From positions 22,616 through 86,615 of the forward strand of contig DASWOB010000095.1 in the NCBI GenBank assembly GCA_036398925.1: 64,000 nt of DNA, in the 5' to 3' direction. This document shows positions 1 through 64,000 of the stretch, one piece after another. The DNA comes from Thermoanaerobaculia bacterium (lineage in GTDB: Bacteria; Acidobacteriota; Thermoanaerobaculia; Gp7-AA8). The notes beneath the pieces were generated by a model. The model saw nothing but the letters and a program-made list of their open reading frames with translations. It was not told the origin of the DNA and made no database searches. How positions within the stretch are numbered: position 1 is the stretch's first letter; each line of letters opens with the position of its first letter. The position numbers and the translations under genes are program-made.

Positions 1-520
1 CCACCTGGCAGCGGAGGTTGCCCGGCTTCTGGCAGGCCTCCACCAGCTCGCGCCGCCGGCGGGCGATCAGGCGGGTGCGGTCCGCATCAGTGGTGTTCTT
101 CGGGAACGTGCCGAGGACCTGTTTGGTCACGTCCTCGATGGCGGTGGTGACGTAGACGCGCGCGTCGGGCGAGGCGGGGATCTCGTCCTTGATCGTCTTC
201 GCGAGGAAGCCGTTGGTGAGGACGTCATTCTGCGGCGTGGCGTTGTACTGCAGCGAGCCGGCCACGCAGTGATGGTTCGTGGCGATGAGCCCCTGCGGCG
301 AGACGAAGGTACCGCTGCATCCGGTGAGCTGGACGATGGCGCCCATCGGATAGCCGGTGAGGTCGGCGAACGAGTTCGCGTCGATCTTGAGGCCGAGGGC
401 CTCGAGCTCGCTCTTGAGCGCCGGGACCTGCTGCGGCATCCACATGCCGTCGTCAGCGACGGCCGGTACGGCGAGAGCCAGCGCGAAGAATGCGCCGGCG
501 AAGGTCTTCTTCAGGTTCAT
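1..520 (-). CDS. S46-family dipeptidyl-peptidase (DPP7/DPP11-like), N-terminal part; gene continues beyond window start
   Basis: Minus-strand translation from ATG at 520 gives MNLKKTFAGAFFALALAVPAVADDGMWMPQQ... The signal peptide followed by DGMWMP is the hallmark N-terminus of S46 peptidases. The frame stays open to position 1. It is absent from the ORF track because no stop lies in the window. Confidence 0.7.
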   Translation of the reverse strand, partial: MNLKKTFAGAFFALALAVPAVADDGMWMPQQVPALKSELEALGLKIDANSFADLTGYPMGAIVQLTGCSGTFVSPQGLIATNHHCVAGSLQYNATPQNDVLTNGFLAKTIKDEIPASPDARVYVTTAIEDVTKQVLGTFPKNTTDADRTRLIARRRRELVEACQKPGNLRCQV

Positions 521-580
521 GCGAGAGGTTCTCTCCTTCTGTGGCGCGCATGAAAACACGGAGAGAACGCGCTGTCATCC

Positions 581-2770
581 TCATTGGGATGAGTAGGAGA
601 GGGTGATGTTGCGCTGTAACGGAGCGTTGATGCGGCCGACGCGCTGGTAGATGTACGGCTCACCTCCGCGCTTCGCAATGAAGAGCTCGTACGCCCCCGG
701 CGCAAGAAACTCCGGCAGCACGACCGAGCCATCGAGCCCGCTGCCATGCAGTTGATACGCGTTCATCCCGTTGACCTCGGCCAGATCATCGAGCGCGCCG
801 ATCGGGATGAACCCGCCCCCCGCCGGTACGGCCATGACCATGTAGACCTTTTTCGGCGGAGCGTTGTCCGGCAGCAGCGTGGCCACTCCCGCGCTCGGCG
901 GATGCAGGATGATCGTATTGTCGACGTCGCTCTGCAGGGTAGTCATCCCGAGGGCGTGCCGCGCCGCGGCGACGTAGAACATCGTGCCGGGCTCGGGCGC
1001 GCTGTCGAACGAGAAACGGCCGTTCGCATCGGTCTGCGTGAAGAAGTGGCCCTGCATGGTGAGCTCATTTTGGTAACCGCCGGTTACGCGTGCGCCACGG
1101 AGCGGAACGCCGTGCGTGTTAACCACGCGGCCGCGAATGCCGCGGCTTTTCTCGAGCCGGATGACGTGCTCGGTGTTGTTTTCGCTGATGAGAATCTCGA
1201 GGTCGCGGGCGCGATAGCCTTTGGCCTGGATGTGGAGGTGGGCTTTACCGTCGGGGTAATCAGTGACAACAAGACGGCCGTCGGGGCTGCTTTCATCGCC
1301 GCCCACCTGCGCACGTTCGCCGGCGTATGCGAAGCGCCGCCAGATCATCGCCTTGACCGGTGTGCCGGTGGTTGCGTCGATGACGCGGAGCACGAAACCG
1401 CTACGGGGCAGCTCGAGATCGGCGCGGACGGAGTTGCGATTGGTGGTATCGACTTCCATGCGCGCATTACCGGACCTCAACCCCTCGCCGCCCGCGGGAA
1501 TCGTGTAGAGCTGCACGGGTCCCGACTGCCACACCAGAACGCGATACACCCCGGCATCATTCGTACGGGTCTCTGCCAGTTCGACGCTTCCGTCGCGCTC
1601 CTCGGTCGCCCGAACGATCGTGTTCGGCACCGGTTCGTCCCGCCGCGTCACACGCCCATAGATCTCCACTGACCGAGGCGCGACGTCGACGACGGTCAGC
1701 TCGTTGGCTACATCGACATCGCGATAGAGGATCAGGTTGCCGGTCGCACTCTCGATCGTGATCCGCTTCAGACCGTAGTCTCCGACGCGCAAACGCGTCT
1801 CGCCGTCCCGCAACTCGGTGACCGCCTTACGGGTGAAGCGATGCGAGCGCTCGTCCTCCCGAGTACTCCATCCGAGCTTCGCATCCCGAAAGATCTTTTC
1901 GTCGCGCGGCAGAACGGTGCGCACCAGGATCGTGGCCTCCGGCCGCAGACGCACATCGGGTAATGCGACCCGCTGCACTTCCTTCAATTGCGTCCGCACT
2001 GTCGCCGCTGTGGCGAAACCGCTTGCCACGATTCGCCAACGAATCGACATGGGCAACGGACCGACGGACGGGAACGTAATCACACCATTCCGATCGGTCG
2101 TGCCGCTCCAGCGACGTCCATACAATGTGCGGTTCAATTCGGCATTGAGGATGTCGCCCGGAGGATTCCACTCCACGCGCGCACCGGCAAGAGCGACATT
2201 GCGTTTCACGTCAATCACTCGTACGGAAACAGGTGCCGTCGGCTCACAGGCAAGCGCGCCGACGTCAGTCGGCTGCCCCGCCTTGATCACCATGCCGGAG
2301 CGAATGCGCGTAGCGCTGGTCGCTCCCAATGCGGCGCCCTGATAAAGACCCGCGGCAAGTCGCACCTCGAATGTGCCGGTCGCATCTACGGCAAACGGGC
2401 GTTCCTCCGGTTGTGACGCGCCGGCGCGTTGCAGCAGCCAGGCGAACGATTCACGGGCCGGCGGCTTCGCGCGCTGCAATGTGCCACGCAGAATGCCCAA
2501 CTCGCGCAGGGTCAACGGCCGCTTTGCCTCGAGGTCTGCTTGCGTGAACGCCGTCGGCTCGAAGCGCGACATCCCGACGCTCCATGGCAGTGGCAGGTCG
2601 TCAGGCGCGATGAACTTGCCGCCACTGATAGCAACCGACCGCACGTCGTCGCCCGATCGCAACGTGATGGCGAGCAGCGATTGAGGCGGCTCGACACGAA
2701 CCGCAACGGTCGCGGCCCGCGTTGAGACGGTGATGAGCAGAGCCGCGAACAGCAACGTTGCGCGGCGCAT
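581..2770 (-). CDS. large secreted multi-domain protein with repeated carboxypeptidase-regulatory-like (CarboxypepD_reg/prealbumin-like) beta-sandwich domains
   Basis: 729 aa ORF. N-terminal signal peptide MRRATLLFAALLITVSTRAATVAV. Repeated motifs such as IRGRVVNTHGVPLRGARVTG and GSVELAETRTNDAGVYRV are typical of CarboxypepD_reg domains. The start overlaps or abuts the stop of the upstream small Cys-rich gene. Confidence 0.75.
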   Translation of the reverse strand: MRRATLLFAALLITVSTRAATVAVRVEPPQSLLAITLRSGDDVRSVAISGGKFIAPDDLPLPWSVGMSRFEPTAFTQADLEAKRPLTLRELGILRGTLQRAKPPARESFAWLLQRAGASQPEERPFAVDATGTFEVRLAAGLYQGAALGATSATRIRSGMVIKAGQPTDVGALACEPTAPVSVRVIDVKRNVALAGARVEWNPPGDILNAELNRTLYGRRWSGTTDRNGVITFPSVGPLPMSIRWRIVASGFATAATVRTQLKEVQRVALPDVRLRPEATILVRTVLPRDEKIFRDAKLGWSTREDERSHRFTRKAVTELRDGETRLRVGDYGLKRITIESATGNLILYRDVDVANELTVVDVAPRSVEIYGRVTRRDEPVPNTIVRATEERDGSVELAETRTNDAGVYRVLVWQSGPVQLYTIPAGGEGLRSGNARMEVDTTNRNSVRADLELPRSGFVLRVIDATTGTPVKAMIWRRFAYAGERAQVGGDESSPDGRLVVTDYPDGKAHLHIQAKGYRARDLEILISENNTEHVIRLEKSRGIRGRVVNTHGVPLRGARVTGGYQNELTMQGHFFTQTDANGRFSFDSAPEPGTMFYVAAARHALGMTTLQSDVDNTIILHPPSAGVATLLPDNAPPKKVYMVMAVPAGGGFIPIGALDDLAEVNGMNAYQLHGSGLDGSVVLPEFLAPGAYELFIAKRGGEPYIYQRVGRINAPLQRNITLSYSSQ

Positions 2771-2772
2771 GA

Positions 2773-3060
2773 CTAGATCAGGCAGTTGCCGTAGATGTCG
2801 GTGTAGCCGCAGCTATCGCCGTCATCCCTTTCGCCGCGCCAATGGCATTCACCCCCGACCTCGCACGTCGTTCTTCCGGTAAACGTATCGACGACGATTC
2901 CGTCCTTGCACCAGTAGTCGCCGGCAGGGGCACCGTAACGACAAAAACCAAATCCGTTCGGCGACTTGGCGCAGTACGGACAGGCATCGACGACGGACGG
3001 TACTGCAACAGTGAGAACGAAAATCACCAGGGTCAGGAACAACCGGCACATTCTCGACAT
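2773..3060 (-). CDS. small secreted cysteine-rich protein (95 aa; signal peptide then CPYC..., 8 Cys)
   Basis: Signal peptide MSRMCRLFLTLVIFVLTVAVPSVVDA followed by mature CPYCAKSPNGFGFCRYG...NCLI. A GAGGAG Shine-Dalgarno lies 6 nt upstream of the ATG. It is directly upstream of, and co-oriented with, the large CarboxypepD_reg protein. Confidence 0.65.
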   Translation of the reverse strand: MSRMCRLFLTLVIFVLTVAVPSVVDACPYCAKSPNGFGFCRYGAPAGDYWCKDGIVVDTFTGRTTCEVGGECHWRGERDDGDSCGYTDIYGNCLI

Positions 3061-3198
3061 GACGTCTCCTCTGGTCCTGAGGAGCGCTCAGTGAAGCACG
3101 GTTATGCCGCGCACGTCAATACATCCATCTTTAAATAGACTCTGAAACGTTCCTTCCTCCAACGTCACTACTCCTTCGCAGACGAAAGGAGAAGAGCA

Positions 3199-3522
3199 AT
3201 GTCGAACACGTTCTACGCAATTGTCTTCCTGGCCGGATTCGTTGACATCTGTCCCCCGAACTGGCCGTTCCCCCGGCGCTGGCCCATCCCGCCGCCGCCT
3301 CCGCCGTGGAGATTCCTCACTGACATTCTTGGCGGTGTTGCCGGCGTTGCCGGCGGGGTGGTCACGCAACGGCTGGCGGGCGGGGGAAACTCGGGGGTGC
3401 TGCTGACCGCCGTGGCGGTGGCAGTCCTGTCAGGCGCCGCGGTCCGGCAGGTCGCGGGCTATTTCGGCAAGCCGACGCCGCAGCCGGCGATCGAGACGCT
3501 GAAGGCGCCGAGCCTGGCGTAG
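3199..3522 (+). CDS. small proline-rich / Gly-Ala-rich hydrophobic protein (107 aa), hypothetical
   Basis: Strong SD (AAAGGAGAAG) 8-10 nt upstream of the ATG at 3199. N-terminal hydrophobic segment, PPPPPPW run, then a GVAGVAGG and AVAVAVLSGAAV hydrophobic region. No recognisable family. Confidence 0.45.
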   Translation: MSNTFYAIVFLAGFVDICPPNWPFPRRWPIPPPPPPWRFLTDILGGVAGVAGGVVTQRLAGGGNSGVLLTAVAVAVLSGAAVRQVAGYFGKPTPQPAIETLKAPSLA

Positions 3523-3528
3523 TGCAGA

Positions 3529-3567
3529 GAATGAGAGTGGGCAGCGCGGTGCCGCCCACTCTCATTG
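3529..3567. terminator. putative bidirectional stem-loop between convergent genes (small Pro-rich gene and rho)
   Basis: Inverted repeat aatgagagtgggc-(11 nt loop)-gcccactctcatt gives a 12-13 bp stem. There is no clear U-tract, which is common in high-GC genomes. Confidence 0.35.
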
Positions 3568-3572
3568 CGCGA

Positions 3573-5177
3573 TTACATCGAAGACATGGCGTTGAGGAAC
3601 TCGCCGTTGGAGCGGGTCTTGTCGAGTTTCTCCACCAGCAGTTCCATCGATTCGACGGTCGACAGCGGGGAAAAGACTTTGCGCAGGACCCAGATGCGAT
3701 TGAGCTCGTTCTTCTCCAGCAGCAGTTCTTCTTTACGCGTGCCGGAGCGATTGATGTCGATGGCCGGGAAGACGCGCTTGTCGGAGAGCTTGCGGTCGAG
3801 GTGCACTTCCATGTTGCCGGTGCCCTTGAACTCCTCGAAGATGACGTCGTCCATGCGCGAGCCGGTATCGATGAGGGCCGTGGCGATGATGGTCAGCGAG
3901 CCGCCCTCTTCCACATTACGCGCGGAGCCGAAGAAGCGCTTCGGACGCTGCAGCGCGTTGGAGTCGACACCGCCCGACAGGACCTTGCCCGACGGCGGAA
4001 CGACGGTGTTGTAGGCGCGCGCCAGGCGGGTGATCGAGTCGAGCAGGATCACCACGTCGCGCTTGTGCTCGACGAGGCGCTTGGCCTTCTCGATGACCAT
4101 TTCGGCGACCTGCACGTGGCGCGAGGCCGGCTCGTCGAACGTCGAGGAGATGACCTCTCCCTTGACGCTGCGCTGCATGTCGGTGACTTCTTCCGGGCGC
4201 TCGTCGATCAGCAGGACGATGAGCGTGATCTCCGGATGATTGGTGGTGATCGAGTTGGCGATCGACTGGAGGAGCATCGTCTTGCCGGTACGCGGCGGCG
4301 CGACGATCAGACCGCGCTGCCCCTTGCCGACCGGCGCGATGAGGTCGAGCACACGCGACGACATGTACTGCGGTACCTCGAGGCGGATGCGCCCCTGCGG
4401 ATAGAGCGGGGTGAGGTTGTCGAAGAGGATCTTGTCGCGTGCGACGTCGGGATGCTCGAAGTTCACTGCCTCGACCTTGATCAGGGCGAAGTAGCGCTCC
4501 CCTTCCTTCGGCGGACGCACCTGGCCGGAGACCGTGTCGCCGGTGCGGAGGTCGAAACGGCGGATCTGCGACGGCGAGACGTAAATGTCGTCCGGGCCCG
4601 GCAGGTAGTTGTACTCCGGCGCACGCAGGAATCCGAACCCGTCCGGCAGGCACTCCAGCACACCCTCGGAGAAGATCAGGCCCGACTTCTCGGTCTGCAC
4701 CTGCAGGATGCCGAAGATCAGGTCCTGCTTGCGCATGCCGGAGGCGTTCTCGACGCCGAGCTCTTTGGCGAGCTTCGACAGATCCGGCAGCTTGATCTCT
4801 TTCAGCATGCGGATGTCGAGGGTCTCGGAGGCGGGCTGCTGCTGCGCGGGCGCGGCGGCGGCTTTCGCCTTGCCGTTGCCGTTGCCACCGTGCTCTTTTT
4901 CGGGAGCGGCTTCGCTGGCGGGCTCCGGCTGGGGAGCGCTCTTGGCGGCTTTCGGCTCGGCTGCCGGTTTCGCCTCAGCCACCGGCTTCGCCTCGATCAC
5001 CGGCTCGTCGGCGACGGCCGGCGCGGGCTCTTCCGCTGCGGGTGCCGGACCTTCTTCGACGGGAGCCGCGGCAGCCGCTTTCTTCCGTGGCGCGCGTTTC
5101 GGCTTCTCCGGCTTTTCGGCCGGAGCGTCCGGCTCCAGTACCGCGGTGGCTTCGTTGTCCTGTTCGTGTTGTGCCAT
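3573..5177 (-). CDS. rho: transcription termination factor Rho, with ~110 aa low-complexity A/P/E/K-rich N-terminal extension
   Basis: Start chosen at MAQHEQDNE (ATG at 5177), the first ATG after the engB stop. Conserved Rho core motifs are present: ...LPDGFGFLR..., [31 protein letters not shown] (P-loop), [22 protein letters not shown]. The ORF-track 641 aa frame over-extends into engB. Confidence 0.93.
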
Positions 5178-5191
5178 GTGGCTTCCTCGCT

Positions 5192-5770
5192 TCACAGTCG
5201 CGCGTAGATCTCGCGGCGAATGTCGTCGATTCCTTTTTTCGTTACCGCCGATGCCGGGATCAGCTCCGCGGGGTCGACGTTCAAATCGGTGGCAATGGCC
5301 CGCCGGCTGACGGTGAGCTGATTGTTGGAGAGTTTGTCGCTCTTGGTGAGGACGACCTTCTCGCCGATGGTCAGCGAGCGTGCCCATTCGTGCATCTGCT
5401 GATCGTGCTCGCCCGGGGTGCGGCGGGCGTCGAGGAGAAGAAAGATCAGGCGGAGCTCCGCGGAGTTTTCGAGGTAGCCGCGCACCAGCGTCCCCCACTC
5501 CTTCATCATGGTTTTGGCCACTTTTGCGTATCCGTAGCCGGGGAGATCGACGAGGTAGAACTTTTCGTTGATCAGATAGAACTGCACCGCCTGCGTCTTG
5601 CCCGGTGTCTGTGAGACGCGCGCGACGCCTTTGCGTTTCAGCACGGCGTTGATCAGCGACGATTTGCCGACATTGGAGCGCCCGACCATCGCGAACTGAG
5701 GCCGGCCGTCACGCGGGAAATCGTCAGGCTGGTACGCCGCCCGAGAGAATTCGACTGTACGGATATCCAA
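5192..5770 (-). CDS. engB: ribosome biogenesis GTP-binding protein EngB/YsxC (YihA)
   Basis: [14 protein letters not shown] (G1), [10 protein letters not shown] (G3) and TKSDKL (G4) motifs. 192 aa, typical length. Confidence 0.9.
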
Positions 5771-6010
5771 GAGAGATTTGAAGCTGGCTTTGCTGTAACG
5801 AACCGGAGTTCCGGGAATCCGGAAGTACGGCAGCGCCTGAATTGTATGCGGTTACGCGAGGCCTGGAGTGTGAGCGACCAGAGGTACGGCTTGAGCGGCT
5901 TGTTCGAAGTTAACGCGGGAGATTCTGGAGATATTCGAGCGGGGTGTCAATGAACGATGCGGTGACGCCCGGTCAGGGTGCGTCACCGCATGCAGGGAAT
6001 GTCAACGGAA

Positions 6011-8416
<2,406 letters not shown>

Positions 8417-8473
8417 TTCGCTCTCTTATACGCTGATTCGGCGGGAAAAACTTCCAGCGGCCTTTCCCCAAAG

Positions 8474-8502
8474 AAAACGGGCCGCTTTCGCGGCCCGTTT
8501 TT
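8474..8502. terminator. intrinsic (Rho-independent) terminator, bidirectional, downstream of clpX
   Basis: aaaa-cgggccgc-tttc-gcggcccg-ttttt. Perfect 8-bp GC stem with a 4-nt loop, flanked by an A-run and a T-run, so it is functional on either strand. It lies between the clpX stop (8523) and the lon start (8416). Confidence 0.75.
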
Positions 8503-8522
8503 CTACATATTGCGGATTCGGT

Positions 8523-9773
8523 TCATCCGGCTTTCTTGTACAGGGTGACCGGCTGCGCCCGGTTGTCGACGACCTCTCGAGTGATGACACACTCGCTGAT
8601 CGTGTGCTCGGACGGAATGGTGTACATGATCTCGAGCATCAGCTCTTCGATGATGATCTTGAGACCACGCGCGCCGACGTTGCGCTTGAGCGCTTCCTCG
8701 GCGATCGCTTCGAGCGCGTCGTCGGTGAAGCGGAGCTCGACGTTCTCGAAGCCCATGATCGTCTGGTACTGACGGACGAGCGAGTTCTTCGGCTCGCGAA
8801 GGATCTCGATCAGCGCGGCACGATCGAGCTCGCTGAGCGTGGCGACCACAGGCAGACGGCCGACGAACTCCGGGATGAGTCCGAACTTGATCAGGTCTTC
8901 CGGGTGGGCCTGCGCGAGCAACTCGCCCGTCTTCTTCTCTTTCTTCGTCGCGATCTTCGCGCCGAATCCCATCGAGGTCTGCGACAGACGACGCTCGACG
9001 ACCGTGTCGAGGCCGACGAAGGCGCCACCGCAGATGAAGAGGATGTTGGTCGTGTCGATCTGGATGAACTCCTGATGCGGATGCTTGCGTCCGCCCTGCG
9101 GTGGAACGTTCGCGACCGTGCCTTCCAGGATCTTGAGAAGAGCCTGCTGGACGCCCTCGCCGCTCACGTCGCGGGTGATGGAGGGGTTGTCGCCCTTGCG
9201 GCAGATCTTGTCGACCTCGTCGATGTAGACGATGCCGCGCTGGGTCTTCTCTTTGTCGTTCCCGGCGGCCTGGTAGAGTTTCAGGATGATGTTCTCGACG
9301 TCCTCACCGACGTAGCCCGCTTCGGTGAGCGTGGTGGCGTCGACGATGGTGAACGGAACCGAGAGCATGCGGGCCAGCGTCTGCGCGAGCAGCGTCTTGC
9401 CGGTGCCGGTCGGTCCGATCAGGAGGATGTTCGATTTCTGCAGCTCGACATCCTGCCGCGCGTTGCGGGAGTGGTAGTCGATCCGCTTGTAGTGGTTGTA
9501 GACGGCAACGGCGAGCTTCTTCTTGGCGCGTTCCTGTCCGATGACGTAGAGGTCGAGGAACTCCTTGATCTCTTTCGGCTTCGGAAGGTGACCCGACCCC
9601 TCCAGCGCGCCCGGCTCATCCTTCCGGTCCTCCGCGATGATGTCGAGACAGATGTCCACGCATTCATCGCAGATGTAGACCGTCGGGCCGGCGATCAGCT
9701 TCTTCACATCGCGCTGTGACTTGTTGCAGAAGCTGCAACGAAGGACGTCGCCGCTGTTCCCCTTCTTCGACAT
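8523..9773 (-). CDS. clpX: ATP-dependent Clp protease ATP-binding subunit ClpX
   Basis: N-terminal zinc-binding [11 protein letters not shown]...CDEC. Walker [16 protein letters not shown]. 416 aa. Immediately downstream of clpP. Confidence 0.95.
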
Positions 9774-9923
9774 GTCCGATTGGGTCCTTTAAATGTGGTC
9801 GCCCATGATTGAACTCCTGAGCGCCGCCCAAGTCAACTAACGGTGGGTAGACCGCATTCCATGCCAAAAGACGGACGGCAGCCGGCGGTCGCCCGCCAGC
9901 CGCCGTCTTCTGTCGGTGATGTA

Positions 9924-10511
9924 CTAGTCGCGCTTGGAGATGACCTGATCGACCAGCCCGTATTCGAGCGCCTGCGGCGCCTGCAGGATGTAGTCGCGGT
10001 CGGTGTCTTTGTCGATCTTTTCGATCGGCTGGCCGGTGTGGTTGGCCAGGATGTTGTTGAGCCGCGCCTTCATCTGCATGATGTCTTTGGCGTGGATGTC
10101 GATCTCGCTGGCCTGCCCGCCGAGACCGTGCATGAGCGGCTGGTGGATCAGGACGCGCGAGTTCGGGAGGCAGTAGCGCTTCCCTTTCGCTCCGGCGGCG
10201 AGCAGCACCGCGGCCATCGAGGCCGCCTGGCCGATGCAGATCGTGGCGATGTCGGGCTTCACGTACTGCATGGTGTCGTAGATGGCGAGGCCGGCCGTGA
10301 TCGAGCCGCCCGGCGAGTTGATGTACACGGAAATGTCCTTCTCGGGGTTTTCGGCCTCGAGGAAGAGTAGCTGGGCGATGAGCAGGTTCGAGACGTTGTC
10401 GTCGATCGGCTGGCCGAGAAAGATGACATTGTCTTTGAGCAGCCGCGAGTAGATGTCGTAGGCGCGCTCGCCTCGCGACGTCTGCTCGACGACCATCGGG
10501 ATGAGTACCAT
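9924..10511 (-). CDS. clpP: ATP-dependent Clp protease proteolytic subunit ClpP
   Basis: [21 protein letters not shown], ...GQAASMAA..., catalytic-triad context. 195 aa. Confidence 0.95.
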
Positions 10512-10540
10512 CGGTTTGCGGTCTCCTTTACGGGCGCAGT

Positions 10541-11815
10541 CTATCCCCGCCGCCGCGATTCGCGCAGCACCAGCTCGATGGCCCGGTCCTGCGCGAGCGA
10601 GGAGCGCAGCGCCTCGTAACCGCCGTCATGCCGGAGGTGATGCTTCACGTCGGCAAAGTCGCGCCCCTGCTCGCTGGCGGCCTTGCGGATCTCGGCGTCG
10701 ACCTCGACGTCGCTGATCTGGATGTTCTCCGCCTTGGCGATCGCCTCGAGAATCAGCGAGCGCTTGACCCGCTTGATCGCCTCAGGGCGGAACTCTTCGC
10801 CGACCTTGCGCCAGTCGATCTCCGCTTTCTGGATGTCGACGCCCTGGCCGGCCAGGTAGCGCGCGTAGTTGTTGAGCGACTTCCCCAGCTCGTCTTCGAC
10901 CAGCGTCTCCGGCACCTCGAATTCGTGCGCGGCGAGCAGCTGATCGCCGAGCTGCGCGCGCTTGAGGCGCATCGCTTCGGCTTCCCGGTGCCTCCGGATG
11001 TCGGCGGCGATCGTCTCGCGCATCTTCTCGACCGAGTCCCAGCCGCCGACGCTGTTCGCGAACGCGTCATCGACTTCCGGCTTCTCCTGCACGCGGATCT
11101 CTTTGAGGGTCACGTCGTGGTGGATGGTCTTGCCGCGCCACGCTTCCTGCTGCGCGTCGTCGCCGTAGTCCTTGTCGAACGACACTGACTCGCCGGCTTT
11201 CCTGCCGGCCAGCGCGTCGTGCAGTTCCATGAGCGGCGTCTCTTCGCCCATCTTGAAATGGCCGGAGTCGGTCTTGACCTCGCCGTCGGGCGTGGTGGAG
11301 GTGATGTCGATGATCGCGAAATCGCCTTCCTCGAGACCGCGCTCCGTCTCGAGGCGGTAGTGGCTGGCCTGATCGCGGAGGCGCTCGATCATCGCGTCGA
11401 TGTCGGTGTCGCTCACTTCGATCGTCGGCTCGTCGATCTCGAGCCCCTTGTAGTCGCGCAGCTCGATGACCGGCTTGATCTCGAAAAGGGCCTTGTACTT
11501 GATCGGCGCCCCCTCGATGAACGGATCGAGGTGGTCGAGGTGCGGATCGCCGATCGGCTCCAGCCCCTTCTCGCGCATCACCTGGCGGAAGCTCTCGGCC
11601 AGCACGCGCTGCACGACCTCATCCTGGATCTCTTTGGCGAAACGGTTGCGGATCACGCTCGACGGCACCTTGCCGGGACGAAAGCCCGGCACGTTCGCCT
11701 GGCGGGCGAACTCGCTGGTGACGCGGCGCGACTCGCTGGAGATCAGGTCCGCCGGGATCTCGACTTCGACGGACTTCTGGATGGACGAAATGTCTTCGAA
11801 ATTAATGACGGTCAT
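10541..11815 (-). CDS. tig: trigger factor (ribosome-associated peptidyl-prolyl isomerase chaperone)
   Basis: Start taken at [11 protein letters not shown] (ATG 11815). The longer track ORF would run into the tRNA-Leu gene. FKBP-type PPIase region and the conserved tig-clpP-clpX-lon synteny support the call. Confidence 0.9.
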
Positions 11816-11856
11816 ATTGTTAATACTTTTCAGCAATGATTTCTGTTGTGAGGATT

Positions 11857-11942
11857 TGGTGCGAAAGGCGGGACTCGAACCCGCACGGCTTTGGGCCACT
11901 GGATCCTAAGTCCAGCGCGTCTGCCAGTTCCGCCACTTTCGC
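11857..11942 (-). tRNA. tRNA-Leu (anticodon TAG), 86 nt incl. CCA, long variable arm
   Basis: Reverse complement folds as acceptor GCGAAAG/CTTTCGC, anticodon stem-loop CTGGA-CTTAGGA-TCCAG (anticodon TAG), long variable arm, T-arm GCGGG-TTCGAGT-CCCGC, 3' ACCA. Confidence 0.85.
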
Positions 11943-12011
11943 GTGGAGGCGAAGTCTATCCCTGAATACGAAAAAAGAGGACCGAGGGTCCTCTTTGGAT
12001 TGGCTTCGTCT

Positions 12012-12087
12012 TGGTGCCCCCACCAGGACTCGAACCTGGAACCAACGGATTAAGAGTCCGCTGCTCTACCAATTGAGCTATGGAGGC
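12012..12087 (-). tRNA. tRNA-Lys (anticodon CTT), 76 nt incl. CCA
   Basis: Reverse complement gcctccaTAgctcaattggtagagcAgcggaCTCTTAAtccgttggttccaggttcgagtcctggtgggggcAcca. The acceptor stem pairs with one G-U. The anticodon loop CTCTTAA gives anticodon CTT. Confidence 0.8.
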
Positions 12088-12143
12088 GCTCGGGGACCGC
12101 TACAACAAGCGGAGGCGGAAAGTATTTCGGTTTGGTGCCGGTG

Positions 12144-12710
12144 TCAAGCCTGCGCTTCGAGGCCGTCGTTGAGCTGCTTGTCGCCTCGCCGGAGGTAGTC
12201 CCACCCGGAGTAAAGCGTCACGAGCATCGAGATGCGAAACAGCACTTCGGCGAGCCACTTCACCTGCGGCAGAAAGCCGTTCACCGCGATCACTACCGCA
12301 ACCGTCACCGCCTGCAGAACGGTCGAGGCCTTGCCGGCAATCGACGGCGGGAAGCGGCTGATCTGCACCCGCGTGTAGAGCAGGTAGGCGAAGAAGATGA
12401 TCGTGAAGTCGCGGATCAGGACGACGAAGAGCAGCCAGTTCGGGATGTCGATGACCGGCAGCCCGTCGTAGAGCGAATAGAAGAGGAAGCCGCAGACCAT
12501 CAGCGTCTTGTCGGCGGCCGGATCGAGGATCGCACCGAGCCGCGACCGGACGTTGAGACGCCGCGCGAGCGCTCCGTCGAGGATGTCGGTCACCGCGGCC
12601 GTTACGAAGATGGCGAAGGCCAGCGTCCACTGCCGGTTCATGGAGGCCATGAGAAAGCAGGGGACGAGGACGAGGCGGAGCAGCGTCAGGATGTTGGGGA
12701 GGTGACGCAC
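12144..12710 (-). CDS. pgsA: CDP-alcohol phosphatidyltransferase family protein (PgsA-like CDP-diacylglycerol--glycerol-3-phosphate 3-phosphatidyltransferase)
   Basis: NILTLLRLVLVP..., DILDGALARR and GAILDPAADK motifs (D-G-x2-A-R...G-x3-D-x3-D signature). 188 aa, polytopic membrane protein. Confidence 0.8.
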   Translation of the reverse strand: MRHLPNILTLLRLVLVPCFLMASMNRQWTLAFAIFVTAAVTDILDGALARRLNVRSRLGAILDPAADKTLMVCGFLFYSLYDGLPVIDIPNWLLFVVLIRDFTIIFFAYLLYTRVQISRFPPSIAGKASTVLQAVTVAVVIAVNGFLPQVKWLAEVLFRISMLVTLYSGWDYLRRGDKQLNDGLEAQA

Positions 12711-12715
12711 TCAGA

Positions 12716-13399
12716 TCAAGACGCTTCTGCCCGGAACTGATCGAGGGCCGTCTTCCGAAGGTAGATGGTCTTCCCTTCGCTGAGAAGAAGGTTCTGCCGC
12801 ATGAGGTCGTGGATCAGGCGCGAGACGGTCTCGCGCGAGGTGCCGATCATGTTGGCAATGGCCTGATGCGTCGGCCGGGTCACGGCCACGTAGCCGTTGT
12901 CCAGCACCTTGCCGGAGTCTTTGGCCAGGTCGAGGAAGAAGCGCGCCAGGCGGCCGTAAACGTCCATCGTGGCCAGCGACTCGATCCGATTGGAGGCATT
13001 GCGCAGACGGCGCGAGATCTCGGCCAGCACTTTCTTGGTGATCGAAAAGTTCTCGCCGAGGATCTGCAGAAAGTCGCTGCGCCAGATCGTCACGAGCTCC
13101 AGGTTGTCGGTGGCCACCACCGTCGCCGAGCGTGGTTCGTCGTCCAGCAGCGCCATCTCGCCGAAAAAGTCGCCCGGGCCGAGCAGCGAGAGGATGATCT
13201 CTTTCCCTTCCGGCGAGATCATCGTGACTTTGACGTTTCCTTCCCGGATCAGACAGAAGACGTCGCCGCTCTCGTCCGCGTGGAAGACCACGTCGTCTTT
13301 CGCGTAGCGGCGGGTTTTGGCCACCGCGGCGATCGAATTGAGCTCCCGATCGTCGAGATCGGCGAAGAGAGGGAACTTGCGGAAGAACGTGGTCTGCAT
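12716..13399 (-). CDS. Crp/Fnr-family transcriptional regulator (cNMP-binding domain + C-terminal HTH)
   Basis: Start at MQTTFFRKFPLFADL (ATG 13399). cNMP-binding fold (GDFFGEMALL...) and C-terminal HTH (RETVSRLIHDL). Confidence 0.8.
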   Translation of the reverse strand: MQTTFFRKFPLFADLDDRELNSIAAVAKTRRYAKDDVVFHADESGDVFCLIREGNVKVTMISPEGKEIILSLLGPGDFFGEMALLDDEPRSATVVATDNLELVTIWRSDFLQILGENFSITKKVLAEISRRLRNASNRIESLATMDVYGRLARFFLDLAKDSGKVLDNGYVAVTRPTHQAIANMIGTSRETVSRLIHDLMRQNLLLSEGKTIYLRKTALDQFRAEAS

Positions 13400-13491
13400 G
13401 CGAGCGGGTGATTGTAACGTGTCGCGGGAGGCAAGAGGGAGACCCCGCCGGAGGGCCTCCGCCCCGTCTCCCTGTAGACTGCTCCGCGCAC

Positions 13492-14775
13492 GTGGCAATC
13501 AAGCGGATCATTCCGGTCTCGTCGGGGAAGGGGGGAGTCGGCAAGACGACGTTCGCCATCAACTTCGCGCTGGCACTCTCCCGCCACAGCCGGACGGTGC
13601 TCGTCGATCTCGACACCGGCACGTCGGCCATCCGGAATGCCATTGACGTCCCGGTCGGGAAAGACCTCTACCACTTCTTTCGGAAGGGCGATTCGCTCAA
13701 CGATTGCGTCACGCCCCTGGACCGGAAGATCGACCGGGAGAACCGCTTTCCGCAGTTCGGGTTCGTCGCCGGGCCGATGCATCTCATCGACGAGATCACC
13801 AACTTCGGCGCGGCACACAAGGCCAGACTGATCGCGGCGATCAACGAGCTCGATGCCGATTACGTCATCCTCGACATGCGCGCCGGCCTCGACGCGAACG
13901 TGATCGACTTCCTCCCCTTCTCCAACTCCGGGATCCTCGTCTTCACCCCGCATCTCCCCAGCGCCACCCTCGCAGCATCCGACATCGTCAAGGCGATCCT
14001 CTTCCGCAAGCTGCGGCTGATCTTCCGCAAGGATTCGCCTTTCTTCGAGACCGTGCCCGACAGCGCGTTCGCCTTCAAGCTGATCAACGACCTGCTCGAC
14101 AGTGTGGAGGATGTGTACGACTCCTCCGTGCAGAACCTCGACGCCTTCGCGCAGGACCTCGCCCAGAACCTCGGCGATCACCCCATCACGCGTACGGTCC
14201 AGAACACGGTCGACGAGTTCCGCGTGCACTACGTGCTCAACCTCTTCAACGGCGTCGAGGATTCGTTCGAGACCGCGGTCAAACCGTTCATCGACAATCT
14301 CACCCACAACGTCTCCTCCCGCTGCGGCGTTACGAACCTCGGATGGGTGACCCGCAGCGACGCGATCCATCGCGCGAACTGCAATCGCCTCCCCGCCCTA
14401 CTCCTCGGCGACGTGAAGAAGCCGGTGAAGAAGGCGGACCGCTATGCCCAGGAGCTCGCCGATCTGCGGATGACCGCGATCGGTCTCGAGCCGCCGAAAA
14501 AGAAACAGTCGGCGCCGGCGCGCGACGCCGCCCCGGAAACGAGCGATCACCTCACCCGCCAGCTCAACGTCCTGAAGATGATGTTCGAGCAGAAGAAGGA
14601 CGACGACTACTCCGCCAACTTCGACTACATCACGCAACGGACCCTCTTTACGATGAAGAACCGCCGCGCCAGCGAGCTCGGAGACACCCGCATCTACACT
14701 CCCCCCGAAATGCTGTCGTCGCTCTTCGCTAAATCAAACGTACCCACCACGATCGATTGGAACGAACTGGAATGA
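13492..14775 (+). CDS. ParA/MinD-family P-loop ATPase with long (~200 aa) C-terminal extension
   Basis: Deviant Walker A SSGKGGVGKTTFAINFALAL shortly after a putative GTG start at 13492 (VAIKRIIPV). The start is uncertain; an upstream ATG at 13408 would overlap the divergent Crp gene. Confidence 0.6.
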   Translation: MAIKRIIPVSSGKGGVGKTTFAINFALALSRHSRTVLVDLDTGTSAIRNAIDVPVGKDLYHFFRKGDSLNDCVTPLDRKIDRENRFPQFGFVAGPMHLIDEITNFGAAHKARLIAAINELDADYVILDMRAGLDANVIDFLPFSNSGILVFTPHLPSATLAASDIVKAILFRKLRLIFRKDSPFFETVPDSAFAFKLINDLLDSVEDVYDSSVQNLDAFAQDLAQNLGDHPITRTVQNTVDEFRVHYVLNLFNGVEDSFETAVKPFIDNLTHNVSSRCGVTNLGWVTRSDAIHRANCNRLPALLLGDVKKPVKKADRYAQELADLRMTAIGLEPPKKKQSAPARDAAPETSDHLTRQLNVLKMMFEQKKDDDYSANFDYITQRTLFTMKNRRASELGDTRIYTPPEMLSSLFAKSNVPTTIDWNELE

Positions 14776-16325
14776 AGTTTTTCGCGACCCTGCTGCTGAC
14801 TTTCCCCCTGCTCGCACAATCCGCCTCCCCCGACCTCGCGATGCAGACCCGCATCCGGCAGGAAGGCTTCCGCAACAGTCAGGTGATGACCTATGCCGCA
14901 GCGCTCACCGACGTCATCGGCGCACGCCTGACCGGCTCGCCGTCGATGAAGAAGGCCAACGAGTGGACCCGCAAGACGTTCGAAGAGATGGGCCTGGCGA
15001 AGGCGCACATCGAACCGTACGACTTCGGCCGCAGCTGGTCGTTCGAGTCGGTCAACGTGCGGATGGTCGCGCCGGAAGTGGCGCCGCTCTATGCGCTGCC
15101 GAAAGCGTGGACGCCCGGCACGAATGGTCCGGTGCGTGGCAAGGTCGTGAAGGTGAAGCTCGAGTCGAAGGAAGACCTCGACAGGCAGAAGGGAAAGCTC
15201 GCCGGCGCGATGGTCATGATCGCCGAGGTGAAGGAGCTGAAGCCGGTCGAGAGCAAAGTGGAGCGCTACGACGAGAAAGAGCTGTCCGAGCTCGCGGAGT
15301 ACAAAGTTCCGCCGCCGATGGACCGGAATCGCGCCGACTCGCTGCGCCGCCAGCAGTTCCGCAAAGAGCTCGCGCAGTTCGCCAAGGACGAGAAGATCGC
15401 TGCGCTGGTCGACCTCGGCGCCGGCGACGACGCGACCTTCCGCGTGCAGGGCGGCGGCTCGCAGAAACTGGATGAGCCGATCGGCGTTCCGGCAATCGTG
15501 CTCGCCCCCGAGCACTACGGCCGCCTCTCGCGCCTCATCGACGCGAAGCAGGAGGTCGAGCTCGAAATCGACGTCCGCGCGCGCTTCCATGAAGAGGATC
15601 GCAACGCCTACAACACCATCGCGGAGCTGCCCGGCGGCGATCGCAGAAACGAAGTGGTGATGCTCGGCGCGCACCTCGATTCGTGGCACACCGGCACCGG
15701 GGCCACCGACAACGCGGCCGGCTCCATCGTGATGATGGAGGCGATCCGCATCCTGAAATCGCTCGGCGTTACGCCGCGCCGCACGATCCGGGTCGCGCTC
15801 TGGTCGGGCGAGGAACAAGGCCTCCTCGGGTCGCGCGCCTACGTCGCCAGACACTTCGCCCCGCGCGCCGATCCGAAGGATCCGGAGCAGGCCAGGCTCC
15901 CGCTCTCGGCCCGGACGGAAAAGGGCGTGCTGACCCTCCTGCCGGAGCATGCAAAGTTCTCGGCCTACTTCAACATGGACAACGGCACCGGCCGCATCCG
16001 CGGGATCTATGCCCAGGAAAACGCCGCCGCCGCACAGCTCTTCACGAGCTGGATCGCGCCGCTGAAAGACCTCGGCGTCACCACCGTCACGATGCGCAAC
16101 ACCACCAGCACCGATCACATCCCGTTCGACGAGGTCGGCCTGCCCGGCTTTCAGTTCATTCAGGATGACGTGGAGTACTTTGGCCGCACGCATCACTCGA
16201 ACTGGGACACCTACGAACGTCTCCAGCGCGACGATCTGATGCAGGCCGCAGTGGTCGTGGCCACCATCGTCTGGGAGACCGCCAACCGCGCGGAGCTCAT
16301 GCCGCGGAAGCCGATGATGGAGTGA
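14772..16325 (+). CDS. M28-family aminopeptidase with PA domain, secreted
   Basis: Signal peptide MKFFATLLLTFPLLAQSASP. M28 zinc-ligand motifs GAHLDSWHTGTGATDNAAG and ALWSGEEQGLLGSRAY. Confidence 0.8.
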   Translation: MKFFATLLLTFPLLAQSASPDLAMQTRIRQEGFRNSQVMTYAAALTDVIGARLTGSPSMKKANEWTRKTFEEMGLAKAHIEPYDFGRSWSFESVNVRMVAPEVAPLYALPKAWTPGTNGPVRGKVVKVKLESKEDLDRQKGKLAGAMVMIAEVKELKPVESKVERYDEKELSELAEYKVPPPMDRNRADSLRRQQFRKELAQFAKDEKIAALVDLGAGDDATFRVQGGGSQKLDEPIGVPAIVLAPEHYGRLSRLIDAKQEVELEIDVRARFHEEDRNAYNTIAELPGGDRRNEVVMLGAHLDSWHTGTGATDNAAGSIVMMEAIRILKSLGVTPRRTIRVALWSGEEQGLLGSRAYVARHFAPRADPKDPEQARLPLSARTEKGVLTLLPEHAKFSAYFNMDNGTGRIRGIYAQENAAAAQLFTSWIAPLKDLGVTTVTMRNTTSTDHIPFDEVGLPGFQFIQDDVEYFGRTHHSNWDTYERLQRDDLMQAAVVVATIVWETANRAELMPRKPMME

Positions 16326-16329
16326 GAGC

Positions 16330-16388
16330 TGTTCAGCTGCTCAGCGATTCAGCGATTCAGCGATTCAGGAGAACCGAGCGGCTGAACA
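16330..16388. repeat. family-B heptamer hairpin repeat (TTCAGCTG / GATTCAGC units in inverted orientation), between convergent genes
   Basis: gctgttcagctgctcagcgattcagcgattcagcgattcagg...ccgagcggctgaacagctag, with the arms reverse-complementary. Same architecture at 40556-40652, 46113-46203 and 60010-60082. Confidence 0.7.
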
Positions 16389-16389
16389 G

Positions 16390-17058
16390 CTAGAAGAACC
16401 GCGTGCGGATCACGGTCCGCGCGATCTTCAGCGTGTCGAGCAGCGGCCGGTAGTGGCTGGTCGAGATGCCGTCGACGAATCCGAGCTCGATCGGGATGGT
16501 GACGATCGCAAAACCGCGCCGGCCGGCGCGGACGATCACTTCGCTTTCCATGTCGAAGCCGTCTCGGCGCAACGGGACCTCGCGCATGATCCGGGAGGAG
16601 TAGAAGCGGAAGCCGCTCTGCGAGTCGGTGATCTTCACGCCCGACGCTTTGGCGATGCACCAGGCGGAAAAACGGTTCGCGCGACGGCGGCGGGGAAGCA
16701 TGTGCTCGAAGAGGTGCGCGCGTCCGCCGATGATCAGGTCGGCGTTCGTTTCGGTCGCGGCGCGGAGGAATTTCGGGATCTCGCTCGGCAGGTGCTGTCC
16801 GTCGGCGTCGAGAGTGATCACCCCTTCGTAGCCGTTCGCGAGCGCCCACGCGAAACCAGTCTTGAGCGCGCCCCCTTTGCCGCGGTTGACCTCGTGGCGC
16901 AACACGATGGCGCCGTGCTCGCGCGCCACGTCGCTGGTGCGATCGGAAGAACCGTCGTCGATGACCAGCACCGGCTCGAGATGCTGACGCGCCGCGTCGA
17001 TCACCGGACCGAGCGTCTTCGCCGCGTTCAGCGCCGGAATGATCGTCACGAGCTTCAT
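16390..17058 (-). CDS. family 2 glycosyltransferase (GT2, GT-A fold)
   Basis: IIPALNAAKTL, VIDDGSSDRT and LDADGQH (DxD) motifs. 222 aa. Last gene of the ACP-DH-KS-CLF-GT2 operon (4-nt overlap with upstream gene). Confidence 0.8.
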   Translation of the reverse strand: MKLVTIIPALNAAKTLGPVIDAARQHLEPVLVIDDGSSDRTSDVAREHGAIVLRHEVNRGKGGALKTGFAWALANGYEGVITLDADGQHLPSEIPKFLRAATETNADLIIGGRAHLFEHMLPRRRRANRFSAWCIAKASGVKITDSQSGFRFYSSRIMREVPLRRDGFDMESEVIVRAGRRGFAIVTIPIELGFVDGISTSHYRPLLDTLKIARTVIRTRFF

Positions 17059-18230
17059 GCACCCTCCCGCGAGACGACCGCGCAGACGATGCCGCCGCCG
17101 GCGGAGAGCGAGGGGATGAGGATGTGCTGCAGCTCCGCGGAACGCCGCTCGCGATTGACGGCCAGTTCGCCCGATTCGAATCCGGCCGAGGCGTGGAGCA
17201 TCTGTTCGTCGAGTGCGATCAATGCCGCGGCGAGTTGCAACGCACCGCCGGCCGCGTACTCACCGAAGAAGCCCTTCGTCGCGACGACCGGCGGAAGGCG
17301 TTCGCCGAAGAGTGATTGAATGGCGCGCGCTTCGAGGGCGTCGCCGCGTACCGAGCCATTCGCCGACGCATAGATCGCATCGATCGAATCGACCGAGATC
17401 TCCGCGTCGTCGATGGCCGCACGCGTCGCGGTGACGACGCTCCCCTCGTCCGTGCCCCAGTCGGAGATCGACGCGGTCGCGTCACGCGCGATGCCGAAGC
17501 CGGAGAGCCAGCCGTACGGCTTGCGCACGCCGGCGCCGGCCACCAGAATCGCGCCCCCTTCGCCGAGGGCGAAACCGTTGCGGCGTTCGTCGAACGGGCG
17601 CGCCGCTTCATCGTCGCCGTGCGCGAGCGCACCGATGCGATCGAGGACGCTGAACAGCATCTCGTTCGCTTCCTCCACGCCGCCGATCAGCGCGGCCTGG
17701 ACGTTCTCTTTCACCAGTTGCGTGGCGGCGTACATCGTGGCCGCGAGCGCCGACGACTCGCGCTGGGTGATGGTGATGTTGAAGCCGCGCAGACCGTGCT
17801 CGATGGCGATGTGGCTGCCGGGCGCGTTCGCCACCGATTCAGCGAAGAGCTGCGGCGGCGCGAGCGCGGCCCCCTTCTCGACGTACTCCTGCATGTACTC
17901 CACCGAGGTCTGCACCGGGCCGAAGGCGGTCCCGAGCGCGACCCCGCTGTTCGGATCGAGCGAGCAGCCCGCATCGTCGAGCGCCAGTTTCGCGGCGGAG
18001 ACGGCCAGCCGCGAGAGCGCGTTCATGCGGCGCATCTTCATCGGCGGGATGAAGTCGCGCGGCTTGAAATCGCGGACGAGCGCGGCTTTGTGCGCGGCGA
18101 GACCCGCGGTGTCGAAGCGGTCGACTTCGGCGATCGCGCTCGTGCCTGACGACAGCAGCTCGCGAAACGCGGAGACGCCGATCGCGCCCGGCGCGATGAC
18201 GCCGATGCCGGTGATCGGGATGCGTGTCAT
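17055..18230 (-). CDS. beta-ketoacyl synthase-like protein lacking the active-site Cys/His/His (chain-length-factor / KS-beta-like partner)
   Basis: Thiolase-fold length (391 aa) and KS N-terminal motifs (ITGIGVIAPGA). The position of the catalytic Cys reads ...TQRESSALAAT... (no Cys). The HGTGT position reads ASANGS (no His). It is adjacent to a bona fide KAS II. Confidence 0.7.
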   Translation of the reverse strand: MTRIPITGIGVIAPGAIGVSAFRELLSSGTSAIAEVDRFDTAGLAAHKAALVRDFKPRDFIPPMKMRRMNALSRLAVSAAKLALDDAGCSLDPNSGVALGTAFGPVQTSVEYMQEYVEKGAALAPPQLFAESVANAPGSHIAIEHGLRGFNITITQRESSALAATMYAATQLVKENVQAALIGGVEEANEMLFSVLDRIGALAHGDDEAARPFDERRNGFALGEGGAILVAGAGVRKPYGWLSGFGIARDATASISDWGTDEGSVVTATRAAIDDAEISVDSIDAIYASANGSVRGDALEARAIQSLFGERLPPVVATKGFFGEYAAGGALQLAAALIALDEQMLHASAGFESGELAVNRERRSAELQHILIPSLSAGGGIVCAVVSREGA

Positions 18231-18243
18231 AGGCGGCGCGGGG

Positions 18244-19464
18244 TTATACCACGCGCCGAAACAACAGCGACACGTTGCTCCCGCCGAAGCCGAACGTGTT
18301 CGACAGGACGTTTTCCATCGGCAGCGAGCGTGGCGTGTGCGGGATGTAGTCGAGCGTGCAGTCGGTCGCGTTCTCCGCGAGCCGCAGCGTCGGCGGCGCG
18401 ATCTGGTTCTGCAGCGCGAGCACCGTCACGACCGCTTCGATGCCGCCGGAAGCGCCGAGGGTGTGGCCAAAGTACGACTTGCTCGAAGAAACCGGCACGC
18501 CGCTGCCGACCGCGGCGATGATCGCCTTCGTCTCCGCGGAATCGTTCAGAAGAGTGCCGGTGCCGTGTGCATTCACGTACTGAACGGAAGCCGCCGTGAG
18601 CCGCCCCTCCGCGAGCGCGCCACGCATCGCCGCTTCCGCGCCGCGTCCATCTTCGGCAGGAGCGGTCGGATGATGCGCATCGCACGACGCGCCGTAGCCC
18701 GAGAGCTCCGCGAGAATGGTTGCGCCGCGCGCAACGGCGTCGTCCCAGCGTTCGAGGATGAGGAATGCAGCCCCTTCGCCGAGGGTGATCCCCTTGCGGG
18801 AGAGGCCGAACGGCGAGCACGGCTCCGGATCGACCGCCTGCAGCACGTTGAAGCCGCTGTAGGTCAGGCGGCAGAGCGCATCGCTTCCACCGGCAATGGC
18901 TACGTCCGCATGCCCGGAACGGAGGTAATCCGCCGCCATGCCGATCGCCGCACCGGCCGAAGCGCACGCGGTGGCGTTCGACACCACACCGCCACCGAGC
19001 TTGAAGACGCGCGCCACGGCATCGCTCGGACCGGAGGTCGGCTGCTGCAACACGCGCGACGCGGGAGCGCGACGGCGCCCGCGGATGATCCGCCGGAAGT
19101 AGTAATCCTCCCCTTCGAGCAGACCGCCGGTCGACGTCCCGGTGGAGACGATCGCGCGATCGAGCGCCAGCGGTGCGGTTGCACCTTCGTTGGCCTGTGC
19201 GATCGCTTCCGCTGCCGCGCTGACGGCCATCCGGTCGGTGCGCGAGAGACGTTTCGCCTCACGCTTGTCGATCGGAATCGCCACGTCACCCACTTGCGCG
19301 GCAATGTCGGTCGGAAACGTCTCTCCTGGAAAGCAGGTCAGCTTCTCGATCCCTGCCCGCGATTCGACGATCGCCTGCCACACCTCGGCCTTGTTGCGGC
19401 CGATCGAGCAGAGGATGCCGGCGCCGGTGACGGCGATTCGAGTGGTGAGGTCAGGTTTGCGCAT
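18244..19464 (-). CDS. 3-oxoacyl-[ACP] synthase II (FabF-type elongating ketosynthase)
   Basis: Catalytic Cys context NATACASAGAAIG, NAHGTGT, and a second His in FGHTLGASGG. 406 aa. Confidence 0.88.
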   Translation of the reverse strand: MRKPDLTTRIAVTGAGILCSIGRNKAEVWQAIVESRAGIEKLTCFPGETFPTDIAAQVGDVAIPIDKREAKRLSRTDRMAVSAAAEAIAQANEGATAPLALDRAIVSTGTSTGGLLEGEDYYFRRIIRGRRRAPASRVLQQPTSGPSDAVARVFKLGGGVVSNATACASAGAAIGMAADYLRSGHADVAIAGGSDALCRLTYSGFNVLQAVDPEPCSPFGLSRKGITLGEGAAFLILERWDDAVARGATILAELSGYGASCDAHHPTAPAEDGRGAEAAMRGALAEGRLTAASVQYVNAHGTGTLLNDSAETKAIIAAVGSGVPVSSSKSYFGHTLGASGGIEAVVTVLALQNQIAPPTLRLAENATDCTLDYIPHTPRSLPMENVLSNTFGFGGSNVSLLFRRVV

Positions 19465-19843
19465 CGGGCGTAGGAACTGCCGGAGCCGCGAGATAAAACC
19501 TGCCTCGCACGACTTCTACTCCATGGATGCGTCCGATGCCGCTGAAGCGGAAAATGCCGCCGAAATCGGCCTCGCGGGTCATCGTGATCGCCACCGTGTC
19601 GCCCGGTTCGATCGCGCGCAGCACCTCGCAGCGGTCGATGCCGGTCAGGTAGCCGTGCTGTGCTCCCTCGAACGAGAGTCCACCCGCGAACTGCGCCATC
19701 GCCTCGACGACCATCACCTCGGGCGTCAGGAAGTCGTTCGCCGTGCAGACGAAGACTCCCTCGATGGTCTTTTCATCGCGGTGGGTGACCGCGGACGCGC
19801 CACGAAACGGGATCTGATGCGGGAGCTGGGAAAGCCAGGACAA
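19451..19843 (-). CDS. hotdog-fold 3-hydroxyacyl-ACP dehydratase (FabZ/FabA-like, ApeI-like)
   Basis: 130 aa. Hotdog dehydratase pattern with His in ...SAVTHRDEKTIEGVF... and a conserved acidic residue downstream. It overlaps the KAS II start by 14 nt. Confidence 0.65.
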   Translation of the reverse strand: MSWLSQLPHQIPFRGASAVTHRDEKTIEGVFVCTANDFLTPEVMVVEAMAQFAGGLSFEGAQHGYLTGIDRCEVLRAIEPGDTVAITMTREADFGGIFRFSGIGRIHGVEVVRGRFYLAAPAVPTPDAQT

Positions 19844-20119
19844 CTACGCGTTCGCTTCCGCCTGCGCGAGACGGCTGCCGACGTAGTCCGCGAGCGTGGC
19901 GATCGAGCGAAAGTACTCGCGCGCGCTCCCCTCGTTCTTCACCTTGATGCCGAACTCGGTCTCGAGCATGACCACGATCTCGAGGGCATCGATGGAATCG
20001 AGGCCCAGGCCGCCGGCGAAGAGCGGATCGTCGTCGTTGATGTCGTCGGGGGTCATGTCCTCGAACTTGAGGCGCTCGATGAGAAGCTCTTTGAGTTTGC
20101 GGCGGAGATCCGTGGTCAT
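19844..20119 (-). CDS. acyl carrier protein
   Basis: 91 aa. Phosphopantetheine attachment motif GGLGLDSIDALE. First gene of the operon. Confidence 0.88.
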   Translation of the reverse strand: MTTDLRRKLKELLIERLKFEDMTPDDINDDDPLFAGGLGLDSIDALEIVVMLETEFGIKVKNEGSAREYFRSIATLADYVGSRLAQAEANA

Positions 20120-20276
20120 AAGTAGTCGTGATTGTATTCGCTAAGCCGTTGCGGCCTCAGGCGGGGTTTTCGAGTCGATGACGAGGACATCTCGTATCGG
20201 GTTCGGACAACGCACGCTGAGCTCAGCAGCATTCCGCGCTGCCTGACACTGCGAAGCGTGAGCTGCCTCACATTGG

Positions 20277-21677
20277 ATGACAGCGCGCAAACCTTTGGTT
20301 ATTCTGCATTGCGGTCCAATGCTCCAACGCTTCCTCTCCCTCGTCTCGGCCCACCCCGATGCCGTTGCGGTCATCGAAGGTGACACCGGCCTCGTCCTCT
20401 CCCGTGCGGCGCTGCTCGCTCGTGCGGAGGAGATGGCCGCGCGTCTGGCCGCGGCCGGCCTGCGCGCCAGCGATGCCGTGGCGATGCAGCTGCCGAACTC
20501 GTCGGAGCTGATCGCGACCGTCATCGCCGCCCTGCAGCTGAAGCTGGTCATCGTCCCGATCGATCGTGACGCTTCCGACACAGAAGTCGCGACGATCCTC
20601 GGCCATTTTTCGATCAAGGGTCTCGCTTATCGCGACGACCGCGGCTCTCACGCGGTGGCGATCTCGACGCGGGCCGTGACCTCCAGACCGAACGTGCCGG
20701 CCGAGACGCGGCTGATCAAGCTGACGTCCGGCTCGACCGGACGGCCGAAGGGGATCGCCGTCAGCGAGGCGAACCTGATCGCCGACGCGCTCCACATCTG
20801 CACGACGATGGACATTCATCCATCCGACCGCAACCTCGGCGCGATCCCACTCTCCCATTCATACGGCTTCTCGAACCTCGTCACGCCTCTCCTGATCCAG
20901 GGAACGCCAGTGGTGGTTTCCAACGACTACCTCCCGCAGTCGCTGATCGAGCTCGCCAACCGCTACGGCTGCACGGTCGTGCCGCTGATCCCGATGGTCT
21001 TCGAACACCTCACGGCCGTTGCACACGGACACTTCGAGACGGTGCGCACGTTCCTTTCGGCCGGCGCGCCGTTGCCGGCGAGCACGTCGCGCCGCTTCCG
21101 CGAGCGGTTCGGAACGGACGTGCATTCGTTTTACGGCTGCAGCGAATGCGGCGGCATCACGTACGACCGCGCCGGAGCGGCCGTGGAGCGGGGCAGCGTC
21201 GGTGAGCCGATGGTCGGCGTGACGCTGACGGTCGACGGGCCGCGGCTGCGCGTACGCAGCGAGGCGGTGGCGCTCGGCTATCTCTTCGACGCGGAGACGT
21301 TCGAGCCGTTCGAGGCCGGCGCGTTCCAGACCGACGACCTGGTGGAGCTCCGCGACGGGGAGGTGTTCCTGACCGGCCGCGCGAGTGACCTCATCAACAC
21401 CGCGGGCAAAAAGGTCAACCCGCGCGAGGTCGAGGCGGTGCTGCTGCAGATCGAAGGCGTGCTCCAGGTCAAAGTCTACGGCGAGCAGGCCGGCGCGCGC
21501 GGCGAGGTCGTTGCGGCCGCGATCGTAGCAACGCCGAACGTGACCCGCGAGCAGATCCGCGAGTTCTGCCGCGCGCGGCTCTCGCTGCACAAGGTGCCGC
21601 GGATCCTGAAGCTCATCGATCGGATTCCGGTCGACGAGCGCGGCAAGGTCAAGCGCGCGGCGCTGGCGATGCTGTAG
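20277..21677 (+). CDS. AMP-dependent synthetase/ligase (acyl/aryl-CoA ligase or acyl-ACP synthetase family)
   Basis: AMP-binding motif LTSGSTGRPKGIAV. A10 Lys region near the C-terminus (GKVKRAAL). An alternative start at ATG 20319 (MLQRFL...) is possible. It is divergent from the ACP operon and its 3' end overlaps the halogenase gene by about 29 nt (convergent). Confidence 0.8.
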   Translation: MTARKPLVILHCGPMLQRFLSLVSAHPDAVAVIEGDTGLVLSRAALLARAEEMAARLAAAGLRASDAVAMQLPNSSELIATVIAALQLKLVIVPIDRDASDTEVATILGHFSIKGLAYRDDRGSHAVAISTRAVTSRPNVPAETRLIKLTSGSTGRPKGIAVSEANLIADALHICTTMDIHPSDRNLGAIPLSHSYGFSNLVTPLLIQGTPVVVSNDYLPQSLIELANRYGCTVVPLIPMVFEHLTAVAHGHFETVRTFLSAGAPLPASTSRRFRERFGTDVHSFYGCSECGGITYDRAGAAVERGSVGEPMVGVTLTVDGPRLRVRSEAVALGYLFDAETFEPFEAGAFQTDDLVELRDGEVFLTGRASDLINTAGKKVNPREVEAVLLQIEGVLQVKVYGEQAGARGEVVAAAIVATPNVTREQIREFCRARLSLHKVPRILKLIDRIPVDERGKVKRAALAML

Positions 21678-23211
21678 CGACCGCCTCGACCTTCTTCTTC
21701 CGCAGCTTCTTCCACTGCAGCCGCACGTTGTCGAGCTCCGCTTTCAACCAGAACTTCACGCCCCGTCCTACCATCTGCAGCGGCGCGAGATTGAGGTTGA
21801 AGTACGCCTTAATGCGGCGGCCGTCGTTGTACTTGCCACCCTCGCCGACGGCGCGGCGCGCCTCCGCGATCGCCTTGAAGCGGCGGTTGTACGTCCGCAT
21901 CATGTGGTAGCTGACGAAGGCCGGCTTCGGCCCGAGCACAGGCATCCAGAAGAACTTCTTCATGAAGCGATACGCCGGGATGACCACGAACATGTAGTAC
22001 TGCGCCGTGTCGATGAGAAACGCGGCGCTCAGGAGATCCGACTCTCCCATGTAGTAGTACTTGTCCTTGTACGCGGCGCGGAAGAAGCGCCAGTAGGAGC
22101 GGACGAAGGTGGTGTTGTGCTCCGCGATCGCCGGCGCCACATCCTTCCCCATCGCGTCCATCTTGACGATCAGCATCGTTGCCTCGGCCGTGAACGAGGC
22201 GTGATCGAGGCCGGGCGAGTAGTACGGATCGAGAAACGCCGCCGCATCGCCCAGCAACGCCCACCCTTTCCCCATGTACTGCTTCGTGGCATAGGCGAGG
22301 TGCGAGTAGAAGCGGAGGTCGTCGAGCCGCGGCTCCGCGCCTTCGAGGATCTCGGCCAGCGAGGGGATGTTCCGGAGGAAGGCGACAAAGTCTTCCGCCC
22401 GGTTCTTGCTGTGATGCAGGTCGACCAGACGCTTGTCGAAGACCACGCCGATGCTGGTCTCGCCGTTGCCGAGGGGGATCACCCAGATCCAGTAGCCGTA
22501 GCCGACGTAGTGATTGGTGCCGAGGCGGCGCGACCCGATGTTACGGGAGGCCAGGTCGCTCTTCGCCGCGATGTCGTCGATGTGGCGGACGTTCTTCCAG
22601 CGGCACCAGATGGCGGCGGTGGGATGCTCGTCGTTCCGCTCGATCAGATTCAGCTTGCGGCCGATGAAGTTCACCCGGCCGCTCGCGTCGAGCAGCCAGC
22701 GGCAGGTGAGCTCGCGCGTCTCGCCGTTCACCTCGACCTTCACCGTATTGTTGAAGTCGGCGAAGGTGACGTCGAGCGCTTTCGCCGGACGCCAGAGCTC
22801 GGCGCCCTCGGCAACAGCGGTCGCGAGCAGATGCTCGTCGAGCGCATCGCGCCTCAGCTGGAAGGACGGAACCGCGCTGCGGAGGAAGCCGCCTGCCTCG
22901 GTGGCGTTCTCGTGGCCCGTCACCTTCGCGTTCGAGAACCAGTAACGGAGCCCCTCTTTCGGGAGGTGCTCGCTCTCCAGGTGCTGCCACATCCTGAGGC
23001 GGCGGGTGAGGAACATCGCCGACATCTCGGTGGTGGCCTCACCGACCTTCTCATCGAAGGCGGTGGCCTTCTCGATGATCAGCACCCGGAGGTCGGGGCA
23101 CTCGCGGCGCAGCAGGATGGCCGTCGAGGCGCCGCTGAAGGCCCCTCCGAGAATGATGACGTCGTACCGGTCGGACATTCGGCCATCCAAACGCATAGGA
23201 CGGCTGTTCAT
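21649..23211 (-). CDS. flavin-dependent halogenase (tryptophan-halogenase family, PF04820-like)
   Basis: N-terminal FAD GxGxxG (ILGGAFSG). KVGEATTE (GxGEAT-like). Diagnostic WxWxIP (GYWIWVIPLGNG) and C-terminal FxxPxxSxG (FLDPYYSPG). Confidence 0.75.
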   Translation of the reverse strand: MNSRPMRLDGRMSDRYDVIILGGAFSGASTAILLRRECPDLRVLIIEKATAFDEKVGEATTEMSAMFLTRRLRMWQHLESEHLPKEGLRYWFSNAKVTGHENATEAGGFLRSAVPSFQLRRDALDEHLLATAVAEGAELWRPAKALDVTFADFNNTVKVEVNGETRELTCRWLLDASGRVNFIGRKLNLIERNDEHPTAAIWCRWKNVRHIDDIAAKSDLASRNIGSRRLGTNHYVGYGYWIWVIPLGNGETSIGVVFDKRLVDLHHSKNRAEDFVAFLRNIPSLAEILEGAEPRLDDLRFYSHLAYATKQYMGKGWALLGDAAAFLDPYYSPGLDHASFTAEATMLIVKMDAMGKDVAPAIAEHNTTFVRSYWRFFRAAYKDKYYYMGESDLLSAAFLIDTAQYYMFVVIPAYRFMKKFFWMPVLGPKPAFVSYHMMRTYNRRFKAIAEARRAVGEGGKYNDGRRIKAYFNLNLAPLQMVGRGVKFWLKAELDNVRLQWKKLRKKKVEAVATASPAPRA

Positions 23212-23212
23212 T

Positions 23213-23920
23213 TCAGAAGATCTTTTCGATCGCCTTCTGGATCGCGACGGCGCCGCCGCCGATCAGAATGCCGAAATACACCAGCGTGGCGACGTTCATC
23301 AGGTGCCCGAGCAGGATGCAGACGCCGTCGCGCTGCATCATGCCGATGGCAAAGAAGAGGATGGCCACGGCCGGCAGCGTATTGCTGAACGGGATGAGGC
23401 CGAACGGCGCCATCAGCAGCACCGCGCCGAGGATGAGCGCGGAGTTGTTGACCACGCTCATGAACCGGCCGCTGGTCAGCCCCCGCATGCGCAGCGGACG
23501 GCTGATCCGCTCCAGACGGCGGAACCACTTGAGACCGCGAGCCATCCCGCCGCGCAGCTTCTCGCTCGAGACCGCCCGCCGCTTGAGCCAGTCCGGCAGC
23601 CAGATCGGACGATTGAGGAGACGGCTGAACGACAGCAGGAGAATCGCCCCGCCGAAGACCGTGCTGACGCCGGGGATCGAAACCGGGACCAGGAAAATGA
23701 TGGTGAGGAAGGCGGTCAGCAGCATGATGCCCTCGCGTCCGACGAGATCGCGGATCTCGACGAGCGTCACCCCTTCCGGCGGGAGGCGCTCGATCGCCGC
23801 CATCAGCTTTTCGGCGATCGGCTCGCCATCATCGTCCATCGTCACGCTCATCCGTTCACCTCGAAGCGGCGCATCTTGCGCGAATGGGGCCAGCGAGGCA
23901 ACCCTCATTACGGCAGGCAC
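23213..23920 (-). CDS. ExoD-family membrane protein (exopolysaccharide synthesis ExoD-like)
   Basis: Polytopic membrane protein whose sequence profile matches the ExoD family (FLTIIFLVPVSIPG..., LPAVAILFFAIGMMQRDG). An alternative start lies at MSVTMDDD (23851). Its stop abuts the halogenase start. Confidence 0.6.
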   Translation of the reverse strand: MPAVMRVASLAPFAQDAPLRGERMSVTMDDDGEPIAEKLMAAIERLPPEGVTLVEIRDLVGREGIMLLTAFLTIIFLVPVSIPGVSTVFGGAILLLSFSRLLNRPIWLPDWLKRRAVSSEKLRGGMARGLKWFRRLERISRPLRMRGLTSGRFMSVVNNSALILGAVLLMAPFGLIPFSNTLPAVAILFFAIGMMQRDGVCILLGHLMNVATLVYFGILIGGGAVAIQKAIEKIF

Positions 23921-23944
23921 GAAGACATCGAGGAGAACAAGCCG

Positions 23945-25318
23945 TTACCTGGCAAAGCGGAGCGTGGCCCGGTGCGTCCCCTCGCTCACGTCGAGGACCA
24001 CCGGCGCCGCGACGTCGACCGACGACGCGAGCAGCGCCTCCGCCTGCGCGTCGTTGGCGTACGGCCAGAACTCGTATCGGCCTTTGGGCAGGTTGCGCAG
24101 CACGAGTCGCCCGTCGTCGTCGGTGTTCAGCACCAGCCCGGCCCGGCGTGCGAGCTTGACCACCTCGGGCGGGATGATCTCGCCGTCGTAGCGCATCAGC
24201 AGCCAGAGGTGCGGTACCGGTTCGTTCTTCGTCGTCAGCGTGGAGACTTCCACCCTCGAGGTGGCTGCCGGCAGCGCGATGCGCATCGCACTCGCCTCGC
24301 AAACGCGCAGCACGCCGAGAGAACCGCGCGGCGAGAAGACGTAGATCGCGCTGCGGCCGCTCGCCGGAACCGGCAGCGTGATGCGGCCCAGTCCGTCGGT
24401 GAAGCCGTTCGAATGAACGACCGAGCCGGTGGCACAGACGACGACCGCTTTCGTTGCGGGCGCGCCGGTGGAGTCGACGACTGTGATGGTGCGTCTCGCG
24501 CCGCGTTGCATGGTGATCGTTCGCTGCTCGTCGGCACGCTCACCGAGCCTCAACTCTTCGCGCGCGCTCACGAGGAAATCGTCCGCGGCGACACGCAGGG
24601 TGTGCACGCCGGCGGCAACGCCGCGGAAGGAGAACGATCCATCGGCGCCGCTCCGTCCGGTGAGGAGGCGCGAGGCGCGCTCGTCGCTGCGACGCAACGT
24701 AACCTTCGCGCCAGCGATCGGTTTCCCTTCCTCATCGACGACCTTTCCACGCACGGTGCGCATCGGGATCGCGAACGTCCAGTTCATCGCATCGCCCCGG
24801 AGCGACGCCTGCGTCGAGACCAGCCCTTGCAGACCGCCACCGTACAACTCGACCTGAACGTCGCCTTCCTGCCAGTAGGTCGCGGCGAACGTTCCTCTCG
24901 CATCGGTCGCCACCTCGGCGTCCCACAGGTCGTCATTGCGCACGAAGCGCACCTTCGCATTCGCGAGCGGCACGCCATCATCGGTGATCGCACCGCGAAG
25001 CGTCTTACCGTGCAGCGGGATGGTCATCGCCGAGAGGCCGTCACCGATGCGCATCTGCGCCGCGGCGCGTTCGAGCGGACCGGCTCCGCGCACCTGAATG
25101 GCGATGATGCCTGGCGCGAGATCGCCGATCGCCAACGTGCTGCCGTTCGGCGGCATGCGATGGATGGCGGTCCAACGCATCCCTTCCTCATGATCGCCGC
25201 GAACGCCGACGTGCACTTCCAGCGGTCCACGCATCTCGCCGCGGTCGATCGTCAGTTGCAGCGTGGCCGCGCGCGCGTCGAACGCGGCCAGGAGGATGAG
25301 AGCAAAGAGGGTGCGCAT
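23945..25318 (-). CDS. large secreted protein with repeated CarboxypepD_reg-like domains (paralogue of 581-2770 module)
   Basis: Start at MRTLFALILLAAFDARA (signal peptide). Repeats VRGKVVDEEGKPIAGAKVTL and ...SGADGSFSFRGVAAGVHTL. Directly downstream of the small Cys-rich gene. Confidence 0.75.
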   Translation of the reverse strand: MRTLFALILLAAFDARAATLQLTIDRGEMRGPLEVHVGVRGDHEEGMRWTAIHRMPPNGSTLAIGDLAPGIIAIQVRGAGPLERAAAQMRIGDGLSAMTIPLHGKTLRGAITDDGVPLANAKVRFVRNDDLWDAEVATDARGTFAATYWQEGDVQVELYGGGLQGLVSTQASLRGDAMNWTFAIPMRTVRGKVVDEEGKPIAGAKVTLRRSDERASRLLTGRSGADGSFSFRGVAAGVHTLRVAADDFLVSAREELRLGERADEQRTITMQRGARRTITVVDSTGAPATKAVVVCATGSVVHSNGFTDGLGRITLPVPASGRSAIYVFSPRGSLGVLRVCEASAMRIALPAATSRVEVSTLTTKNEPVPHLWLLMRYDGEIIPPEVVKLARRAGLVLNTDDDGRLVLRNLPKGRYEFWPYANDAQAEALLASSVDVAAPVVLDVSEGTHRATLRFAR

Positions 25319-25426
25319 GAGGATCTCCTTCGAAATCTGCTTTGAATGCGACGGACGCGAGCCTCTCCCGGCGTGACGAGAGAGGCTCGCGCTCCACAAC
25401 CGGAGCGTGCGGGAGCGAGCGTTGGG

Positions 25427-25738
25427 TTATCGCGCTTCGGCGAAAGCAGTCTTCGTTTCGACCGGCTTCGCGTTGACGGTGAGCGCTTCGTGCGAGGTCT
25501 CGACGGAGACCAGCATCAGCGTACCGGCGCCCTGTTCCTCGGCGGCCGACGGGAAACAGGTGGCATTCGCGACACGACACTCCCAGGTGTCGGGCGAGGT
25601 GAACACCGTCCGGCAACCGCCCGGACCTTCATCCGGGATGCACTCGCTGAGGTAGTCGTCGCAGTAGCCGCAGATCGCAAATGCGGGGGCGCTGAGAGCG
25701 AGGGTGAACATGACCACGAGGAGAAGCCTGAGTTTCAT
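25427..25738 (-). CDS. small secreted cysteine-rich protein (103 aa; signal peptide then ICGYC..., 6 Cys + Ala/Glu/Thr-rich tail)
   Basis: MKLRLLLVVMFTLALSAPAFA / ICGYCDDYLSECIPDEGPGGCRTVF... A GGAAGG Shine-Dalgarno lies upstream of the ATG at 25738. It sits inside a longer spurious ORF in the track. Same signal-peptide-then-CxYC architecture as 2773-3060. Confidence 0.6.
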   Translation of the reverse strand: MKLRLLLVVMFTLALSAPAFAICGYCDDYLSECIPDEGPGGCRTVFTSPDTWECRVANATCFPSAAEEQGAGTLMLVSVETSHEALTVNAKPVETKTAFAEAR

Positions 25739-25842
25739 CGAGAACCTTCCTTTCGGTGTGTCTCCGGATGCGGAATTCGATTGGTCCGCACCTGTATACC
25801 GGCAGAAAACGAAGGTCGATAGAGACGTTTTCTGATGCGAGT

Positions 25843-26412
25843 TCAGGAGGCTTGCTGCGCGGTCGCGCGCAGCTTGGCCACGGTCTGCTCGGCCTGCCAC
25901 AGATGCCGCCGCTGATGGGCGGCGATGATCCGGAAGGCGGAGTAGAGGTTGTATTTCACCCGCTTGTCGAAGGGGGAGACGATGCGGATGCGGCCGAGGT
26001 CGAGACCGCGCGCCGCGCGCACCAGTTCGAGGAGCCGGTTCTGCAGCGCGGTGAACTCCGCGAACGACTCCGACTTGGCGCGCACCGCTTTCGGCACGAA
26101 CGGCGCGCTCGTCTTCACCCGCTGGCGGATGGGCGGCTCGAGGAACCAGCGCAGGATCCGTCCGAGGATGTCCATGGACGGCTTCTTCTCCGAGAGCAGC
26201 TTGCGCGTGCGGGCGTCGTCGAGCGTCGGCTGCAGCACCGGCAGGAACATCTCGGTCGAGAGATTCAGGTGCGCGATGCACTCGGAGGCTGACCAGCTCG
26301 AGGGGTCCGGCCGCACCGTGAAGAGACGGCCGTCGGTGGTGTCGATGAGGCGCCGCGCCTGCTCGGTGGCGGCGGTCAGTTCGGCTTCGATCTCGTCCAG
26401 CGCGTCAGGCAT
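25843..26412 (-). CDS. DinB/YfiT-like (DinB_2 superfamily) four-helix metal-dependent protein
   Basis: Conserved His residues in ...CIAHLNLSTEM... and ...IIAAHQRRHLWQAEQ... 189 aa. Confidence 0.5.
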   Translation of the reverse strand: MPDALDEIEAELTAATEQARRLIDTTDGRLFTVRPDPSSWSASECIAHLNLSTEMFLPVLQPTLDDARTRKLLSEKKPSMDILGRILRWFLEPPIRQRVKTSAPFVPKAVRAKSESFAEFTALQNRLLELVRAARGLDLGRIRIVSPFDKRVKYNLYSAFRIIAAHQRRHLWQAEQTVAKLRATAQQAS

Positions 26413-26417
26413 TCGCG

Positions 26418-27251
26418 CTACTCCTTTTTCAGCAATGCGTCGCCGAGCTCGCGGGAGCGGCGTGTCGCGGCCTCGACGGCGTTCATCAGCGTCGTCCGTA
26501 CCCCGCCGTTCTCCAGCGTGTGCAGCCCGGTAATGGCCGTTCCGCCGGGTGACGTGACCATGTCCTTCAGCCGCCCCGGATGCTCGTTCGTCTCGAGCAG
26601 CAGTTTCGCCGATCCGAGCAGCGTCTGCGCCGCGAGCAGCTGCGAGGTCCGTCGCGACAGCCCGACTTTCACCCCGGCGTCGCTGAGCGCTTCCAGGATC
26701 AGAAACACATACGCCGGCCCGCTGCCCGAAAGCCCCGTCACCGCATCGAGCTGCGACTCTTCGAGGATCACCGTCAGCCCCACCGCGTCGAAGATCCGTT
26801 TCGCGTCCTCGAGGTCCGACTCGCGCGCGTGCTCGCCGCCCGCAATGGCCGTCGCCGCCGCATCGACGAGCGCCGGCGTGTTCGGCATGGCCCGCACCAC
26901 CCGCGTTCCGCTCTTGAGCCGCGCCTGAATCGCGCCGACCGGCACACCCGCCGCGATCGAGATGACCAGCGCATCCGGACTGATCGTATCAGCCACTTCA
27001 TCGAGCGCCCGCCGCAGGATCTGCGGCTTGACCGACAGCATGACGATGTCCGCACTCGCCGGAACCTTGTTGTCGGTGGTGGCGTTGATCCCGTACGCCT
27101 CACGCAGCTCGCGCATGCGCTCCTCGCGCGGGCCGGACGCCGAGATCTGCTCCGGCGCAAACGTCCCGCGCAGAAGACCGCGGATCATCGCCTCAGCCAT
27201 GTTGCCGGCGCCGAGGAAGCCGATGGATTTCGTGATGGGGGTGGTGGACAT
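26418..27251 (-). CDS. proC: pyrroline-5-carboxylate reductase
   Basis: N-terminal Rossmann motif IGFLGAGNMAEAMIRGL. P5CR C-terminal dimerisation region (...PGGTAITGLHTLENGG...). Confidence 0.9.
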   Translation of the reverse strand: MSTTPITKSIGFLGAGNMAEAMIRGLLRGTFAPEQISASGPREERMRELREAYGINATTDNKVPASADIVMLSVKPQILRRALDEVADTISPDALVISIAAGVPVGAIQARLKSGTRVVRAMPNTPALVDAAATAIAGGEHARESDLEDAKRIFDAVGLTVILEESQLDAVTGLSGSGPAYVFLILEALSDAGVKVGLSRRTSQLLAAQTLLGSAKLLLETNEHPGRLKDMVTSPGGTAITGLHTLENGGVRTTLMNAVEAATRRSRELGDALLKKE

Positions 27252-27281
27252 CGCGGTGAGTTTAGTGCGCCCGGCGCCGTG

Positions 27282-27629
27282 TCACGGGACCCGCTCGAGA
27301 TAGTGACTCAAAAACGACTCGAGCTTCGGCAACTCGTTCGCGACGACGTTCCACACTCTTTCGAGATCGATTCGTCCGTAATCGTGCACCAGCACGTGCC
27401 GCATCCCAGTCATGGCCGACCAGTCGAACTGAGGCAGTTCCGCCCGTGCCGCTTCCGACAAACGCCCCGCCGCTTCACCGATCACCATCAGGCAGCGAAT
27501 CACAGCGTCCTGCTTCGAAAGATCACCGATGAACGCGTCGTACGACACCCCACCGGCGTGCGACCGCGCGCGAACGGCGAAGTGCAGCACATCCGCGAGG
27601 AGTCCCAGGTCACGCTCAGGCAACGTCAA
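27282..27629 (-). CDS. hepT: HepT-like (DUF86) toxin, nucleotidyltransferase-substrate-binding fold
   Basis: Rx4HxY motif present as MRHVLVHDYGRID. 115 aa. It overlaps the upstream MNT gene by 14 nt. Confidence 0.8.
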   Translation of the reverse strand: MTLPERDLGLLADVLHFAVRARSHAGGVSYDAFIGDLSKQDAVIRCLMVIGEAAGRLSEAARAELPQFDWSAMTGMRHVLVHDYGRIDLERVWNVVANELPKLESFLSHYLERVP

Positions 27630-27939
27630 GCAGCACCACCGAGTTCAGGATCGACCGCTTCCGAAAGCGATTCGGACTCTCTTCCACGGCTACCCGCTCC
27701 ACGAGATCAACGGGGCGTCCGAAAATTTCCGCGAGCTCGTCTTGGGCGTGTACGAAATCAAACAACGACCACTTGGCATCTCGCGCGAACGTCACCAGCA
27801 CATCCACATCACTGTCCGCCCGGAACTCCTCAGGGCGCACCACGCTCCCGAAAAGCGCAAACTCCGTGATCTTCCACCGGCGGCAGAAGTCACGGAGCTT
27901 GTCTTTGTCGATCTCGATCGCGATGTTCGCCATCGCCAT
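27616..27939 (-). CDS. mnt: MNT-type nucleotidyltransferase antitoxin
   Basis: GSx10DxD motif FGSVVRPEEFRADSDVDVLV. 107 aa. Paired with HepT. Confidence 0.8.
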   Translation of the reverse strand: MAMANIAIEIDKDKLRDFCRRWKITEFALFGSVVRPEEFRADSDVDVLVTFARDAKWSLFDFVHAQDELAEIFGRPVDLVERVAVEESPNRFRKRSILNSVVLLDVA

Positions 27940-27944
27940 TCAGT

Positions 27945-30716
<2,772 letters not shown>

Positions 30717-30784
30717 GGTTTGTGCAGCCCCCGGTACAAGGGGCAAATGGCCCCTGCAGGGCGCGTAACGGTATCAAAACCGGT

Positions 30785-31618
30785 CTAGTGCCGCAGCATT
30801 TCCAGCCGTTCCAGGGCCAACCAGGTCTGGTGGCCGAGAAAGATCACCAGGGAGAAATAGGCGACGGCGATCGCGGCCCGCTGGCCGCCGGTGACCTCGT
30901 AGAACGATTTGTCCTCGCGCTCCCGGAGGATCGAGGCGTAAACCTGGAAGGCGGCCAGGATGGCGATGAGGATGGTCAGCGGGTTGGGCTGGTCGATCAG
31001 CTTGTAGACCACCGCCGCGCCGCCGAGCAGCCACATCCATTTGGTGATCGCCGCGGAGATCCGTCCGCCGTCGAGCATCCCCAGCGGGACGAGGTTGATC
31101 AGGTTGAGGGCGAAGCCGAGGAAGGCGATCAGCAGCCAGACCGGCTCGCCGTTCCACTTGTAGATCTGCAGCGCCACCAGAGAGGCCAGTGTCCCGGCGA
31201 ACGGCCCCGCCAGCCCGATCAGCGCGTCGTCGAACACGCTGCGCGGCTGGTCTTTGAGCGTGACCGCGCCGCCGATGAAGGGGATGAAGACCATGAAGCC
31301 GGCGCGGAGCCCCTTGGCCCGGATGGCGATGGCGTGACCGATCTCGTGGATGAGGGTAATGACGACAAAGCCGACCACCACCGCCAGGCGGTACTGCGTG
31401 GCGTAGGCGACGATCGTGACCACGAACGAGCCGCCCGCCACCGCGTACTGGATCGTGCCGAATCCTTCGAATGGATTGACCAGCAGCAGCCGCACTTTTT
31501 CGAACGCGAGCAGCAGCACCCCCTTCAGCTTCACGATCGTGAGGCCGAGGAGCAGCACCAGCCCGGAGAGGACTTTCGGAAGCGTGCGGCGCGGAGTTGT
31601 CGGGGGAGAGGACGACAT
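30785..31618 (-). CDS. M50-family (site-2 protease-like) membrane zinc metalloprotease
   Basis: HEIGHAIA (HExxH) within a transmembrane segment, and the LDGG motif (NLVPLGMLDGGRI). 277 aa. Confidence 0.8.
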   Translation of the reverse strand: MSSSPPTTPRRTLPKVLSGLVLLLGLTIVKLKGVLLLAFEKVRLLLVNPFEGFGTIQYAVAGGSFVVTIVAYATQYRLAVVVGFVVITLIHEIGHAIAIRAKGLRAGFMVFIPFIGGAVTLKDQPRSVFDDALIGLAGPFAGTLASLVALQIYKWNGEPVWLLIAFLGFALNLINLVPLGMLDGGRISAAITKWMWLLGGAAVVYKLIDQPNPLTILIAILAAFQVYASILREREDKSFYEVTGGQRAAIAVAYFSLVIFLGHQTWLALERLEMLRH

Positions 31619-31667
31619 GGCGTATGCCGGGTTTTCACAACGTAGAGGCCGTGTTGGTATTCCGAGT

Positions 31668-31748
31668 GATGAGCGATGAGCGATGAGCGATGAACGTCAC
31701 GGATTCGCCACGCTCATCGCTCATCTCTCATCACTCATCGCTTAGCAT
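31668..31748. repeat. family-A heptamer hairpin repeat ((C/A)GATGA(G/A) units, inverted arms) in divergent intergenic region
   Basis: gtgatgagcgatgagcgatgagcgatgaacgt-cacggattcgccacg-ctcatcgctcatctctcatcactcatcgct. Related copies at 37553-37640, 40141-40232, 45229-45312, 56347-56392/56741-56778 (split), and 58096-58206. Confidence 0.75.
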
Positions 31749-31754
31749 TCGCCC

Positions 31755-33359
31755 GTGTCCGTCGACGACCTTCGTCAGCAACTGCGCGATCGCGGCTATC
31801 TGAGCCACGGGATCGAGCGGTGGTTCGCGCTCGATCCGTGGAGCTCGCGGGCGTTCTGGTGGGAGCTGGCCATCGTGGCGCTGAAGGCGGCCACGCTGAT
31901 CGCCGTCTTCGGGGCGTTGCCGTTCGCGGCGGTGATGGTGTTCCGCAATTACCCGCTGCATGCGCTGGAGACGCTCGGCCTGTTCGTGACCTACGGCGCG
32001 GCGTGGCTGGCGGCGTCGTTCGCGTTCGTGATGCTGGTGGCGCTGGTGCTGAAGGTGCGGCCGTCGCTGCCGATCGATACGCCGCGGGCGCTCCTGGCGA
32101 TCTCCCTCGGGGCCAGCGCGCTGTTCGTCGCGCCGCTGGCGCTCTGGTGGTCGCGCTTCGATGCCTCGCCGTCGACCGCGGAGCTGGTCACCGGGGCGGC
32201 CCTCGCGGCGGCGTTCTTTCTCGTGACCACGGTCGTCGTCTCGGCGGCGCTGCTGTCGTTCTCCATTTACGAGCTGCAGCGCATCCCCGCCATTCACCAG
32301 AAACCGCGCGGCGTGCCGATGGCGATCGCCGCGGCGGTGCTGATCGCGCTGCTCTTCGTGCCGGCGTATGCCCAGCGGGAGCGCCCTGTGGCCGAGCCGA
32401 TGATCGTCACGACACCGACCACCCGCAACGTCGCCCTGATCGCGGTGGACGGGCTGACGGTGGAGCTGCTCCGGTCGCGTCCCGACCTCGGCCGCGAGCT
32501 GCGCTACGTCACGCCGGCCACCGCCCTTCCCGGCGCGTCGACGACCGAGCGCTGGGCGTCGATCGGTACCGGCGTGCGCACCGATGCCCACGGGGTGCGG
32601 GCCATCGAGGGGGTCCGCTTTCGCGGCGGGCGGCACATCATCCAGCGCATCTCCCCCGGCGACTTTGTGCTGATGAACCTCGCCCCCGCGATCGGGATCG
32701 CCCGGCGCGAGCCGCTTCCGCCGACCGTGCGCCGGCGCGATTACGTCTGGGAGATCTTCGCCAAGCGCGGCCTGCCGGTGGTCTCGACCAACTGGTGGAC
32801 GACGGCCGAGTCGAAGGATGGCGCGCTGATCTCGATTTCGCCGGAGACGGTCTTCACCGCCGCGCAAGGGCAGCCGTTGCGCCTCGACCAGGAGGCCACC
32901 GCGCGGTTCCTGGCGGCGGTCGACGCCTCGAAGCCGCGCTTCGCCACGGTCTACCTGCCCGCCCTCGACGTGATCCTCAACCGCCTCGAGCGCGATCGCA
33001 ACACGCAGGTCGTGCAGTCGGTGCAGGCGCTCGACGGCGTGCAGCAGGCGCTCGTGCAGATGCGGACGCGCGGTTACGAGGTGGTGCTGATCGGCCTGCC
33101 GGGCGAGGAGCAGTCGGGCCAGGCCGTGATTGCCTCCAGCATCCCCATCAAGAACGTCGCCGCGGCGTGGGACGTGGCCCCCACCCTCCTCGCACTGATG
33201 GGCTTTCCGCTGTCGTCGGAGATGCCGGGCAACGACCTCGCATCGGCCTCCGCCGAGCCTCGCATCGCCACCTACGGCAGCCGCGTCAGCGCGACCGCCC
33301 CGGCAGCGGTGAACGAGGACTACTACGAGAACCTGAAATCGCTGGGGTACATCCAATGA
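31755..33359 (+). CDS. membrane-anchored alkaline-phosphatase-superfamily (type I phosphodiesterase/sulfatase-like) protein
   Basis: N-terminal multi-TM region, then ...VALIAVDGLT... and ...VVLIGLPGE..., typical of the AP-superfamily metal-binding core. This assignment is tentative. Confidence 0.45.
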   Translation: MSVDDLRQQLRDRGYLSHGIERWFALDPWSSRAFWWELAIVALKAATLIAVFGALPFAAVMVFRNYPLHALETLGLFVTYGAAWLAASFAFVMLVALVLKVRPSLPIDTPRALLAISLGASALFVAPLALWWSRFDASPSTAELVTGAALAAAFFLVTTVVVSAALLSFSIYELQRIPAIHQKPRGVPMAIAAAVLIALLFVPAYAQRERPVAEPMIVTTPTTRNVALIAVDGLTVELLRSRPDLGRELRYVTPATALPGASTTERWASIGTGVRTDAHGVRAIEGVRFRGGRHIIQRISPGDFVLMNLAPAIGIARREPLPPTVRRRDYVWEIFAKRGLPVVSTNWWTTAESKDGALISISPETVFTAAQGQPLRLDQEATARFLAAVDASKPRFATVYLPALDVILNRLERDRNTQVVQSVQALDGVQQALVQMRTRGYEVVLIGLPGEEQSGQAVIASSIPIKNVAAAWDVAPTLLALMGFPLSSEMPGNDLASASAEPRIATYGSRVSATAPAAVNEDYYENLKSLGYIQ

Positions 33360-35353
33360 AGAAACTGCTTCTGCTGATTTTTCTTGCTACGACGATCGAC
33401 GCCCAGCGCGTCATGACCTTCGAAGACCTGGCCGCGATGCGCCGCATCGGCTCGCCCAGGGTCTCGCCGGACGGCAAGTGGCTGGCCTACGACGCCTCGA
33501 CCGTCGACCTGGCCAAGAACGTCCGCCGCAGCGCGATCTACCTGCGGCCGGCCGGCGGCGGTGCGGCGAAGCAGCTCACCGATGGCGCGCGCCAGGACGA
33601 CAGTCCGGTCTGGTCGCCCGACGGGAAGACGATCGCCTACCTCTCGAACCGGGACGGCAATCCGAAGCAGGTCTACCTCTATGACGTCGCCACCGCGAAA
33701 TCGACGAAGCTGACCAACCTCTCGGGCGGCGCCGGCTCACTGAAGTGGCTGCCGGACGGCTCCGGCCTGATCCTCGTCTCGCAGGTCTACGCCGACTGCG
33801 GCGTCGAGCCGCAGTGCACCGAGAAGAAGGCCGCCGCCGGGGAGAACGCTCCGACGCAAGCCCGCATCATCGACAACCTCCTCTATCGCCACTGGAACGA
33901 GTGGCAGGCGCCGACCCGCGCGCACATCATCCACGTCCCGCTCCGCGGCAACCCGCGCGACCTGACCCCGGGCGCCTTCGACGCGCCCCCCTTCTCCGTC
34001 GGCGGCGGCGACGAGTTCGACGTCTCCCCCGACAGCAGGGAGCTGGTCTACGCCCGCAACGTCGAGGAGCGTCCGGAGCGCTCGACGAACGCCGATCTCT
34101 ACCTCGTGCCGCTGACCGGCGGCGAGGCGAAGCGGATCACCTCCCGCACCGGCGCCGATACCTCCCCCAGCTACTCCCCCGACGGCAAGTGGATCGCCTA
34201 TCGCTCGCAGGCACGCAACACCTTCGAGTCCGATCTCTGGGAGCTGTGGCTCCTCGACCGCGCCACCGGGCAGTCGCGCCGCGTGGCCAGCGACTTCGCC
34301 AACTGGGTGCAGTCGATCACCTGGGCCCGCGACAGCAGGTCGCTCTACGTGACGGCGCCGCTGGCCGGCAAGGTGCCGATCTACGAGATCGCCCTCGACG
34401 GCAAGACCACCGTCATCCACAACGCCGGCGCCGCCCACAACATCGACGCGGGCCGGAACGCGATCTACTTTGCGATGTCCACCCTCCGCCGGCCCGACGA
34501 CATTTACTCGCTCGACACGAGCGGCAAGGTGGTGAAGCTGACCACCGAGAATGACGCGCTCCTCGCCCAGCTCTCCCTCGGCGAAACGTCCGACCTCTGG
34601 TGGACCGGCGCCGACGGCGCACGCGTGCAGGGGCACCTCATCAAGCCGCCCAACTTCGACCCGTCCAAAAAGTACCCGGCCCTCGTGCTGATCCACGGCG
34701 GCCCGCAGGGGGCATGGAGCGAGTCGTGGTCGTACCGCTGGAACCCGCAGCCGTTCGCGGCGCGCGGCTACGTGATCCTCATGCCGAACCCGCGCGGCTC
34801 CACCGGCTTCGGCCAGCAGTTCGTCGAGCAGATCTCGCAGGACTGGGGCGGCCGCGTTTACACCGACATCATGAACGGCGTCGACACCCTCGCCGCAATG
34901 CCGTTCGTCGACGGCAACCGTCTCGGCGCCGCCGGCGGCTCCTACGGCGGCTACATGGTCAACTGGATCCTCGGCCACTCCACCCGCTTCAAAGCGCTGG
35001 TCTCGCACGCCGGCGTGTACAACCTCGAATCGATGTACGGCGTGACCGAGGAGCTCTGGTTCCCGGAATGGGAGTTCGGCGGCACGCCGTGGGACAACCC
35101 GGAGCAGTACGAAAAGTGGTCGCCGCACCGTTTCGCGAAAAACTTCGCCACCCCCACCCTGGTCACGCACGGTGAGCTCGATTTCCGGGTGCCGATCGGC
35201 GAGGGGCTGCAGCTCTTCACCGCCCTGCAGCGCCGCGGCGTCCCCTCACGGCTGCTCTACTTTCCGGACGAGGGGCACTGGGTGCTCAAGCCGCAGAACT
35301 CGAAGCTCTGGTACCAGACCGTCGGGGAGTGGTTCGACCGGTACCTGAAGTAG
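33356..35353 (+). CDS. S9-family serine peptidase (prolyl oligopeptidase / dipeptidyl aminopeptidase type) with N-terminal beta-propeller
   Basis: Signal peptide MKKLLLLIFLATTIDAQ. Propeller repeats (SPDGKWLAY, SPDGKTIAY). Catalytic Ser in GGSYGGYM, then Asp and His downstream (THGELDFRVP, DEGHWV). Confidence 0.88.
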   Translation: MKKLLLLIFLATTIDAQRVMTFEDLAAMRRIGSPRVSPDGKWLAYDASTVDLAKNVRRSAIYLRPAGGGAAKQLTDGARQDDSPVWSPDGKTIAYLSNRDGNPKQVYLYDVATAKSTKLTNLSGGAGSLKWLPDGSGLILVSQVYADCGVEPQCTEKKAAAGENAPTQARIIDNLLYRHWNEWQAPTRAHIIHVPLRGNPRDLTPGAFDAPPFSVGGGDEFDVSPDSRELVYARNVEERPERSTNADLYLVPLTGGEAKRITSRTGADTSPSYSPDGKWIAYRSQARNTFESDLWELWLLDRATGQSRRVASDFANWVQSITWARDSRSLYVTAPLAGKVPIYEIALDGKTTVIHNAGAAHNIDAGRNAIYFAMSTLRRPDDIYSLDTSGKVVKLTTENDALLAQLSLGETSDLWWTGADGARVQGHLIKPPNFDPSKKYPALVLIHGGPQGAWSESWSYRWNPQPFAARGYVILMPNPRGSTGFGQQFVEQISQDWGGRVYTDIMNGVDTLAAMPFVDGNRLGAAGGSYGGYMVNWILGHSTRFKALVSHAGVYNLESMYGVTEELWFPEWEFGGTPWDNPEQYEKWSPHRFAKNFATPTLVTHGELDFRVPIGEGLQLFTALQRRGVPSRLLYFPDEGHWVLKPQNSKLWYQTVGEWFDRYLK

Positions 35354-35386
35354 GGCTGAGGGCCAGGGGAGAGACGGGCCCGGCGG

Positions 35387-35722
35387 GGCGGGAACCGGGC
35401 GTGTCACGGCGAGAACCAAGCGTGTCCTGGCGAGAATCAGGTGTGTCTCGCCGAGAATCAGGTGTGTCGTGGCGAGAATCAGGCGTGTCTCGCCGAGAAT
35501 CAGGTGTGTCGTGGCGAGAATCAGGCGTGTCTCGCCGAGAATCAGGTGTGTCGTGGCGAGAATCAAGTGTGTCTCGCCGAGAATCAACTGTGTCTCGCCG
35601 AGAATCAACTGTGTCCCGGCGAGAATCAGGTGTGTCCCGGCGAGAATCGAGTGTGTCTCGCCGAGAATCAACTGTGTCCCGGCGAGAATCACCCGTGTCG
35701 CGCCGGGAATCGACCGCGTCCT
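35387..35722. repeat. tandem direct repeat array, 21-bp period x ~16 copies (GGCGAGAATCAGGYGTGTCTC / GCCGAGAATCAGGTGTGTCGT alternating)
   Basis: Directly visible periodicity. Copies degrade toward both edges. Each unit junction forms the quasi-palindrome TCTCGCCGAGA. It lies in the convergent gap between the S9 peptidase and gvpA. Confidence 0.85.
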
Positions 35723-35742
35723 GACCGAACCAGGGCGAAGAA

Positions 35743-36033
35743 CTACGGGCGGGTGGTGCCGGTCGGCGTAGCCACGCCGGTGCCGGTGCCGATGCCGCCG
35801 CCACCTTCGCCGGGTCCGAGGGAGGGACGGGCGACGGTCGAGGTGATACCGACCGCTTCGGCGTACTTCAGGTATGTATCGATCGAGGCGATGACGACGC
35901 GGGCTTCGACCGTGATCAGGTCGATGCCGACGAGCGAGATGCGGACCCAGGCGTCGACGACGATGCCTTTGTCGAGAATTCGATCGAGGACATCGATGAG
36001 ACTCGTACCGCCCGGTGCGCGTTCGACAGCCAT
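35743..36033 (-). CDS. gvpA: gas vesicle structural protein GvpA (with Gly/Thr-rich C-terminal tail)
   Basis: [52 protein letters not shown] is near-identical to the canonical GvpA core. Confidence 0.9.
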
Positions 36034-36040
36034 GAATTAC

Positions 36041-36379
36041 CTACCTTTCCTCTCTCTCAGGGAGGGTCTTGCCTGCGTTGAGTTGCCGCTCGAGCTCGGC
36101 CACGCGATCGCGGAGGGCGTCCACGTCGTCGGCGCCGCCGCGGAGGGCGCGCGGATCGCTCGAATAGAAGCGGTCCGAGCGCCACCAGTTGATGCCGATC
36201 GCCTCTGCTTTGTCGATCGAGCAGATGACCAGGCGCAGCTGGATGGTCAGCAGCTCGACGTTGGCCAGCGACACCTTCACGTCGCCGGCAACGACGAGCC
36301 CCTTGTCGAGAATCTTGTCGAGGATGTCCACCAGACCCTGCGGCTGGCGCTGGAGCGCTCCCCGATCGTCAATTGCCAT
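36041..36379 (-). CDS. gvpJ: gas vesicle protein GvpJ (GvpA/J family)
   Basis: LVDILDKILDKGLVVAGDVKVSLANVELLTIQLRLVICSIDKAEAIG. 112 aa with a C-terminal extension. Confidence 0.85.
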   Translation of the reverse strand: MAIDDRGALQRQPQGLVDILDKILDKGLVVAGDVKVSLANVELLTIQLRLVICSIDKAEAIGINWWRSDRFYSSDPRALRGGADDVDALRDRVAELERQLNAGKTLPEREER

Positions 36380-36420
36380 GGTCAGACGTGTACCGGATGT
36401 GCGGCGTGCGAGTCAATGGT

Positions 36421-36753
36421 TTACTCCCACATCTTTACCGGCCCCAGCTTCAGGTTGAGGTCCTCGTCGGAGAGGCCGAAGGTCCGTTTCAGCTCCGCCA
36501 TCTTCTCCTCGAGCTTCATCAGGGCGTTGCCCAGCCTCTCGATCTCCTCGTCCGTCAGGTTGCCGGCGTCCATGCGCCGCAGGGCCTGTTTCTCGAGGAG
36601 ACGGCGCACCAGCTCGATGATGGAAAGCACCAGTTTCGCGAGCCCGTTCTCGACGATCTCCGAATCTGCGGAGATGCGCTCCGGCACCACCGACTCGGTG
36701 AAGGTCAGCGCCTCGCGCAGCTCTTTTTCTTCATTCGCGATCAGCATCGGCAA
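36421..36753 (-). CDS. gvpK: gas vesicle protein GvpK
   Basis: LAKLVLSIIELVRRLLEKQALRR is the GvpK signature helix. 110 aa. Confidence 0.75.
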   Translation of the reverse strand: MPMLIANEEKELREALTFTESVVPERISADSEIVENGLAKLVLSIIELVRRLLEKQALRRMDAGNLTDEEIERLGNALMKLEEKMAELKRTFGLSDEDLNLKLGPVKMWE

Positions 36754-37369
36754 AGACCTCCAGCGGCCACGGTCCGGAGAGGAGAAAGGCGACGCCGGTG
36801 GCCTTGAGCGCCTCCCCCGCTTCGCGGACCTGATCGATCGACGCGCGGTCGACCAGCATCGCCAGCTCGATCGACTTTTCGTCGCGATGGCTCCAGCGAT
36901 GCTGCACGGCCAGCGGCACCATCCGCTGCTCGACCTGCTCCCCGAACTGCGGATCGACGCTCGCCCCGTGCGTCGCCGCGTGCAGCGCTTTCAGGTACTC
37001 CGCGCCGCTGGTGAACTCGCGGCGATCCGGCCGCGCACGCGGTGACGCCGCCGCGACCTTGAGCGTCATCTCCACGCGGTCGCCATGCGCCTCCAGCGTC
37101 GCCTTCCACTGCGCCACATGCGCGGCGGTCCTGGCCCGCGCGTCGTCGTCGCTGGAGATGGTGAAGCCGTAGCGGATGGCCAGGAACGTCGCTTTCTCGA
37201 GCAGCCGCGCGCGCGTCTGCGCCACGTGCAGGAGCAGCTCGCGATCGCCGAGCGCCTGCTGCTCCGCGACCGGGACCGCGCTGAGAAAGAGATCGGCGGA
37301 GGGGATGGCCCGCGCCAGCGGCTCGACGTCCTCGCGGCGCAGGTGCGCGCCGATGACGATCGACTTCAT
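36731..37369 (-). CDS. gvpL: gas vesicle protein GvpL/GvpF family
   Basis: 212 aa with a GvpL_GvpF-like profile (...LLHVAQTRARLLE..., FLLSGPWPL near the C-terminus). It overlaps the gvpK start. Confidence 0.65.
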   Translation of the reverse strand: MKSIVIGAHLRREDVEPLARAIPSADLFLSAVPVAEQQALGDRELLLHVAQTRARLLEKATFLAIRYGFTISSDDDARARTAAHVAQWKATLEAHGDRVEMTLKVAAASPRARPDRREFTSGAEYLKALHAATHGASVDPQFGEQVEQRMVPLAVQHRWSHRDEKSIELAMLVDRASIDQVREAGEALKATGVAFLLSGPWPLEVFADADRE

Positions 37370-37548
37370 TTCGGCCGGCTCGTGCGGATCACCGCATCGA
37401 CGTTGGCCAGAATGACGTTGAGGCCGAGGTAGAGCAGATCGACGTCGCCGATGGAGATCACGGCTTCGCCGGCAATCACCACCCCGCGGTCGAGCAGGTG
37501 GTCGAGCGTCTCGAGCAGGGCGAGTTCTTCGATCTGGTCGTCAGGCAT
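37366..37548 (-). CDS. gvpS: small GvpA/J/S-family gas vesicle protein (GvpS-like)
   Basis: Start at MPDDQIEELALLETLDHLLDRGVVIAGEAVISIGDVDLLYL (ATG 37548). The upstream part of the track ORF ([15 protein letters not shown]) is translation of the family-A repeat. Confidence 0.7.
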   Translation of the reverse strand: MPDDQIEELALLETLDHLLDRGVVIAGEAVISIGDVDLLYLGLNVILANVDAVIRTSRPK

Positions 37549-37552
37549 AGTG

Positions 37553-37640
37553 GATTCGGAAGCGATGAGTGATGAGAGATGAGCGATGAACACGCTCCGC
37601 GTCAGTCCCGTTCATCGTTCATCTCTCATCGTTCATCGCT
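37553..37640. repeat. family-A heptamer hairpin repeat inside the gvp operon (between gvpF and gvpS)
   Basis: gcgatgagtgatgagagatgagcgatgaac-acgctccgcgtcagtcccg-ttcatcgttcatctctcatcgttcatcgctcg. Confidence 0.7.
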
Positions 37641-38405
37641 CGTTCCTGCAAAGCTGTACGGCGGCCACGGCCCCGTCACCCCCACCACCACCCCCTCCGG
37701 CTCGTAGCGGGCCAGCAGTTCATCCTGCAATGCCTGCAACGCCGGTTCCTCGTCGCGGTTGATGAGGACGTTGATCTGCGGGAAGGCGCCGCCGCGGCGT
37801 TCGCGGGTCTCGGCGATCGACTCGCACTTCAGGCGGCCGAGGAGCTCGCGTTCGACTTCGGCCAGCAGGTCGTGCTCGGCCTGGCGCGCGGCGCTTTTCT
37901 TCTGCTCTTCGAGTTTCTTGCGCAGCAGGAACGCTTTGCCGGCGGCAGCCGATTCGATCTCCGTTTGCAATGCACGCAGCGAGGCCACGCGGGTGACGAT
38001 CGAGGCGTTGAAGCGCTCCGGGTCGATCTCCAGGCGCAGCGTCCACTCCTGCTTACCGTCCAAACGGTCGAGCGTCTTCGCCAGCAGCTCGCGGTTCTCG
38101 TGCAGGTAGGCGCGCAGCGCTTCGGCGCTGCTGAAGAGGGTGAAGGCGCGCAGCGGGACGATGGCGGTCTGCTTCATCAGCTCCGCAACGACGGCCTGGT
38201 GGCGGTAGCCGATCGCGCCGAGCCATTCCAGGTCGTTGGCGCGCTGGTCGATGACCGCCTGCGAGAACGCCTCTTCGGCGACGGGAGTGAACACGGCGGC
38301 GATGTCGTCGATCGAGACACTATCGAAGCGCCGCGAGCCATCGACCGCCTCGACGTCGGCTGTCGCGGGCTGGCGCGTCACGGCGTAGACGTAAAGCACG
38401 CTCAC
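37626..38405 (-). CDS. gvpF: gas vesicle protein GvpF/GvpL family
   Basis: MSVLYVYAVTR... N-terminus and VTGPWPPYSFAG C-terminal motif typical of GvpF. 259 aa. Confidence 0.75.
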   Translation of the reverse strand: MSVLYVYAVTRQPATADVEAVDGSRRFDSVSIDDIAAVFTPVAEEAFSQAVIDQRANDLEWLGAIGYRHQAVVAELMKQTAIVPLRAFTLFSSAEALRAYLHENRELLAKTLDRLDGKQEWTLRLEIDPERFNASIVTRVASLRALQTEIESAAAGKAFLLRKKLEEQKKSAARQAEHDLLAEVERELLGRLKCESIAETRERRGGAFPQINVLINRDEEPALQALQDELLARYEPEGVVVGVTGPWPPYSFAGTSDER

Positions 38406-38411
38406 GTTGCG

Positions 38412-40196
38412 TCAGTGTATCGGAACGAGCGTCGCCAGTTCGGCGAGCCTGGTGACCGGCTCGTCGCGGCGCTCGATCAGCATCAGGTTCTCGCCGAGTG
38501 GTGCGAGCGCCGCGAGCTCACCGGCGCGCGTCCCACGATCGCAGGCGCATTCGTTTTCGGGAGTGACGTAGTTGGCCACGATGCCCCCCACCCGCAGGCC
38601 GCGCTCTTCGATGGCGGCGATGAGTCGTCGCGTTTCGGCGACGACGATCGGCTCCGGGCGGGTGACCACGATGACGGTGGTGCGCTCCGACTTCATCGTG
38701 GCGTCGAGCTCCTTGAAGGCGCGCGAGGCGTTGACCAGCTCCTCGCCGAGCGAGCCGGGGGCGACGAGATCGCGATAGTTGAGGAGGATGCGCATCAGCT
38801 CGCGCACCCACTCGCCGGCGCTCTTCGGGAGGTCGAGCAGGCGGAGGAAATGACCGGTTGGCGCGGTGTCGACGAGCACCTGCGTCTCTTCGCCGATCAG
38901 GTCTGCGAGGCGGGTGATGGCGAAGATCTCGTCCGCACCCGGCGGGGCGACGTCGAGCAAGCGCCGCATGGCCTCTGTGTCGTGGCTCAGCGAGAAACCG
39001 CCCGGGGCGAGCCCTTCCACGGCCCGCTCGATCTCGCCGCCGAGGGACTGGCGGAAACGGCGCCACTTCGCGCGGGTGTCGATGGTCTCTACGGTGAGGT
39101 TGGGGGGCGGCGATTCGTGGGCGAAGACGTCGCGGAGGGAGTGGGCGGGGTCGACGGAAATGAGGGTGTATTTCTGCCGCGGGTTTGCTTGCGCGAGCTG
39201 CAGGGCGATGGAGGACGAGGTGGTGGTCTTGCCGACGCCGCCTTTGCCGGCGAAGAAGGTGAGCTTCGTGTGGTGTGGGATCCCAGCCCACCCCTGGGGG
39301 ACGGATACGGTGGAAGCCGACACCACACCAGCTTCTTCGCAGAACCTTGCGAGGTCCGCGACCGGCACGCCCACCTTCTCCCGCGCCTCCGCGTCTCGCT
39401 GCGCACGACGCTCGTCCAGCGGGCAATCCACCTTCAGCACCGCGCGATTCAGCACCGCGAACGGGACGTCGATCCCCTCCTCCCGCACCTCCGCGATCAG
39501 GCGGACGGTCTGCTCGACCACCCATGGCTCGCTGAGGAGCACCGGGATGAAGGCCGCCCGGGCCGGGTCGTTGAGCAGTTCCCGGCGCGCCTTCGCCTGG
39601 TCCGCAAAGTCGTAGATGTAGGTGTCGAGCGCATCGCGCACGTCGCGGCGGGTGAACTGCCGGACCATGGCCCGATGCTTCTCCTGCATGGCGTCGAGCG
39701 CCTCCGCGAACTGCGCGAAGTGCTCGGCGGAGGAGAGCATCCGCAGCGTGTGACCGGTCGGCGCGGTATCGACGACGATCAGCGCATCGGGATTGGCCTC
39801 GGCCAGCTCGCCGATGCGCATCCACGACATCAGCTCGTCGATCCCCGGCAGCGAGAGCTCGAAGAAGCGGCGCAGCTCCTCGCGATCGAGGTACGTCCCG
39901 CGATCGCCGATCTCCAGCAGGTTCGCCAGGTTCTCCGAGAGAAAGCGCGAGTAGAGCGTCTCCGCGTCGACCGATTCGACCGTCAGGGATGCCGGCAGAG
40001 CCAGGTCGCCGAGGTTCGAAGCGGGGTCGGTGGTGAAGAGGATGACCCGGCGCGTCTCGGCAAAATGCAGCGCCGCACGCGAAGAGAGGGTGGTTTTGCC
40101 GACGCCGCCTTTGCCGCCGAAAAGAACAACTCTTCGGGTGGACAGCGATGAGAGATGAGAGATGAGCGATGAGCGTCCGCCCGGTTCATCGCTCAT
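38412..40196 (-). CDS. ArsA/GET3-family anion-transporting ATPase, tandem two-domain (two deviant Walker A + two DTAPTGH motifs), embedded in gvp operon
   Basis: VLFGGKGGVGKTT...DTAPTGHTLRML (half 1) and TFFAGKGGVGKTT...DTAPTGHFLRLL (half 2). C-terminal CxC (ENECACD). The only in-frame ATG lies within the family-A repeat at 40196, so the start is uncertain. Confidence 0.8.
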   Translation of the reverse strand: MSDEPGGRSSLISHLSSLSTRRVVLFGGKGGVGKTTLSSRAALHFAETRRVILFTTDPASNLGDLALPASLTVESVDAETLYSRFLSENLANLLEIGDRGTYLDREELRRFFELSLPGIDELMSWMRIGELAEANPDALIVVDTAPTGHTLRMLSSAEHFAQFAEALDAMQEKHRAMVRQFTRRDVRDALDTYIYDFADQAKARRELLNDPARAAFIPVLLSEPWVVEQTVRLIAEVREEGIDVPFAVLNRAVLKVDCPLDERRAQRDAEAREKVGVPVADLARFCEEAGVVSASTVSVPQGWAGIPHHTKLTFFAGKGGVGKTTTSSSIALQLAQANPRQKYTLISVDPAHSLRDVFAHESPPPNLTVETIDTRAKWRRFRQSLGGEIERAVEGLAPGGFSLSHDTEAMRRLLDVAPPGADEIFAITRLADLIGEETQVLVDTAPTGHFLRLLDLPKSAGEWVRELMRILLNYRDLVAPGSLGEELVNASRAFKELDATMKSERTTVIVVTRPEPIVVAETRRLIAAIEERGLRVGGIVANYVTPENECACDRGTRAGELAALAPLGENLMLIERRDEPVTRLAELATLVPIH

Positions 40197-40232
40197 CTCT
40201 CATCTCTCATCTCTCATCTCTCGACGATCATC
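40141..40232. repeat. family-A heptamer hairpin repeat between gvpG and the ArsA-like gene
   Basis: cgatgagagatgagagatgagcgatgagcg-tccgcccgg-ttcatcgctcatctctcatctctcatctctcatctctcg. Confidence 0.7.
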
Positions 40233-40551
40233 GCTCGCCGTAGCCGGTATAAATGCCGATGCCACCTTCGTCTTCGCCACGCTCGGCGGCCATCTGCCGG
40301 GCGATCGCCTCGCGCCGCGCGCGGATGTCGCGCAGCGCCTGAAAGATGACCTGCTCCTCGGCCACGTAATCTTCCTCGCTGATGTCGCCCACCTCGAGCC
40401 GCATCTGCAGCTCGATCAGCCGCTCTTTCCACGGCTGGTCGTTCATCAACTCCTCGTCCGCCAGCTTCTGGATCGTGTGCATGACCCAGCGGAAGCCGGC
40501 GATCGGCCCGGTGATCGGGAGGAGGAGGATGTCGTCGAGGAGAAAGGCCAT
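40228..40551 (-). CDS. gvpG: gas vesicle protein GvpG
   Basis: MAFLLDDILLLPITGPIAGFRWVMHTI... followed by an acidic coiled region, a GvpG-like profile. 107 aa. Confidence 0.7.
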   Translation of the reverse strand: MAFLLDDILLLPITGPIAGFRWVMHTIQKLADEELMNDQPWKERLIELQMRLEVGDISEEDYVAEEQVIFQALRDIRARREAIARQMAAERGEDEGGIGIYTGYGER

Positions 40552-40555
40552 GTTT

Positions 40556-40652
40556 TTGAGCGATTCAGCCGTTCAGCTACTCAGCTACTCAGCTACTCAG
40601 GCAGTGTACGCCGCGCTCGCGGCCTGAACAGCTGAACGGCTGAGTAGCTGTG
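40556..40652. repeat. family-B heptamer hairpin repeat inside gvp operon (between gvpF/L and gvpG)
   Basis: gagcgattcagccgttcagctactcagctactcagctactcagg-cagtgtacgccgcgctcgcgg-cctgaacagctgaacggctgagtagctgtgcagc. Confidence 0.7.
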
Positions 40653-40655
40653 CAG

Positions 40656-41444
40656 CTATCTTTCCGCCCGCTCCAGCTTCAGCCGGATATTCACAAAGTT
40701 GTACGGCGGCCACGGCCCCGTGTAGAGGAACGAGAGCTTGTTCTCGTACTTTTTGGCGATCTCGGAGATCTGATCGTCGAAGGCCTTGGTCTTGTCGCGC
40801 TCCACGAGGAACGCGGCGTTCATGATCATCTTGTCGCCGATCGGTTTGTTCGAGCGGGAGGCGATGGCGGCGTCGCGCAGCGCTTCGTAGATCTCGGTGA
40901 CATACGCATCGGCCTTGGCCTGCAGCGCCGATTCGACGACGCGGCCGAGCTGCATCCGCGAAAAGTAGGTGGAAGTCGATGTGTTCGAGGAGATCTCTTC
41001 CTTCAGCCGGCGGATCTCTTCGTTCTCCTGCTCGATCTCCCGCACCACCTGGTCTTTGTCCCAGTTCACCTTCAGGCCGAACTCGATCTTCCCCTCCATC
41101 TTCTGGAGGACGTCGCTCAGCGCTTCGTACGTTCCTTTGAGGAACTCCTTGATGTCGTTCTCGGTGCGGAAGACGGTGCCGAAGGACATCGGCAGCACGG
41201 TGAAATCCTTCATCACGAGCTCGTTCACATGCTCGTGGGCCAGGGCGTTCTCACGGGTCGGGTCGAAGACGATCAGCGGGCAGTTGGAGACGACGGCGGA
41301 AAACTCTCTGTAATGCACGGTGTAGACGCGGTCGCCGCGGCCGCCGATGCCGACCCCGCCGAAATCCTTCGGCAGGTCGGTCTTGATGATGCAGTACACG
41401 TATTTGCCCTGTTCAGCGTCGTTCGACGGAACCTGATCACTCAT
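40656..41444 (-). CDS. gvpF: gas vesicle protein GvpF/GvpL family (first gene of gvp operon)
   Basis: Start at MSDQVPSNDAEQGKYVYCIIKTD (ATG 41444). YTGPWPPYNF C-terminal motif. 262 aa. Confidence 0.75.
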   Translation of the reverse strand: MSDQVPSNDAEQGKYVYCIIKTDLPKDFGGVGIGGRGDRVYTVHYREFSAVVSNCPLIVFDPTRENALAHEHVNELVMKDFTVLPMSFGTVFRTENDIKEFLKGTYEALSDVLQKMEGKIEFGLKVNWDKDQVVREIEQENEEIRRLKEEISSNTSTSTYFSRMQLGRVVESALQAKADAYVTEIYEALRDAAIASRSNKPIGDKMIMNAAFLVERDKTKAFDDQISEIAKKYENKLSFLYTGPWPPYNFVNIRLKLERAER

Positions 41445-41489
41445 TGCATCCCCTTGCTGAAACGACCCGAAGAATACAAGATCGGCCGG

Positions 41490-42482
41490 TTGCAAGCTCC
41501 AGACCCTGCCAAAATCGCACAGCGCATCGAATCATGGTTCGCGCGCCATCAGCGTTCCCTGCCGTGGCGGGCGGCCTATGACCCATACCACGTCTGGGTC
41601 TCGGAAGTCATGCTGCAGCAGACCCGGATGGAGGTCGTGCTCCGCTATTTCCCCCGATTTCTGGAACGTTTTCCGACCCTTCACGCCCTCGCCACCGCCA
41701 CCGACCATGACGTCATGGCCGCCTGGTCGGGCCTCGGCTACTACCGCCGCGCACGCATGCTCCGCGCCGGCGCCGCCGACGTCGTGGAGCGCTTCGGCGG
41801 GGTGATCCCCCGCGAGGTCGAACAGCTGCTGACCATCCCCGGCATCGGCCGCTACACCGCCGGGGCGATTCGCTCGGTGGCCTTCAACGAGCGCGCCCCG
41901 ATCGTCGACGGCAACGTCTCACGCCTCACCGCGCGCCTGTTCGCCGTGGAAACGCCGTGGCTGCACGCCGAAGCGCTGGTGGAGCAGGCCCGCTCGCCGC
42001 GCATGCTCAATCAGGGACTGATGGAGCTCGGCGCGCTGATCTGCACCCCGCGCAACCCCTCCTGCCCGATCTGCCCCGTGCGCACCCACTGCGTGGCGCT
42101 GGCGAAAGGGCTCGTCGACGAGCTGCCGCGGCCGAAAGAGAAGCCGGCCACGCGCGCGCTGAACATCCCGCTGTACGTGATCTCCGACAGCAAAGGGCGC
42201 GTGCTGATGCGCCTCGAATCGGGGCCGCTCATGTCGGCGATGTATCACCTCCCCCACGGCGACACGCAGCTCCTGACGGGCGCACCCCTCGACGCGCAAC
42301 GGCGCGAGCTGCTCGGCAAAGTGCGCCACACCGTGACCACACGGCGGATCGAGTTCGAGGTGTGGCGGGCGGAGGTCGCCAAACGCCCGCGAGCCGGCGA
42401 ATACCGCTGGATCGACCGCCAAACGCTCGGTGAGATCCCCCATCCCTCGTACGTACGGAAGGCTCTCGCGCTGCTCGACTAA
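41490..42482 (+). CDS. mutY: A/G-specific adenine DNA glycosylase MutY
   Basis: HhH-GPD motifs (LPGIGRYTAGAI). [4Fe-4S] cluster loop CTPRNPSCPICPVRTHC. C-terminal NUDIX-like domain. The start is uncertain (TTG at 41490 or upstream); the track ORF is artificially long. Confidence 0.8.
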   Translation: MQAPDPAKIAQRIESWFARHQRSLPWRAAYDPYHVWVSEVMLQQTRMEVVLRYFPRFLERFPTLHALATATDHDVMAAWSGLGYYRRARMLRAGAADVVERFGGVIPREVEQLLTIPGIGRYTAGAIRSVAFNERAPIVDGNVSRLTARLFAVETPWLHAEALVEQARSPRMLNQGLMELGALICTPRNPSCPICPVRTHCVALAKGLVDELPRPKEKPATRALNIPLYVISDSKGRVLMRLESGPLMSAMYHLPHGDTQLLTGAPLDAQRRELLGKVRHTVTTRRIEFEVWRAEVAKRPRAGEYRWIDRQTLGEIPHPSYVRKALALLD

Positions 42483-42532
42483 CCCACGCACGAGGAGACG
42501 ACCGGAGGCCTCCGGTACAATCTCCCCAAACT

Positions 42533-45226
42533 ATGCGCGGGCGTGTTGCGGTCCTCCTCTTTCTCTCGGTTCTCGCTTTCCCCATCTATCCCCAGTGCTC
42601 GTGGGCTCCTCGCACCTCGATGCCCTTCCGCGCGTCGGTGCTCGACGTGGCGGTCGACGGCGCCGATCTCTGGGTGGCCACCTCGTACGGCGTGCAGCTG
42701 CTCGACCGCACGATCGATCCACCGGCACTGGTGGCCTCGCTGGCCATCCCCGGCACGACGCGCGTGGCGCGGCCGCACAACGGGCTGGTCTACGTCGGGA
42801 GCGGCTCGAAGATCGTCATCGTGAGGAAGAACGGCCGCACGCTGCAGCTCGTCCGCAGCGTCGAGGCGGGCGGCAACGTGAACGACTTGCACTTTGCCGG
42901 CTCGTACCTTTTTGTCGCGACGTCGAACGGGCTCGCGCACTTTGATCTGCTGGAGCCGGCGAATCCGGTCCGCACCAACGTCTCCACGCTCCCGACCTCG
43001 AACGACAACGTGACCTCGCTGGCCGCGGCCGGCAACACGCTCTACGCCGCCGATGGCGACAGCAGCGTGCACGCGTTCACCCTCGTCTCGCCGGCGCTGC
43101 CGCAGCACGTCAACGCCATCGAGTCGCTGCCGGGCGCGAGCTCCGTCAACGCCACCAACGGCCGGCTCTACATCTCCGACGGCCAGAGCACGGAGGTCTT
43201 CAGCGGGACGGTCAAAGAGACCACCCAGCCGTACGGTGCGTCGGCATTCGGCACGCTGGCCGGCGAGATCCATTTCGTGGCCGGACGCGATCGCACCCTG
43301 CGCGCGATCGACTTTTCGCTCGCCACGCGGCCGGCCGGCCTGTTCGAGGACGTGCTGCCGATCAGCGGCGGCAACGTGAACCGCATCTCCGCGATCGCGC
43401 TCGCATCGAATCGCGCCTACGTGGCCGCGGGTGACATCGGCCTGATCACGTACGACCTCACGAACTTCACCGCCCCTTATCCGCTGCACATCCAGCCGAA
43501 CGGCGGCACGACCTCGACCCTGCTGATGAACCGCGTCTACGGCACGAACGCGATGCCGGCCGGCGGCATCACGGAGTACGAGCTGGCGGGCGACGGCTCG
43601 CTCAATCCGCGGCGGACTTGGGCGTCCGAGGCGCGGCACACGCTGCTCGACGGCAACGGACTCCTGCTGACGGCGAACGGCACCTCCCTCTTCCTGTGGG
43701 ACGTCGCCCCGTCGACGCCGCAGAACCTCGCCACCGCGGAGCTCGACCTGCCGGTGCGCGCCGCGGCGCTGATGCACACCGCGCTCGCCTTCGCGCTGCT
43801 CGAAGACGACTCGCTCTGGCGCGTGAACCTCGTGCCGGGCGGCGCGTCGACGAAGACGAAGCTCACCGGCACGGCCATGCGTCTGGTGCGCAACGGGACG
43901 GCGCTCGCGACGGTGTCGGTCGATCCGGAGAGCGGCAACACCACGCTCCGCTACTACGCGACGGGTGACCTGGCGGTCGCGCCGACGCGCGTCGTGGAGA
44001 TCCCCGGCGCCGCGAACGGCACGCTGGCCCTCGGCGCCAGCCGCGCCGCCATCACCACCTTCCGCGGCATCAACGTGGTCGATCTCGCCACCGGCAACGT
44101 CTCGGTGCTGAAGGACTCGCTGATCACCATCAGCCCGTCGCTGCGCATCGAAGGCAATCGGCTGCTGGCCCTGACCAGCGACCAGCTGGCGGTGTGGGAC
44201 CTGGCCACCGGCGCGCGGCTGCGCAGCTTCGCCGGCGCCGGCGGAACGCAACTGCACGTCTCCGGCACGACCGCGACCATCGCCAGTGCCAGCGGCATCA
44301 CCACCGTCGCGTACGAATCGCGCAGCGGCCTGCCGGCCCGCCTCGAGGCGGCCAACCCGAGCCGCTTCCACACCCGCGTCGTGGCCGGCGCCGGCCGCGC
44401 GTATCTCTTCGGACGCGACGGCGTCGACATCTACGACACGCAACGCGGCGCCACGCCGCACTTCATCACCCGCATCCGCCCGGCCGGTCTGCTCGACGCG
44501 ACCGCGGCCGCGGGGGCGCTCTTCACCCTCGCCTCCAACGGCGTCGTGGCGAAGTGGTCGCGCGACGGCGCGCCGCTCGCGCAGATCACCATCAACGAAG
44601 GCACCGACGCGCAGATGCTGAACATCGGCTCCGCCGGCAACGCGGTCTGGGTGGCGATCTCGAAAGGCTGCTTCTCCGGCGCGTGCGAGAAGAAGACGCT
44701 GATCTTCGATCCTGCTTCGCTCGCCAACACGTCGTCGCTGAGCGGCGGCATGATCGACGTCGTCACCTCCGGCGCGCGCGCCTACGCCCTCTTCCGCCTG
44801 CCGAACGAGATGCGCGTCTACAACATCTCGGACCCGCTGCGCCCCTCGCAGGTCGTCGCCGCCGCTTCACCGGCCGGCGCGGTGTCGCTGGCCTTCGCCA
44901 ATGGCGCGCTGCACGTCCTCGCCGACAAGGTCTACGCCTTCAACGAAACGACCCTCACCGCCAGCGGCGAGCAGCTCGCAGCCGCCACGCCGAACGACGC
45001 CCAGCGCCTCCGCATCGACGGCAACTGCGCCGTCGTCAGCGGACGCGGCGCATCGCCGGAGCTCTTCACGCTTCCGGCGTGGAGCAGCGCGCCATCGAGC
45101 GAAACGCCCTCCGTCGTCCGCTCGATCGCTGTTGAAGGAGGGAAGCTGTTCGTGCTGACCGATCACTCGCTGGAGATGTGGTCGGAGCTCACCGGAAGTA
45201 CGCCGAAGAAGCGCGCCACGCGATAG
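42533..45226 (+). CDS. large secreted repeat protein, predicted beta-propeller (LVIVD-like repeats)
   Basis: Signal peptide MRGRVAVLLFLSVLAFPIYP. Recurrent ~40-aa units of the form LYVA/LFVA...G+...D (LWVATSYGVQLLD, LYVGSGSKIVIV, LFVATSNGLAHFD, LYAADGDSSVHAF). No catalytic motifs recognised. Confidence 0.5.
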   Translation: MRGRVAVLLFLSVLAFPIYPQCSWAPRTSMPFRASVLDVAVDGADLWVATSYGVQLLDRTIDPPALVASLAIPGTTRVARPHNGLVYVGSGSKIVIVRKNGRTLQLVRSVEAGGNVNDLHFAGSYLFVATSNGLAHFDLLEPANPVRTNVSTLPTSNDNVTSLAAAGNTLYAADGDSSVHAFTLVSPALPQHVNAIESLPGASSVNATNGRLYISDGQSTEVFSGTVKETTQPYGASAFGTLAGEIHFVAGRDRTLRAIDFSLATRPAGLFEDVLPISGGNVNRISAIALASNRAYVAAGDIGLITYDLTNFTAPYPLHIQPNGGTTSTLLMNRVYGTNAMPAGGITEYELAGDGSLNPRRTWASEARHTLLDGNGLLLTANGTSLFLWDVAPSTPQNLATAELDLPVRAAALMHTALAFALLEDDSLWRVNLVPGGASTKTKLTGTAMRLVRNGTALATVSVDPESGNTTLRYYATGDLAVAPTRVVEIPGAANGTLALGASRAAITTFRGINVVDLATGNVSVLKDSLITISPSLRIEGNRLLALTSDQLAVWDLATGARLRSFAGAGGTQLHVSGTTATIASASGITTVAYESRSGLPARLEAANPSRFHTRVVAGAGRAYLFGRDGVDIYDTQRGATPHFITRIRPAGLLDATAAAGALFTLASNGVVAKWSRDGAPLAQITINEGTDAQMLNIGSAGNAVWVAISKGCFSGACEKKTLIFDPASLANTSSLSGGMIDVVTSGARAYALFRLPNEMRVYNISDPLRPSQVVAAASPAGAVSLAFANGALHVLADKVYAFNETTLTASGEQLAAATPNDAQRLRIDGNCAVVSGRGASPELFTLPAWSSAPSSETPSVVRSIAVEGGKLFVLTDHSLEMWSELTGSTPKKRATR

Positions 45227-45228
45227 AG

Positions 45229-45312
45229 CGAGCGATGAGCGATGAGAGATGAGCGATGAACTGTAGCTGCCGCTCGCACGTTCATCGTTCATCTCTCATC
45301 GTTCATCGTTCG
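45229..45312. repeat. family-A heptamer hairpin repeat between co-directional genes
   Basis: gagcgatgagcgatgagagatgagcgatgaac-tgtagctgccgctcgcac-gttcatcgttcatctctcatcgttcatcgttcgg. Confidence 0.7.
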
Positions 45313-45358
45313 GCGGAAGCCAGTCCCCATCCCCGCCGCGCGTAGAATCCGCGCCACC

Positions 45359-46114
45359 ATGAAAATCACCCTCTGGTCCGACGCGAACGCGTACCACATC
45401 ACCCTCAACGATCCGCCGCTGCACATCCTCGACGTCGAGATGCTGGGGGAGCTGCGCGAGGCGCTGGCGCGCATCCCGAACGACCGCCACGCGCTGATCA
45501 TCGAGGCCTCAGGCGAGAAGGCTTTCTCCGCCGGCGCGAGCGTGCAGGATCACCTCGGCGAGCGCGTCACCACGATGCTCGGGCTCTTTCACGACTGCTT
45601 CCGGATGCTGGCCAGGCTCGATCTCGTCACGGTCGCTCTGGTGCGCGGCGCGGCCCTCGGCGGCGGCTGCGAGCTGGCCATGGCGTGCGACTTCGTCCTC
45701 GCTTCCGACCGCGCGCAGTTCGGCCAGCCGGAGATTCACCTCGGCGTCTTCCCTCCCGTGGCCGCCTATCAGCTCTCGCGGCAGACCATGCCGCGCAAAG
45801 GACTGGAGCTGCTGCTCACCGGCGATCCGATCGATGCCGCGACCGCGGAGCGGATCGGCCTCGCCAGCGCTCTCTTCCCCGCCGGGGAGTTCGATACGCG
45901 GTCCGATGAGTGGCTGCAGCGCCTCTATCGCCAGAGCGCGTCGTCGATCCGCTTCGCGAAGAAAGCGTTCCGCATCGCGCAAAGCGCCGATTTCGACGAA
46001 CGGCTGGCAGCGGTCGAGCGGCTGTACCTCGACGAGCTGATGCAGACCAGCGACGCCAACGAAGGGCTGAACGCCTTCGTGGAGAAGCGCAAGCCGGTCT
46101 GGCGGGGAGAGTAG
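45359..46114 (+). CDS. enoyl-CoA hydratase/isomerase (crotonase) family protein
   Basis: Oxyanion-hole motifs FSAGASVQDH and GAALGGGCELAMACD. 251 aa. Confidence 0.8.
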   Translation: MKITLWSDANAYHITLNDPPLHILDVEMLGELREALARIPNDRHALIIEASGEKAFSAGASVQDHLGERVTTMLGLFHDCFRMLARLDLVTVALVRGAALGGGCELAMACDFVLASDRAQFGQPEIHLGVFPPVAAYQLSRQTMPRKGLELLLTGDPIDAATAERIGLASALFPAGEFDTRSDEWLQRLYRQSASSIRFAKKAFRIAQSADFDERLAAVERLYLDELMQTSDANEGLNAFVEKRKPVWRGE

Positions 46115-46203
46115 AGCTGCTCAGCTGCTCAGCTCCTCAGCTGCTCAGCTATTCAGCTGTTCAGGCGGCCTGAATAGCTGAACAGCTGTGAAGCTGAGCG
46201 GCT
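46113..46203. repeat. family-B heptamer hairpin repeat between convergent genes
   Basis: cagctgctcagctgctcagctcctcagctgctcagctattcagctgttcagg-cggc-ctgaatagctgaacagctgtgaagctgagcggctgg. Confidence 0.7.
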
Positions 46204-46205
46204 GG

Positions 46206-46616
46206 CTAGTCCTTCTGCTCTTCGAACTCGACGGTCGTGTTGGCGTCGAGCTTCACCAGCGTCTTGCCGCTCGGCACGGTCACCAGCGGGAAGGTGGCGA
46301 CGATGACGACGCCGGAGGTCTTGCCGTCGCAGCCGACCGGCATGGGGCGGACGACCTTCAGCTCGCCGAACTGACGGGCCACGACTTTCCCCCTCGCGTC
46401 GACGATCTCCAGCGGCGGGGCCGACTTTGCCTGAATGGCCTTCGCCAGCGCCTGCGCTTCCTGAAACGTCAACTTGCCGGTCAGGAGGGTCAGGATCTGG
46501 TGGGGACGGCCGCGCTCGGTGCGGGCGACGAAGCGGTTCACGCACGCGGCGGAAGCAGCGTCGGCGACGAGCACCGCGAAGGAGAGGACGAGAGCGAGAC
46601 GCGTGGCTTTGATCAT
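46206..46616 (-). CDS. hypothetical secreted protein (~136 aa)
   Basis: Start at MIKATRLALVLSFAVLVADAASAA (signal peptide). No family recognised. Confidence 0.45.
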   Translation of the reverse strand: MIKATRLALVLSFAVLVADAASAACVNRFVARTERGRPHQILTLLTGKLTFQEAQALAKAIQAKSAPPLEIVDARGKVVARQFGELKVVRPMPVGCDGKTSGVVIVATFPLVTVPSGKTLVKLDANTTVEFEEQKD

Positions 46617-46715
46617 CTTTGCGGCTCCGGAAGGACCGAAGCTGAAGACAACGGCCGCGCCCGCGGAATTTCCCCCCTCCGGCGCAACCCGTATCGCGGC
46701 CACCCGTAGTAGAAG

Positions 46716-48719
46716 TTGCGCCGCAGTGACGCGGCCGTCATGATGACCCTCCAGATGAACGACCCGACCCCGGTCCGGAAGCGGCGCCTCTCGCCGGCGT
46801 TCCTCGTCTGGCTGATCGGTGTCGGCACGATCGTCATCATCGACCAGATCGACCGGCTCCTCGACCGGATCGGCTACACCTCCGGCCCGCTGGCCTTCGT
46901 CGCCTTTCTGGCGTGGCTGGTGGTCATCGGCCTCACGCTCTACGGTTTCGCGCTGGCCGCGCGCTTCCTGCTCCGCCAGCTCTTCTGGACCGTCGGCCGC
47001 CGGCTCTTCCTGAGCTACATCATGATCGGCGTCCTGCCGTTCGCCCTCTTCGCGATCCTGCTCGTGGCGATCCTCTACGTCATCGCCGGGGTGGCCAGCC
47101 AGACCGCGTTCAAGTTCGAGCGACAGGCTTCCCTCGGGCAGCTCGAAGCGCTCAACAGCGAGTACGCGCTGCAGGGACGCCGGCCGCGCTCGGACGGCAT
47201 CGAGATCTACGACACGGAGAATCCAAGTGGCGAAGGGATCCCGGAGTGGCTGCGCTCGACCACCTACAGCGGCCTCGCCCTCCGCGACAAAGAGCCGCTG
47301 CTCGTCTCCGCCCGGCAGTACCCGATGTTCGACGACGAATCACGCACGGTCGTGCTGGCGCTGCGGCTCGACGACAAGTGGGCGCGCCAGATCGAAGAGC
47401 GCAGCGGCATGGTGGTGCGCACCGACATCGCCTCCCGCGAGGGCGAAGGGTTCTCGATCCAGAGCGACGACCGCGACTTCACCGACTTCCGCGAGCGCGG
47501 CCTGCGCTGGAACCGGATCTACTTCTACGACATCACCGAAGAGAACGGCCTGATCGACTGGAGCAGCGGCAAGCCCGATCCGGCCAAGCGGCTGTTCACG
47601 CTGATCTCGAACCCGTTCCGCAACCTGATCCAGTTCTACTTCGGCGGGGCGACGAACTCGCAGATCATGCGAGTCATCTTCACGATCATCATCGGCCTCA
47701 CCACCGCGCTGATGCTGATGTACTTCGTCGCCACCGCCTTCGCGGCGGTGCTGATCTTCTCCATCTCACGCGCGGTCAACCGCATCGAGAAGGGGACCAA
47801 GGCGGTCGAGCGCGGCGACTTCTCGTACCGCATCCGGATGAAGCCGTCGTATCAGCTGGGGGCGATGGCGCAGTCGTTCGACCGGATGACCGAGTCGATC
47901 GCCTCGCTGCTCACCACGGTCGCGGAGAAAGAGCGCCTGCAGAGCGAGATCGCGATCGCCGCCACCATCCAGCGCAACCTCCTGCCGAAGGAAGGGCCGC
48001 TCTTCCGCGGTGTCTCGTTCTCCGCGCACTTCGAGCCGACCACCTCGATCGGCGGCGATTACTACGACGTCTTCAATCTCGACAAGACCCGCCTGGCGGT
48101 GGCCATTGGCGACGTTTCGGGACACGGCCTCTCCACCGGCCTGGTCATGGCCATGGTCAAGGCGGCGATGACGACCCTGGTCGAAGAGGGAGCCGACGAG
48201 ACCTCGCTCTTCCGCCGGCTGAATGAGCTGGTCTATCGCTCGACCGAGCGACGCGCGTTCATGACCCTCGCCTTCACGATCTTCGATCTCGAGCGCGGCA
48301 CGATCCGCCACACCAACGCCGGCCATCTCTACCCCTACCTGCTGCGCGAAGGGGCCACCACCACCCGCTCCATCGAGTCGCCGTCGCTGCCGCTGGGCGT
48401 GCGCAGCGAGCTGCTGACCTCCACGGTCGAAGTCGAGCTGCAGGAAGGCGACACGATCGTCTACCTCTCCGACGGCATCGTCGAAGCGCAGAACGAGAAC
48501 GGTGACCCGCTCGGCTTCGATCAGCTCGAGGCGTTCCTCGCCTCGCAAACCGACCGCTCGCCGAGCGCCATCCGCAACGGCATCCTCGACGCCGTCGCAC
48601 GCCACTCCGGCAGCCGCCCCGCGGACGACGATCGCACCGTCATGGTGCTGCGCTTCGACGGTTTCAAGGCGCCGCTCGAAGTGGAGCCGGTGCTCGAAGA
48701 AACGCCCGCTGCCGTCTGA
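46716..48719 (+). CDS. membrane-bound PP2C/SpoIIE-family serine phosphatase with N-terminal multi-TM sensor and HAMP-like linker
   Basis: PP2C metal-binding motifs GGDYYDV, IGDVSGHGLSTGLVMAMVKAAM and VYLSDGIVEAQN. Five to six N-terminal TM helices. Confidence 0.8.
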   Translation: MRRSDAAVMMTLQMNDPTPVRKRRLSPAFLVWLIGVGTIVIIDQIDRLLDRIGYTSGPLAFVAFLAWLVVIGLTLYGFALAARFLLRQLFWTVGRRLFLSYIMIGVLPFALFAILLVAILYVIAGVASQTAFKFERQASLGQLEALNSEYALQGRRPRSDGIEIYDTENPSGEGIPEWLRSTTYSGLALRDKEPLLVSARQYPMFDDESRTVVLALRLDDKWARQIEERSGMVVRTDIASREGEGFSIQSDDRDFTDFRERGLRWNRIYFYDITEENGLIDWSSGKPDPAKRLFTLISNPFRNLIQFYFGGATNSQIMRVIFTIIIGLTTALMLMYFVATAFAAVLIFSISRAVNRIEKGTKAVERGDFSYRIRMKPSYQLGAMAQSFDRMTESIASLLTTVAEKERLQSEIAIAATIQRNLLPKEGPLFRGVSFSAHFEPTTSIGGDYYDVFNLDKTRLAVAIGDVSGHGLSTGLVMAMVKAAMTTLVEEGADETSLFRRLNELVYRSTERRAFMTLAFTIFDLERGTIRHTNAGHLYPYLLREGATTTRSIESPSLPLGVRSELLTSTVEVELQEGDTIVYLSDGIVEAQNENGDPLGFDQLEAFLASQTDRSPSAIRNGILDAVARHSGSRPADDDRTVMVLRFDGFKAPLEVEPVLEETPAAV

Positions 48720-48720
48720 T

Positions 48721-50850
48721 TCACCGGTTGATGCCGATGATGAAGCTGCGTCCCGCTGCGTGCACCGATGCGGCGTCGGCCGATCCGAAGCGATCCACGT
48801 TGGTGAGGTTGTGGATCGCCACGCGCAGCTCGAACCGATCGGAGACGCGCCAGCCGGTGCCGACGTCGATCGTGACGTAGCCGGGCCGCTCCACTTCCAC
48901 CGGACCGGGATATTCGTCGCGGCCGTAGGCGGAGCCGAGGAGGAAAACGGAGGCGCTTTCGGCAGCCCAGCGGAGGCCGGCGTGCACGACCGGCGCGGAA
49001 ATGTCGTCGAGCGCCGCGCCGCTGCCGAGGTCCTCGCCGCGGGCGATGGCCGCACCGAGGTTCAGCTCGAGAGCGAACGGAAGCCGGGTGGTCAACTCCC
49101 CTTCGAGGCCGCGCACTTCGGCTTCGCCGCGATTGCGGAAGAAGAAGTCGTTGCCGCTGCGATAACGCTCGACGAGGTTGCGGATGCGGTATTGATAGGC
49201 AAAGAGGGCCGCGGTCGTGCGGGAGCCGCTCCAGCGCACCGCCGCGTCGAGCTGGCGCGTGCGCTCCGGCTCGAGCGCCGGATTGCCGGTGATGAAGCCG
49301 CGTCCGGAGACGCCGCGGAAGAAGCGGTCGGAGAGTGTCGGCTCGCGATAGCCGCTCGCGATCTGCGCCGTGGCGGTGATGCCGTTCCACGGTCCGGCGG
49401 TCGCGGCAAAGTAGCCCGACAGCGCGACGTCGTCGATCGACTGATCGCCAAAGTGGCCGCCCTCGTTCTGCGTCGAAACGTAGTCGGCGCGCGCGCCGGC
49501 CGCGAGCTGCAGTGCCCGCGAGAGGCGCGTGTCATACGACGTGAAGAGGCCGAAATCGTAGCGATCGGCATCTTCGATGGAGCCGCTCGCGCGGAGATTG
49601 AAGCGGCTGACGAAGTCGCTGCCGACGACGAAACGCGCCTTCGCGCCGTGATGCTCGACGGAAACGCGGAACGAGGCGTCGCGCGCCTTCACCGCCGACG
49701 ATTCGATCTGCGTCGCCGAGCGCTCGCGGGTGGTGGTGATGGAGTAGGCGCCGAGGGAGGCGCGCACCGCGGCCACGTCGAAGAAACCGGAGGGCTGGAG
49801 GTCGAGGCCCCCCGTCAGCAGCGTCGCCCGCTCGTCCGGATAGTAGGTACGGCCCGGGTCGGTCGACGGCGCGCCGGTCTCGCGGGCGATGCTGGTCATG
49901 AGGCCGAGCCGCAGGCGGCCCCAGTCCGCATCACGGATGAAGCGAAACAGCGCCCCGCGATCGCGGAACTGCGAGTTCGGGATGACCTCGCCGTCCGCGT
50001 CGCGCAGGTCGTCCGCGGCGCGCACGTGAATCGCCGCGAGCACCGCTCCGCCGAACGCATCCTCGGTCACCTCGGCCGAAATGCTGCGGGTGGTCTCCCC
50101 GCCGAACGCGCTCCAGGCGTCGTAACGGAAGCCGGGCGCGCCCGGGATCGGATCGCGCGTGCGCATGTGCACCGTGCCGCCGATGGCGTCGGAGCCGTAC
50201 GCGACGGAGCCGGGGCCGCGGGCGATCTCGATCGAGCCGAGAGTCAGTGGATTGATGAACGTGGCGGAAGGACCAGCCCGGCGCTCGGCGACGATGCGGG
50301 CATCATCGACCAGCAGCAGCGTCCGTCCACCGGCCAGGCCGCGCACGACCGGGACGGCCGGCGCTCCTTCGCCGCGGATGGTCACGCCGGGGACTCGTGC
50401 GACGGCGTCGGCGATGTGGGCCGGCTTGCGCTGCTCGAGCTCCTCCCCGCCGACCACGACCGGCGCGGCAGCGGGCGGCGCTTCGATGTTCGGTGCCGCG
50501 CCGGTGGTCACGGTCACGGTCTCGCGAAACGCTTCCTGCAGCGTGAGCGTCGGCGCGAGCCGCTCGACGTAAATGGGCGGATAGATCTCGCCGCGCGTGC
50601 CGATCACGATCAGCGTGGCGGGCAGCGGAGGATCGGGGGCCAGCGTGAAGCGTCCTTCGCTGTCGGTGCGCGCGGAGCCGGTCTGCCCCACGACCGAGAT
50701 CTGTGCGCCGGCGACCGCTTTGCCCGACGCGTCGACGAGCTTCGACTCGAATGCGAAAAGAGAGGTGGAGAGGGAGAGCGCGACGAGGAGCGTCAGCGCG
50801 TGGCGGCGGAGGGACGCGCTTCGGCGATGTGCTTCGACTCGATCGCCTTG
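48721..50850 (-). CDS. TonB-dependent outer-membrane receptor with N-terminal CarboxypepD_reg domain (start uncertain)
   Basis: Signal peptide ...ALTLLVALSLSTSLFA. CarboxypepD_reg (ASGKAVAGAQISVVGQTGSARTDSEGRFTL). Plug domain (IEIARGPGSVAYGSDAIGGTVHM). C-terminal beta-barrel. The track ORF start (50994) would overlap the upstream SLT gene by 200 nt, so the real start is probably near 50800-50850. Confidence 0.75.
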   Translation of the reverse strand, partial: QGDRVEAHRRSASLRRHALTLLVALSLSTSLFAFESKLVDASGKAVAGAQISVVGQTGSARTDSEGRFTLAPDPPLPATLIVIGTRGEIYPPIYVERLAPTLTLQEAFRETVTVTTGAAPNIEAPPAAAPVVVGGEELEQRKPAHIADAVARVPGVTIRGEGAPAVPVVRGLAGGRTLLLVDDARIVAERRAGPSATFINPLTLGSIEIARGPGSVAYGSDAIGGTVHMRTRDPIPGAPGFRYDAWSAFGGETTRSISAEVTEDAFGGAVLAAIHVRAADDLRDADGEVIPNSQFRDRGALFRFIRDADWGRLRLGLMTSIARETGAPSTDPGRTYYPDERATLLTGGLDLQPSGFFDVAAVRASLGAYSITTTRERSATQIESSAVKARDASFRVSVEHHGAKARFVVGSDFVSRFNLRASGSIEDADRYDFGLFTSYDTRLSRALQLAAGARADYVSTQNEGGHFGDQSIDDVALSGYFAATAGPWNGITATAQIASGYREPTLSDRFFRGVSGRGFITGNPALEPERTRQLDAAVRWSGSRTTAALFAYQYRIRNLVERYRSGNDFFFRNRGEAEVRGLEGELTTRLPFALELNLGAAIARGEDLGSGAALDDISAPVVHAGLRWAAESASVFLLGSAYGRDEYPGPVEVERPGYVTIDVGTGWRVSDRFELRVAIHNLTNVDRFGSADAASVHAAGRSFIIGINR

Positions 50851-51521
50851 CGGATGTGCTTCGCGATGCGATTGATGTAGTTCACGGTCTCGCGGAACGG
50901 CGGTACCCCGTTGTACTTCCAAACGTTCCCCTCTCCGGCGTTGTAGGCGGCTACAGCCAGATCCGCATTGCCGTCGAATTTGTTCAGCAGCCACCGAAGA
51001 TACTTGGTTCCACCATAAATGTTCTCGGAGGGATCAAACGAATTCGTTACACCGAAGCGTTTGGCGGTCGCGGGCATGAGCTGCATCAGGCCACGGGCCC
51101 CTTTGTGCGAGACGATGCGGGGGTTGTAATCGGACTCCGCCTTGATCACCGCGGAGACGAGCGCGGCGTCGACGTCGTGCAGACGCGCCGCGCCGATGAT
51201 CAGCTCGTTGTACTTGGAATTCCACAGCGGCATCGAGTCGGGGTTGAAGCGCCAGGAGCGCTTGGGGAAGACGCCTCCCTCTTCGACCGCCTTCTTCACC
51301 TCGGCGACCACTTCCGCGATCACCACCTCGTCATCGACGATCCGGTCGATGCGGTACATCGGCAGCGACATCTGCCCGCCGCCGGCAAACTGGAGGTGGA
51401 TGGTCTCGTCCTCGACGACGTAGGCGTCGATCTTCATGTTCCGGCCGTCGGTGAAGATCGCAATGCTCGCGCTCGCCGTGGAGGCGGACAGGAGCATGGC
51501 TGTGAGGAAGAGTCGTTTCAT
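50793..51521 (-). CDS. lytic transglycosylase (SLT domain), secreted
   Basis: Signal peptide MKRLFLTAMLLSASTASA. SLT catalytic region AVIKAESDYNPRIVSHKGARGLMQLMP and AYNAGEGNV. Confidence 0.85.
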   Translation of the reverse strand: MKRLFLTAMLLSASTASASIAIFTDGRNMKIDAYVVEDETIHLQFAGGGQMSLPMYRIDRIVDDEVVIAEVVAEVKKAVEEGGVFPKRSWRFNPDSMPLWNSKYNELIIGAARLHDVDAALVSAVIKAESDYNPRIVSHKGARGLMQLMPATAKRFGVTNSFDPSENIYGGTKYLRWLLNKFDGNADLAVAAYNAGEGNVWKYNGVPPFRETVNYINRIAKHIRKAIESKHIAEARPSAATR

Positions 51522-51614
51522 CAGGACCCTGTCAGAACGGTCGTAGTGGTGACGATTATGCCCGTGAAACAGTTACGGTCGCAGATTGCGCGCTCACGCA
51601 CGCGGATTGCGCAC

Positions 51615-52547
51615 TCACGCACGCGGATGGAATGTCTCGTACATCTTCTGCAACCGGGCGCGAGAGACGTGGGTGTAGATCTGAGTGGTGGAGATATCGG
51701 AGTGCCCGAGCATCATCTGCACCGACCGCAGATCGGCCCCGTTCTCCAGCAGATGAGTCGCGAACGAATGCCGCAGCACGTGCGGCGAGATGTGCGCGCG
51801 GATGCCGGCCTGCCGCGCGTGGTGCACGATCTTCATCCAGAAGGCCTGCCGCGACATCGGCCGCCCCCGCCGGGAGAGAAAGAGGTGCGGGTCGCCGTAC
51901 GTGTCGAGCTCCGGCCGCCCTTTGGTCATGAATTCCAGGATGGCGTCCCTGGCCTGATCGCCGAACGGGACGATCCGCTCTTTCGAGCCTTTGCCCATCG
52001 TGCGCAGGAAGCCGGCGTCCATGACCAGGTCGTCGATCCGGACGTTGATCAGCTCACTGACGCGCAGCCCGGTGGCGTAGAGCAGCTCCAGCATGGCCCG
52101 GTCGCGCAGCCCGTCCGGCGTGTCGCGATCGGGCGCGGCCAGCAGCGCCTCGACGTCCGGCGGCGCGAGCGACTTGGGGAGGTTGGTCCAGAGCTTCGGA
52201 TTCTCGATGTTCTCCGTCGGGTCCTTCTTCAGGTGCCGCTCCGCCACGAGAAAGCGGAACATCCCGCGGATCGCCGCCAGCGCCCGCGCAACCGACCGCG
52301 CCGAGATACCGGCGGCGCGGATGGTCTGAAAGTACTTCGTGAGATGCAGGCGCTCGACCCGCTCGAGGTCCAGCCGCTGCTCGAGCAGCCAGTGCCCGAA
52401 GTGGCGCAGGTCGGTGCGATACGCGGAGAGCGAGTTCTTCGCGAGCCCTTTCTCGATGGCCAGGTAATCGAGAAAGATCGGCAGATAGGTGACGAAGAAC
52501 GGCCCGGCGTCTTTCTTCTCCGGATCAATTTCCCGCGGCTTGGGCAT
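51615..52547 (-). CDS. xerD: XerC/XerD-family tyrosine site-specific recombinase
   Basis: HVLRHSFATHLLENGADLRSVQMMLGHSDISTTQIYTHV (R-H-R-Y catalytic box). 310 aa. Confidence 0.88.
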   Translation of the reverse strand: MPKPREIDPEKKDAGPFFVTYLPIFLDYLAIEKGLAKNSLSAYRTDLRHFGHWLLEQRLDLERVERLHLTKYFQTIRAAGISARSVARALAAIRGMFRFLVAERHLKKDPTENIENPKLWTNLPKSLAPPDVEALLAAPDRDTPDGLRDRAMLELLYATGLRVSELINVRIDDLVMDAGFLRTMGKGSKERIVPFGDQARDAILEFMTKGRPELDTYGDPHLFLSRRGRPMSRQAFWMKIVHHARQAGIRAHISPHVLRHSFATHLLENGADLRSVQMMLGHSDISTTQIYTHVSRARLQKMYETFHPRA

Positions 52548-52574
52548 AGTGAGTTTCAGTGTATGCCGAGCTCC

Positions 52575-53444
52575 TCACGATGAAGTGGCCGTTGCGGCGA
52601 CCACGTCCGCCATGTACGAGCTGCGAACGAACGGCCCCGAAAAGACGGCCCGGAAGCCGATCTGCTCGCCGATCACACGGTACTCCTCGAAGACGTCGGG
52701 GTGTACGTATTCGACGACGTCGAGCTTCTCGCGCTTCGGCTGCAGGTACTGGCCGATCGTGACGATCTCGCATCCCGACTCGTGCAGCCGCTCCAGCACT
52801 TCGACCACCTCGTCGCGCCGCTCGCCGAGTCCGAGCATGAGCCCCGACTTGGTGGCGATGGCCGGATCGACGCTCTTCGCCGCACGCAGGACAGCCAGCG
52901 AGCGCTCGAAGCGCGAGCCGGGACGCACGTAGTCGTACAGCCGCGGCACGGTCTCGACGTTGTGGTTGTAGTAATCGGGCCGCGCCAGGGCCACGACGCG
53001 CACCAGCTCTTCGTTGCCGCGAAAGTCGGGCGTCAGCACTTCGACGGCGGAGGAGGGCAGCAGCTCGTGCAGCTCGCGGATCGTCTCGGCGAACTGATTC
53101 GCCCCCTGATCCGGAAGGTCGTCACGGGTCACCGACGTCACCACCACGTGCTTGAGGCCGAGGCGCCGCGCGGTCTCGGCGACGGCACGAGGCTCGTCCG
53201 GCGACGGCGGAGCGTAGGGACGGCCGGTGGTGACGTTGCAGAAGCCGCACGTCCGGGTGCAGATGTCGCCGAGGATCATGAAGGTGGCCGTTCCGCGCGA
53301 AAAACATTCGGAGCGGTTCGGGCAGGCCAGCGACTCGCAGACGGAATGGAGATCGCGCTCGCGCAGCATCGACTTCATGTCGCGCAGCGAGGCGAGGTTC
53401 AGCTTTTTCTCACGGATCCACTCGGGGAGCAGGGGGCGGGTCAT
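52575..53444 (-). CDS. lipA: lipoyl synthase
   Basis: Two Cys clusters: CxNRSEC (auxiliary) and CTRTCGFC (radical-SAM CxxxCxxC). 289 aa. Confidence 0.92.
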   Translation of the reverse strand: MTRPLLPEWIREKKLNLASLRDMKSMLRERDLHSVCESLACPNRSECFSRGTATFMILGDICTRTCGFCNVTTGRPYAPPSPDEPRAVAETARRLGLKHVVVTSVTRDDLPDQGANQFAETIRELHELLPSSAVEVLTPDFRGNEELVRVVALARPDYYNHNVETVPRLYDYVRPGSRFERSLAVLRAAKSVDPAIATKSGLMLGLGERRDEVVEVLERLHESGCEIVTIGQYLQPKREKLDVVEYVHPDVFEEYRVIGEQIGFRAVFSGPFVRSSYMADVVAATATSS

Positions 53445-53564
53445 CGCAAACGCATCCTATCGCTAAACGGCGGACGCTCTCCCCGCCCGCGGAAAACAAA
53501 AATGCCACCCTCGCGGGTGGCACTTCCGAGCACTGCGGCGCAGCGTCGATCAGTGACCGTTGGG

Positions 53565-54080
53565 TCAGTGACCGCTGAGCGCCTTATCCAGCGACTTGTG
53601 GATGAGCTTCTCCGCGTCTTCGTCCGTGATGCCCTTGACGATCGCGACCTCGGAGACGAGGAGGTACTTCGCGCGGTCGTACATTTTTTTCTCACGGAAC
53701 GACAGGCTCTTCCGCTTCTGCACCTCGTGCAGATTCTTGAGCACCTCGGCTACGTCTTCGAGGCGACCCGTTTTCATCCGCTCGAGGTTGTCGCGGTAGC
53801 GACCCTTCCAGTCCGACTGCGACTTGACCGGTTTTTCCTCGAGCAAGCTGATGAGGCCCTTGATCTCTTTCTGCTGGTACAGACGGCGCAGGCCAACGCG
53901 GTCCGTGTTCCCGATCGGCACCATCAGCCGCGAGTTATTCGCAAGCAGCCGCAGGTGGTAATAGCTGTCCTGTCCCGGACCCATGATCGGGTTTTCGCCG
54001 ATGTGCTCGACGACCGTAACACCATGGTTCGGATAGACGAGCTTTTCCCCGACCTTGAAACTCAACTTAACTGACGACAA
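53565..54080 (-). CDS. carD: CarD/CdnL-family RNA-polymerase-binding transcriptional regulator
   Basis: N-terminal KVGEKLVYPNHGVTVVEHIG (RNAP-interacting Tudor-like domain). 171 aa. Confidence 0.85.
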   Translation of the reverse strand: MSSVKLSFKVGEKLVYPNHGVTVVEHIGENPIMGPGQDSYYHLRLLANNSRLMVPIGNTDRVGLRRLYQQKEIKGLISLLEEKPVKSQSDWKGRYRDNLERMKTGRLEDVAEVLKNLHEVQKRKSLSFREKKMYDRAKYLLVSEVAIVKGITDEDAEKLIHKSLDKALSGH

Positions 54081-54280
54081 GTGAGGCTCCTTTCGGAAAG
54101 CTGGAAAACAACTGAAGGGACGCGCATTTTACGCTACGGCCCCTGACGCGTCAAACCACTGATAATGTGGGGTGCGGCGCGTTTGTCCTCGATGGGTGCT
54201 GCGGCGCGCGCTCGGCGCGTTGCAATTTTCGGGCACGATCCTGTTGCGAATCGTGGTCGGCGTCCGTGGTCGTAGTGACG

Positions 54281-55186
54281 CTACCGGCGCAGACGCCGCA
54301 CCAGCTGGTGCAGCTTGTCGAGCCCTTCCCGCCGCTCGTTGTCGTTCCCCGTCAGCAGATCCTCGATGAGCTGCAGCTCCGTGTACAGCTCGAGATCGGT
54401 AGCCGCGTCGCGCTGCGGAGTCACCGTAACCGGAGGCGGCGCGGACGGACGGACCGGCGTCGCGAGCACGGCCGGGTTGAGCGAATCACGCAGCCGCGCG
54501 GCCATCGCCCGAATGGATGGTACGTCACTGCTTCCGAGCGCTCGCTGGATCGCTTTCGCGCTGGTGACGGCGTCGGCGTAGGGACTGTTCGGACTGTCGA
54601 CGATGCGCGCCTGCACGAGCGACACGACGATGTTGCCGTAGCCGCCCTTCTCTTCGGCGCGCGCGTGGATGCGCACCGTGGCCTGACGGGCCACGACCGG
54701 GATGTCGATCGGACGGACCTCGCCCGGCTGCAGCAGCGCCTTCACCTCGAGGACCTGCGTTTCCGAGCGCTGGGACCCCTGCGGCAGATATTCGATCTCG
54801 ACGCGTTCGAGCCAGACCGGGCGATTCTTCGCCACCATCATCCGGCGCGAGGGCGACTCGATGATCACACGATAGATGAACGCGCCGCGCGTCTCGACGG
54901 TCTGCATCGAATCGCCGCGCGGCTGGATCGAAAAGTCGTGCGACGTGCGGCCCGCCTCGAAGCGCTCGTAGGAGGCGTACTCGTACGTCCCGTCGGCGCG
55001 CGGCACGCGCAGCCATTCGATGTCCTGGGTGATGATGCGCTGCAGCAGATCGACCGGCAGATCGCGCTTGCTCGCTTCCGCCACGCGGTCGAGCACCATC
55101 GCATCGGCCGCCACGCGAGCCGCCGGATCCTGCGCGAAAAGAGGAAGGGCGAGCGCAATGGCGATCGCCAGCAAGGTCCGTTTCAT
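54281..55186 (-). CDS. hypothetical secreted protein (301 aa)
   Basis: Signal peptide MKRTLLAIAIALALPLFAQ. No family recognised. It overlaps deoB by 4 nt. Confidence 0.45.
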   Translation of the reverse strand: MKRTLLAIAIALALPLFAQDPAARVAADAMVLDRVAEASKRDLPVDLLQRIITQDIEWLRVPRADGTYEYASYERFEAGRTSHDFSIQPRGDSMQTVETRGAFIYRVIIESPSRRMMVAKNRPVWLERVEIEYLPQGSQRSETQVLEVKALLQPGEVRPIDIPVVARQATVRIHARAEEKGGYGNIVVSLVQARIVDSPNSPYADAVTSAKAIQRALGSSDVPSIRAMAARLRDSLNPAVLATPVRPSAPPPVTVTPQRDAATDLELYTELQLIEDLLTGNDNERREGLDKLHQLVRRLRR

Positions 55187-56358
55187 TCTTTCACTCCCAG
55201 TTCCGGCAGCACGCTGCGGCCGGCGATGCCATCACGCGACAGATCGAGGTACTCGCAGATCGTGGCGCCAAGGTCGGCGAAGGTGCTGCGCGTGCCGAGC
55301 GGCTTCGCCTCGCGGATGCGCGGCCCCGCCACGAGCAGCGGAACGTATTCACGCGTGTGATCGGTCGAGACGTCGGTCGGATCGCAACCGTGATCGGCGG
55401 TGATGAAGAGCAGGTCGTCCCGGCGCAGCGAATCGAGCAGCGCCGCGAGCTCGCCATCGAACGTCTCCAGCGCCTTCGCATATCCCGGCGCGTCATTGCG
55501 ATGGCCGTACTTGGAATCGAAATCGACCAGGTTCGTGAAGATGAAATCGGCGTCCGACTCGCGGATCAGATCGATCGTCTTGCGCATTCCGTCCGAGTTC
55601 GACTCGGTGCGGATCTCCTGACCGATCCCCACGCCGTCGAAGATGTCGGAAATCTTCCCCAGCCCGATCACCTGCCGCCCGGCGTCGTGCGCGCGCTCGA
55701 CCACCGTCTCGCCGGTCGGCCGCACCGAAAAGTCCTTCCGGTTCGCCGTGCGCTTGAACTGACCCCTGCCCGTACCGACGAACGGCCGCGCGATGATCCG
55801 GCCGATGTTGTGCTCCCCGCGCATCAGCTCCCGCGCGATCGCACAGATCCGCCAGAGCTCCTCGACCGGGATCACCTCCTCGTGCGCCGCCACCTGGAAC
55901 ACCGAATCGCCCGAGGTGTAGACGATCGGAGCGCCGCTGCGCATGTGCTCCTCACCCAGCTCATCGAGGATCACCGTACCGGAGGCGGGCTTGTTCCCCA
56001 GCGTCTTCCGCCCGATGCGCCGCTCGTACTCGTCCATCACGTCGGGCGGAAAGCCGTCCGGATACGTGCGGAACGGATCCGTCACCACCAGCCCCATCAT
56101 TTCCCAATGCCCGGTGGTCGTGTCCTTCCCCGCGCTGACCTCCGCCATCCGCCCGTACGCGCTGACCGGGGTGTCGGGACTGGCCGGGGTCGGAAGCGTA
56201 TGCAACAGCCCGATGCGGGTGAGGGTGGGAAGGCTCGGATGCTGGCTATCGAGGATGTGGCCGAGGGTATTCGAGCCCTCGTCGCCGAAGTCTTTGGCGT
56301 CGGGAAGCTCACCGACGCCGAGAGAGTCGCAGACGAGAGTGATCACTCTTCTTTTCAT
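55183..56358 (-). CDS. deoB: phosphopentomutase
   Basis: Start at MKRRVITLVCDSLGVGELPDA (ATG 56358). The track N-terminus MTVHRSSFIVHRS is repeat-derived. Alkaline-phosphatase-superfamily metal ligands (FTNLVDFDSKYGHRND). Confidence 0.88.
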   Translation of the reverse strand: MKRRVITLVCDSLGVGELPDAKDFGDEGSNTLGHILDSQHPSLPTLTRIGLLHTLPTPASPDTPVSAYGRMAEVSAGKDTTTGHWEMMGLVVTDPFRTYPDGFPPDVMDEYERRIGRKTLGNKPASGTVILDELGEEHMRSGAPIVYTSGDSVFQVAAHEEVIPVEELWRICAIARELMRGEHNIGRIIARPFVGTGRGQFKRTANRKDFSVRPTGETVVERAHDAGRQVIGLGKISDIFDGVGIGQEIRTESNSDGMRKTIDLIRESDADFIFTNLVDFDSKYGHRNDAPGYAKALETFDGELAALLDSLRRDDLLFITADHGCDPTDVSTDHTREYVPLLVAGPRIREAKPLGTRSTFADLGATICEYLDLSRDGIAGRSVLPELGVKE

Positions 56359-56393
56359 CGAGCGATGAACGATGAACGATGAACGATGAACAG

Positions 56394-56747
56394 TCAATTC
56401 TTGCGACGGCGCTTGATCGTGCGAACAGAGGCGACGCCCATCGCGATCAACTCGTCCGCTTCCTGCATCAACGGCTGTAGCCTGGCGGCGGGCACGATCT
56501 CACCCTCGATCAGCAGCTCCATCCAGTACAGGCTTTCATCGAGCTCCTGGAGCGCCGTTTCGATCTTACTGATCATCTCGGCATCAGAACGGGAGCGAAA
56601 CGCCTCGCGGCAATGCGCGCCGGGAGACGTTCCAGACCGCAGCAACTGCATCCGGATTACGCCCGCCGCATCGTTTCGGGGCAATGTCGCACACACGCGT
56701 ATGACTCGAATTGCGAACGCTTTCGAACGATCGCGAAGCGTGTTCAT
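56394..56747 (-). CDS. four-helix-bundle protein of the 23S rRNA intervening-sequence-associated family (TIGR02436-like)
   Basis: 117 aa. AFAIRVIRVC...LPRNDAAGVIRMQLLRSGTSPGAHCREA...EMISKIETALQELDESLYWMELL matches the family profile. The gene lies exactly between the two arms of a family-A repeat, and the ATG is within the right arm. Confidence 0.7.
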   Translation of the reverse strand: MNTLRDRSKAFAIRVIRVCATLPRNDAAGVIRMQLLRSGTSPGAHCREAFRSRSDAEMISKIETALQELDESLYWMELLIEGEIVPAARLQPLMQEADELIAMGVASVRTIKRRRKN

Positions 56748-56771
56748 CGCTCATCTCTCATCGTTCATCGC

Positions 56772-58085
56772 TCAAACGATCAGCTCATGCACCAGCGGCC
56801 TCTTCGCCGGCTCCTCGTCTCCGATCTCCACGAATGCCGCAAACCGCTCGCGCAGTTCGCTCGCGTCGCGCTCGCGCTCTCCCAGCTGAATCTGGGCGAT
56901 GACGTCGCCTGCCTTCACCTCGTCGCCGACGTTGCGTACGAAGAGCACGCCGGCGGCGTAGTCGATCACATCGTCCGCTTTCTTGCGGCCGGCGCCGAGG
57001 TCGACGGTGAACATGCCGGCTTGATACGTATCGATCTTCGTCACGAAGCCGCTGCGGTCCGCCTTCACGTCGACGGTGGAGCGCGGCGTCGGGAGCAGCG
57101 CGTAGTTGTCGACCACCTCGGGGTCGCCTCCCTGGGCGGCGATCCATTTGCGGGTCTGCTCGAGGGCACGGCCGGAGGCGAGTGCCTCATCGAGAGCGCT
57201 GCGTGCGGAATCGGCGTCGAAGCGGCCCGACATGACCAGGATGCGCTCCCCCTGCGCCCGGGTGACTTCCACGAGATCGGCGGGACCGCGGCCTTTGAGC
57301 GCCTCGAAGGTCTCGATGATCTCGTTGGAGTTGCCGGCCGCAATACCGAGCGGCCGGTCCATGTCGGTGATCAGCGCTTCGACGCGCGTACCGGAGCCGG
57401 CCGCGGCGGCGATCAGGCTCTGCGCCAGCGCTTTTGAATCCTGATAGAGCCGCATGAAGGCGCCGCTGCCGGTTTTGACGTCGAGGATCAGCGCGGAGGC
57501 GCCCATGGCCAGCTTCTTCGACATGATCGAGGCGGTGATGAGCGGGAGCGACTCGACGGTGCCGGTGACGTCGCGCAGCGCGTAGACCTTCTTGTCGGCC
57601 GGCGCGATCCCCTCGGTGGACGTCGAGATGACGCAGCCGGCGTCCGCCACGCTCTGTTCGAACTCGGCGCGGGAAAGACGGGCGTTGAAGCGGGGGATTG
57701 CTTCCAGCTTGTCGAGCGTGCCGCCGGTGTGCCCGAGGCCGCGACCGGAAAGCATTCCGACTTTCACGCCGCAGGAGGCGACCCACGGCGCGAGGACCAG
57801 CGAGACCTTGTCGCCGACGCCGCCGGTGGAGTGCTTGTCGGCGATGAATTCGTAGCTGTCGCGCAGGTGCCACTGCTCGCCGGAGCGCAGCATCGCCTGC
57901 GTCAGCGTCGCCATCTCGGCCGCGGTCATGCCGTTGATGGCAATGGCCATCAGCAGCGCCGACATCTGGTAGTCGGGAATCGTTCCGCGCGTGAATCCTT
58001 CGACGAAGAACTCGATCTCACGAGTCTCCAGCGGCCCGCCGCGGCGCTTGCGGTTGAGGAGCTCGTAGACGCTGTAGTCGGCCAT
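56772..58085 (-). CDS. deoA: thymidine/pyrimidine-nucleoside phosphorylase
   Basis: HSTGGVGDKVSLVLAPWVASCG, SGRGLGHTGGTLDKLEAIPRF. 437 aa. Confidence 0.9.
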   Translation of the reverse strand: MADYSVYELLNRKRRGGPLETREIEFFVEGFTRGTIPDYQMSALLMAIAINGMTAAEMATLTQAMLRSGEQWHLRDSYEFIADKHSTGGVGDKVSLVLAPWVASCGVKVGMLSGRGLGHTGGTLDKLEAIPRFNARLSRAEFEQSVADAGCVISTSTEGIAPADKKVYALRDVTGTVESLPLITASIMSKKLAMGASALILDVKTGSGAFMRLYQDSKALAQSLIAAAAGSGTRVEALITDMDRPLGIAAGNSNEIIETFEALKGRGPADLVEVTRAQGERILVMSGRFDADSARSALDEALASGRALEQTRKWIAAQGGDPEVVDNYALLPTPRSTVDVKADRSGFVTKIDTYQAGMFTVDLGAGRKKADDVIDYAAGVLFVRNVGDEVKAGDVIAQIQLGERERDASELRERFAAFVEIGDEEPAKRPLVHELIV

Positions 58086-58095
58086 AGGGGGGCCA

Positions 58096-58206
58096 TTCTA
58101 CGGCGAGCGATGAGAGATCAAGGATGAACGATGAGAGATGAGAGATGAGCGATGAACACGGCGGATCCGCGTCGTTCATCGCTCATCGCTCATCTCTCAT
58201 CGTTCG
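58096..58206. repeat. family-A heptamer hairpin repeat in divergent intergenic region (deoA / queC)
   Basis: gcgatgagagatcaaggatgaacgatgagagatgagagatgagcgatgaac-acggcggatccgcgtc-gttcatcgctcatcgctcatctctcatcgttcg. Confidence 0.7.
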
Positions 58207-58226
58207 TTGTTACGATGCCCCCCGCC

Positions 58227-58898
58227 ATGCAACGCGCAGTAATTCTTCTTTCCGGCGGCCTCGACTCCGCCACCGTCCTGGCGATGGCAAAGTCCGAGGG
58301 GCGGGTCTGTCACGCGCTGTCGATCACCTATGGACAGCGGCACGGCGTGGAGCTCGAAGCGGCGCGGCGGGTGGCGGAGGCGATCGGCGTCGAGGAGCAC
58401 GACGTGCACGCGCTCGACCTGCGCGTCTTCGGGGCGAGCGCGCTCACGAGCGACATCGCGGTCCCGAAAGACGCCGTCGGCGCGCCGGGCATTCCGGTCA
58501 CGTACGTGCCGGCGCGCAACACGATCTTTCTCTCGCTCGCCGTCGGATTCGCCGAAGCGCGCGAGGCGGCGGAGATCTGGATCGGCGTCAATGCGCTCGA
58601 TTACTCCGGCTATCCCGACTGCCGGCCGGAGTTCATCGACGCGTTCCAGGAGGTCATCCTCAAAGGAACGCGCAGCGGCATCGAGCGCGGTGAGCCGCGT
58701 CTCGTCGCGCCGCTACTGCACATGACCAAGGCGGAGATCATCCGCCGCGGAATCGAGCTCGGCGTCGATTATTCGATCACGCACTCGTGCTATGACCCTG
58801 ACCGCTCCGGTGCCGCGTGCGGACATTGCGATTCGTGTCTGCTGCGGCGGAAAGGATTCGAGGAGGCGGGCGTGCCCGATCCGACTCGCTACGCATGA
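58227..58898 (+). CDS. queC: 7-cyano-7-deazaguanine synthase
   Basis: Start at [16 protein letters not shown] (PP-loop SGGxDS). C-terminal zinc Cys cluster [17 protein letters not shown]. Confidence 0.9.
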
Positions 58899-59365
58899 TC
58901 CACATCGAAGGATTCGAGGTTCGCGAGCTCTCCGACGACGACCAGCCGTCCATCGACGATCTCTTCGCTCGCTGCGCCGATCTCATGGCCGTCGATCCGC
59001 ACGCCACGCCCGATCGCGTGCTGCACCACCTGCCCGCCGACGCGGTCCCCGAGCGCGAGCACGCCTTCGGCCTCTGGCGCGACGGAAAGCTCCTCGGCAT
59101 CCTGGCCATGCTCTTCGGCTACCGCGAGGAAAAGGACTGGTGGATCGGCCTGCTGATGCTCGACCCTTCCGTGCGCGGGCAGGGCATCGGCCACGCCGCG
59201 CTCGAAGAAGCCCTGCGTCTGGCGCGGGAGTCCAACGTCGCCAAAGCGATGTGGCTCGTGGTCGCATTCGACAACACGCGCGGGCAGAAATTCTGGTTCC
59301 GCGAGGGCTTCGTCGAGCGCGGCCGCACCGAGACCCATCTCATGCTTTCGCGCGCGATAGACTGA
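58895..59365 (+). CDS. GNAT-family N-acetyltransferase
   Basis: Start ATG overlaps the queC stop (ATGA). Acetyl-CoA binding motif [14 protein letters not shown]. Confidence 0.7.
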
Positions 59366-59373
59366 GCCCCGCG

Positions 59374-60009
59374 ATGCTGCGCATCACGGAGATCTTCTTT
59401 TCGATCCAGGGCGAGTCGTCGCACGCCGGCCGGCCGTGCGTCTTCGTCCGCCTGACCGGCTGCAACCTCCGCTGCCGCTGGTGCGACTCCGAGTACACCT
59501 TCACCGGCGGCGAGCGGATGCCGATCGACGACATCATCGAGCGCGTCCGCGGCTACGGCTGCAACCTCGTCGAAGTGACCGGCGGCGAGCCGCTCGCGCA
59601 GGCCGAGGCCTTCCCCTTCATTCAGCGCCTCTGCGACGAGGGTTTCGAGGTGCTGATCGAAACCTCGGGGTCGATCGACATCACCGCGGTCGACGAGCGG
59701 GCCAGGCTGATCCTCGACATCAAGACCCCCGGTTCCGCCGAGGTGGCGAAGAATCGCTGGAGCAACCTCGAGCAGCTGCGGCCGCACGACGAGATCAAGT
59801 TCGTGATCGACAGCCGCGAAGATTACGAATGGGCGCGCGAGCTGGTGCGGGAGAAGAAACTCGATCGCTGGACCGTGCTCTTTTCCCCGGTCTGGGGCGA
59901 GCTGCCGATGAAAGACCTCGCCGAATGGATGCTCGCCGACCGCGTTCCGGCGCGCTTTCAGACGCAACTGCACAAACACATCTGGGGCGCGGACGTGAAG
60001 GGGGTATAG
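59374..60009 (+). CDS. queE: 7-carboxy-7-deazaguanine synthase (radical SAM)
   Basis: FFSIQGES and CNLRCRWCDSEYTF (CxxxCxxC cluster). 211 aa. Confidence 0.88.
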   Translation: MLRITEIFFSIQGESSHAGRPCVFVRLTGCNLRCRWCDSEYTFTGGERMPIDDIIERVRGYGCNLVEVTGGEPLAQAEAFPFIQRLCDEGFEVLIETSGSIDITAVDERARLILDIKTPGSAEVAKNRWSNLEQLRPHDEIKFVIDSREDYEWARELVREKKLDRWTVLFSPVWGELPMKDLAEWMLADRVPARFQTQLHKHIWGADVKGV

Positions 60010-60082
60010 AGCCGCTCAGTGGTTCAGCCGCTCAGCTATTCAGGCCGCCTGAACAGCTGAATGGCTGAGAAGCTGAACAGCT
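60010..60082. repeat. family-B heptamer hairpin repeat between co-directional genes
   Basis: gccgctcagtggttcagccgctcagctattcagg-ccgc-ctgaacagctgaatggctgagaagctgaacagc. Confidence 0.7.
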
Positions 60083-60484
60083 ATGAAAAAACCAACCCTC
60101 GACCACATCGGCATCGCCGTCCGTTCCATCGAAGCGGCCGCGATCTACCAGGCCCTCGGGCTGACCATCGAGCACGTCGAAACCGTGACCACGCAGGGCG
60201 TGAAGACGGCGTTCCTTTCGGTCGGCGATTCGAATCTCGAGCTGCTCGAACCGACCGGTCCGGATTCCAGCGTCGCGAAGTTCATCGAGAAGCGAGGCGA
60301 GGGCATCCATCACCTCTGCTTCCGCGTCGACGACATCGAGGCGCACCTGGCCACGCTCAAAGAGCGCGGATTCCGCCTGATCAACGAGGCGCCGGTGCCG
60401 GGCGCGCACGGCTGCCGGGTGGCCTTCCTCCATCCCGCCGCCGGCAATGGCGTGCTCATTGAACTGAGCGAGAAGGTCGAATGA
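60083..60484 (+). CDS. VOC-family methylmalonyl-CoA epimerase / glyoxalase-like protein
   Basis: MKKPTLDHIGIAV... and HHLCFRVDDIEAH; paired betaalphabetabetabeta modules with metal-binding His/Glu. Confidence 0.75.
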   Translation: MKKPTLDHIGIAVRSIEAAAIYQALGLTIEHVETVTTQGVKTAFLSVGDSNLELLEPTGPDSSVAKFIEKRGEGIHHLCFRVDDIEAHLATLKERGFRLINEAPVPGAHGCRVAFLHPAAGNGVLIELSEKVE

Positions 60485-60825
60485 TCGAAGGTTTCGTCGA
60501 GAGCTCGCTCGTGATCGTGAATCTGATCACGCCGAAGGAGAAGTTCTTCGGCGTCCTGCGGGCGCTGTCGCCGGCCGGCGTGACGATGCGCGCCATCAAC
60601 CTCGATTCGTTCGATGACTGGATCCGGCAGATCGCGCGCGGCGAGGAGCCGAACATCGACCTGGTGACGATGTTCGTGCCGCTTTTCCGCGTGGAACGCA
60701 TTTTTCTCGACGAGCCGTCGGGCGTCATCAAGTCGTACTCGCAGCGCTTCGAGGACGTGGTCGGCCGCCCGGTGGCCGACTATCTCGAAGCCGGACCCGA
60801 CGCCGGAAACGGCCGCTCCGTATAA
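60481..60825 (+). CDS. hypothetical protein (114 aa)
   Basis: Start overlaps the upstream stop (ATGA). No family recognised. Confidence 0.4.
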   Translation: MIEGFVESSLVIVNLITPKEKFFGVLRALSPAGVTMRAINLDSFDDWIRQIARGEEPNIDLVTMFVPLFRVERIFLDEPSGVIKSYSQRFEDVVGRPVADYLEAGPDAGNGRSV

Positions 60826-60858
60826 TTCGCGCCAATTCGTCACCCTTGGAGGGATTCG

Positions 60859-61404
60859 TTGTTCCTGAAAAACGTACGCATCATGCTGGCCGCCGCGATG
60901 GCCCTCACGCTCGTCGCCGGCTGCCAGAAAAACGAAACAGCCGCGCCCGAGGCGGAGGCATTCAGCTTCGTGATCTACCCGAACTCGCGGTATCTCGGGC
61001 AGATCACCGAGATGACCAAACAGGCCCACAAGACGGCGCGGCCGAGCGAAGAGCCGCCGCCCATCGCGATCTACGACACCGAGGCCTCCGTCGATGAAGT
61101 CGCGAGCTACTACGCGAAGGAGTACGGCTACCCCAACGTCGCGCCCGACGCCACGAACAACCTCAGCTCCGCGAAGCCGCCCGCGTACTACCGCACCGGC
61201 GACCTGCAGACCGACAACCGCGCCATCGAGCCGGTGCTCAAGCAGATGAACGCGCCGACCGATGTCTCGAAGGCGGTCGGCACCTATCGCGCGGCCGACA
61301 TCGAGCCGCGCCCGAACCGGCCGCGCGTCACCGTGCAGCGGCCCTACTTTGACGTGACCACGTCGCAGGTCGTCGACCGGACGTTGATCCTGATGTCGAA
61401 GTAA
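60859..61404 (+). CDS. putative lipoprotein (lipobox LVAGC)
   Basis: MLAAAMALTLVAGCQKNE signal and lipobox. No family recognised. Confidence 0.5.
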   Translation: MFLKNVRIMLAAAMALTLVAGCQKNETAAPEAEAFSFVIYPNSRYLGQITEMTKQAHKTARPSEEPPPIAIYDTEASVDEVASYYAKEYGYPNVAPDATNNLSSAKPPAYYRTGDLQTDNRAIEPVLKQMNAPTDVSKAVGTYRAADIEPRPNRPRVTVQRPYFDVTTSQVVDRTLILMSK

Positions 61405-62153
61405 TGCGCAGCGCGTGCATCGCCGGCCTCGGGCTGATCGGAGGGTCGATCGGAATCGCCCTCCGGGCCCGTGGCTGGTATGTGCGCTACCGCGATCCCC
61501 ACGTCTCTCTCGAGGACGCCCGCCGCCTTGCCGCCGCCGATGCAGCCGCGGACGACGTGGAAGGTGATTGCGACGTGCTCGTGCTGGCGCAGCCGGTGGA
61601 TGTGGCCATCCGCGACCTGCAGCGGATGCACGCGGCCAGCGGCATCGTCACTTCGGTCGCCAGCGTCATGCAGCCTCTGCGCGACGTGGCCCGCGTGCCG
61701 TTCGTGGCCGGACATCCGATGGCCGGCTCGCACGAGAGCGGACTGCGTGCGGCGCGCGGCGACCTCTTCGCCGGCAAACGGTGGTTCGTCGATGACGAGC
61801 ATCCGTTCGTGGAGGAGCTCGTGCGCGACTGCGGCGGCGTGCTGACGCGCGTCGATGCTCGCGAGCACGATGCCGGCGTCGCGCTGACCAGTCACCTGCC
61901 GCAGGTGCTCTCGACCGCGCTCGCCGCCTACCTCGCCGATCGCGACGTGCTGCGGTTCGCGGGGAGCGGCCTGGCCACGTTCCTCCGCCTGGCCGGCAGC
62001 GACGCCAGCGTCTGGGCGCCGGTGCTGGAGGCGAACCGGGAGAACCTCGCGCCGCATGCGGAGAAGCTGGCCGAACTGGTGCGCGAGATCATCGAGGGCG
62101 ATCCGCGCGAAGCGTTCGAAAAAGCGCAAAAGGTTGCGCGTGCGCTGTCGTGA
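61404..62153 (+). CDS. tyrA: prephenate/arogenate dehydrogenase family protein
   Basis: GLGLIGGSIG Rossmann motif, then FVAGHPMAGSE-like (VAGHPMAGSHESG) catalytic motif. Confidence 0.8.
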   Translation: MRSACIAGLGLIGGSIGIALRARGWYVRYRDPHVSLEDARRLAAADAAADDVEGDCDVLVLAQPVDVAIRDLQRMHAASGIVTSVASVMQPLRDVARVPFVAGHPMAGSHESGLRAARGDLFAGKRWFVDDEHPFVEELVRDCGGVLTRVDAREHDAGVALTSHLPQVLSTALAAYLADRDVLRFAGSGLATFLRLAGSDASVWAPVLEANRENLAPHAEKLAELVREIIEGDPREAFEKAQKVARALS

Positions 62154-62262
62154 TCTGGACTGCGGTGGCAACGCCACCGCTCTGACATACGCGACGGAGT
62201 CGCGCGCCGCTCCGCGGCGTGAAGAGCGGTGGCGCTGCCACCGCAGTCCAGATCGTTCGCGC
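62154..62262. repeat. long near-perfect inverted repeat (31-bp arms, ~45-nt spacer), each arm itself containing a mini-hairpin
   Basis: gatctggactgcggtggcaacgccaccgctc ... gagcggtggcgctgccaccgcagtccagatc, with one mismatch between the arms. It sits between the tyrA stop and the next gene. Confidence 0.7.
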
Positions 62263-62333
62263 CTGAAACAGGCGGTCTCTCACTCGCGGAGAGACGAAGG
62301 GTCGGCTGGAAGCCCACACCACACGGGCAAACC

Positions 62334-64000
62334 ATGAACCTCGCCTGGCTCCTCGTCGCCGTCGTCTACGCGCTCGCGATCTTTCTCGCGCGCCGTTTCG
62401 GCGTCCCCCTCTCCCGCCGCGCGGCGCTGCTCTTCTACGCGCTGACGCTCCTCTTCCTCTGGCAGCCGCTCACGCAGCGCGTGGTGCATGCGCCGATGGA
62501 CGTCATCCGGTTCGTGCCGCCGTGGACTGCCACCGCGCCGCCGGGGCTCACCAAAGAGACGGCCTCGAACTACGAGCTGCAGGACGTGCCGATGCAGATG
62601 CTGCCGTGGGCCGAGCAGGTGCGTTCCGCCTGGCGACAGGGCAAAGTGCCGCTCTGGAACGAGCTCTCGGGCTGCGGCTATCCGCTGCTCGGCAATGCCC
62701 AGAGCGCGGCGCTCTCGCCATTGCGCCTCCTCGCGCTGCCGTTGCCGCTCGCGTATGCGATGTCCGCCGAAGCGGCGATGAAGATCGTGATCGCGCTGAC
62801 GTTCACCTTTCTCTACTGCCGGCGGCGCTATGAATTCTGGCCGAGCATCGCCGGCGCGGTGGCGTTCGGGTTCGGAACCTTCCTCATCGTCTGGCTGCAC
62901 TTTCCCCACTCCACGGTGGCGGCCTTCCTGCCGGCGGTGCTGTACCAGATCGACCTGCTGGCCGAGAAGCCGACGCGCGGGCGCTTCGCCTTCGCCGCGT
63001 TCCTCGGCCCGCTGATCCTCTTCGGCGGCCATCCGGAGACCACCGCGCACATCGTCTTCTTCGCCTCGCTGTACGTGCTCTGGATCGTCCTCACCGAGCG
63101 GCCGAAGAGGTTCCTCGTGACGCTGATCGCCGTCTCCGCGGTGGCCGCGCTGCTGTCGCTGCCGTTCCTCGTGCCGGTGGCCGAGGGGGTGACGCAAAGC
63201 TCGCGGCATCTCGATCTGCAGACGCGGCCACACGCCGGGATTCCGTTCTCCGACTGGCCGTCGCTGCAGCTCCTGGCGAATCCGCATCTCTACGGCAGGC
63301 TGCCGGGGCCGGAGTGGAGCACCGCCGCCGCCGCGGAGTCGATCTGCGGCTTTGCCGGCCTGCTCGGCCTCGGCGCGTGGCTCGGTCTGCTGCTGCGCCG
63401 CGACTGGCGGTCGCGGGAGATGTTCTTCGTCCTCGCCACGGCCATCCTCTTCCTGCTGCTCGACGACTTTTCGCCGCTCAGCGAGCCGCTGCGCACGCTG
63501 ATGCCGCTCGTCTCGCATTCGCGATTGCGGCTGCCGTTCATGCTGATGACCGCGCTGATGACCGCGGCGGCGCTGAACGACAAAGCGTCGCGCATCCCGA
63601 CCATCGGCTTCGCGCTGGCCATCGTGGCCACGATCTTCATCCGCACGCCCTGGCCTGATGATGCCGCACGCAACGCCGCGCTGCTGGCGTTCCTGCCGAG
63701 CATGGCCGTGCTGGCGCTGTTCGCATTCAAGCTGCGCGTGGCCGTCTTCGCCGCGGTCTTCGTCGAGCTCTGGTTCGCCGCGCATCACTGGAATCCCATT
63801 CGTCCCATCGACGAGCTCTATCCGCGCACACCGCTCATCGAAGCGCTGCTGCAGCAGGACCGCGAGGGGTGGAGGACGCTCGGCATCGGCGGCCATCTGT
63901 TTCCGAACACGAACGCGATGTTCGGCATCGAGGACGCCCGCGCGCACGATCCGATGGCCAACGGCCGCTACATCGCCCTGCTGCAACGTGAGACCAAAGG
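62334..64000 (+). CDS. large polytopic membrane protein (YfhO/GT-C-like architecture), partial; continues past window end
   Basis: More than 10 predicted TM helices (MNLAWLLVAVVYALAIFLA...). No stop within the window. Confidence 0.6.
   Translation, partial: MNLAWLLVAVVYALAIFLARRFGVPLSRRAALLFYALTLLFLWQPLTQRVVHAPMDVIRFVPPWTATAPPGLTKETASNYELQDVPMQMLPWAEQVRSAWRQGKVPLWNELSGCGYPLLGNAQSAALSPLRLLALPLPLAYAMSAEAAMKIVIALTFTFLYCRRRYEFWPSIAGAVAFGFGTFLIVWLHFPHSTVAAFLPAVLYQIDLLAEKPTRGRFAFAAFLGPLILFGGHPETTAHIVFFASLYVLWIVLTERPKRFLVTLIAVSAVAALLSLPFLVPVAEGVTQSSRHLDLQTRPHAGIPFSDWPSLQLLANPHLYGRLPGPEWSTAAAAESICGFAGLLGLGAWLGLLLRRDWRSREMFFVLATAILFLLLDDFSPLSEPLRTLMPLVSHSRLRLPFMLMTALMTAAALNDKASRIPTIGFALAIVATIFIRTPWPDDAARNAALLAFLPSMAVLALFAFKLRVAVFAAVFVELWFAAHHWNPIRPIDELYPRTPLIEALLQQDREGWRTLGIGGHLFPNTNAMFGIEDARAHDPMANGRYIALLQRETK

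What the first reader, a model, noticed from the sequence alone, without database searches (positions are those of the whole stretch)
581..3060. Two-gene secreted module (small CxYC Cys-rich protein + large multi-CarboxypepD_reg protein), copy 1 of 2 in window
A 95-aa protein whose mature end begins CPYC (8 Cys) is translationally coupled to a 729-aa secreted protein built of repeated CarboxypepD_reg beta-sandwich domains. The second gene starts where the first stops.

An analogous pair occurs at 23945-25738: ICGYC, 6 Cys, plus a 457-aa CarboxypepD_reg protein. The two small proteins share the signal-peptide-then-C-x-Y-C start but little else. The large partners are paralogous in domain type, not sequence.

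Stand-alone CarboxypepD_reg proteins are abundant but uncharacterised in Acidobacteriota. A recurrent pairing with a disulfide-rich peptide suggests a conserved functional unit, for example a secreted ligand or bacteriocin-like peptide with a binding, carrier or immunity partner.
Basis: partly seen in the sequence, partly recalled or inferred. Interest (0 to 1): 0.6.

Follow-up and report, generated by a model that had tools for sequence, protein, structure and literature searches.

The report
Conserved secreted mini-protein plus scaffold operon

Summary
Both pairs lie on the minus strand.

**Pair 1.** A 95-aa protein (2773-3060) has a signal peptide followed by CPYC and 8 Cys. It sits 2 nt upstream of a 729-aa secreted protein (581-2770).

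**Pair 2.** A 103-aa protein (25427-25738) sits upstream of a 457-aa protein (23945-25318).

**Not chance.**
- These are the only two ORFs in 64 kb with a signal peptide and at least 6 Cys.
- They precede the only two ORFs matching the large-protein profile.
It has no Pfam, NCBIfam or PDB relative.
- In all 12 distinct loci examined, plus one borderline locus, a family member is followed directly by a large-protein homologue, amid unrelated flanking genes.
- Junctions are mostly -20 to +9 nt. The two genes co-diverge (r=0.88) and both are under purifying selection.

**Corrections.**
- The conserved motif is CxxC at the mature N-terminus, not CxYC.
- The two large proteins are collinear homologues over about 400 residues.
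- The two small proteins are not detectably related.

**Function (inferred).** The most likely reading is a co-made non-covalent envelope or extracellular complex. In it, a scaffold would carry a disulfide-rich head protein. Nothing supports a bacteriocin/immunity role.

The parts
2773..3060 (-). Small gene of pair 1.
   Evidence: ORF. Homologues at 66-83% identity. Sixty cluster representatives found by profile HMMER. No Pfam or NCBIfam match. dN/dS 0.15-0.26.
2983..3060 (-). Signal peptide of small protein 1 (aa 1-26), with predicted signal peptidase I cleavage at V-D-A|C.
   Evidence: Read from the sequence. Across the family, position -3 is Ala in 33/61 and position -1 is Ala in 41/61 before the first Cys. 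Leu at -3, as in a lipobox, occurs in only 3/61.
2845..2982 (-). Head domain (aa 27-72). Motif: C-x2-C-x2-S-P-N-G-[WF]-G-F-C-R...G...C...V-x-D-x-F-x-G-R-T-x-C-x5-C. It has six (near-)invariant Cys and four predicted beta-strands.
   Evidence: Invariant columns in the alignment. AlphaFold2 pLDDT is about 90 for this core, with strands at 27-32, 38-44, 50-58 and 63-69.
2776..2844 (-). Variable acidic/Gly-rich linker followed by a conserved extreme C-terminal tail (C-G-Y-T-D-I-Y-G-N-C-L-I). The family consensus is C-x-W-T-D...hydrophobic end.
   Evidence: Alignment. Low pLDDT of 57-59. The last residue is Y/F/V/I/L in 59/61 members.
3066..3071 (-). Shine-Dalgarno-like GAGGAG, 6 nt upstream of the small gene's ATG.
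   Evidence: Read directly from the sequence.
2768..2775 (-). Gene junction TAG-tc-ATG, a 2-nt spacer consistent with translational coupling.
   Evidence: Related loci show spacers from -20 to +9 nt, including TGATG overlaps, with one longer spacer of about 30-60 nt (spacers of 8-9 nt from the gene tables).
581..2770 (-). Large gene of pair 1. It encodes a 729-aa Sec-exported protein of about eight beta-sandwich domains, three of them recognised as CarboxypepD_reg. It has no conserved Cys or His.
   Evidence: Pfam. Homologues at 43-84% identity. Invariant columns. AlphaFold2 pLDDT 84.6 and pTM 0.70. Only generic tandem beta-sandwich matches in the PDB.
584..895 (-). C-terminal domain D8 of large protein 1 (aa 626-729). 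It is the most conserved domain, has no Pfam match, contains the two longest of the protein's four helices (10 and 5 residues), and is the least confidently modelled. Proposed docking site for the small protein (inference).
   Evidence: Conservation by domain: 0.73 mean column identity and 23 invariant residues. pLDDT blocks of 57-83 and helices 657-666 and 671-675.
584..1852 (-). Region of large protein 1 (aa 307-729) that is collinear with large protein 2.
   Evidence: hhalign A4 vs A5: probability 98.8%, E 6.5e-17, 396 aligned columns.
25427..25738 (-). Small gene of pair 2. It encodes a 103-aa protein with a signal peptide (AFA|ICGYC), a 6-Cys head, a conserved LxLVSVET segment and a low-complexity tail.
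   Evidence: Homologues at 44-67% identity in three lineages.
25353..25395 (-). Intercistronic GC-rich stem-loop (15+3 bp) between small gene 2 and large gene 2.
   Evidence: Fold of the spacer: -48.8 kcal/mol, z -3.0. Hairpins occur at the same place in L006 and L003 with different sequence but preserved pairing.
23945..25318 (-). Large gene of pair 2. It encodes a 457-aa exported multi-beta-sandwich protein, a shorter paralogue of large protein 1 that lacks the N-terminal ~300 residues.
   Evidence: Pfam 98.6 bits. hhalign. Downstream partners conserved at 64% and 44% identity in L003 and L006.

Best explanation
This is a self-contained two-gene operon found in Thermoanaerobaculia-type Acidobacteriota. 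Two diverged copies lie in this window.

Shown
- Both products carry Sec signal peptides.
- In pair 1 they are made from one message with tight, often overlapping, gene junctions.
- The first product is a mini-protein of about 70 residues.
  - Its mature N-terminus is the first Cys of a CxxC motif.
  - It has a four-stranded, disulfide-stabilised head.
  - A variable Gly/Asp-rich linker follows.
  - It ends in a conserved tail (W-T-D ... hydrophobic or aromatic last residue).
- The second product is a protein of about 710 residues made of about eight beta-sandwich domains. It has no conserved catalytic-type residues (no invariant Cys or His).
- The two genes are always together, move together between unrelated genomic contexts, and co-diverge.

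Inferred
- The two proteins form a non-covalent complex in the periplasm or on/outside the cell.
- The large protein is a rigid scaffold.
- The small protein docks by its C-terminal tail, probably onto the scaffold's highly conserved C-terminal domain.
- The aromatic-rich head is presented as the binding or specificity element for an adhesin-like or substrate-capturing function.
- Pair 2 is a paralogous module. Its scaffold is homologous, but its small partner has been replaced or has diverged beyond recognition. A hairpin between its genes probably lets the small protein be made in excess.

Confidence split: about 0.9 that this is a conserved co-functioning unit, and about 0.35 for the docking-complex mechanism.
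For: Pairing
- Small-to-large adjacency holds in the window, L001, L008, L009, L010, L011, L016, L018, L020, L021, L023 and L027. It also holds in the borderline locus L025/26.
- Flanking genes are unrelated between these loci.
- Junctions range from -20 to +9 nt, including TGATG overlaps.
- Pairwise identities of small and large proteins correlate at r=0.88.
- dN/dS is 0.13-0.26 for both genes.

Within the window
- There are only two ORFs with a signal peptide and at least 6 Cys, and only two large-HMM hits. They are each other's neighbours.

Small protein
- It has an A-x-A|C cleavage context, a conserved head and a hydrophobic C-terminal residue in 59/61 members.
- The head is modelled confidently and the tail is not.

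Large protein
- Its model is good and compact (pTM 0.70), all-beta, and resembles tandem beta-sandwich adhesins, pilins and MG domains only generically.
- It has no invariant Cys or His, and 0-3 Cys per homologue, so any complex must be non-covalent.
- The C-terminal domain is the most conserved but the least confidently modelled.

Paralogy
- The scaffolds of pairs 1 and 2 are collinear homologues.
Against: - No physical interaction has been tested. AlphaFold-multimer was not available.
- The docking site is inferred only from conservation and low pLDDT.
- Localisation (periplasm, outer membrane or medium) is unknown.
- No ligand is known, and the conserved aromatic residues may simply be the hydrophobic core of the head.
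- Tail subtype b of the small family always has an odd number of Cys (7 or 9). The docking model does not explain this. It could point to a free thiol, metal binding or an intermolecular bond with something else.
- Pair 2 has a hairpin-containing spacer rather than coupling. Equimolar complex formation is therefore not a universal feature.
Confidence: 0.4

Rival explanations
1. The small protein would be a secreted bioactive peptide (bacteriocin, defensin-like or signal). The large protein would be its carrier, immunity or binding partner.
For: - The small protein is Sec-exported and disulfide-rich, and it evolves somewhat faster than its partner.
- In pair 2 a conserved hairpin after the small gene resembles the arrangement after many structural or precursor genes. 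It would allow the small product to be made in excess.
- The small partner differs completely between the two paralogous modules, as is seen for diversifying effectors.
Against: - No transporter, protease or small membrane immunity gene is conserved nearby.
- The partner is a 700-aa exported beta-sandwich protein, unlike known immunity proteins.
- None of 59 sequences match the cis-defensin Cys pattern taken from PMC11561630, and the mature model has no helix.
- There are no PADLOC hits.
- The small gene has dN/dS of 0.15-0.26, so there is no sign of diversifying selection.
- Tight translational coupling in pair 1 suggests matched production.
Confidence: 0.12
2. The small protein would be a dedicated assembly factor, cap or inhibitor for the large protein. 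For example, it could complete or block an incomplete beta-sandwich during export. It would not be a displayed functional head.
For: - The linkage is strict and the genes are coupled, with the small gene first.
- The conserved C-terminal strand-like tail ends in an aromatic or hydrophobic residue.
- The most conserved domain of the large protein is modelled least confidently on its own.
Against: - The head domain, not only the tail, is highly conserved with invariant surface-type residues (S-P-N-G-W-G-F, G-R-T). That is more than a simple strand donor would need.
- No precedent family could be matched.
Confidence: 0.15
3. The module would handle metal or redox chemistry. The N-terminal CxxC, with a free alpha-amine on Cys1, would be a metal-binding or redox-active site, and the large protein would be a periplasmic metal-handling scaffold.
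For: - CxxC is nearly invariant and sits exactly at the predicted mature N-terminus.
- Subtype b has an unpaired Cys.
- The large proteins show weak, sub-threshold domain-level similarity to DUF4198 and to NikL-type nickel/cobalt transporter subunits.
Against: - Those similarities fall below the curated cutoffs, and they cover the generic transthyretin-like fold.
- There are no conserved His or Met ligands in either protein.
- No metal transporter, cytochrome or oxidoreductase is conserved nearby.
- The even Cys count (8) in subtype a fits four structural disulfides.
Confidence: 0.1
4. The adjacency would be chance, or the small ORF would not be a real gene.
For: High-GC genomes produce many spurious ORFs. 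Annotators skipped the small ORF in one MAG (L009).
Against: - The protein is conserved at the amino-acid level, with invariant Cys, across about 60 clusters.
- dN/dS is 0.15-0.26.
- A ribosome-binding site is present.
- Adjacency holds in 12 of 12 loci.
- Only two such ORFs exist in 64 kb.
Confidence: 0.02

Closest known systems
Stand-alone multi-domain CarboxypepD_reg (PF13620) proteins of Acidobacteriota, annotated 'carboxypeptidase regulatory-like domain-containing protein'
   Same: The large proteins pass the Pfam threshold (75 and 98.6 bits) and are annotated this way in NCBI. They are exported, all-beta and non-enzymatic.
   Different: Only 3 of about 8 domains are recognised by Pfam. 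The N-terminal ~350 residues and the C-terminal domain have no family match. This subfamily has an obligatory upstream small partner, which is not a described feature of PF13620 proteins (no such report).
Tandem beta-sandwich surface proteins: Gram-positive pilins and adhesins (SpaA, RrgB, PitA, SdrD, B. anthracis TIE) and the MG domains of alpha-2-macroglobulin and complement
   Same: These are the best Foldseek matches, with E from 1e-10 to 1e-6 and probability up to 1.0. They share strings of Ig/transthyretin-like domains.
   Different: Global TM-scores are only 0.06-0.16. There is no sortase signal in the sequence, no CxEQ thioester motif, and no conserved Cys or isopeptide-type signature was looked for or found. 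The organism is a diderm.
Bacterial cis-defensins and other Sec-exported Cys-rich peptides (PMC11561630)
   Same: A small size, a signal peptide and several disulfides.
   Different: None of 59 sequences match the CX(2,18)CX(3)CX(2,12)CX(4,17)CXC pattern. The model is all-beta with no cysteine-stabilised helix. There is no structural match in the PDB (best E 0.89).
Ly6/uPAR three-finger domains (recalled from memory as a lead only)
   Same: The mature N-terminus carries x-C-x-x-C, the protein is small and all-beta, and it has 3-5 disulfides.
   Different: There is no C-terminal CC-x(3-5)-CN motif and no Foldseek hit to any three-finger structure.
Systems that join subunits by a terminal beta-strand (donor-strand complementation in chaperone-usher and type V pili). 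This is a 'works like' analogy only.
   Same: There is a conserved, strand-like extreme C-terminus on one partner, and beta-sandwich domains on the other.
   Different: No usher, chaperone or pilin family signature was found. No polymerisation is implied. The interaction itself is untested.

Membership tests
Pfam PF13620 CarboxypepD_reg (large proteins) | Score above the Pfam gathering threshold (32.3 bits) | tested here: met
   Large protein 1 scores 75 bits and large protein 2 scores 98.6 bits.
G-[RT]-T-x-C-x(4-6)-C, then a C-terminal W-T-D hydrophobic tail | tested here: met
   The window protein is the query. Sixty representatives at E<=1e-3 and 30 at E<=1e-10. Invariant Cys columns.
Small-protein family 1, tested for the pair-2 small protein | Detectable sequence or profile similarity of the mature region | tested here: not met
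   hhalign on mature regions gives probability 0.3%. Shuffle z-scores are 0.1-3.6. The 70% probability came from the signal peptides.
Same large-protein family for pairs 1 and 2 | Collinear multi-domain homology that includes the non-Pfam C-terminal domain | tested here: met
   hhalign probability 98.8%, E 6.5e-17, large1 residues 307-729 against large2 residues 44-447.
Bacterial lipoprotein (small protein) | Lipobox [LVI][ASTVI][GAS]C at the end of the signal peptide | tested here: not met
   Position -3 is Ala in 33/61 and Leu in only 3/61. Position -2 is often D, F or L. The pattern is A-x-A|C, which is a signal peptidase I site.
Cis-defensin (CS-alpha-beta) | Cys pattern CX(2,18)CX(3)CX(2,12)CX(4,17)CXC and a cysteine-stabilised helix | tested here: not met
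   0 of 59 sequences match (pattern from PMC11561630). There is no helix in the mature model.
Alpha-2-macroglobulin-like protease trap (large protein) | Thioester CxEQ motif and an MG-ring architecture | tested here: not met
   No CxEQ in any of 11 homologues. TM-score to A2M structures is 0.10.
Bacteriocin plus immunity pair | Dedicated exporter or processing gene, and a small membrane or cytoplasmic immunity protein next to the peptide gene | tested here: not met
   Neighbours differ in every locus and include no such genes. The partner is a 700-aa exported protein.
Known anti-phage defence systems | Match to a PADLOC model | tested here: not met
   No hits for any of the four proteins.
Heteromeric complex of small and large protein | Physical interaction | not testable with these tools
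   No multimer prediction was available. Only linkage, coupling and co-divergence were measured.

The most novel reading that the evidence does not exclude
The small proteins would be a new fold class of bacterial disulfide-rich mini-proteins. Each would be an obligate, exchangeable 'head' subunit that plugs by its C-terminal tail into a dedicated beta-sandwich scaffold. This would make a modular two-component surface-binding system specific to Thermoanaerobaculia. In it, paralogous scaffolds carry unrelated heads, as pair 1 and pair 2 do, in the manner of interchangeable specificity cassettes.
Probability: 0.25. Interest if true: 0.65.

Novelty: new variant of a known kind. Interest (0 to 1): 0.45.

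Why it matters
CarboxypepD_reg proteins are annotated in these Acidobacteriota MAGs only by domain name, as 'carboxypeptidase regulatory-like domain-containing protein', and the literature searches run here turned up no functional study of the stand-alone ones.

This work shows that one subfamily never occurs without a specific small disulfide-rich partner. That partner is missing from the Pfam and NCBIfam family databases, and a MAG annotation skipped it in at least one locus. This gives a concrete, testable handle: co-express the pair, map the disulfides, and look for the complex and its ligand.

It also adds a well-defined new mini-protein family with a confidently predicted but unmatched fold. 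Finally, it shows how small-ORF under-annotation can hide the obligatory partners of large 'hypothetical' envelope proteins.

Tried and rejected
- **First DNA pattern scan of genome contigs.** I mistyped the pattern with 62 N instead of 60, and it found nothing. The corrected pattern covers only about half of the family. It gave 3 true hits, all Thermoanaerobaculia, plus 4 chance hits in 185,579 species genomes. It gave 3 true hits in JGI metagenomes.
- **Homology of the two small families.** hhalign on full-length sequences gave 70% probability. I rejected this because the alignment was driven by the signal peptides and did not align the CxxC motifs. With signal peptides trimmed, probability fell to 0.3%.
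- **Lipoprotein idea.** Rejected.
- **Tat export of the large protein.** Considered because some homologues have an RR motif, but it is not conserved (N-termini).
- **Alpha-2-macroglobulin, defensin, three-finger and defence-system memberships.** All tested and not met.
- **Hevein/chitin-binding resemblance of S-x-x-G-W-G-F-C.** Considered, but Pfam gives no hit even at E<=1.
- **A conserved third gene.** None was found. Peptidase S46 follows the module only in the window and its close relative L001.
- **Literature searches.** They found no description of this pairing.
Full report
**1. Observation**

The features are real but lie on the minus strand.

Pair 1:
- ORF 2773..3060(-) encodes 95 aa. 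It has a hydrophobic signal peptide ending V-D-A, then CPYC, with 8 Cys in the mature part.
- A GAGGAG ribosome-binding site lies 6 nt upstream.
- The next gene, 581..2770(-), encodes 729 aa and starts 2 nt after the stop (TAG-tc-ATG). It has its own signal peptide.
- Pfam CarboxypepD_reg matches at 75 bits in three stretches.

Pair 2:
- The small gene 25427..25738(-) encodes 103 aa with AFA|ICGYC and 6 Cys.
- The large gene 23945..25318(-) encodes 457 aa and scores 98.6 bits for CarboxypepD_reg.

The pair-2 small protein and the pair-1 large protein are identical to NCBI entries from a Thermoanaerobaculia MAG.

**2. Is it more than chance?**

I scanned all six frames and all start codons of the 64-kb window for ORFs of 50-160 aa with a signal-peptide-like N-terminus and at least 6 Cys. 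Only these two genes came back. An HMM of the large protein hits only two window ORFs, and they are the two downstream partners. Both kinds of gene are therefore rare in the window, and each small gene sits directly upstream of a large one.

- A word-indexed search found only four close relatives at 66-83% identity.
- A full HMMER profile search of 1.84 billion representatives found 60 proteins at E<=1e-3 and 30 at E<=1e-10. Nearly all are 88-133 aa.
- The 60 include two long repetitive proteins (P0065, P0076), which I judged spurious from their sequences and left out of alignment A3.

The alignment defines the family as follows:
- A signal peptide.
- C-x2-C-x-[YK]-S-P-N-G-[WF]-G-F-C-R ... G ... 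C ... V-x-D-x-F-x-G-R-T-x-C-x(4-6)-C.
- A Gly/Asp-rich linker of variable length.
- A terminal C-x-W-T-D ... hydrophobic tail.

The conserved motif is CxxC (CPYC, CWLC, CQRC, CEMC and others), not CxYC.

The residues before the first Cys are A-x-A. Position -3 is Ala in 33/61 and position -1 is Ala in 41/61. Leu at -3 occurs in only 3/61. This is a signal peptidase I site, not a lipobox, so the mature protein starts at the CxxC.

Three tail subtypes exist:
- Subtype a: C-W-W-T-D-L-Y-G-N-C-I-L-x-F/Y, with 8 Cys in 19/20 members.
- Subtype b: C-S-W-T-D-x(5-8), always with an odd Cys count of 7 or 9 (11/11).
- Subtype c: W-V-G-x-x-I-D-x-I-A-I-F.

The last residue is Y/F/V/I/L in 59/61 members.

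The family has no Pfam or NCBIfam match even at E<=1, no PDB sequence match at E<=10 and no PADLOC match.

AlphaFold2 with the 55-sequence alignment gives a confident four-stranded head. pLDDT is about 90 for residues 27-72, and the linker and tail are low-confidence. Foldseek against the PDB finds nothing, with a best E of 0.89.

**4. The pairing is strict**

I reached related loci in three independent ways:
- From small-protein homologues: L001/2, L021/22, L023/24, L027 and L025/26.
- From large-protein homologues at only 43-46% identity: L008, L009 and L010.
- From a degenerate DNA pattern for the small-protein motif: L011, L016, L018, L019 and L020.

Results:
- In all 12 distinct loci the small-family gene is immediately followed, on the same strand, by a homologue of the 729-aa protein. 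HMM E-values range from 1e-35 for a truncated copy down to 0.
- In L009 the small ORF had not been called by the MAG's annotators.
- The borderline family member P0078 has a first loop 5 residues shorter (z=7.3 against the window protein). It is followed by a more divergent multi-beta-sandwich protein.
- Flanking genes are unrelated from locus to locus. They include BioY/RpiA, MetH/PEMT, an aldo-keto reductase with peptidase M14, allantoicase with transthyretin, and a protein kinase. The pair therefore travels as a unit.
- Junctions run from a 20-nt overlap to a 9-nt spacer, with TGATG overlaps in L009 and L011. One locus has a longer spacer (spacers of 8-9 nt in L021 and L023).
- Pairwise identities of small and large proteins correlate at r=0.88.
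- dN/dS is 0.15-0.26 for the small gene and 0.13-0.26 for the large gene.
- All named sources are Thermoanaerobaculia or Acidobacteriota MAGs. The rest are soil-type metagenomes.

**5. The large protein**

- Eleven homologues at 43-100% identity align end to end.
- There is no invariant Cys or His. Individual homologues have 0-3 Cys. This excludes a conserved catalytic thiol or imidazole and a conserved intermolecular disulfide.
- The AlphaFold2 model is good (pLDDT 84.6, pTM 0.70). It is all-beta with about eight sandwich domains. It has four short helices, two of them in the last domain.
- Foldseek returns only generic tandem beta-sandwich proteins such as pilins, adhesins and MG domains of alpha-2-macroglobulin, at TM 0.06-0.16.
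- A profile search of PDB sequences gives nothing significant.
- Conservation is highest in the C-terminal domain (aa 626-729; 0.73 mean column identity, 23 invariant residues). The third and first domains follow. The Pfam-recognised middle domains are the least conserved.
- The C-terminal domain is also the least confidently modelled.

**6. Relation of the two pairs**

Profile-profile alignment shows otherwise. They are collinear homologues over large1 residues 307-729 and large2 residues 44-447, including the non-Pfam C-terminal domain (probability 98.8%, E 6.5e-17). Large protein 2 is a shorter paralogue that lacks the N-terminal ~300 residues.

The small partners are not detectably related:
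- The 70% hhalign probability on full-length sequences came from the signal peptides.
- It drops to 0.3% on mature regions.
- Shuffle z-scores are 0.1-3.6.
- They share only the layout: a signal peptide, CxxC at or next to the mature N-terminus, a six-Cys head and a C-terminal extension.

Pair 2 is conserved in three lineages, with large partners at 64% and 44% identity. There the whole proC-DinB neighbourhood is syntenic, so pair 2 alone is weaker evidence for linkage.

Pair 2 has a spacer of 80-105 nt holding a 14-15-bp GC-rich hairpin. The pairing is kept while the sequence changes across the three lineages.

**7. Mechanism**

Shown:
- It is a two-gene operon.
- Both products are exported.
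- The genes are co-inherited and co-diverging.
- The junctions indicate coupled synthesis in pair 1.
- The large protein is non-enzymatic.
- No conserved covalent link between the two proteins is possible.

Inferred:
- The two proteins form a non-covalent complex.
- The small protein's layout (folded head, flexible linker, invariant extreme C-terminal strand-like tail) suggests a tail-docking subunit.
- The large protein's C-terminal domain is the most conserved but poorly self-modelled, which makes it the most likely receptor.
- The large protein would then be a rigid scaffold presenting the head for binding, either adhesin-like or substrate-capturing.

I put about 0.9 on 'conserved co-functioning unit' and about 0.35 on this specific mechanism.

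Rival explanations:
- Bioactive peptide plus carrier or immunity protein: 0.12.
- Assembly factor or cap for the large protein: 0.15.
- Metal or redox site at the N-terminal CxxC: 0.10. The odd Cys count of subtype b keeps this alive.
- Chance adjacency: 0.02.

**8. Comparison with known systems and novelty**

The large proteins are members of PF13620-containing proteins. The small family matches nothing known. Tests for defensin, three-finger, lipoprotein, alpha-2-macroglobulin, bacteriocin-immunity and defence-system memberships were all not met. Literature searches found no description of the pairing.

Interest is moderate at 0.45. The linkage is unusually clean and the mini-protein fold is unmatched, but there is no functional lead yet.

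Noticed in passing
window 25353-25395 (minus strand); L006:2715-2748; L003 around 4477-4515: A GC-rich 14-15-bp stem-loop lies in the spacer between small gene 2 and large gene 2. It is conserved in three lineages, with changed sequence but preserved pairing. In L006 it is followed by GUUUUC. It could be an attenuator or an mRNA-stabilising element that sets a small:large ratio above 1.
   Followed up: partly
L009:5630-5977 (NCBI GCA_035248585.1, contig DATFHJ010000411.1): The family-1 small gene (115 aa) was not called in the gene table for this MAG, although it is conserved. Small partners of this module are under-annotated.
   Followed up: yes
window 1-520 (minus strand): This is the N-terminal 173 aa of a Peptidase S46 (dipeptidyl-peptidase-like) gene, lying directly downstream of the large gene and running off the window. 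The same neighbour occurs in L001 but not in more distant loci. A weak terminator-like hairpin at 563-582 separates it from the module.
   Followed up: partly
window 3199-3522 (plus strand): A 107-aa ORF lies between Rho and the module on the opposite strand. It has a hydrophobic start, a PPPPPPW stretch and Gly/Val-rich segments, and no Pfam match. It is unclear whether it is a real gene.
   Followed up: no
window 3573-5498 (minus strand): The Rho ORF is 641 aa. The Rho_N domain starts only at residue 232, preceded by an Ala/Pro/Glu/Lys-rich low-complexity extension. Part of this may come from an over-long GTG start.
   Followed up: no
Small family 1, alignment A3 plus loci L008-L020: Tail subtype b (CxWTD... 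with no second tail Cys) always has an odd number of Cys (7 or 9; 11/11 members), while subtype a has 8 (19/20). One Cys in subtype b must be unpaired, or bonded to something outside the protein.
   Followed up: partly
L025:157-441 and 473-2056; L026: The borderline family member P0078 (FCKRCSVGLC..., first loop 5 aa shorter) is followed by a protein of more than 505 aa. That protein is only weakly similar to both large-protein HMMs (E 4e-10 and 6e-11). This looks like a third, more divergent variant of the module.
   Followed up: partly
L021:2750-4921: A 723-aa exported protein with no Pfam hit sits directly upstream of the small gene in this locus. It does not match the large-protein HMMs.
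   Followed up: partly
L010:8281-14217: Next to the module in this locus are a 767-aa Peptidase M14 gene and a 2470-aa protein. The latter combines SdrD_B, CarboxypepD_reg and NOMO-like beta-sandwich repeats with a Peptidase C25 domain.
   Followed up: no
window 21649-23920 (minus strand): Downstream of pair 2 lie an ExoD-family membrane protein (23213-23920) and a tryptophan-halogenase-like FAD enzyme (21649-23211). Upstream are DinB_2 and proC. This neighbourhood is syntenic in the relatives of pair 2.
   Followed up: partly

Follow-up and report, generated by a model that had tools for sequence, protein, structure and literature searches.

Aryl-polyene (APE) synthesis offers several described parallels to the locus considered here. 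ApeE is the APE starter ACP, which carries 4-hydroxybenzoyl, and the p-hydroxybenzoyl group sits in a surface pocket. The hallmark residues of ApeE have been described (PMC12624758). The APE clusters of Acinetobacter (A. baumannii) also hold a small GT2 and a homologous enzyme resembling flavin-dependent halogenases (FDHs), and ligase, ACP, KS, FDH and GT2 together are a recurrent combination in APE clusters. In addition, two clusters encode ACP-FabZ-KS-KS without a ketoreductase (KR), namely the rhizobial VLCFA cluster, ordered acpXL-fabZXL-fabF-fabF-lpxXL (PMC5613085), and anammox cluster I, ordered amxACP-amxFabZ-amxFabF2-amxFabFmut (PMC10139942). The anammox heterodimer, amxFabFhet, decarboxylates malonyl-ACP and forms acetoacetyl-ACP. 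In Xanthomonas, a dedicated KR is essential for xanthomonadin and other FabGs cannot replace it (PMC6859482).

The locus was found in a 64-kb window, meaning the whole stretch of DNA analysed (64,000 nucleotides), from a Thermoanaerobaculia MAG of an uncultured soil lineage within the Acidobacteriota. A check of open reading frames and domains recovered all eight genes where an earlier note on this DNA had placed them (Table 1). The gene order ACP-DH-KS-KS' is the same as in the anammox cluster and, with a transferase gene following, matches that of the rhizobial acpXL cluster. The earlier note had described five overlapping genes; the operon stands, but overlaps occur only between the hotdog and KSa genes (14 nt) and between KSb and GT2, where the GT2 start overlaps the KSb stop by 4 nt (ATGA). 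The ACP gene abuts the hotdog gene, and KSa and KSb lie 13 nt apart. ExoD and HAL1 do converge on the ligase, as had been proposed, but are themselves co-directional and separated by 1 nt; the 3' ends of HAL1 and the ligase overlap by 29 nt. A promoter scan of the intergenic region gave nothing above chance, and in relatives this spot holds a second halogenase and/or inserted DNA.

Table 1. Features of the biosynthetic locus (positions within the window).
Feature	Position	Strand	Properties
GT2	16390..17058	-	222 aa; PF00535 86 bits
KSb (KS-like)	17055..18230	-	391 aa; PF00109 + PF02801, weak PF13723 match
KSa (FabF-type KS)	18244..19464	-	Cys-His-His intact; TIGR03150 fabF 353 bits
Hotdog protein, divergent FabZ/ApeP-like	19451..19843	-	~122-130 aa, start uncertain; NCBIfam FabZ 41.7 bits
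ACP, ApeE-type	19844..20119	-	NF006617/PRK09184 70.1 bits, cut-off 70
Intergenic region between ACP operon and ligase, divergent flanks	20120..20276	.	
AMP-ligase (adenylate-forming)	20277..21677	+	466 aa; PF00501 + PF13193
HAL1, flavin-dependent halogenase-like	21649..23211	-	520 aa; PF04820 47.5 bits
ExoD-family membrane protein	23213..23920	-	PF06055 160 bits

The order ACP-hotdog-KSa-KSb-GT2 was kept in 80/80 related genome loci fetched, with GT2 adjoining KSb in every one, and the divergent ligase, correctly placed beside the operon from the outset, accompanies it in almost every locus that extends far enough to include its position. Thermoanaerobaculia keep this operon by vertical inheritance. 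The cassette is a real, class-wide conserved biosynthetic unit. It varies the known fatty-acid/polyketide-type machinery and does not represent a novel type of system. Across the class the core is conserved together with GT2 and the ligase (80 loci examined) and with flavin halogenases (58 loci examined). In most relatives a 20-kb neighbourhood is collinear, running from SecA, ProC and DinB to an M28 peptidase, ParA-like protein, CDP-alcohol transferase, Tig and ClpP, and part of the co-occurrence could therefore be inherited gene order. In relatives, the stretch between the ligase and ACP genes often carries inserted foreign DNA.

The halogenases at the cassette belong to the PltA/CndH class, with one or two per locus. 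HAL1 has the WxWxIP and FxxPxxSxG motifs that had been reported for it (WIWVIP and FLDPYYSPG), together with GGAFSG and K85, all of them invariant; the alignment of the catalytic Lys is exact only to within one position. It carries a helical C-terminal extension of roughly 140 aa and is 75-93% identical in relatives. Its best PDB match is PltA (8.6e-18), followed by CmlS, 3NIX, Bmp2 and Mpy16, and the top 40 PDB matches of an AF2 model (pLDDT 68.5) are flavin-dependent halogenases, the sole exception being 3NIX, an unassigned flavoprotein. HAL1 is thus FDH-like in its motifs and predicted fold. A second paralogue, HAL2, lies directly upstream of the ACP gene and co-directional with it in 46 loci, and is by its scores a clear FDH (FasV 221 bits, CmlS 200, CndH 195). 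One halogenase or both are present in at least 52 of the 58 loci that could be scored: both in 27, HAL1 only in 14, HAL2 only in 6, and HAL2 with a flank too short to score HAL1 in a further 5. None was present in 4 loci, and 2 more lacked a halogenase but had a short flank. That two different FDH paralogues occupy two different positions beside one cassette argues that the link is functional and goes beyond shared gene order.

The ACP is supported by its sequence as a dedicated carrier of the ApeE (APE starter-ACP) type. It is 45% identical to ApeE of E. coli and 39% to that of A. baumannii, which is also its best PDB match (9LS6). Ser42 lies in LGLDSID, and the ApeE hallmarks F34, A45, R66 and F69, the loop GGLG and the insertions FED and KNE are kept and invariant; these comprise the residues that block the cavity of ApeE, its Gly-rich loop and its insertions. 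The ligase presumably loads the starter acid onto this ACP. Its core motifs are intact (TSGSTGRPKG, YGCSECGG, GRASDLINTAGKKV and GKVKR), and its true start is probably Met15 (nt 20319) since conservation among orthologues begins there. No family profile reached its own cut-off, and fatty-acyl-CoA ligases are among the top NCBIfam and PDB matches. The enzyme had been taken for an aryl-acid-activating ligase; its sequence shows no diagnostic likeness to aryl-acid ligases or to ApeH, to which it is only 25% identical.

KSa retains an intact active site, with Cys in ATACASAG and His in NAHGTGT and FGHTLG. Its PDB matches are FabF (257 bits), 9s5h_B (256 bits) and the APE KS 6qsp/7f27 (181-183 bits), and its identity is 42% to the KS that is paired with a Glu-type CLF in locus L090, as against 37% to FabF and 34% to ApeO. 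KSa is therefore nearer FabF and non-APE KS partners than ApeO. KSb had been reported to lack Cys/His/His, and alignment confirms Glu (QRESS), Asn (SANGS) and Glu (FGE) at these positions, a pattern common to relatives. KSb is presumed from its sequence to be a non-catalytic, chain-length-factor-like partner of KSa. It is 61-79% identical across the 80 Thermoanaerobaculia loci, and identity within the family drops steeply from 58% to ~41%. Its best PDB match is 9s5h_C (2e-38), with FabF and the Act CLF behind. Among solved structures the pair is closest to 9s5h, a KS/CLF-like heterodimer that is probably amxFabF2/amxFabFmut from anammox bacteria. Both proteins are nearer FAS-type enzymes than APE KS, and full-length, Glu-type KSb differs from ApeC, the APE CLF, which has 204-240 aa.

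The hotdog protein gave no Pfam match, even at E<=10. It had been labelled a FabZ-like dehydratase, but its FabZ score lies under the cut-off of 113, PDB FabZ matches span residues 39-113 only, and the canonical FabZ His position is occupied by a non-conserved Cys33. The protein may not be a dehydratase because this catalytic His is absent. The 66 orthologues compared all have His9 (LPHQIPFR) and Glu47 (VEAMAQ), and hhalign against ApeP gave E=0.0026 with a probability of 12%. GT2 is small, soluble and Dpm1/PpgS/AglJ-like, with a DAD motif in LDADGQH, of which LDADGQ is invariant among orthologues; its scores against PpgS (106 bits) and AglJ (103 bits) are both under the NCBIfam cut-offs. It resembles APE GT2s, with identities of 29% to the GT2 part that forms the N-terminal half of ApeJ in E. 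coli and 28% to the GT2 encoded as a separate protein in the A. baumannii APE cluster. The absence of KR, methyltransferase and MMPL exporter from the window had been recognised and extends to the relatives' neighbourhoods; nor did either contain TE, LPLAT, LolA, an ApeI/ApeP pair or a second dehydratase. No thioesterase, acyltransferase or exporter is there to account for release and anchoring.

The best explanation, tentative and put at somewhat less than an even chance, is that the cassette makes a halogenated, sugar-linked acyl or aryl-polyene-like envelope lipid or pigment. This product would be akin in logic to APE/xanthomonadin, but far fewer genes would make it and the KS/CLF pair would be of another, FAS-like sort. 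A functional unit is indicated because the five genes occur together in every locus with the ligase nearby. The ligase would adenylate a carboxylic acid starter and load it onto the ApeE-type ACP; the likeliest starters are hydroxy-aromatic acids, for example 4- or 3-hydroxybenzoate or coumarate. HAL1, with HAL2 where present, may chlorinate or brominate the electron-rich, carrier-bound starter or intermediate, drawing reduced flavin from a reductase whose gene lies outside the locus. KSa, in a heterodimer with catalytically dead KSb, would extend the chain with malonyl units, KSb shaping the acyl tunnel and so setting chain length. Reduction of the beta-keto group would have to be borrowed from housekeeping FabG, for which the rhizobial and anammox clusters are precedents. 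The hotdog protein would then dehydrate, which would leave an unsaturated (polyenoic) chain of short or medium length, and the Dpm1-like GT2 may supply or attach a sugar, either as a glycosyl ester, as CrtQ does in staphyloxanthin synthesis, or as a sugar-phospholipid anchor, in the way of ApeJ's GT2 part. The aryl-polyene assignment first proposed is partly supported: the ACP, the GT2 and the FDH of Acinetobacter APE clusters speak for it, while the KS pair, which is nearer FabF and the probable anammox heterodimer, the gene order, the hotdog protein without canonical His and the missing accessory genes speak against it. The preferred explanation is weakened by the lack of KR, by the hotdog protein without canonical His, by the four loci without halogenase and by the absence from the window of a hydroxybenzoate/coumarate starter source (chorismatase, UbiC or TAL).

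Unlikely, yet with a real share of probability, is a FAS-type special fatty-acid module, in which the ligase is an acyl-ACP synthetase for an ordinary fatty acid, as its fatty-acyl-CoA ligase matches would allow. Helped by FabG/FabI of the housekeeping set, KSa/KSb and the hotdog protein would elongate it to an unusual chain length, as for AcpXL VLCFA or anammox cluster I, and GT2 would build a glycolipid head group. The identical, KR-less gene order of both clusters, 9s5h_C as best solved relative of KSb, and the absence of any KSa match scoring above FabF argue for this, and class-wide vertical inheritance beside housekeeping genes fits a core envelope lipid. However, the ACP has the blocked cavity and surface-pocket hallmarks of ApeE and not those of a FAS ACP, the hotdog catalytic His position is unlike that of amxFabZ or FabZ, and no acyltransferase such as LpxXL is present. 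Moreover, FDHs need an activated aromatic or enolic carbon, as the established enzymology of PltA, Bmp2, CndH and CmlS indicates, and are not known to attack unactivated alkyl carbons; the halogenases would have to act at an activated position (alpha to a beta-keto group, an enol or an alkene/alkyne) or elsewhere on the molecule.

A non-reducing pathway is improbable. Here KSa/KSb would make only beta-ketoacyl-ACP, the halogenase would chlorinate the active methylene in the manner that has been proposed for dichloroacetyl formation by CmlS and the ligase-like CmlK, and the hotdog protein would be a thioesterase or cleaving enzyme freeing a small halogenated acid or ketone, maybe then glycosylated. 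The haloacyl product would need no KR, consistent with the locus, and the missing dehydratase His, CmlS among the top matches of HAL1 and HAL2, the conserved convergent pair of ligase and HAL1, and the acetoacetyl-ACP activity of the anammox heterodimer point the same way. Nevertheless, the CmlS/CmlK chemistry is itself only partly established, the remaining top halogenase matches (PltA, CndH, Bmp2, Mpy16, FasV, ChlB4) all act on aromatic rings, the ApeE-type ACP and tunnel-shaping partner KS suggest longer, bulky chains, and the cassette persists in four loci that have no halogenase.

There is a similarly small chance that inherited synteny alone has kept the genes side by side, the ACP-GT2 operon having one function to which ligase, halogenases and ExoD are unrelated. 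The collinear 20 kb, the intervening foreign DNA and the clear dispensability of ExoD are compatible with this, but HAL2 adjoins the ACP gene and HAL1 lies on the other side, and chance is hard to invoke for one enzyme class placed twice independently beside one cassette. Moreover, the recurrence of the same combination in APE clusters and the need of a stand-alone ACP/KS cassette for a loading enzyme speak for a shared function.

That the KS pair is ordinary housekeeping FabF/FabB is very improbable and effectively refuted: KSa has FabF enzymes as its top PDB scores and is 37% identical to named FabFs, but it falls under the PRK07314 cut-off and, at 353 against 494 bits, under that of the fabF equivalog, KSb lacks the triad, the ACP is ApeE-type and not AcpP-type, FabD, FabG, FabH and FabI are not adjacent, and the unit is conserved with ligase, GT2 and halogenases. 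Because KSa is under the equivalog cut-off, a CLF-like cassette of KSa/KSb and dedicated ACP, distinct from housekeeping FabF, is supported. ExoD, which that note had included in the unit, is accessory and outside it, being found in about 7 related loci; here it is co-transcribed with HAL1, and in L001 a VTT/DedA-domain gene takes its place.

A ligase, an ApeE-type ACP, a hotdog protein, an active FabF-type ketosynthase (KSa), its dead paralogue (KSb), a GT2 protein and one or two flavin halogenases (HAL1, encoded in the window, and HAL2, a paralogue found in relatives only) form a conserved unit in Thermoanaerobaculia. A genome scan with a KSb alignment, taking one genome per species, yielded 121 relatives, and the best 80 of these were analysed; all 80 come from MAGs assigned to Thermoanaerobaculia or to unclassified Acidobacteriota, with identities of 61-79%. 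KSb itself matches at 100% identity a protein from a 158-kb contig of a Thermoanaerobaculia MAG. The alignment used for the scan was narrow (the KSb family) and returned matches from Thermoanaerobaculia/Acidobacteriota only, while genomic context outside the class rests on a few single look-ups. Among these best 80 of 121, the KSa and KSb genes are adjacent in 80/80 loci, and tblastn found the order ACP, hotdog, KSa, KSb, GT2 in every locus long enough to show it. The tblastn table also places the ligase upstream and divergent in the relatives, and HAL1 in most of their loci. The eight genes of the earlier note were recovered at the positions it claimed (Table). The note named neighbours not kept as a unit as part of what would refute it; the class-wide recurrence of the five operon genes and the ligase speaks against that case. 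ExoD does lie beside HAL1 in the window, but its place in the cassette was not upheld: only about seven related loci in the tblastn table carry it, so it falls outside the conserved unit and has been ruled out as a pathway member. In one relative a VTT/DedA gene replaces it.

Table. Positions of the cassette genes (first eight rows; ORF listing, GC3 filtering and domain searches), of other features of the window, and of features in loci fetched from related or comparison genomes (L numbers)
Feature	Position	Strand	Remark
GT2, 222 aa	16390-17058	-	
KSb, KS homologue, 391 aa	17055-18230	-	
KSa, FabF-type KS	18244-19464	-	
Hotdog protein, 130 aa	19451-19843	-	
ACP	19844-20119	-	
AMP-dependent ligase	20277-21677	+	divergent from ACP operon
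HAL1, FAD enzyme, 520 aa	21649-23211	-	convergent with ligase
ExoD	23213-23920	-	convergent toward ligase, together with HAL1
Rho factor, 641 aa	3573-5498	-	
Gas-vesicle gene cluster	34951-41495	-	
897-aa ORF	42533-45226	+	
Tyrosine recombinase gene, then radical SAM gene	51615-53444	-	
Ligase/ACP spacer inserts	L017:3242-8110; L032:2745-6296; L058:4392-7685; L025:3221-6546		
HAL2	L025:6546-7799		also L007, L019, L030, L032 and 41 other loci
KS fusions	L087:6426-12355; L088:632-6561		
Cluster with Glu-type partner KS	L090:6427-13355		
Halogenase triplet	L093:8198-13873		Gloeothece verrucosa PCC 7822 plasmid

The clusters for aryl polyenes (APE) of E. coli CFT073 and A. baumannii were fetched and compared with the cassette by BLAST. 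They likewise contain an ApeE-type ACP, a hotdog dehydratase (DH), an adenylate-forming ligase and a FabF-like KS whose partner is non-catalytic. In addition, they encode a GT2 of the same subfamily as that of the cassette, which is 29% identical to the GT2 half of ApeJ and 28% to the stand-alone A. baumannii protein. The cassette GT2 has a GT-A domain with the DAD motif of Dpm1/GtrB-type enzymes, and scores far under the cut-offs of all equivalog models. Enzymes of the Dpm1/GtrB type carry a D-x-D motif and use polyprenyl-phosphate or another lipid-phosphate as acceptor. The cassette ACP is 45% and 39% identical to ApeE of E. coli and A. baumannii, respectively (BLAST), it reaches 70.1 bits against NF006617 (cut-off 70), and its best solved relative, 9LS6, is A. 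baumannii ApeE. ApeE holds a p-hydroxybenzoyl starter in a surface pocket, with F33, A44, K67 and F70 closing the usual cavity, and further features of starter holding are a G-x-G-x-G loop and LED and NAE insertions (PMC12624758). Alignment to 9LS6 gives F34, A45, R66, F69, AGGLG, FED and KNE as the equivalents in the cassette ACP, and these ApeE-type residues vary little or not at all among 58 orthologues. They are the strongest single hint that the ACP carries an aromatic or bulky cargo.

The APE reading proposed in the earlier note is only partly supported. The chain length factor (CLF) of APE clusters, ApeC, is truncated to 204-240 aa, whereas KSb is full-length at 391 aa, with Glu at the Cys site; BLAST finds no match between KSb and E. 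coli ApeC, and its match to the short A. baumannii CLF (E=0.008) spans 78 aa only. KSa is no closer to ApeO (34% identity) or ApeR (32%) than to named FabFs (37%), and its identity reaches 42% with a non-APE KS that is partnered by a Glu-type CLF. The ligase is only 25% and 19% identical to ApeH of E. coli and A. baumannii (BLAST). Its annotated ORF starts 14 codons 5' of the onset of conservation among orthologues (MLQRFLSL...), and the true start is probably the ATG at 20319. APE clusters add a second KS (ApeR) and a second ACP, the dedicated ketoreductase (KR) ApeQ, the DH pair ApeI/ApeP, and a thioesterase; they further encode LPLAT acyltransferases, a methyltransferase and the export genes LolA/MMPL/DUF3261. 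The cassette lacks all of these. LPLAT, thioesterase, LolA, MMPL and DUF3261 genes, present in both APE clusters and beside distant Glu-type CLFs, were not found in the window or in the 10-kb flanks of relatives. No KR, enoyl reductase, thioesterase, acyltransferase, LolA or MMPL gene was found across the 64-kb window, confirming the absence of KR and MMPL claimed before; no SDR (KR) gene was seen in the flanks of related locus L001 either, and a single hotdog gene stands in place of the ApeI/ApeP pair.

In xanthomonadin synthesis, the aryl-acid:ACP ligase XanA2 loads 3-hydroxybenzoate on the dedicated ACP XanC, and type II KS/DH enzymes extend this starter to a brominated, membrane-bound aryl polyene (PMC6859482). 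The same logic could apply to the cassette, which has a ligase, an ACP and a halogenase; the xanthomonadin cluster differs in comprising about 11 genes, including a KR, the chorismatase XanB2 and acyltransferases, and neither a KR nor a chorismatase was found in the window. In the tentative scheme proposed here, which as a whole may be correct but is held with less than even confidence, the ligase would put a starter acid, most likely hydroxy-aromatic, on the ACP, and the carrier-bound, electron-rich substrate would be the target of the halogenases. Chain extension would be carried out by a KSa/KSb heterodimer with the tunnel set by KSb, reduction by FabG borrowed from FAS II, and dehydration by the hotdog protein, after which the GT2 might contribute a sugar ester or a sugar-phospholipid anchor. 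The main weaknesses of this mechanism are the absent KR, a dedicated KR (FabG3/XanH) being essential and non-replaceable in Xanthomonas (PMC6859482), the lack of the canonical His in the hotdog protein, the uninformative ligase, and the fact that no genes for starter supply, release or export were seen.

In the ketosynthase pair, KSa retains the Cys-His-His triad, while at the triad positions of KSb alignment shows Glu (QRESS), Asn (SANGS) and Glu (FGE), as expected from the earlier description of a KS-like protein without Cys/His/His. Relatives of KSb down to about 34% identity all have Glu or Gln/Asn at the Cys site, lack the first His, and have Glu for the second. KSb forms a discrete family, with a single full-length neighbour, at 58%, and the next at about 41% in a library clustered at 50% identity, and its match to PF13723 is weak (27 bits). 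More distant relatives comprise separate KS and Glu-type partners, as well as KS-partner fusions of about 800 aa; the clusters that encode them also hold LolA, MMPL, lipid A-type acyltransferases, ApeI-like dehydratases and B12 radical SAM enzymes. The nearest CLF relatives outside the class lie mostly on contigs of 1.5-2.5 kb, on which the sole visible neighbours are a KR or a methyltransferase, and a homologue search with a profile of distant CLFs drifts into true FabFs past about 50 matches. Among the comparison loci, L087 and L088, which come from other metagenome genomes, encode fusions of about 784 aa that join an active and a triad-less KS. A SpoU-type methylase and a pair of B12-binding radical SAM genes adjoin them, an arrangement reminiscent of ladderane-type clusters. 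In locus L090, a KS and a Glu-type partner KS are encoded together with LolA, a lipid A-type acyltransferase, a polysaccharide deacetylase, a B12 radical SAM enzyme and a Met_synt_B12-like protein; of the KSa relatives found, the L090 KS is the closest (42% identity).

The best solved relative of KSb is chain C of PDB 9s5h (2e-38), with FabF and the actinorhodin CLF ranking behind it, and KSa matches chain B as strongly as any FabF, in a tie for top PDB match. In chain C the Cys is replaced by Val; because this agrees with the preprint description, 9s5h is presumably the anammox amxFabF2/amxFabFmut complex. Anammox cluster I has the order amxACP-amxFabZ-amxFabF2-amxFabFmut and no KR (bioRxiv 10.64898/2026.05.19.726425, PMC10139942), and amxFabF2 and amxFabFmut have been shown to be a KS/CLF-like heterodimer (bioRxiv 10.64898/2026.05.19.726425). 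By analogy, we infer that KSa and KSb form a physical heterodimer in which KSb would shape the acyl tunnel. The order of ACP, hotdog DH, active KS and triad-less full-length KS is identical in the two systems, and a KR is absent from both. The rhizobial VLCFA cluster, acpXL-fabZXL-fabF2XL-fabF1XL-(adhA2XL)-lpxXL, which relies on the KR and ER of FAS II (PMC5613085), likewise has a dedicated ACP, a FabZ homologue, two KS and then a transferase, and lacks a KR as does the cassette, the likeness being one of gene order. The main rival to the aromatic scheme is an aliphatic, special fatty-acid module of AcpXL or anammox type, which is possible but rather unlikely. The anammox partner KS has Val/Thr at the Cys position where KSb has Glu, amxFabZ retains the catalytic His that the cassette hotdog protein does not, the cassette ACP is ApeE-like, and where the cassette has a GT2, a ligase and halogenases, cluster I goes on to encode a phytoene-desaturase-like and a B12 radical SAM enzyme. 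Similarly, the rhizobial transferase is the acyltransferase LpxXL rather than a GT2, and the rhizobial cluster contains neither ligase nor halogenase.

The hotdog protein was described in the earlier note as a FabZ-like dehydratase. Of the FabZ features, the N-terminal LPHxxPF motif is retained, as is the Glu of (V/L)EAMAQ in the form of the invariant Glu47, but the position of the catalytic His (GHFP motif) is occupied by Cys33, which is not conserved, and the protein scores 41.7 bits against NCBIfam FabZ (cut-off 113). A Pfam search gave no match, BLAST found none among the E. coli or A. baumannii APE proteins, and hhalign probabilities were 12% for ApeP and 0.4% for ApeI. Its single-sequence structure model (pLDDT 51.8) was left out of the fold search. 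A non-reducing, CmlS-like haloacyl pathway would account for both the absent KR and the odd hotdog protein, and is nonetheless considered improbable. The missing KR and thioesterase genes were also sought in the ligase-ACP gaps of relatives, which range from 8 bp to 5.3 kb, and only HAL2, corresponding to the common 1.3-kb form, or low-GC accessory DNA was found, the longer gaps holding additional DNA of this kind beyond HAL2. This spacer is an insertion hot spot in relatives, with inserts of 2-5 kb (GC 58-60%) that carry small, poorly coding or toxin-antitoxin-like ORFs.

The halogenase motifs reported for HAL1 are present as WIWVIP and FLDPYYSPG and, together with GGAFSG, are invariant among orthologues. 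Lys85 (LPKEG) is also invariant and aligns to PltA K72, or to the catalytic K73 given a one-residue shift, in a region of low model confidence (pLDDT <50, residues 82-119); PltA K73 corresponds to PrnA K79. Within the PltA/CndH/Bmp2 group HAL1 is remote (65-67 bits, 17-20% identity in structural alignments). An AF2 model from 29 homologues was of moderate confidence (pLDDT 68.5), and its top 40 Foldseek matches in the PDB were exclusively flavin-dependent halogenases (FDHs; PltM, PltA, CtcP, FasV, ChlB4, Mpy16, Bmp2, CndH, CmlS and RadH) plus the unassigned flavoprotein 3NIX, with reductases and monooxygenases ranking lower. PltA, Bmp2, Mpy16, CndH, CmlS, FasV and ChlB4 share GxGxxG, WxWxIP, FxxPxxSxG, the Lys region and the fold with HAL1 and HAL2; HAL1 differs from PltA/Bmp2-type enzymes by its distance and a long helical C-terminal extension. 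Homologues bearing this extension are uncharacterised; in Janthinobacterium and Gloeothece their genes neighbour type I PKS genes. On the Gloeothece plasmid, three tandem genes for long HAL1-homologous halogenases adjoin a type I PKS and a carotenoid-oxygenase-family gene.

HAL2 (417 aa) is, from its sequence, clearly a flavin-dependent halogenase, with the motifs FPRFQIGESLLP, WFWLIPV and FLDPIFSTGV, a Lys in PKYG, and scores of 221 bits to FasV, 200 to CmlS and 195 to CndH. The PltA/CndH-class FDH-like enzyme of the A. baumannii APE cluster, which has WxWxIP, is 31% identical to HAL2 and 28% to HAL1. In 46 related loci HAL2 lies directly upstream of the ACP gene, in the same direction and within its operon; it is absent from the window. 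No flavin reductase gene was found adjoining a halogenase. A census of the 58 loci having both ACP and ligase, this window included, showed HAL1 and HAL2 together in 27 and HAL1 only in 14, the window among them; six had HAL2 only, a further five with HAL2 had flanks too short for HAL1 to be scored, and none was seen in four, plus two with short flanks. Since the neighbourhood is syntenic throughout the class, simple co-occurrence arguments are weakened, and the genes could in principle share position and no function. There is little likelihood of this, as two halogenase paralogues at two positions of one cassette are good evidence that the halogenases are functionally linked to it.

That the pair is simply housekeeping FabF is very improbable and was rejected, since KSa scores below the cut-offs of TIGR03150 (353 bits against 494) and PRK07314 (345 against 387), is partnered by a dead paralogue and has no fabD, fabG, fabH or fabI gene nearby. 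Its score against NF006618/PRK09185 is 314 bits (cut-off 407). The cispentacin AmcF/AmcB families, considered because of NCBIfam matches, were discarded because the scores fell under the cut-offs (223 against 325 and 42 against 80 bits).

Every component of the cassette comes from a known family and the ligase, carrier, KS/CLF, halogenase and GT follow APE/xanthomonadin logic, so the cassette is not new in category, although no system with this combination has been characterised. It joins an APE-type starter ACP to a FAS/anammox-type full-length Glu partner KS, has two halogenase paralogues and a hotdog protein without the His, lacks a KR, and is inherited vertically across the class in an uncultured soil lineage. 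A full-text literature search for Thermoanaerobaculia with ketosynthase or BGC gave no account of the cluster. It is conceivable, although doubtful, that a so far undescribed family of halogenated envelope lipids or pigments is made throughout the soil Thermoanaerobaculia via a FAS-derived KS/Glu-CLF heterodimer, similar to that recently described for anammox ladderane clusters, with APE-type starter ACP priming and on-carrier tailoring by two flavin halogenases. If so, this would be a hybrid architecture without a characterised member and possibly a widespread biological source of organohalogens in soil. Soils and sediments commonly harbour Thermoanaerobaculia, and all relatives recovered in this analysis come from MAGs only. 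The gene set is kept in at least 80 species-level genomes and in thousands of metagenome proteins, and its product is probably a core envelope lipid or protective pigment; were this product halogenated, an abundant uncultured lineage would be tied to natural organochlorine/organobromine formation in soil. Moreover, the Glu-type full-length partner KS would carry the recently recognised idea of a chain length factor in a fatty-acid-type pathway (amxFabFhet) to a further phylum and a different chemistry. With about 7 kb and seven genes the cassette is small, so a test by heterologous expression would be easy, and it may reveal a minimal gene set for an APE-like product.

The surrounding window has a G+C content of 63-70%, and promoter and terminator scans gave no signal exceeding chance. 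The cassette is flanked by housekeeping genes, with Rho, Lon, ClpX, ClpP, trigger factor, a CDP-alcohol phosphatidyltransferase, a ParA-like ATPase and an M28 peptidase in one flank, and a CarboxypepD_reg protein, DinB, ProC and SecA in the other. The Rho factor has an N-terminal extension of about 230 residues ahead of its Rho_N domain. The tyrosine recombinase is of XerC/D type, and may be merely the housekeeping XerC/D, while the 897-aa ORF has a third-position GC of 0.92 and no Pfam match. The gas-vesicle cluster comprises two GvpA-type genes, GvpK, three GvpL/F genes and GvpG, and also encodes a 594-aa double ArsA-like ATPase.

Follow-up and report, generated by a model that had tools for sequence, protein, structure and literature searches.

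A 21-bp tandem array of palindromic units between convergent peptidase and gvpA genes of an uncultured Thermoanaerobaculia bacterium

Several described systems of short bacterial repeats invite comparison with the locus analysed here. Mycobacterial MIRUs form a dispersed family with units of 40–100 bp and documented polymorphism between strains, and the tandem arrays known as plasmid iterons and F sopC have units of 19–43 bp that contain inverted repeats. The STRR and TAACTGA repeats of cyanobacteria and Beggiatoaceae are 7-nt direct repeats, located mostly just upstream of start codons (PMC4679880). REP units measure 20–40 bp, alternate in orientation, carry a GTAG/CGTC tag, occur in tens to thousands of copies and are often linked to RAYT (PMC3733652). 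About 60% of the REPs of E. coli lie between convergent genes, their presence being correlated with higher expression of both, and REP325, with 12 hairpins in six two-hairpin segments, acts as a terminator and mRNA stabiliser that yields a ladder of transcripts (bioRxiv 10.64898/2026.03.23.713779).

The array that we analysed, 16 head-to-tail units of 21 bp between the stop codons of an S9 family peptidase gene (35353) and of gvpA (35743), lies on a metagenomic contig from Thermoanaerobaculia (Acidobacteriota), whose nearest genomes are those of uncultured Thermoanaerobaculia; positions refer to the whole 64-kb stretch of DNA that was examined, hereafter the window. By analogy, the array appears to be functionally closest to REP/BIME, yet it stands outside that family. 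Akin to REP/BIME-2, it is extragenic, and its short palindromic units show a higher-order period of two; akin to REP/BIME in general, which lie mostly within convergent or tandem gene pairs, it sits at gene 3′ ends, and its unit is an imperfect palindrome capable of forming a stem-loop (7-bp stem, 10-nt loop), such that transcripts would fold into serial hairpins. Unlike REPs, the units are direct repeats (the two alternating types, A and B, agree at 17 of 21 positions in direct and at 12 of 21 in inverted orientation), they occupy a single locus in all searchable data instead of being dispersed, and neither GTAG nor CGTC occurs in the consensus unit. The array was also considered as a REP with a CGTC tag (PMC3733652), an assignment that we rejected because the sizes of stem, loop and tail disagree.

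In structural terms the array is a minisatellite (VNTR), that is, a head-to-tail repeat with a unit of 10–100 bp (16 × 21 bp, TRF scores of 321–405), and it resembles the MIRU/VNTR minisatellites in its intergenic position, its homogeneous centre, its decayed ends and, possibly, a change in unit number by slippage; unlike the MIRUs, it has one locus, and its lone copy-number difference (14 versus 16 units) may be an assembly effect. With iterons and F sopC it shares direct repeats that are phased at about two helical turns (or, for the latter comparison, 43-bp units) and contain inverted repeats, but it is chromosomal, without a rep/par partner, non-uniform in its dyads and not conserved in close relatives, its neighbours being S9 and gvp genes and plasmids providing no match. 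As with the STRR and TAACTGA repeats, short tandem repeats fill the intergenic DNA of this lineage, a likeness that bears mainly on two other hairpin families of the window (H7 and H8, see below), whereas the 21-bp unit of the array is devoid of internal 7-nt periodicity and the array is located past the 3′ ends of both genes. With CRISPR, finally, it has in common that its repeats are short, evenly spaced and to some extent dyad-symmetric, but its units are contiguous and without spacers, as an earlier note on this DNA had recognised.

Anatomy and genomic setting of the array

The S9 family peptidase gene (33356–35353, + strand, 665 aa; Pfam PF00326, E 1.8e-68; a called gene with homologues) and gvpA (35743–36033, − strand, 96 aa; Pfam PF00741; NCBIfam NF006874 at 117.8 bits, GvpA cut-off 100) converge on a gap of 389 nt; the earlier note had named both flanking genes correctly. 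The gvpA gene is the final one of a − strand gvp cluster that reaches to about 41444 and comprises, in order of transcription, gvpF/L, gvpG, a tandem Get3/ArsA-type ATPase gene, gvpF/L, a 60-aa Gas_vesicle gene, gvpL/F, gvpK, a gvpJ-like gene and gvpA. Most of the gap is taken up by the array (35387–35722; no strand is assigned to the array, to its parts or to the spacers), which is flanked on the peptidase side by a G+C-rich spacer that begins past the S9 stop codon (GGCTGAGGGCCAGGGG..., 35354–35386) and on the other side by a 20-nt spacer that separates its last unit from the stop codon of gvpA (35723–35742). To the eye, the first of these spacers is loosely similar to GGGCCGAG-type repeats at the same site in the relative with 92% identity in S9.

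Alignment of the 16 in-register units and their column profile give the consensus GGCGAGAATCAGGTGTGTCTC and bear out the earlier claim of a 21-bp repeat present about 16 times. The period-21 call of TRF (35387–35711) has 15.5 copies, 82% matches and a score of 321, but a period of 42 fits better (7.7 copies, 86% matches, score 405), and the array is the one outstanding TRF entry over the window. A homogeneous core of 123 nt (35443–35565) is exactly 42-periodic and consists of three perfect copies of an A/B doublet, GCCGAGAATCAGGTGTGTCGT plus GGCGAGAATCAGGCGTGTCTC; the alternating pair of units that had been quoted from this locus is correct for this central block. The description of the repeat as near-perfect, in turn, was too generous given the 82% matches at period 21 and end units that depart from the consensus at four to nine positions: the two degenerate units at the peptidase-proximal end (35387–35428) have five mismatches each, and those at the gvpA-proximal end (35681–35722) have four and nine. 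Of the 21 columns, 11 are the same in every one of the 16 units, while internal units vary solely at columns 2, 11–14 and 20–21. Turnover by slippage or unequal exchange typically produces this pattern, in which a homogeneous core lies between decayed ends.

Within every unit there is an interrupted palindrome of 18 bp, GAGAnnCAnnTGnnTCTC, to which a GSC linker is joined, a feature that had been overlooked. Since the linker is symmetric as well, there are two dyad axes per period, and the array is self-complementary in many registers. The unit palindrome has nine matches in the window, all nine within the array, where 0.18 would be expected. Attention had instead been drawn to a palindrome at the unit boundaries, TCTCGSCGAGA, said to provide some 16 identical dyad sites. 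This motif arises only where a unit ending in TCTC meets a unit starting with GCC, and it is exact at 6 of the 15 boundaries and has one mismatch at four more, so the array does not hold 16 identical dyad sites; outside the array, the window contains four matches with one mismatch, compared to about five expected by chance.

The array is real and far above chance, as within the 64-kb window the 21-mer (up to three mismatches) and its core (up to two mismatches) match inside the array only, with chance expectations of 0.00 and 0.25, respectively. No copy was found among 164 other loci, and neither blastn of the array against plasmids nor a search of viral_contigs with a similar two-unit pattern returned a match. 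The two-unit DNA pattern likewise had no match in genome_contigs and metagenome_contigs, from which the species is evidently absent, zeros that consequently say little about its own genome. The scattering of the 21-mer over many loci that the earlier note had named as evidence against its reading was thus observed neither in the window and the 164 other loci nor in the collections of genomes, metagenomes, viral contigs and plasmids.

The convergent gap in relatives and the folding of its transcripts

The convergent order of S9 gene and gvpA is kept in eight relatives, seven with a fully assembled gap (L005, L006, L008, L009, L086, L088 and L089) and one that is split over a pair of contigs (L164/L166). 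In the former, S9 is 64–76% identical and GvpA 94–99% identical over the first 72 residues; in the latter, S9 is 92% and GvpL 87% identical. The 21-mer is absent from the loci of all these relatives as far as they are assembled, both contigs of the L164/L166 pair ending inside the gap. The seven complete gaps measure 6, 47, 66, 77, 90, 93 and 190 nt, compared to 389 nt here. Each of the four gaps of 66–93 nt is in essence a single strong hairpin, of species-specific and unrelated sequence (z −3.7 to −10.8), and the 190-nt gap forms several (z −4.5), whereas the two shortest gaps fold weakly (47 nt, z −1.5) or lack a hairpin (6 nt, L009). In several of these hairpins the arms consist of short tandem repeats, such as (GGACTGA)x3 ... 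(TCAGTCC)x3 in L086 and arms with an 8–9 nt period in L089. In the L164/L166 pair, GGGCCGAG repeats lie opposite CTCGGCCC on the gvpA side of the gap, and a 14-bp unit, GTAGGGCCGGGGGC, is present in at least three copies on the peptidase side. The next relative (L004, S9 79% identical) likewise breaks off, 94 bp past the stop codon, within heptamer and decamer (7- and 10-bp) repeats.

When a seed of the 21-mer was sought in the gaps of the relatives by local alignment, scores were at or marginally above the level of shuffles (best 23, shuffle maximum 22), and the 14-bp unit of the 92%-S9 relative is unrelated to the 21-mer (score 12, shuffle mean 11.9). To judge from these sequences, the S9/gvpA gap turns over fast and usually contains self-complementary sequence, often tandemly repeated, of which the 21-bp array is this species' own version, arisen after the split from the 92%-S9 relative. 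The lack of the 21-mer in syntenic relatives, even in that closest one, argues that the array is young and outside conserved gvp biology. For gas-vesicle biology our result is mostly a negative one: the array does not belong to the conserved control of gvpA and is thus unsuitable as a regulatory element for engineered gvp clusters.

RNA of the gap is predicted to fold into long imperfect rods on either strand (+ strand, −191.5 kcal/mol, z −6.5; − strand, −167.5 kcal/mol, z −7.1), and since the reverse complement of each unit is almost identical to the unit, transcripts from both sides are able to fold. In a covariation test of the per-unit hairpin (GGCGAGA ... TCTCGCC) over the 12 distinct units, no signal was detected past the invariant columns: stem cells were paired at 87%, compared to 85% in shuffles (134 of 500 reached the observed value), and the variable stem columns 2/23 and 5/20 were unpaired in five and six of the 12 distinct units, respectively. 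With pairing no better than in shuffles and the variable stem positions unpaired in about half of the units, the folding potential is built into the invariant columns, and covariation gives no sign of selection on the structure. The possibility of a CsrA sponge (GGA in hairpin loops) was rejected by eye, as the loop has AGG, AAG or AAC at precisely the positions that vary between units.

An intrinsic terminator consists of a G+C-rich hairpin followed by a U-tract, and the array has no U-tract; in 35000–36400 the number of terminator-like sites with hairpin and T-run was zero. Over 40 kb, such canonical terminators occur near chance frequency (13 versus 9.2 expected; 16 versus 10.8), and hairpin elements of the H8 family are present in both of the remaining convergent gaps of 60 bp or more that the window contains. 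A scan for sigma-70-like promoters in or next to the gap found none. Rfam gave no match in the gap at gathering thresholds and, with an E-value threshold, just two plant miRNA-precursor models at 26.5 and 20.1 bits (cut-offs 77 and 100). The structured 3′ UTR that had been proposed for the gvpA mRNA is plausible in part, insofar as it would be an unspecific hairpin barrier to the two convergent transcripts; as a device specific to gvpA it is contradicted by relatives that have 94–99% identical GvpA and lack the array.

Taken together, these results indicate that the array is most likely either a terminator-like hairpin array or a neutral expansion, rather than a dedicated regulator of gvpA. 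Tentatively, we favour the first of the two, a young, lineage-specific, non-coding minisatellite that occupies a bidirectional-terminator slot and acts in a REP/BIME-like manner; slippage is its most likely origin, and a function as terminator or stabiliser its most likely role. Replication slippage or unequal recombination would have multiplied a palindromic 21-bp seed head-to-tail, in a 3′-to-3′ gap whose tolerance of insertions would have allowed it to host the amplification. Array transcripts entering from either side would then form hairpins or long imperfect duplex rods. The array would thereby fill the slot in which related species have a single strong hairpin and do the same job, as a bidirectional barrier without a U-tract that would stop or weaken the read-through of both genes, and it may shield both mRNA 3′ ends from exonucleases. 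The near-chance frequency of canonical terminators, the hairpin elements in the other two convergent gaps and the precedent of REP325 speak for this reading.

Nearly as likely as the terminator-slot reading, and by itself a distinct possibility, is a neutral or selfish expansion, in which the minisatellite would be functionless and its folding a by-product of the palindromic seed. The two readings have the same origin and differ only in whether an effect at the transcript level matters. A neutral array would be tolerated here, since a gap between convergent stop codons has neither promoter nor reading frame to damage, and several of our observations are in line with it. The array is missing from every relative, including the 92%-S9 one, and the gap is wholly replaced between species (a 14-bp unit in L164, 7- and 10-bp repeats in L004, heptamer arms in L086), the similarity between 14-mer and 21-mer being no higher than that of shuffles; covariation is lacking too. 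The 6-nt gap of L009 shows that a hairpin is dispensable at the S9/gvpA position. Against the terminator role also stands the fact that a single hairpin of 47–93 nt is enough in relatives: sixteen units go far beyond the needs of a terminator, and as they are not needed for the proposed job, their number favours neutral expansion. Conversely, the slot usually has a strong hairpin, of differing sequence, which suggests that hairpin-forming sequence is retained or favoured there, and the other convergent gaps of the window hold hairpin elements too.

Other explanations and the reliability of the unit count

It is conceivable, although we consider it unlikely, that the array has only recently joined a class of self-complementary tandem-repeat elements that occurs throughout the lineage and whose members serve as modules for dsRNA processing or termination, the S9/gvpA gap spawning such families by a common mechanism and not by chance slippage. 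Hairpins with arms of short, species-specific tandem repeats would then be seeded time and again into intergenic gaps of these Thermoanaerobaculia, examples being the H7 and H8 families, the decamer and heptamer arms in relatives and the H7 form that encloses a 23S-rRNA-IVS-type gene. The lineage fills intergenic gaps, those of the gvp operon included, with strong tandem-repeat hairpins, one form of which has an IVS-type four-helix-bundle gene in its loop, and this broader context may matter more than the array. If such hairpins are indeed modules for RNA processing or termination, they would bear on how operons are expressed in a phylum that appears poor in canonical terminators.

A protein-binding array, as put forward in the earlier note, would offer dyads phased at 21 bp (two helical turns), and thus on one face of the DNA, to a dimeric regulator, a nucleoid protein or a binder of the centromere or iteron type. 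The strict 21-bp phasing and the dyad motifs TCTCGSCGAGA and GAGAnnCAnnTGnnTCTC would suit such a function, for which iterons and sopC set a precedent, and a gene for an ATPase of the ParA/ArsA fold lies 2.7 kb off. This ATPase, however, is of the tandem Get3/ArsA type and is conserved in relatives that do not have the array, and the contig is chromosomal in content (SecA, tRNAs, proC), with no rep or parB gene seen on it. The dyads are far from identical, the exact boundary palindrome being confined to 6 of 15 boundaries; the motif is found nowhere else in the window, the gvp promoter side included; no gene for a binding protein co-occurs with the array, and plasmids and viral contigs hold no match to it. 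Moreover, sequence-specific sites under selection would not vanish wholesale in a relative with a 92% identical S9 peptidase. On these grounds the protein-binding proposal fails to convince us, and we regard it as improbable.

The number of units differs between assemblies. The window has 16 units, as has L002, and is 100% identical to the JGI metagenome contig 3300034146 Ga0334964_000024 (158 kb), whereas the ENA assembly ERZ27253109 (L001) has 14, and removing any 42 bp within 35443–35565 from the window yields L001 exactly. In a direct comparison, the flanks of 10,291 and 9,611 nt are free of mismatches, such that one 42-bp core doublet is the sole difference between the two assemblies over 19.9 kb. 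We therefore rejected a two-strain reading of the BLAST result (about 40 SNPs, 99.8%), in which the ungapped alignment had slid out of register through the array. With identical flanks, the two assemblies may share a population or even reads, and the 90% clusters of the S9 and GvpL proteins of this species are single-member each, indicating that the protein database contains no other strain of it. The difference between 14 and 16 units may thus reflect heterogeneity by slippage and may equally reflect collapse by the assembler, while either count is resolvable in principle because the 123-nt periodic tract is shorter than k = 141.

The slippage hotspot with phase-variable length that had been suggested for this locus is accordingly plausible as far as slippage is concerned (a 123-nt core and a 42-bp difference, perhaps due to assembler collapse); the phase switch has to be given up, as a length change downstream of both stop codons is unable to act as a classical one. 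Contingency loci have their repeat in a promoter or a reading frame, and the array lies past both stops with no promoter-like sites. As a single-locus, slippage-prone marker, the array could serve for typing populations of this uncultured species, with the warning that assemblies break or collapse at the site.

That the array or its length was made by an assembler is very improbable. The 42-bp disagreement and a third contig that stops inside the array (L003) might raise this suspicion, but the 14 non-core units with their individual variants are identical in two assemblies with differently styled contig names (ENA k141_... and JGI Ga0334964_...), the first three of them are also present in a Logan contig, and the exactly periodic tract could, at its length, be spanned in principle. 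The uncertainty about the array is confined to the count of core doublets, two or three.

The array is non-coding, in agreement with the earlier dismissal of its repeat-encoded ORFs as implausible. Five of the six frames are open through it, only because the unit has no stop codons in them, and no repeat ORF can avoid overlapping the 3′ end of at least one of the two flanking genes, S9 and gvpA. GC3 across the array frames is 0.46–0.72, compared to 0.72–0.94 (mostly at least 0.85) in the ORFs of our gene map, which is crude and itself based on GC3. Gene callers placed no gene in the S9/gvpA gap in two assemblies, and Pfam assigned four repeat ORFs to no family at cut-off, the best hit being a low-complexity match to RNase_Y_N (30.8 bits versus 32). 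A coding heptad repeat (21 bp = 7 codons), for instance a GvpC-like protein, can therefore be dismissed as extremely improbable even though the open frames would accommodate it and the position after gvpA recalls gvpC, the variable columns being moreover not biased towards one codon position (4/7, hypergeometric p ~0.13) and the gaps of relatives too small for such a gene.

Hairpin families elsewhere in the window

Two families of tandem-repeat hairpins occur in the window outside the array. H7 hairpins have the form (GATGARN)x3-6, loop, (NYTCATC)x3-6, and H8 hairpins the form (TCAGCNNN)n, loop, (NNNGCTGA)n. There are nine complete H7/H8 elements in the 64 kb, with folding energies of −34 to −66 kcal/mol, situated between gvp genes and in convergent as well as divergent gaps. 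H7 is common to the closest relatives, apparently at the same two sites, upstream of a phosphodiesterase-like gene and upstream of a small gvp gene.

One H7 element is split by a 117-aa gene for a PF05635 '23S rRNA intervening-sequence protein'. This IVS-like architecture in mRNA operons is worth a study of its own. In all five homologous copies that were inspected, H7 arms flank the PF05635 ORF, whose start codon lies within the last heptamer, and the H7/PF05635 cassette sits at differing operon junctions in different genomes.

Repeats in the S9 peptidase/gvpA gap and elsewhere

The intergenic space between the convergent S9 peptidase gene and gvpA is a hotspot of repeat birth and assembly failure. 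In the two closest relatives this gap carries other tandem repeats, and the contigs are broken there. Contig L164 of the closest relative has at least three copies of a 14-bp unit, GTAGGGCCGGGGGC, at 5303-5347, and its partner contig L166 has GGGCCGAG repeats opposite CTCGGCCC at 6623-6678, while in L004, the next relative, GTTGGCR heptamers and GGAGTTCCTC decamers lie at 3848-3938.

A distant Acidobacteriota genome (L047) has about ten 21-bp units, ACGCGTCTSTCCAGAGACGSC, at 3782-3991, immediately 5' of an S9 peptidase homologue. These units are centred on the palindrome GTCTC..GAGAC and form two blocks in opposite orientation. Akin to the main array of the window (16 units, 35387-35722), they combine a 21-bp period with a TCTC/GAGA dyad, the same kind of architecture in a different sequence; the likeness may be a coincidence or may reflect a recurring type. 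Within the window itself, a second 21-bp tandem repeat (CGCGGATTGCGCACTCACGCA, 2.3 copies, 92% matches) occupies 51580-51628 at the 5' end of a minus-strand ORF (51615-52547), but is unrelated in sequence to the main array. Downstream of the S9 gene, two Thermoanaerobaculia relatives share a common palindrome, GGACAGGCAATCCTGCCTGTCC / CACAGGCAATCCTGCCTGTG, with two copies per locus (L006, 8040-8120; L010, 8060-8235), which has the appearance of a dispersed REP-like repeat belonging to that lineage.

Dispersed hairpins with heptameric or octameric arms

Two families of hairpins with tandem-repeat arms are dispersed through the window. The arms of the H7 family are tandem heptamers, (GATGAGC/GATGAGA/GATGAAC)n opposite (GTTCATC/GCTCATC/TCTCATC)n, and its five elements (31655-31748, 37556-37645, 40138-40232, 45224-45316 and 58100-58208) are strong hairpins with folding energies of -50 to -66 kcal/mol; two of them lie in the interior of the gvp operon. 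H7 elements are also carried by L164 and by two syntenic relatives (L088 and L089), where their positions apparently match those of the window at two sites, 5' of a phosphodiesterase-like gene and 5' of a small gvp gene. In the H8 family (16322-16395, 40556-40660, 46110-46208 and 60005-60088; -34 to -65 kcal/mol) the arms are tandem octamers, (TCAGCNNN)n opposite (NNNGCTGA)n. Two of the four H8 elements fill gaps between convergent genes, and another is located at the gvpF-gvpG junction.

A PF05635 gene bracketed by H7 arms

At 56364-56769, the left and right arms of an H7 hairpin exactly enclose a minus-strand gene (ORF 56394-56747) for a PF05635 '23S rRNA intervening-sequence protein' of the four-helix-bundle type, and the ATG of this gene forms part of the final heptamer. 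The same bracket was found in all five copies inspected, the others being L169 1501-1848, L170 206-553, L171 1501-1851 and L172 812-1165. The operon junctions differ, with phosphopentomutase-like/PYNP genes in the window and queC/radical-SAM genes in L169-L171; homologues of the gene number ∼1,945, many of them from very short contigs. The gene and its arms look like a relocatable IVS-like cassette, of which the H7 hairpins without a gene would seem to be the short form.

Other genes of the window

Among the called genes of the gvp cluster (35743-41444), the GvpN and GvpO families are absent. The cluster includes a minus-strand gene for a tandem Get3/ArsA-type ATPase of 594 aa (38412-40196; TIGR00345, 259 bits), which is kept in all syntenic relatives. 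Adjoining secA, a minus-strand pair of nucleotidyltransferase (NTP_transf_2/Polbeta) and HepT-like genes (27282-27939; called genes at 18053-18710 of L001, an ENA assembly of the same locus) is arranged in the manner of MNT-HepT toxin-antitoxin modules.

What the first reader, a model, noticed from the sequence alone, without database searches (positions are those of the whole stretch)
56347..56778. A four-helix-bundle (23S-rRNA-IVS-type) ORF sits exactly inside a Family-A hairpin repeat
Elsewhere Family-A elements have 10-25-nt loops. Here the two arms (56347-56392 and 56741-56778) are 350 bp apart and enclose a 117-aa TIGR02436-like four-helix-bundle gene. The gene's ATG lies within the right arm.

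This family is classically encoded inside the RNase-III-excised stem-loops (intervening sequences) of 23S rRNA and inside other repetitive elements. The same arrangement here, between deoB and deoA, suggests the hairpin repeats can carry this cargo as a mobile or processable module. It also suggests the protein's function is tied to the structured RNA that flanks it.
Basis: partly seen in the sequence, partly recalled or inferred. Interest (0 to 1): 0.6.

Follow-up and report, generated by a model that had tools for sequence, protein, structure and literature searches.

The report
Helix-bundle gene inside heptad-repeat hairpin
A small, conserved four-helix-bundle gene sits between two inverted arrays of 7-base repeats in the spacer of a nucleoside-salvage operon, and the same gene-in-a-hairpin cassette recurs across at least six bacterial phyla, which ties the old puzzle of 23S rRNA intervening sequences to the unexplained excess of 7-base repeats in bacterial genomes.

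Summary
Arms 56360-56392 and 56741-56773 are 33 nt, 91% complementary, and built of GATGARN heptads. They enclose a 117-aa PF05635/TIGR02436 gene whose ATG lies in the terminal heptad. Five gene-less hairpins of the same heptads lie elsewhere in the window.

The arrangement is general:
- 53 of 78 homologues from 80 species carry flanking inverted repeats, against 7 of 797 control genes. The arms are almost always tandem heptads, and the heptad differs by lineage.
- Protein similarity tracks heptad similarity across phyla.
- The gene is co-oriented with its neighbours (37 loci against 5).
- The arms pair better in sense RNA (44 of 65 elements).
- In close relatives the deoA-deoB spacer is empty, holds solo hairpins of four heptad types, or holds cassettes of three types.
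- The Xanthomonas XCC0516 gene (solved pentamer) is flanked by the published GGGAATC heptamers.
- The Coxiella 23S IVS has the same anatomy and is cut by RNase III.

Best reading: an IVS-type, turnover-prone cassette transcribed with the host operon, whose arms form a long stem. RNase III processing, the means of movement and the protein's role are inferred, not shown.

I rate it a new variant of a known kind, with high interest.

The parts
56741..56774 (-). Upstream (5') arm of the cassette in gene orientation. On the coding strand it reads TGAGCGATGAACGATGAGAGATGAGCGATGAACA. It contains the deoA stop codon (56772-56774) and the ATG of the four-helix-bundle gene (56745-56747).
   Evidence: Inverted repeat I1, 33 nt, 91% complementary. 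Sequence read. Paired with the other arm in the minimum-free-energy fold.
56394..56747 (-). Four-helix-bundle gene, 117 aa, of the PF05635 / TIGR02436 (S23 / 23S rRNA IVS protein) family. Basic protein (pI 9.6) with a C-terminal RRRK tail.
   Evidence: Family matches. A profile of close homologues hits PDB 2RLD at E 1e-27. AlphaFold model has pLDDT 95.6 and four helices. Foldseek matches: 2RLD TM 0.85-0.92, 2GSC about 0.85, Avd 4DWL about 0.8. dN/dS is 0.04-0.33 against homologues. pI.
56360..56392 (-). Downstream (3') arm. On the coding strand it reads TGTTCATCGTTCATCGTTCATCGTTCATCGCTC. It ends 1 nt before the deoB ATG (56356-56358).
55183..56358 (-). deoB (phosphopentomutase), the downstream host gene. 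Its likely start is MKRRVITL at 56358. The longer TTG-start ORF listed from 56397 reads through the arm and is probably spurious.
   Evidence: The NCBIfam match begins at residue 15-17 of the 404-aa ORF. ORF list.
56772..58085 (-). deoA (thymidine / pyrimidine-nucleoside phosphorylase), the upstream host gene. Its stop codon is the first three bases of the 5' arm.
31664..31739 (.). Gene-less heptad hairpin H1 (GATGAGC type).
   Evidence: RNA fold -52 kcal/mol on the plus strand and -61 on the minus strand, z about -9 to -10.
37566..37641 (.). Gene-less heptad hairpin H2. Its loop begins ACGCTCCGCG, 9 of 10 bases identical to the first codons after ATGAAC of the four-helix-bundle gene (ACGCTTCGCG).
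   Evidence: Loop comparison read directly from the sequence.
40144..40222 (.). Gene-less heptad hairpin H3 (GATGAGA type).
45230..45314 (.). Gene-less heptad hairpin H4.
58106..58207 (.). Gene-less heptad hairpin H5, in the divergent deoA|queC spacer. This spacer is 141 nt here but 23-24 nt in relatives L002 and L004, so the hairpin is an insertion.

Best explanation
The segment is one complete copy of an IVS-type cassette: a PF05635 four-helix-bundle gene bracketed by inverted arrays of four to five heptads. GATGARN lies upstream on the coding strand and its complement lies downstream.

Shown:
- The cassette fills the whole deoA-deoB spacer and has the same orientation as the operon.
- No sigma-70-type promoter or intrinsic terminator was detected in or around it.
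- The protein is under purifying selection.
- The same gene-between-inverted-heptads layout recurs across many phyla, with lineage-specific heptads that co-vary with the protein.
- Occupancy of the site differs among close relatives.
- Gene-less hairpins of the same heptads are scattered nearby.

Inferred:
- The cassette is transcribed as part of a deoA-cassette-deoB RNA.
- In that RNA the arms pair into a stem of about 33-38 bp. The stem closes off the ORF, buries its ATG, and places the deoA stop codon and the deoB start codon opposite each other at its base. A ribosome finishing deoA could then open the stem and keep deoB translationally coupled.
- The stem is the kind of substrate that RNase III cuts in 23S rRNA intervening sequences.
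- The short Family-A hairpins are gene-less members of the same element family.
- The basic, probably pentameric protein (as in 2RLD, 2GSC and Avd) most likely binds its own heptad arms or stem. Arms of about five heptads against five protomers is a numerical match only.

How the cassette moves is unknown.
For: Anatomy:
- Arms, ORF and codon positions.
- The minimum-free-energy fold pairs the arms; -197 kcal/mol, z -4.35.
- No promoter-like or terminator-like site in 56200-57000.

Generality:
- 53 of 78 homologues against 7 of 797 control ORFs have flanking inverted repeats with score >= 15.
- 46 of 54 arms have lag-7 identity >= 0.7.
- Heptad types are listed.
- Period-7 arrays number 167, against at most 12 for periods 5, 6 and 8-11.
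- Arm spacing is bimodal, 8-60 nt or 350-800 nt, and the longer class contains the gene.

Unit character:
- Protein identity against heptad distance gives r = -0.51 among cross-phylum pairs; 0 of 1000 permutations reach it.
- Solo hairpins match the resident cassette's heptad in 9 of 21 cases, against 5% at random.

Turnover:
- The deoA-deoB spacer is empty in L121 and L094. It holds solo hairpins of four heptad types in L102, L113, L114 and L128, and cassettes of three heptad types in ten loci, one of them frameshifted.
- The window protein is 76-78% identical to copies at the queC|queE site but only 50-66% identical to copies at its own site.
- Hairpin H5 is an insertion.
- Homologues occur on 29 plasmids.

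RNA level:
- Both neighbours are co-oriented with the gene in 37 loci and both antisense in 5.
- Sense G.U mismatches number 42 against 24 A.C.
- The sense arm duplex is the more stable in 44 of 65 elements, p = 0.004.

Precedents:
- Coxiella IVS.
- The Avd pentamer binds structured RNA.
- Xanthomonas XCC0516 lies between accB and accC, flanked by GGGAATC heptads.
Against: - No transcript or cleavage data exist for this organism.
- The sense-strand bias is modest, and most arm mismatches are transversions.
- The five solo hairpins show no consistent strand preference and fold strongly on both strands, so a DNA-level role is not excluded.
- No target-site duplication could be read.
- Elements of intermediate length (60-330 nt between arms) show no detectable remnants of the gene. 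Derivation of hairpins from the cassette therefore rests on one loop (H2).
- The closest relatives of this protein all lie in the same deoB-deoA-queC-queE neighbourhood. That fits long residence with local hops rather than free transposition.
- In about 60% of loci the arm does not cover the start codon, so masking of translation is not universal.
- In Coxiella the protein appears not to be made.
Confidence: 0.68

Rival explanations
1. A DNA-level autonomous / non-autonomous repeat system analogous to REPIN-RAYT. The four-helix-bundle protein would recognise its heptad hairpins as single-stranded or cruciform DNA and promote their spread. The cassette would be the 'master' copy and the short hairpins its dependants.
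For: - The layout matches: a gene flanked by inverted copies of the same repeat that is dispersed as hairpins.
- Solo hairpins share the resident cassette's heptad type.
- Protein and heptad co-vary.
- Insertions are polymorphic.
- Solo hairpins have no strand preference.
Against: - The protein is a 117-aa helical bundle with no recognised nuclease or transposase family match.
- Strong co-orientation with host transcription and the sense-strand pairing bias point to RNA.
- No target-site duplication was seen.
- Several heptad families in a locus have no cognate gene nearby.
Confidence: 0.17
2. A domesticated host gene with cis-regulatory hairpins. The heptad stems would be host RNA-stability or translational-coupling elements (REP-like), and the four-helix-bundle protein a host RNA-binding regulator that happens to be placed within them. 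On this reading nothing is mobile.
For: - Purifying selection on the protein.
- Long residence in the same neighbourhood in Thermoanaerobaculia.
- The arms abut host stop and start codons precisely.
- The cassette lies inside essential operons such as accB-accC.
Against: - The same spacer carries different heptad types, solo hairpins or nothing in relatives with 80-86% identical DeoB.
- Copies at the same site are less alike than copies at different sites.
- Identical heptad types with related proteins occur in different phyla and on conjugative plasmids.
- A frameshifted copy exists (L110).
Confidence: 0.12
3. Coincidence or unrelated elements. The gene would merely lie between two independent half-hairpins, or would be an Avd accessory gene of a diversity-generating retroelement.
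For: - Heptad arrays are common in this genome, at 12.5 per 100 kb.
- The fold resembles Avd.
Against: - Flanking inverted repeats occur at 68% of homologues against 0.9% of control genes in the same loci.
- There is no reverse transcriptase and no template or variable repeat nearby. The neighbours are deoA, deoB, queC, a GNAT gene and queE.
Confidence: 0.02

Closest known systems
Intervening sequence (IVS) of 23S rRNA with an S23p ORF (Coxiella burnetii; also Leptospira, Brucella, Xanthomonas), PMC4990558
   Same: - A PF05635 ORF enclosed by terminal inverted repeats that form a long stem (28 bp in Coxiella, about 33-38 bp here).
- Tandem heptamers directly upstream of the ATG, with variable copy number.
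- No promoter of its own; transcription comes from the host unit.
- Regarded as a selfish element.
   Different: - It lies in an mRNA operon spacer (deoA-deoB), not in helix 45 of 23S rRNA.
- The heptad is GATGARN, not GACAGAT.
- The ORF here is intact and under purifying selection, whereas the Coxiella ORF is decaying and apparently untranslated.
- Gene-less hairpin copies are dispersed in the genome.
- RNase III cleavage has not been shown here.
Heptameric simple-sequence repeats of bacterial intergenic regions (Xanthomonas GGGAATC and Nostoc GGGGAYT, PMC4692102; TAACTGA of Beggiatoaceae and cyanobacteria, PMC4679880)
   Same: - Tandem heptads in intergenic DNA, often as convergent inverted pairs (70 pairs in X. 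campestris).
- They are transcribed, length-variable between strains, and lie close to start codons.
   Different: Those papers interpret the repeats as G-quadruplexes or translational regulators and do not mention PF05635 / S23 genes. Here the GGGAATC arrays are shown to bracket the XCC0516-type gene between accB and accC.
REPIN-RAYT systems (REP-associated tyrosine transposases and their hairpin doublets); comparison from general knowledge
   Same: A single gene flanked by inverted copies of the repeat that is also dispersed as short intergenic hairpins. Repeat type and gene are matched within a genome.
   Different: - The gene encodes a four-helix bundle, not an HUH / Y1 transposase.
- The arms are tandem heptads rather than a fixed REP sequence.
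- The evidence leans towards sense RNA.
Avd, the accessory protein of diversity-generating retroelements (PDB 4DWL, 8UB7)
   Same: The same fold (TM about 0.8). Avd is a basic pentameric barrel that binds a structured RNA element. PF05635 is the commonest Pfam match among Avd-like proteins of these retroelements.
   Different: There is no reverse transcriptase and no template or variable repeat. Sequence identity is only about 15%. The genomic context is a housekeeping operon.
BT_0352 (PDB 2RLD) and XCC0516 (PDB 2GSC), structural-genomics proteins of unknown function
   Same: Sequence and fold homologues (E 1e-27; TM 0.85-0.92). Each entry holds five chains.
   Different: Their genomic setting had not been linked to heptad inverted repeats in the papers I could search.

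Membership tests
PF05635 / TIGR02436 four-helix-bundle (S23 / IVS protein) family | Score above the curated cutoffs of the family models | tested here: met
   PF05635 scores 53.7 bits against a cutoff of 33.8. TIGR02436 scores 77.4 bits against a cutoff of 24.
PF05635 / TIGR02436 four-helix-bundle (S23 / IVS protein) family | Up-down four-helix-bundle fold like 2RLD and 2GSC | tested here: met
   The AlphaFold model has pLDDT 95.6 and four helices. Foldseek TM is 0.85-0.92 to 2RLD and about 0.85 to 2GSC.
PF05635 / TIGR02436 four-helix-bundle (S23 / IVS protein) family | Homopentameric ring | not testable with these tools
   Only inferred from the five chains in 2RLD, 2GSC and 4DWL. No multimer model was made.
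23S rRNA intervening sequence (IVS) | Located inside a 23S rRNA gene (helix 25 or 45) | tested here: not met
   It lies between deoA and deoB. Rfam finds only two tRNAs in the window.
23S rRNA intervening sequence (IVS) | Terminal inverted repeats that form a long stem enclosing the element | tested here: met
   33-nt arms, 91% complementary. They pair in the minimum-free-energy fold, z -4.35.
23S rRNA intervening sequence (IVS) | PF05635 ORF in the loop, with tandem heptamers before its ATG (as in Coxiella) | tested here: met
.
23S rRNA intervening sequence (IVS) | Excision by RNase III | not testable with these tools
   Needs RNA end-mapping in wild type and an rnc mutant.
REPIN-RAYT system | Gene flanked by inverted copies of a repeat that is also dispersed as hairpins | tested here: met
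REPIN-RAYT system | The gene encodes an HUH / Y1 (IS200/IS605-like) transposase | tested here: not met
   The only family matches are PF05635 and TIGR02436.
Insertion sequence / MITE | Terminal inverted repeats plus a target-site duplication | tested here: inconclusive
   Inverted repeats are present. No direct repeat could be read at the borders, and the empty sites in relatives are too diverged to tell.
Insertion sequence / MITE | A recognisable transposase in the autonomous copy | tested here: not met
Diversity-generating retroelement (Avd accessory gene) | Adjacent reverse transcriptase with template and variable repeats | tested here: not met
   The neighbours are deoB, deoA, queC, a GNAT gene and queE.
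Intrinsic terminator / REP-like stabiliser | Short GC-rich stem followed by a U tract, downstream of genes | tested here: not met
   No terminator-like site was found. The stems are 30-38 bp with no U tract, and one lies in a divergent promoter region.

The most novel reading that the evidence does not exclude
PF05635 four-helix-bundle proteins and inverted heptad hairpins would together form a widespread, so far unrecognised class of bacterial genetic element. The pentameric protein would be the sequence-specific heptad-binding factor that maintains or spreads its own hairpin family, with gene-carrying 'master' copies and gene-less dependants. The action could be on RNA, as with its relative Avd. 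This class would account for much of the long-noted excess of heptameric repeats in bacterial intergenic DNA and for the origin of ORF-bearing 23S rRNA intervening sequences.
Probability: 0.3. Interest if true: 0.9.

Novelty: new variant of a known kind. Interest (0 to 1): 0.78.

Why it matters
The function of the S23 / IVS protein family has been open since these ORFs were found in 23S rRNA intervening sequences in the early 1990s. Two crystal structures are still labelled 'unknown function'. Separately, heptameric repeats are over-represented in bacterial intergenic DNA, with no accepted cause.

This finding joins the two questions. The gene is systematically bracketed by inverted heptad arrays, the heptad type co-varies with the protein, and gene-less hairpins of the same type are dispersed nearby.

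It yields direct experiments in cultivable bacteria that already have solved structures, such as Xanthomonas XCC0516 between accB and accC:
- Does the pentamer bind its heptads?
- Does RNase III excise the cassette from operon mRNA?
- Does removing the cassette change expression of essential flanking genes?

There are also practical consequences:
- Heptad arms create spurious ORF extensions (SSLIAHRSS-type N-termini).
- They may be mistaken for CRISPR-like arrays.
- They break assemblies.

Tried and rejected
- Exact look-up of the 117-aa protein, and of its identical database entry P0001, found no contig on record. The source genome beyond the window could not be read.
- I searched elements of intermediate length (60-330 nt between arms) for remnants of the gene with a family HMM. 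Scores were no better than for random segments. The idea that hairpins are deletion derivatives therefore rests only on the H2 loop.
- Target-site duplications could not be read at the cassette borders or at H5. The empty sites in relatives are too diverged.
- Strand preference of the five solo hairpins was inconsistent. H1 favours the minus strand, H2 and H4 the plus strand, and H3 neither.
- The promoter and terminator scan of 56200-57000 found nothing. This is weak evidence, because the scan uses E. coli-type consensus sequences.
- The Rfam scan matched no family at the hairpins.
- Six literature searches found no paper linking PF05635 / four-helix-bundle genes to heptad inverted repeats outside rRNA. 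Absence from this library does not prove that the link is unpublished.
- A DGR / Avd role, a CRISPR array, an intrinsic terminator and chance were each considered and rejected (see the membership tests).
- The HEPN-type Rx4-6H motif was checked by eye. R37 and H45 are 7 residues apart, and H45 is replaced by N in canonical family members, so a HEPN RNase reading was not pursued.
Full report
**1. The observation**

- The repeat finder reports arms 56360-56392 and 56741-56773: 33 nt, 91% complementary, 348 nt apart.
- Both arms are runs of the heptad GATGA[A/G]N or its complement.
- The 14-mer GATGAACGATGAAC (up to 2 mismatches) occurs 26 times in the window, against 0.6 expected.
- Of the three non-Watson-Crick positions, two are G.U pairs in the minus-strand (sense) RNA, as read directly from the sequence.

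The enclosed ORF, 56394-56747 on the minus strand, encodes 117 aa.
- It passes the curated cutoffs of PF05635 (23S rRNA IVS protein) and TIGR02436 (four helix bundle protein).
- Its ATG is the ATG inside the terminal heptad GATGAAC.
- Its stop codon is 2 nt from the other arm.

The host genes abut the cassette directly.
- The deoA stop codon forms the first three bases of the upstream arm.
- The likely deoB start (MKRRVITL, 56358) follows the downstream arm by one base.
- The cassette is therefore the entire deoA-deoB spacer.

Five short hairpins of the same heptads lie elsewhere in the window, with loops of about 8-22 nt. They fold at -50 to -66 kcal/mol on either strand and have no U tract.

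The source is a Thermoanaerobaculia (Acidobacteriota) metagenome-assembled genome.

**2. The arrangement is general**

A scan of one genome per species returned 80 loci encoding homologues at 42-78% identity. They come from Acidobacteriota, Planctomycetota, Chloroflexota, Cyanobacteria, Verrucomicrobiota and others.

I aligned 120 nt upstream of each gene against the reverse complement of 120 nt downstream.
- 53 of 78 genes (68%) scored at least 15, against 7 of 797 (0.9%) other ORFs of at least 100 aa in the same loci. At least one of those seven controls is itself a PF05635 gene (L054).
- The arms are almost always tandem heptads: 46 of 54 have lag-7 identity of at least 0.7.
- The heptad differs by lineage. 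Examples are GATGAGN / GATGAAC, GGATGAA, GAATGCG, GATTGCG, GATTGCA, GATTTTG/A, GATTTAC, GAGTGAC, GAGATAC and GAAGTTA.
- The purine-rich version nearly always lies upstream on the coding strand.
- In these loci, period-7 arrays number 167, against at most 12 for periods 5, 6 and 8-11.
- Paired arrays fall into two spacing classes: 8-60 nt (no gene) and 350-800 nt (gene inside).

**3. Protein and arms behave as one unit**
- Among pairs of loci from different phyla, protein identity falls as heptad distance rises (r = -0.51; 0 of 1000 label permutations reach it).
- Solo hairpins near a cassette carry its heptad type (at most 1 mismatch) in 9 of 21 cases, against 5% for random pairings.
- In L054, a solo CAGTAGG hairpin matches the arms of a second, canonical PF05635 gene in the same locus.
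- The protein is under purifying selection: dN/dS is 0.04-0.33 where dS could be estimated, although dS is near saturation.

**4. Turnover at the same site**

A metagenome scan with DeoB gave about 45 loci whose DeoB is 80-86% identical to the window's. Their deoA-deoB spacers differ:
- Empty: L121 (20 nt) and L094 (57 nt).
- Solo heptad hairpins of four different types: L102 GGGATGA, L113 GTTCGCG, L114 GAGCACG, L128 GAGGTTC.
- Four-helix-bundle cassettes of three heptad types: GATGAAC, GGATGAA and GGGATGA. One copy, L110, is frameshifted.
- Other genes.

In most cassette-bearing spacers the arms abut the deoA stop codon and the deoB start codon within a few bases.

The window protein is 76-78% identical to copies that lie between queC and queE in L005 and L006. 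It is only 50-66% identical to copies at its own site in equally related genomes.

Hairpin H5 lies in a deoA|queC spacer of 141 nt that is 23-24 nt long in L002 and L004.

Homologues occur on 29 plasmids, 13 of them conjugative or mobilizable. The two I inspected are flanked by GGAGGTC and GATTTTA heptads respectively.

Together these results show gain, loss and relocation. They do not reveal the mechanism. The closest relatives all stay within the deoB-deoA-queC-queE neighbourhood, which suggests long residence with local hops.

**5. RNA or DNA**

Three observations favour a role in the sense transcript.
- Both neighbours are co-oriented with the gene in 37 loci, and both are antisense in 5 (my own binomial estimate is about 4e-7).
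- Arm mismatches are G.U in the sense strand 42 times, against 24 A.C (p = 0.036).
- The arm duplex is more stable as sense RNA in 44 of 65 elements (Wilcoxon p = 0.004).

The full minus-strand segment folds with the arms paired over their whole length, closing off the ORF (-197 kcal/mol, z -4.35). The deoA stop codon and the deoB AUG lie in the lowest part of the stem. No promoter-like or terminator-like site was found.

The biases are modest, and the solo hairpins show no consistent strand preference. A DNA-level role remains possible.

**6. Comparison with what is known**

The Coxiella burnetii 23S IVS is the closest described element.
- It is 428 nt long, with a 28-bp terminal-repeat stem cut by RNase III and an S23p (PF05635) ORF.
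- It carries two to three strain-variable tandem heptamers (GACAGAT) immediately upstream of the ATG.
- Its authors call it selfish, and they cite the older proposal that the ORF serves mobility.

The present cassette has the same anatomy but sits in an mRNA operon.

The protein's nearest solved relatives are BT_0352 (2RLD) and XCC0516 (2GSC), both deposited with five chains. Next comes Avd of diversity-generating retroelements, a basic pentamer that binds a structured RNA.

I then tested a prediction. Homologues of XCC0516 in Xanthomonas lie between accB and accC. They are flanked by GGGAATC-type heptads upstream and their complement downstream. GGGAATC is the heptamer described as a quadruplex-forming repeat in Xanthomonas, with 186 arrays of which 70 form inverted pairs. 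That paper does not mention S23 or four-helix-bundle genes, and neither does the TAACTGA paper.

Six literature searches found no statement of the general association. This does not prove that it is unpublished.

**7. Mechanism proposed, and its status**

Shown: the anatomy, the generality, co-variation of protein and heptad, site turnover, orientation bias, and selection on the protein.

Inferred:
- (a) Co-transcription with the host operon.
- (b) Stem formation, and cleavage by RNase III by analogy with rRNA intervening sequences.
- (c) Preservation of deoA-deoB translational coupling, because the stop and start codons face each other at the base of the stem.
- (d) Binding of the protein to its own heptad arms. 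Typical arms of four to five heptads against five protomers is only a numerical coincidence so far.
- (e) The short hairpins being gene-less members of the family. The one piece of sequence evidence is that the H2 loop keeps 9 of 10 bases of the gene's first codons. Intermediate-length elements show no remnants.

**8. Verdict**

The element fails the defining criterion of a 23S IVS, which is location in rRNA. It also fails the transposase criterion of REPIN-RAYT systems and insertion sequences. I therefore file it as a new variant of the IVS kind that works like an autonomous / non-autonomous repeat family.

Interest is high because the finding links three separate literatures and makes the function of a 30-year-old orphan protein family directly testable.

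Noticed in passing
window 58083-58229: The palindrome around hairpin H5 continues imperfectly outward to the start codons of both divergent genes (CATAGGGGGGCCAT... and ...GATGCCCCCCGCCATG). The deoA and queC initiation regions therefore sit at mirror positions at the base of the hairpin.
   Followed up: partly
L131 199-573 (minus strand): At the deoA-deoB site of one relative, only the downstream arm is present. In place of the four-helix-bundle gene there is a 124-aa coiled-coil ORF on the opposite strand. It starts MNDER inside the arm and has only weak Pfam coiled-coil hits. It may be a different cargo or a replacement.
   Followed up: partly
L006 11041-11607: A glyoxalase-family (VOC) host gene lies between a GATGAGC / GATGAAC array and its complement, with a third short array at the gene's stop codon. 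In relatives this gene overlaps queE by 4 nt, so heptad arrays have been inserted on both sides of a host gene.
   Followed up: partly
L110 639-945: This four-helix-bundle gene at the deoA-deoB site is split over two reading frames (a frameshifted pseudogene), while its GGGATGA arms are intact.
   Followed up: no
L007 10422-10553 and 11003-11284: Next to the cassette lie a duplicated fragment of the deoB 5' end (residues 1-44) and a second, partial four-helix-bundle gene, followed by the intact deoB. This suggests recombination or duplication associated with the element.
   Followed up: no
window 56397 and 58152 (ORF starts); also 58018-58179: The heptads carry TGA in all three frames on the purine-rich strand and no stop codons on the complementary strand. 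ORF callers therefore extend neighbouring genes through the arms, giving N-termini such as MTVHRSSFIVHRS (deoB) and [17 protein letters not shown] (queC). This is a likely source of annotation errors.
   Followed up: partly
literature, PMC10910872 figure legend: A large CRISPR discovery screen lists '23S rRNA IVP' among domains associated with CRISPR arrays. The heptad arrays and repeated hairpins around these genes might be picked up as CRISPR-like repeats. This is speculation and was not tested.
   Followed up: no
L171 1186-1554 and L170 1177-1632: On a Gloeocapsa plasmid the cassette sits between a DUF1156 gene and a Swt1-family HEPN gene. On Nostoc punctiforme pNPUN01 it sits between tnsA and xisH / xisI. 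Both contexts are defence or mobile-element related, unlike the housekeeping operons seen elsewhere.
   Followed up: no
L004 2873-2965: A different palindrome of about 93 nt, not made of heptads (GTCTGGACTGCGCGAGC...GCAGTCCAGAC), lies just downstream of the deoA stop codon in a relative that lacks the cassette at that site.
   Followed up: no
window 58817-59365; L002 1869-2417: A 182-aa GNAT acetyltransferase ORF lies between queC and queE in the window. In L001 and L002 a 182-aa gene lies between deoB and deoA instead. I did not check whether these are the same gene that has moved.
   Followed up: no
L102, L114, L128 junctions: A conserved CCCTATAATC motif, which looks like a -10 promoter element, precedes deoB in relatives with solo hairpins. 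It is absent from the window, where the arm abuts the deoB ATG.
   Followed up: no
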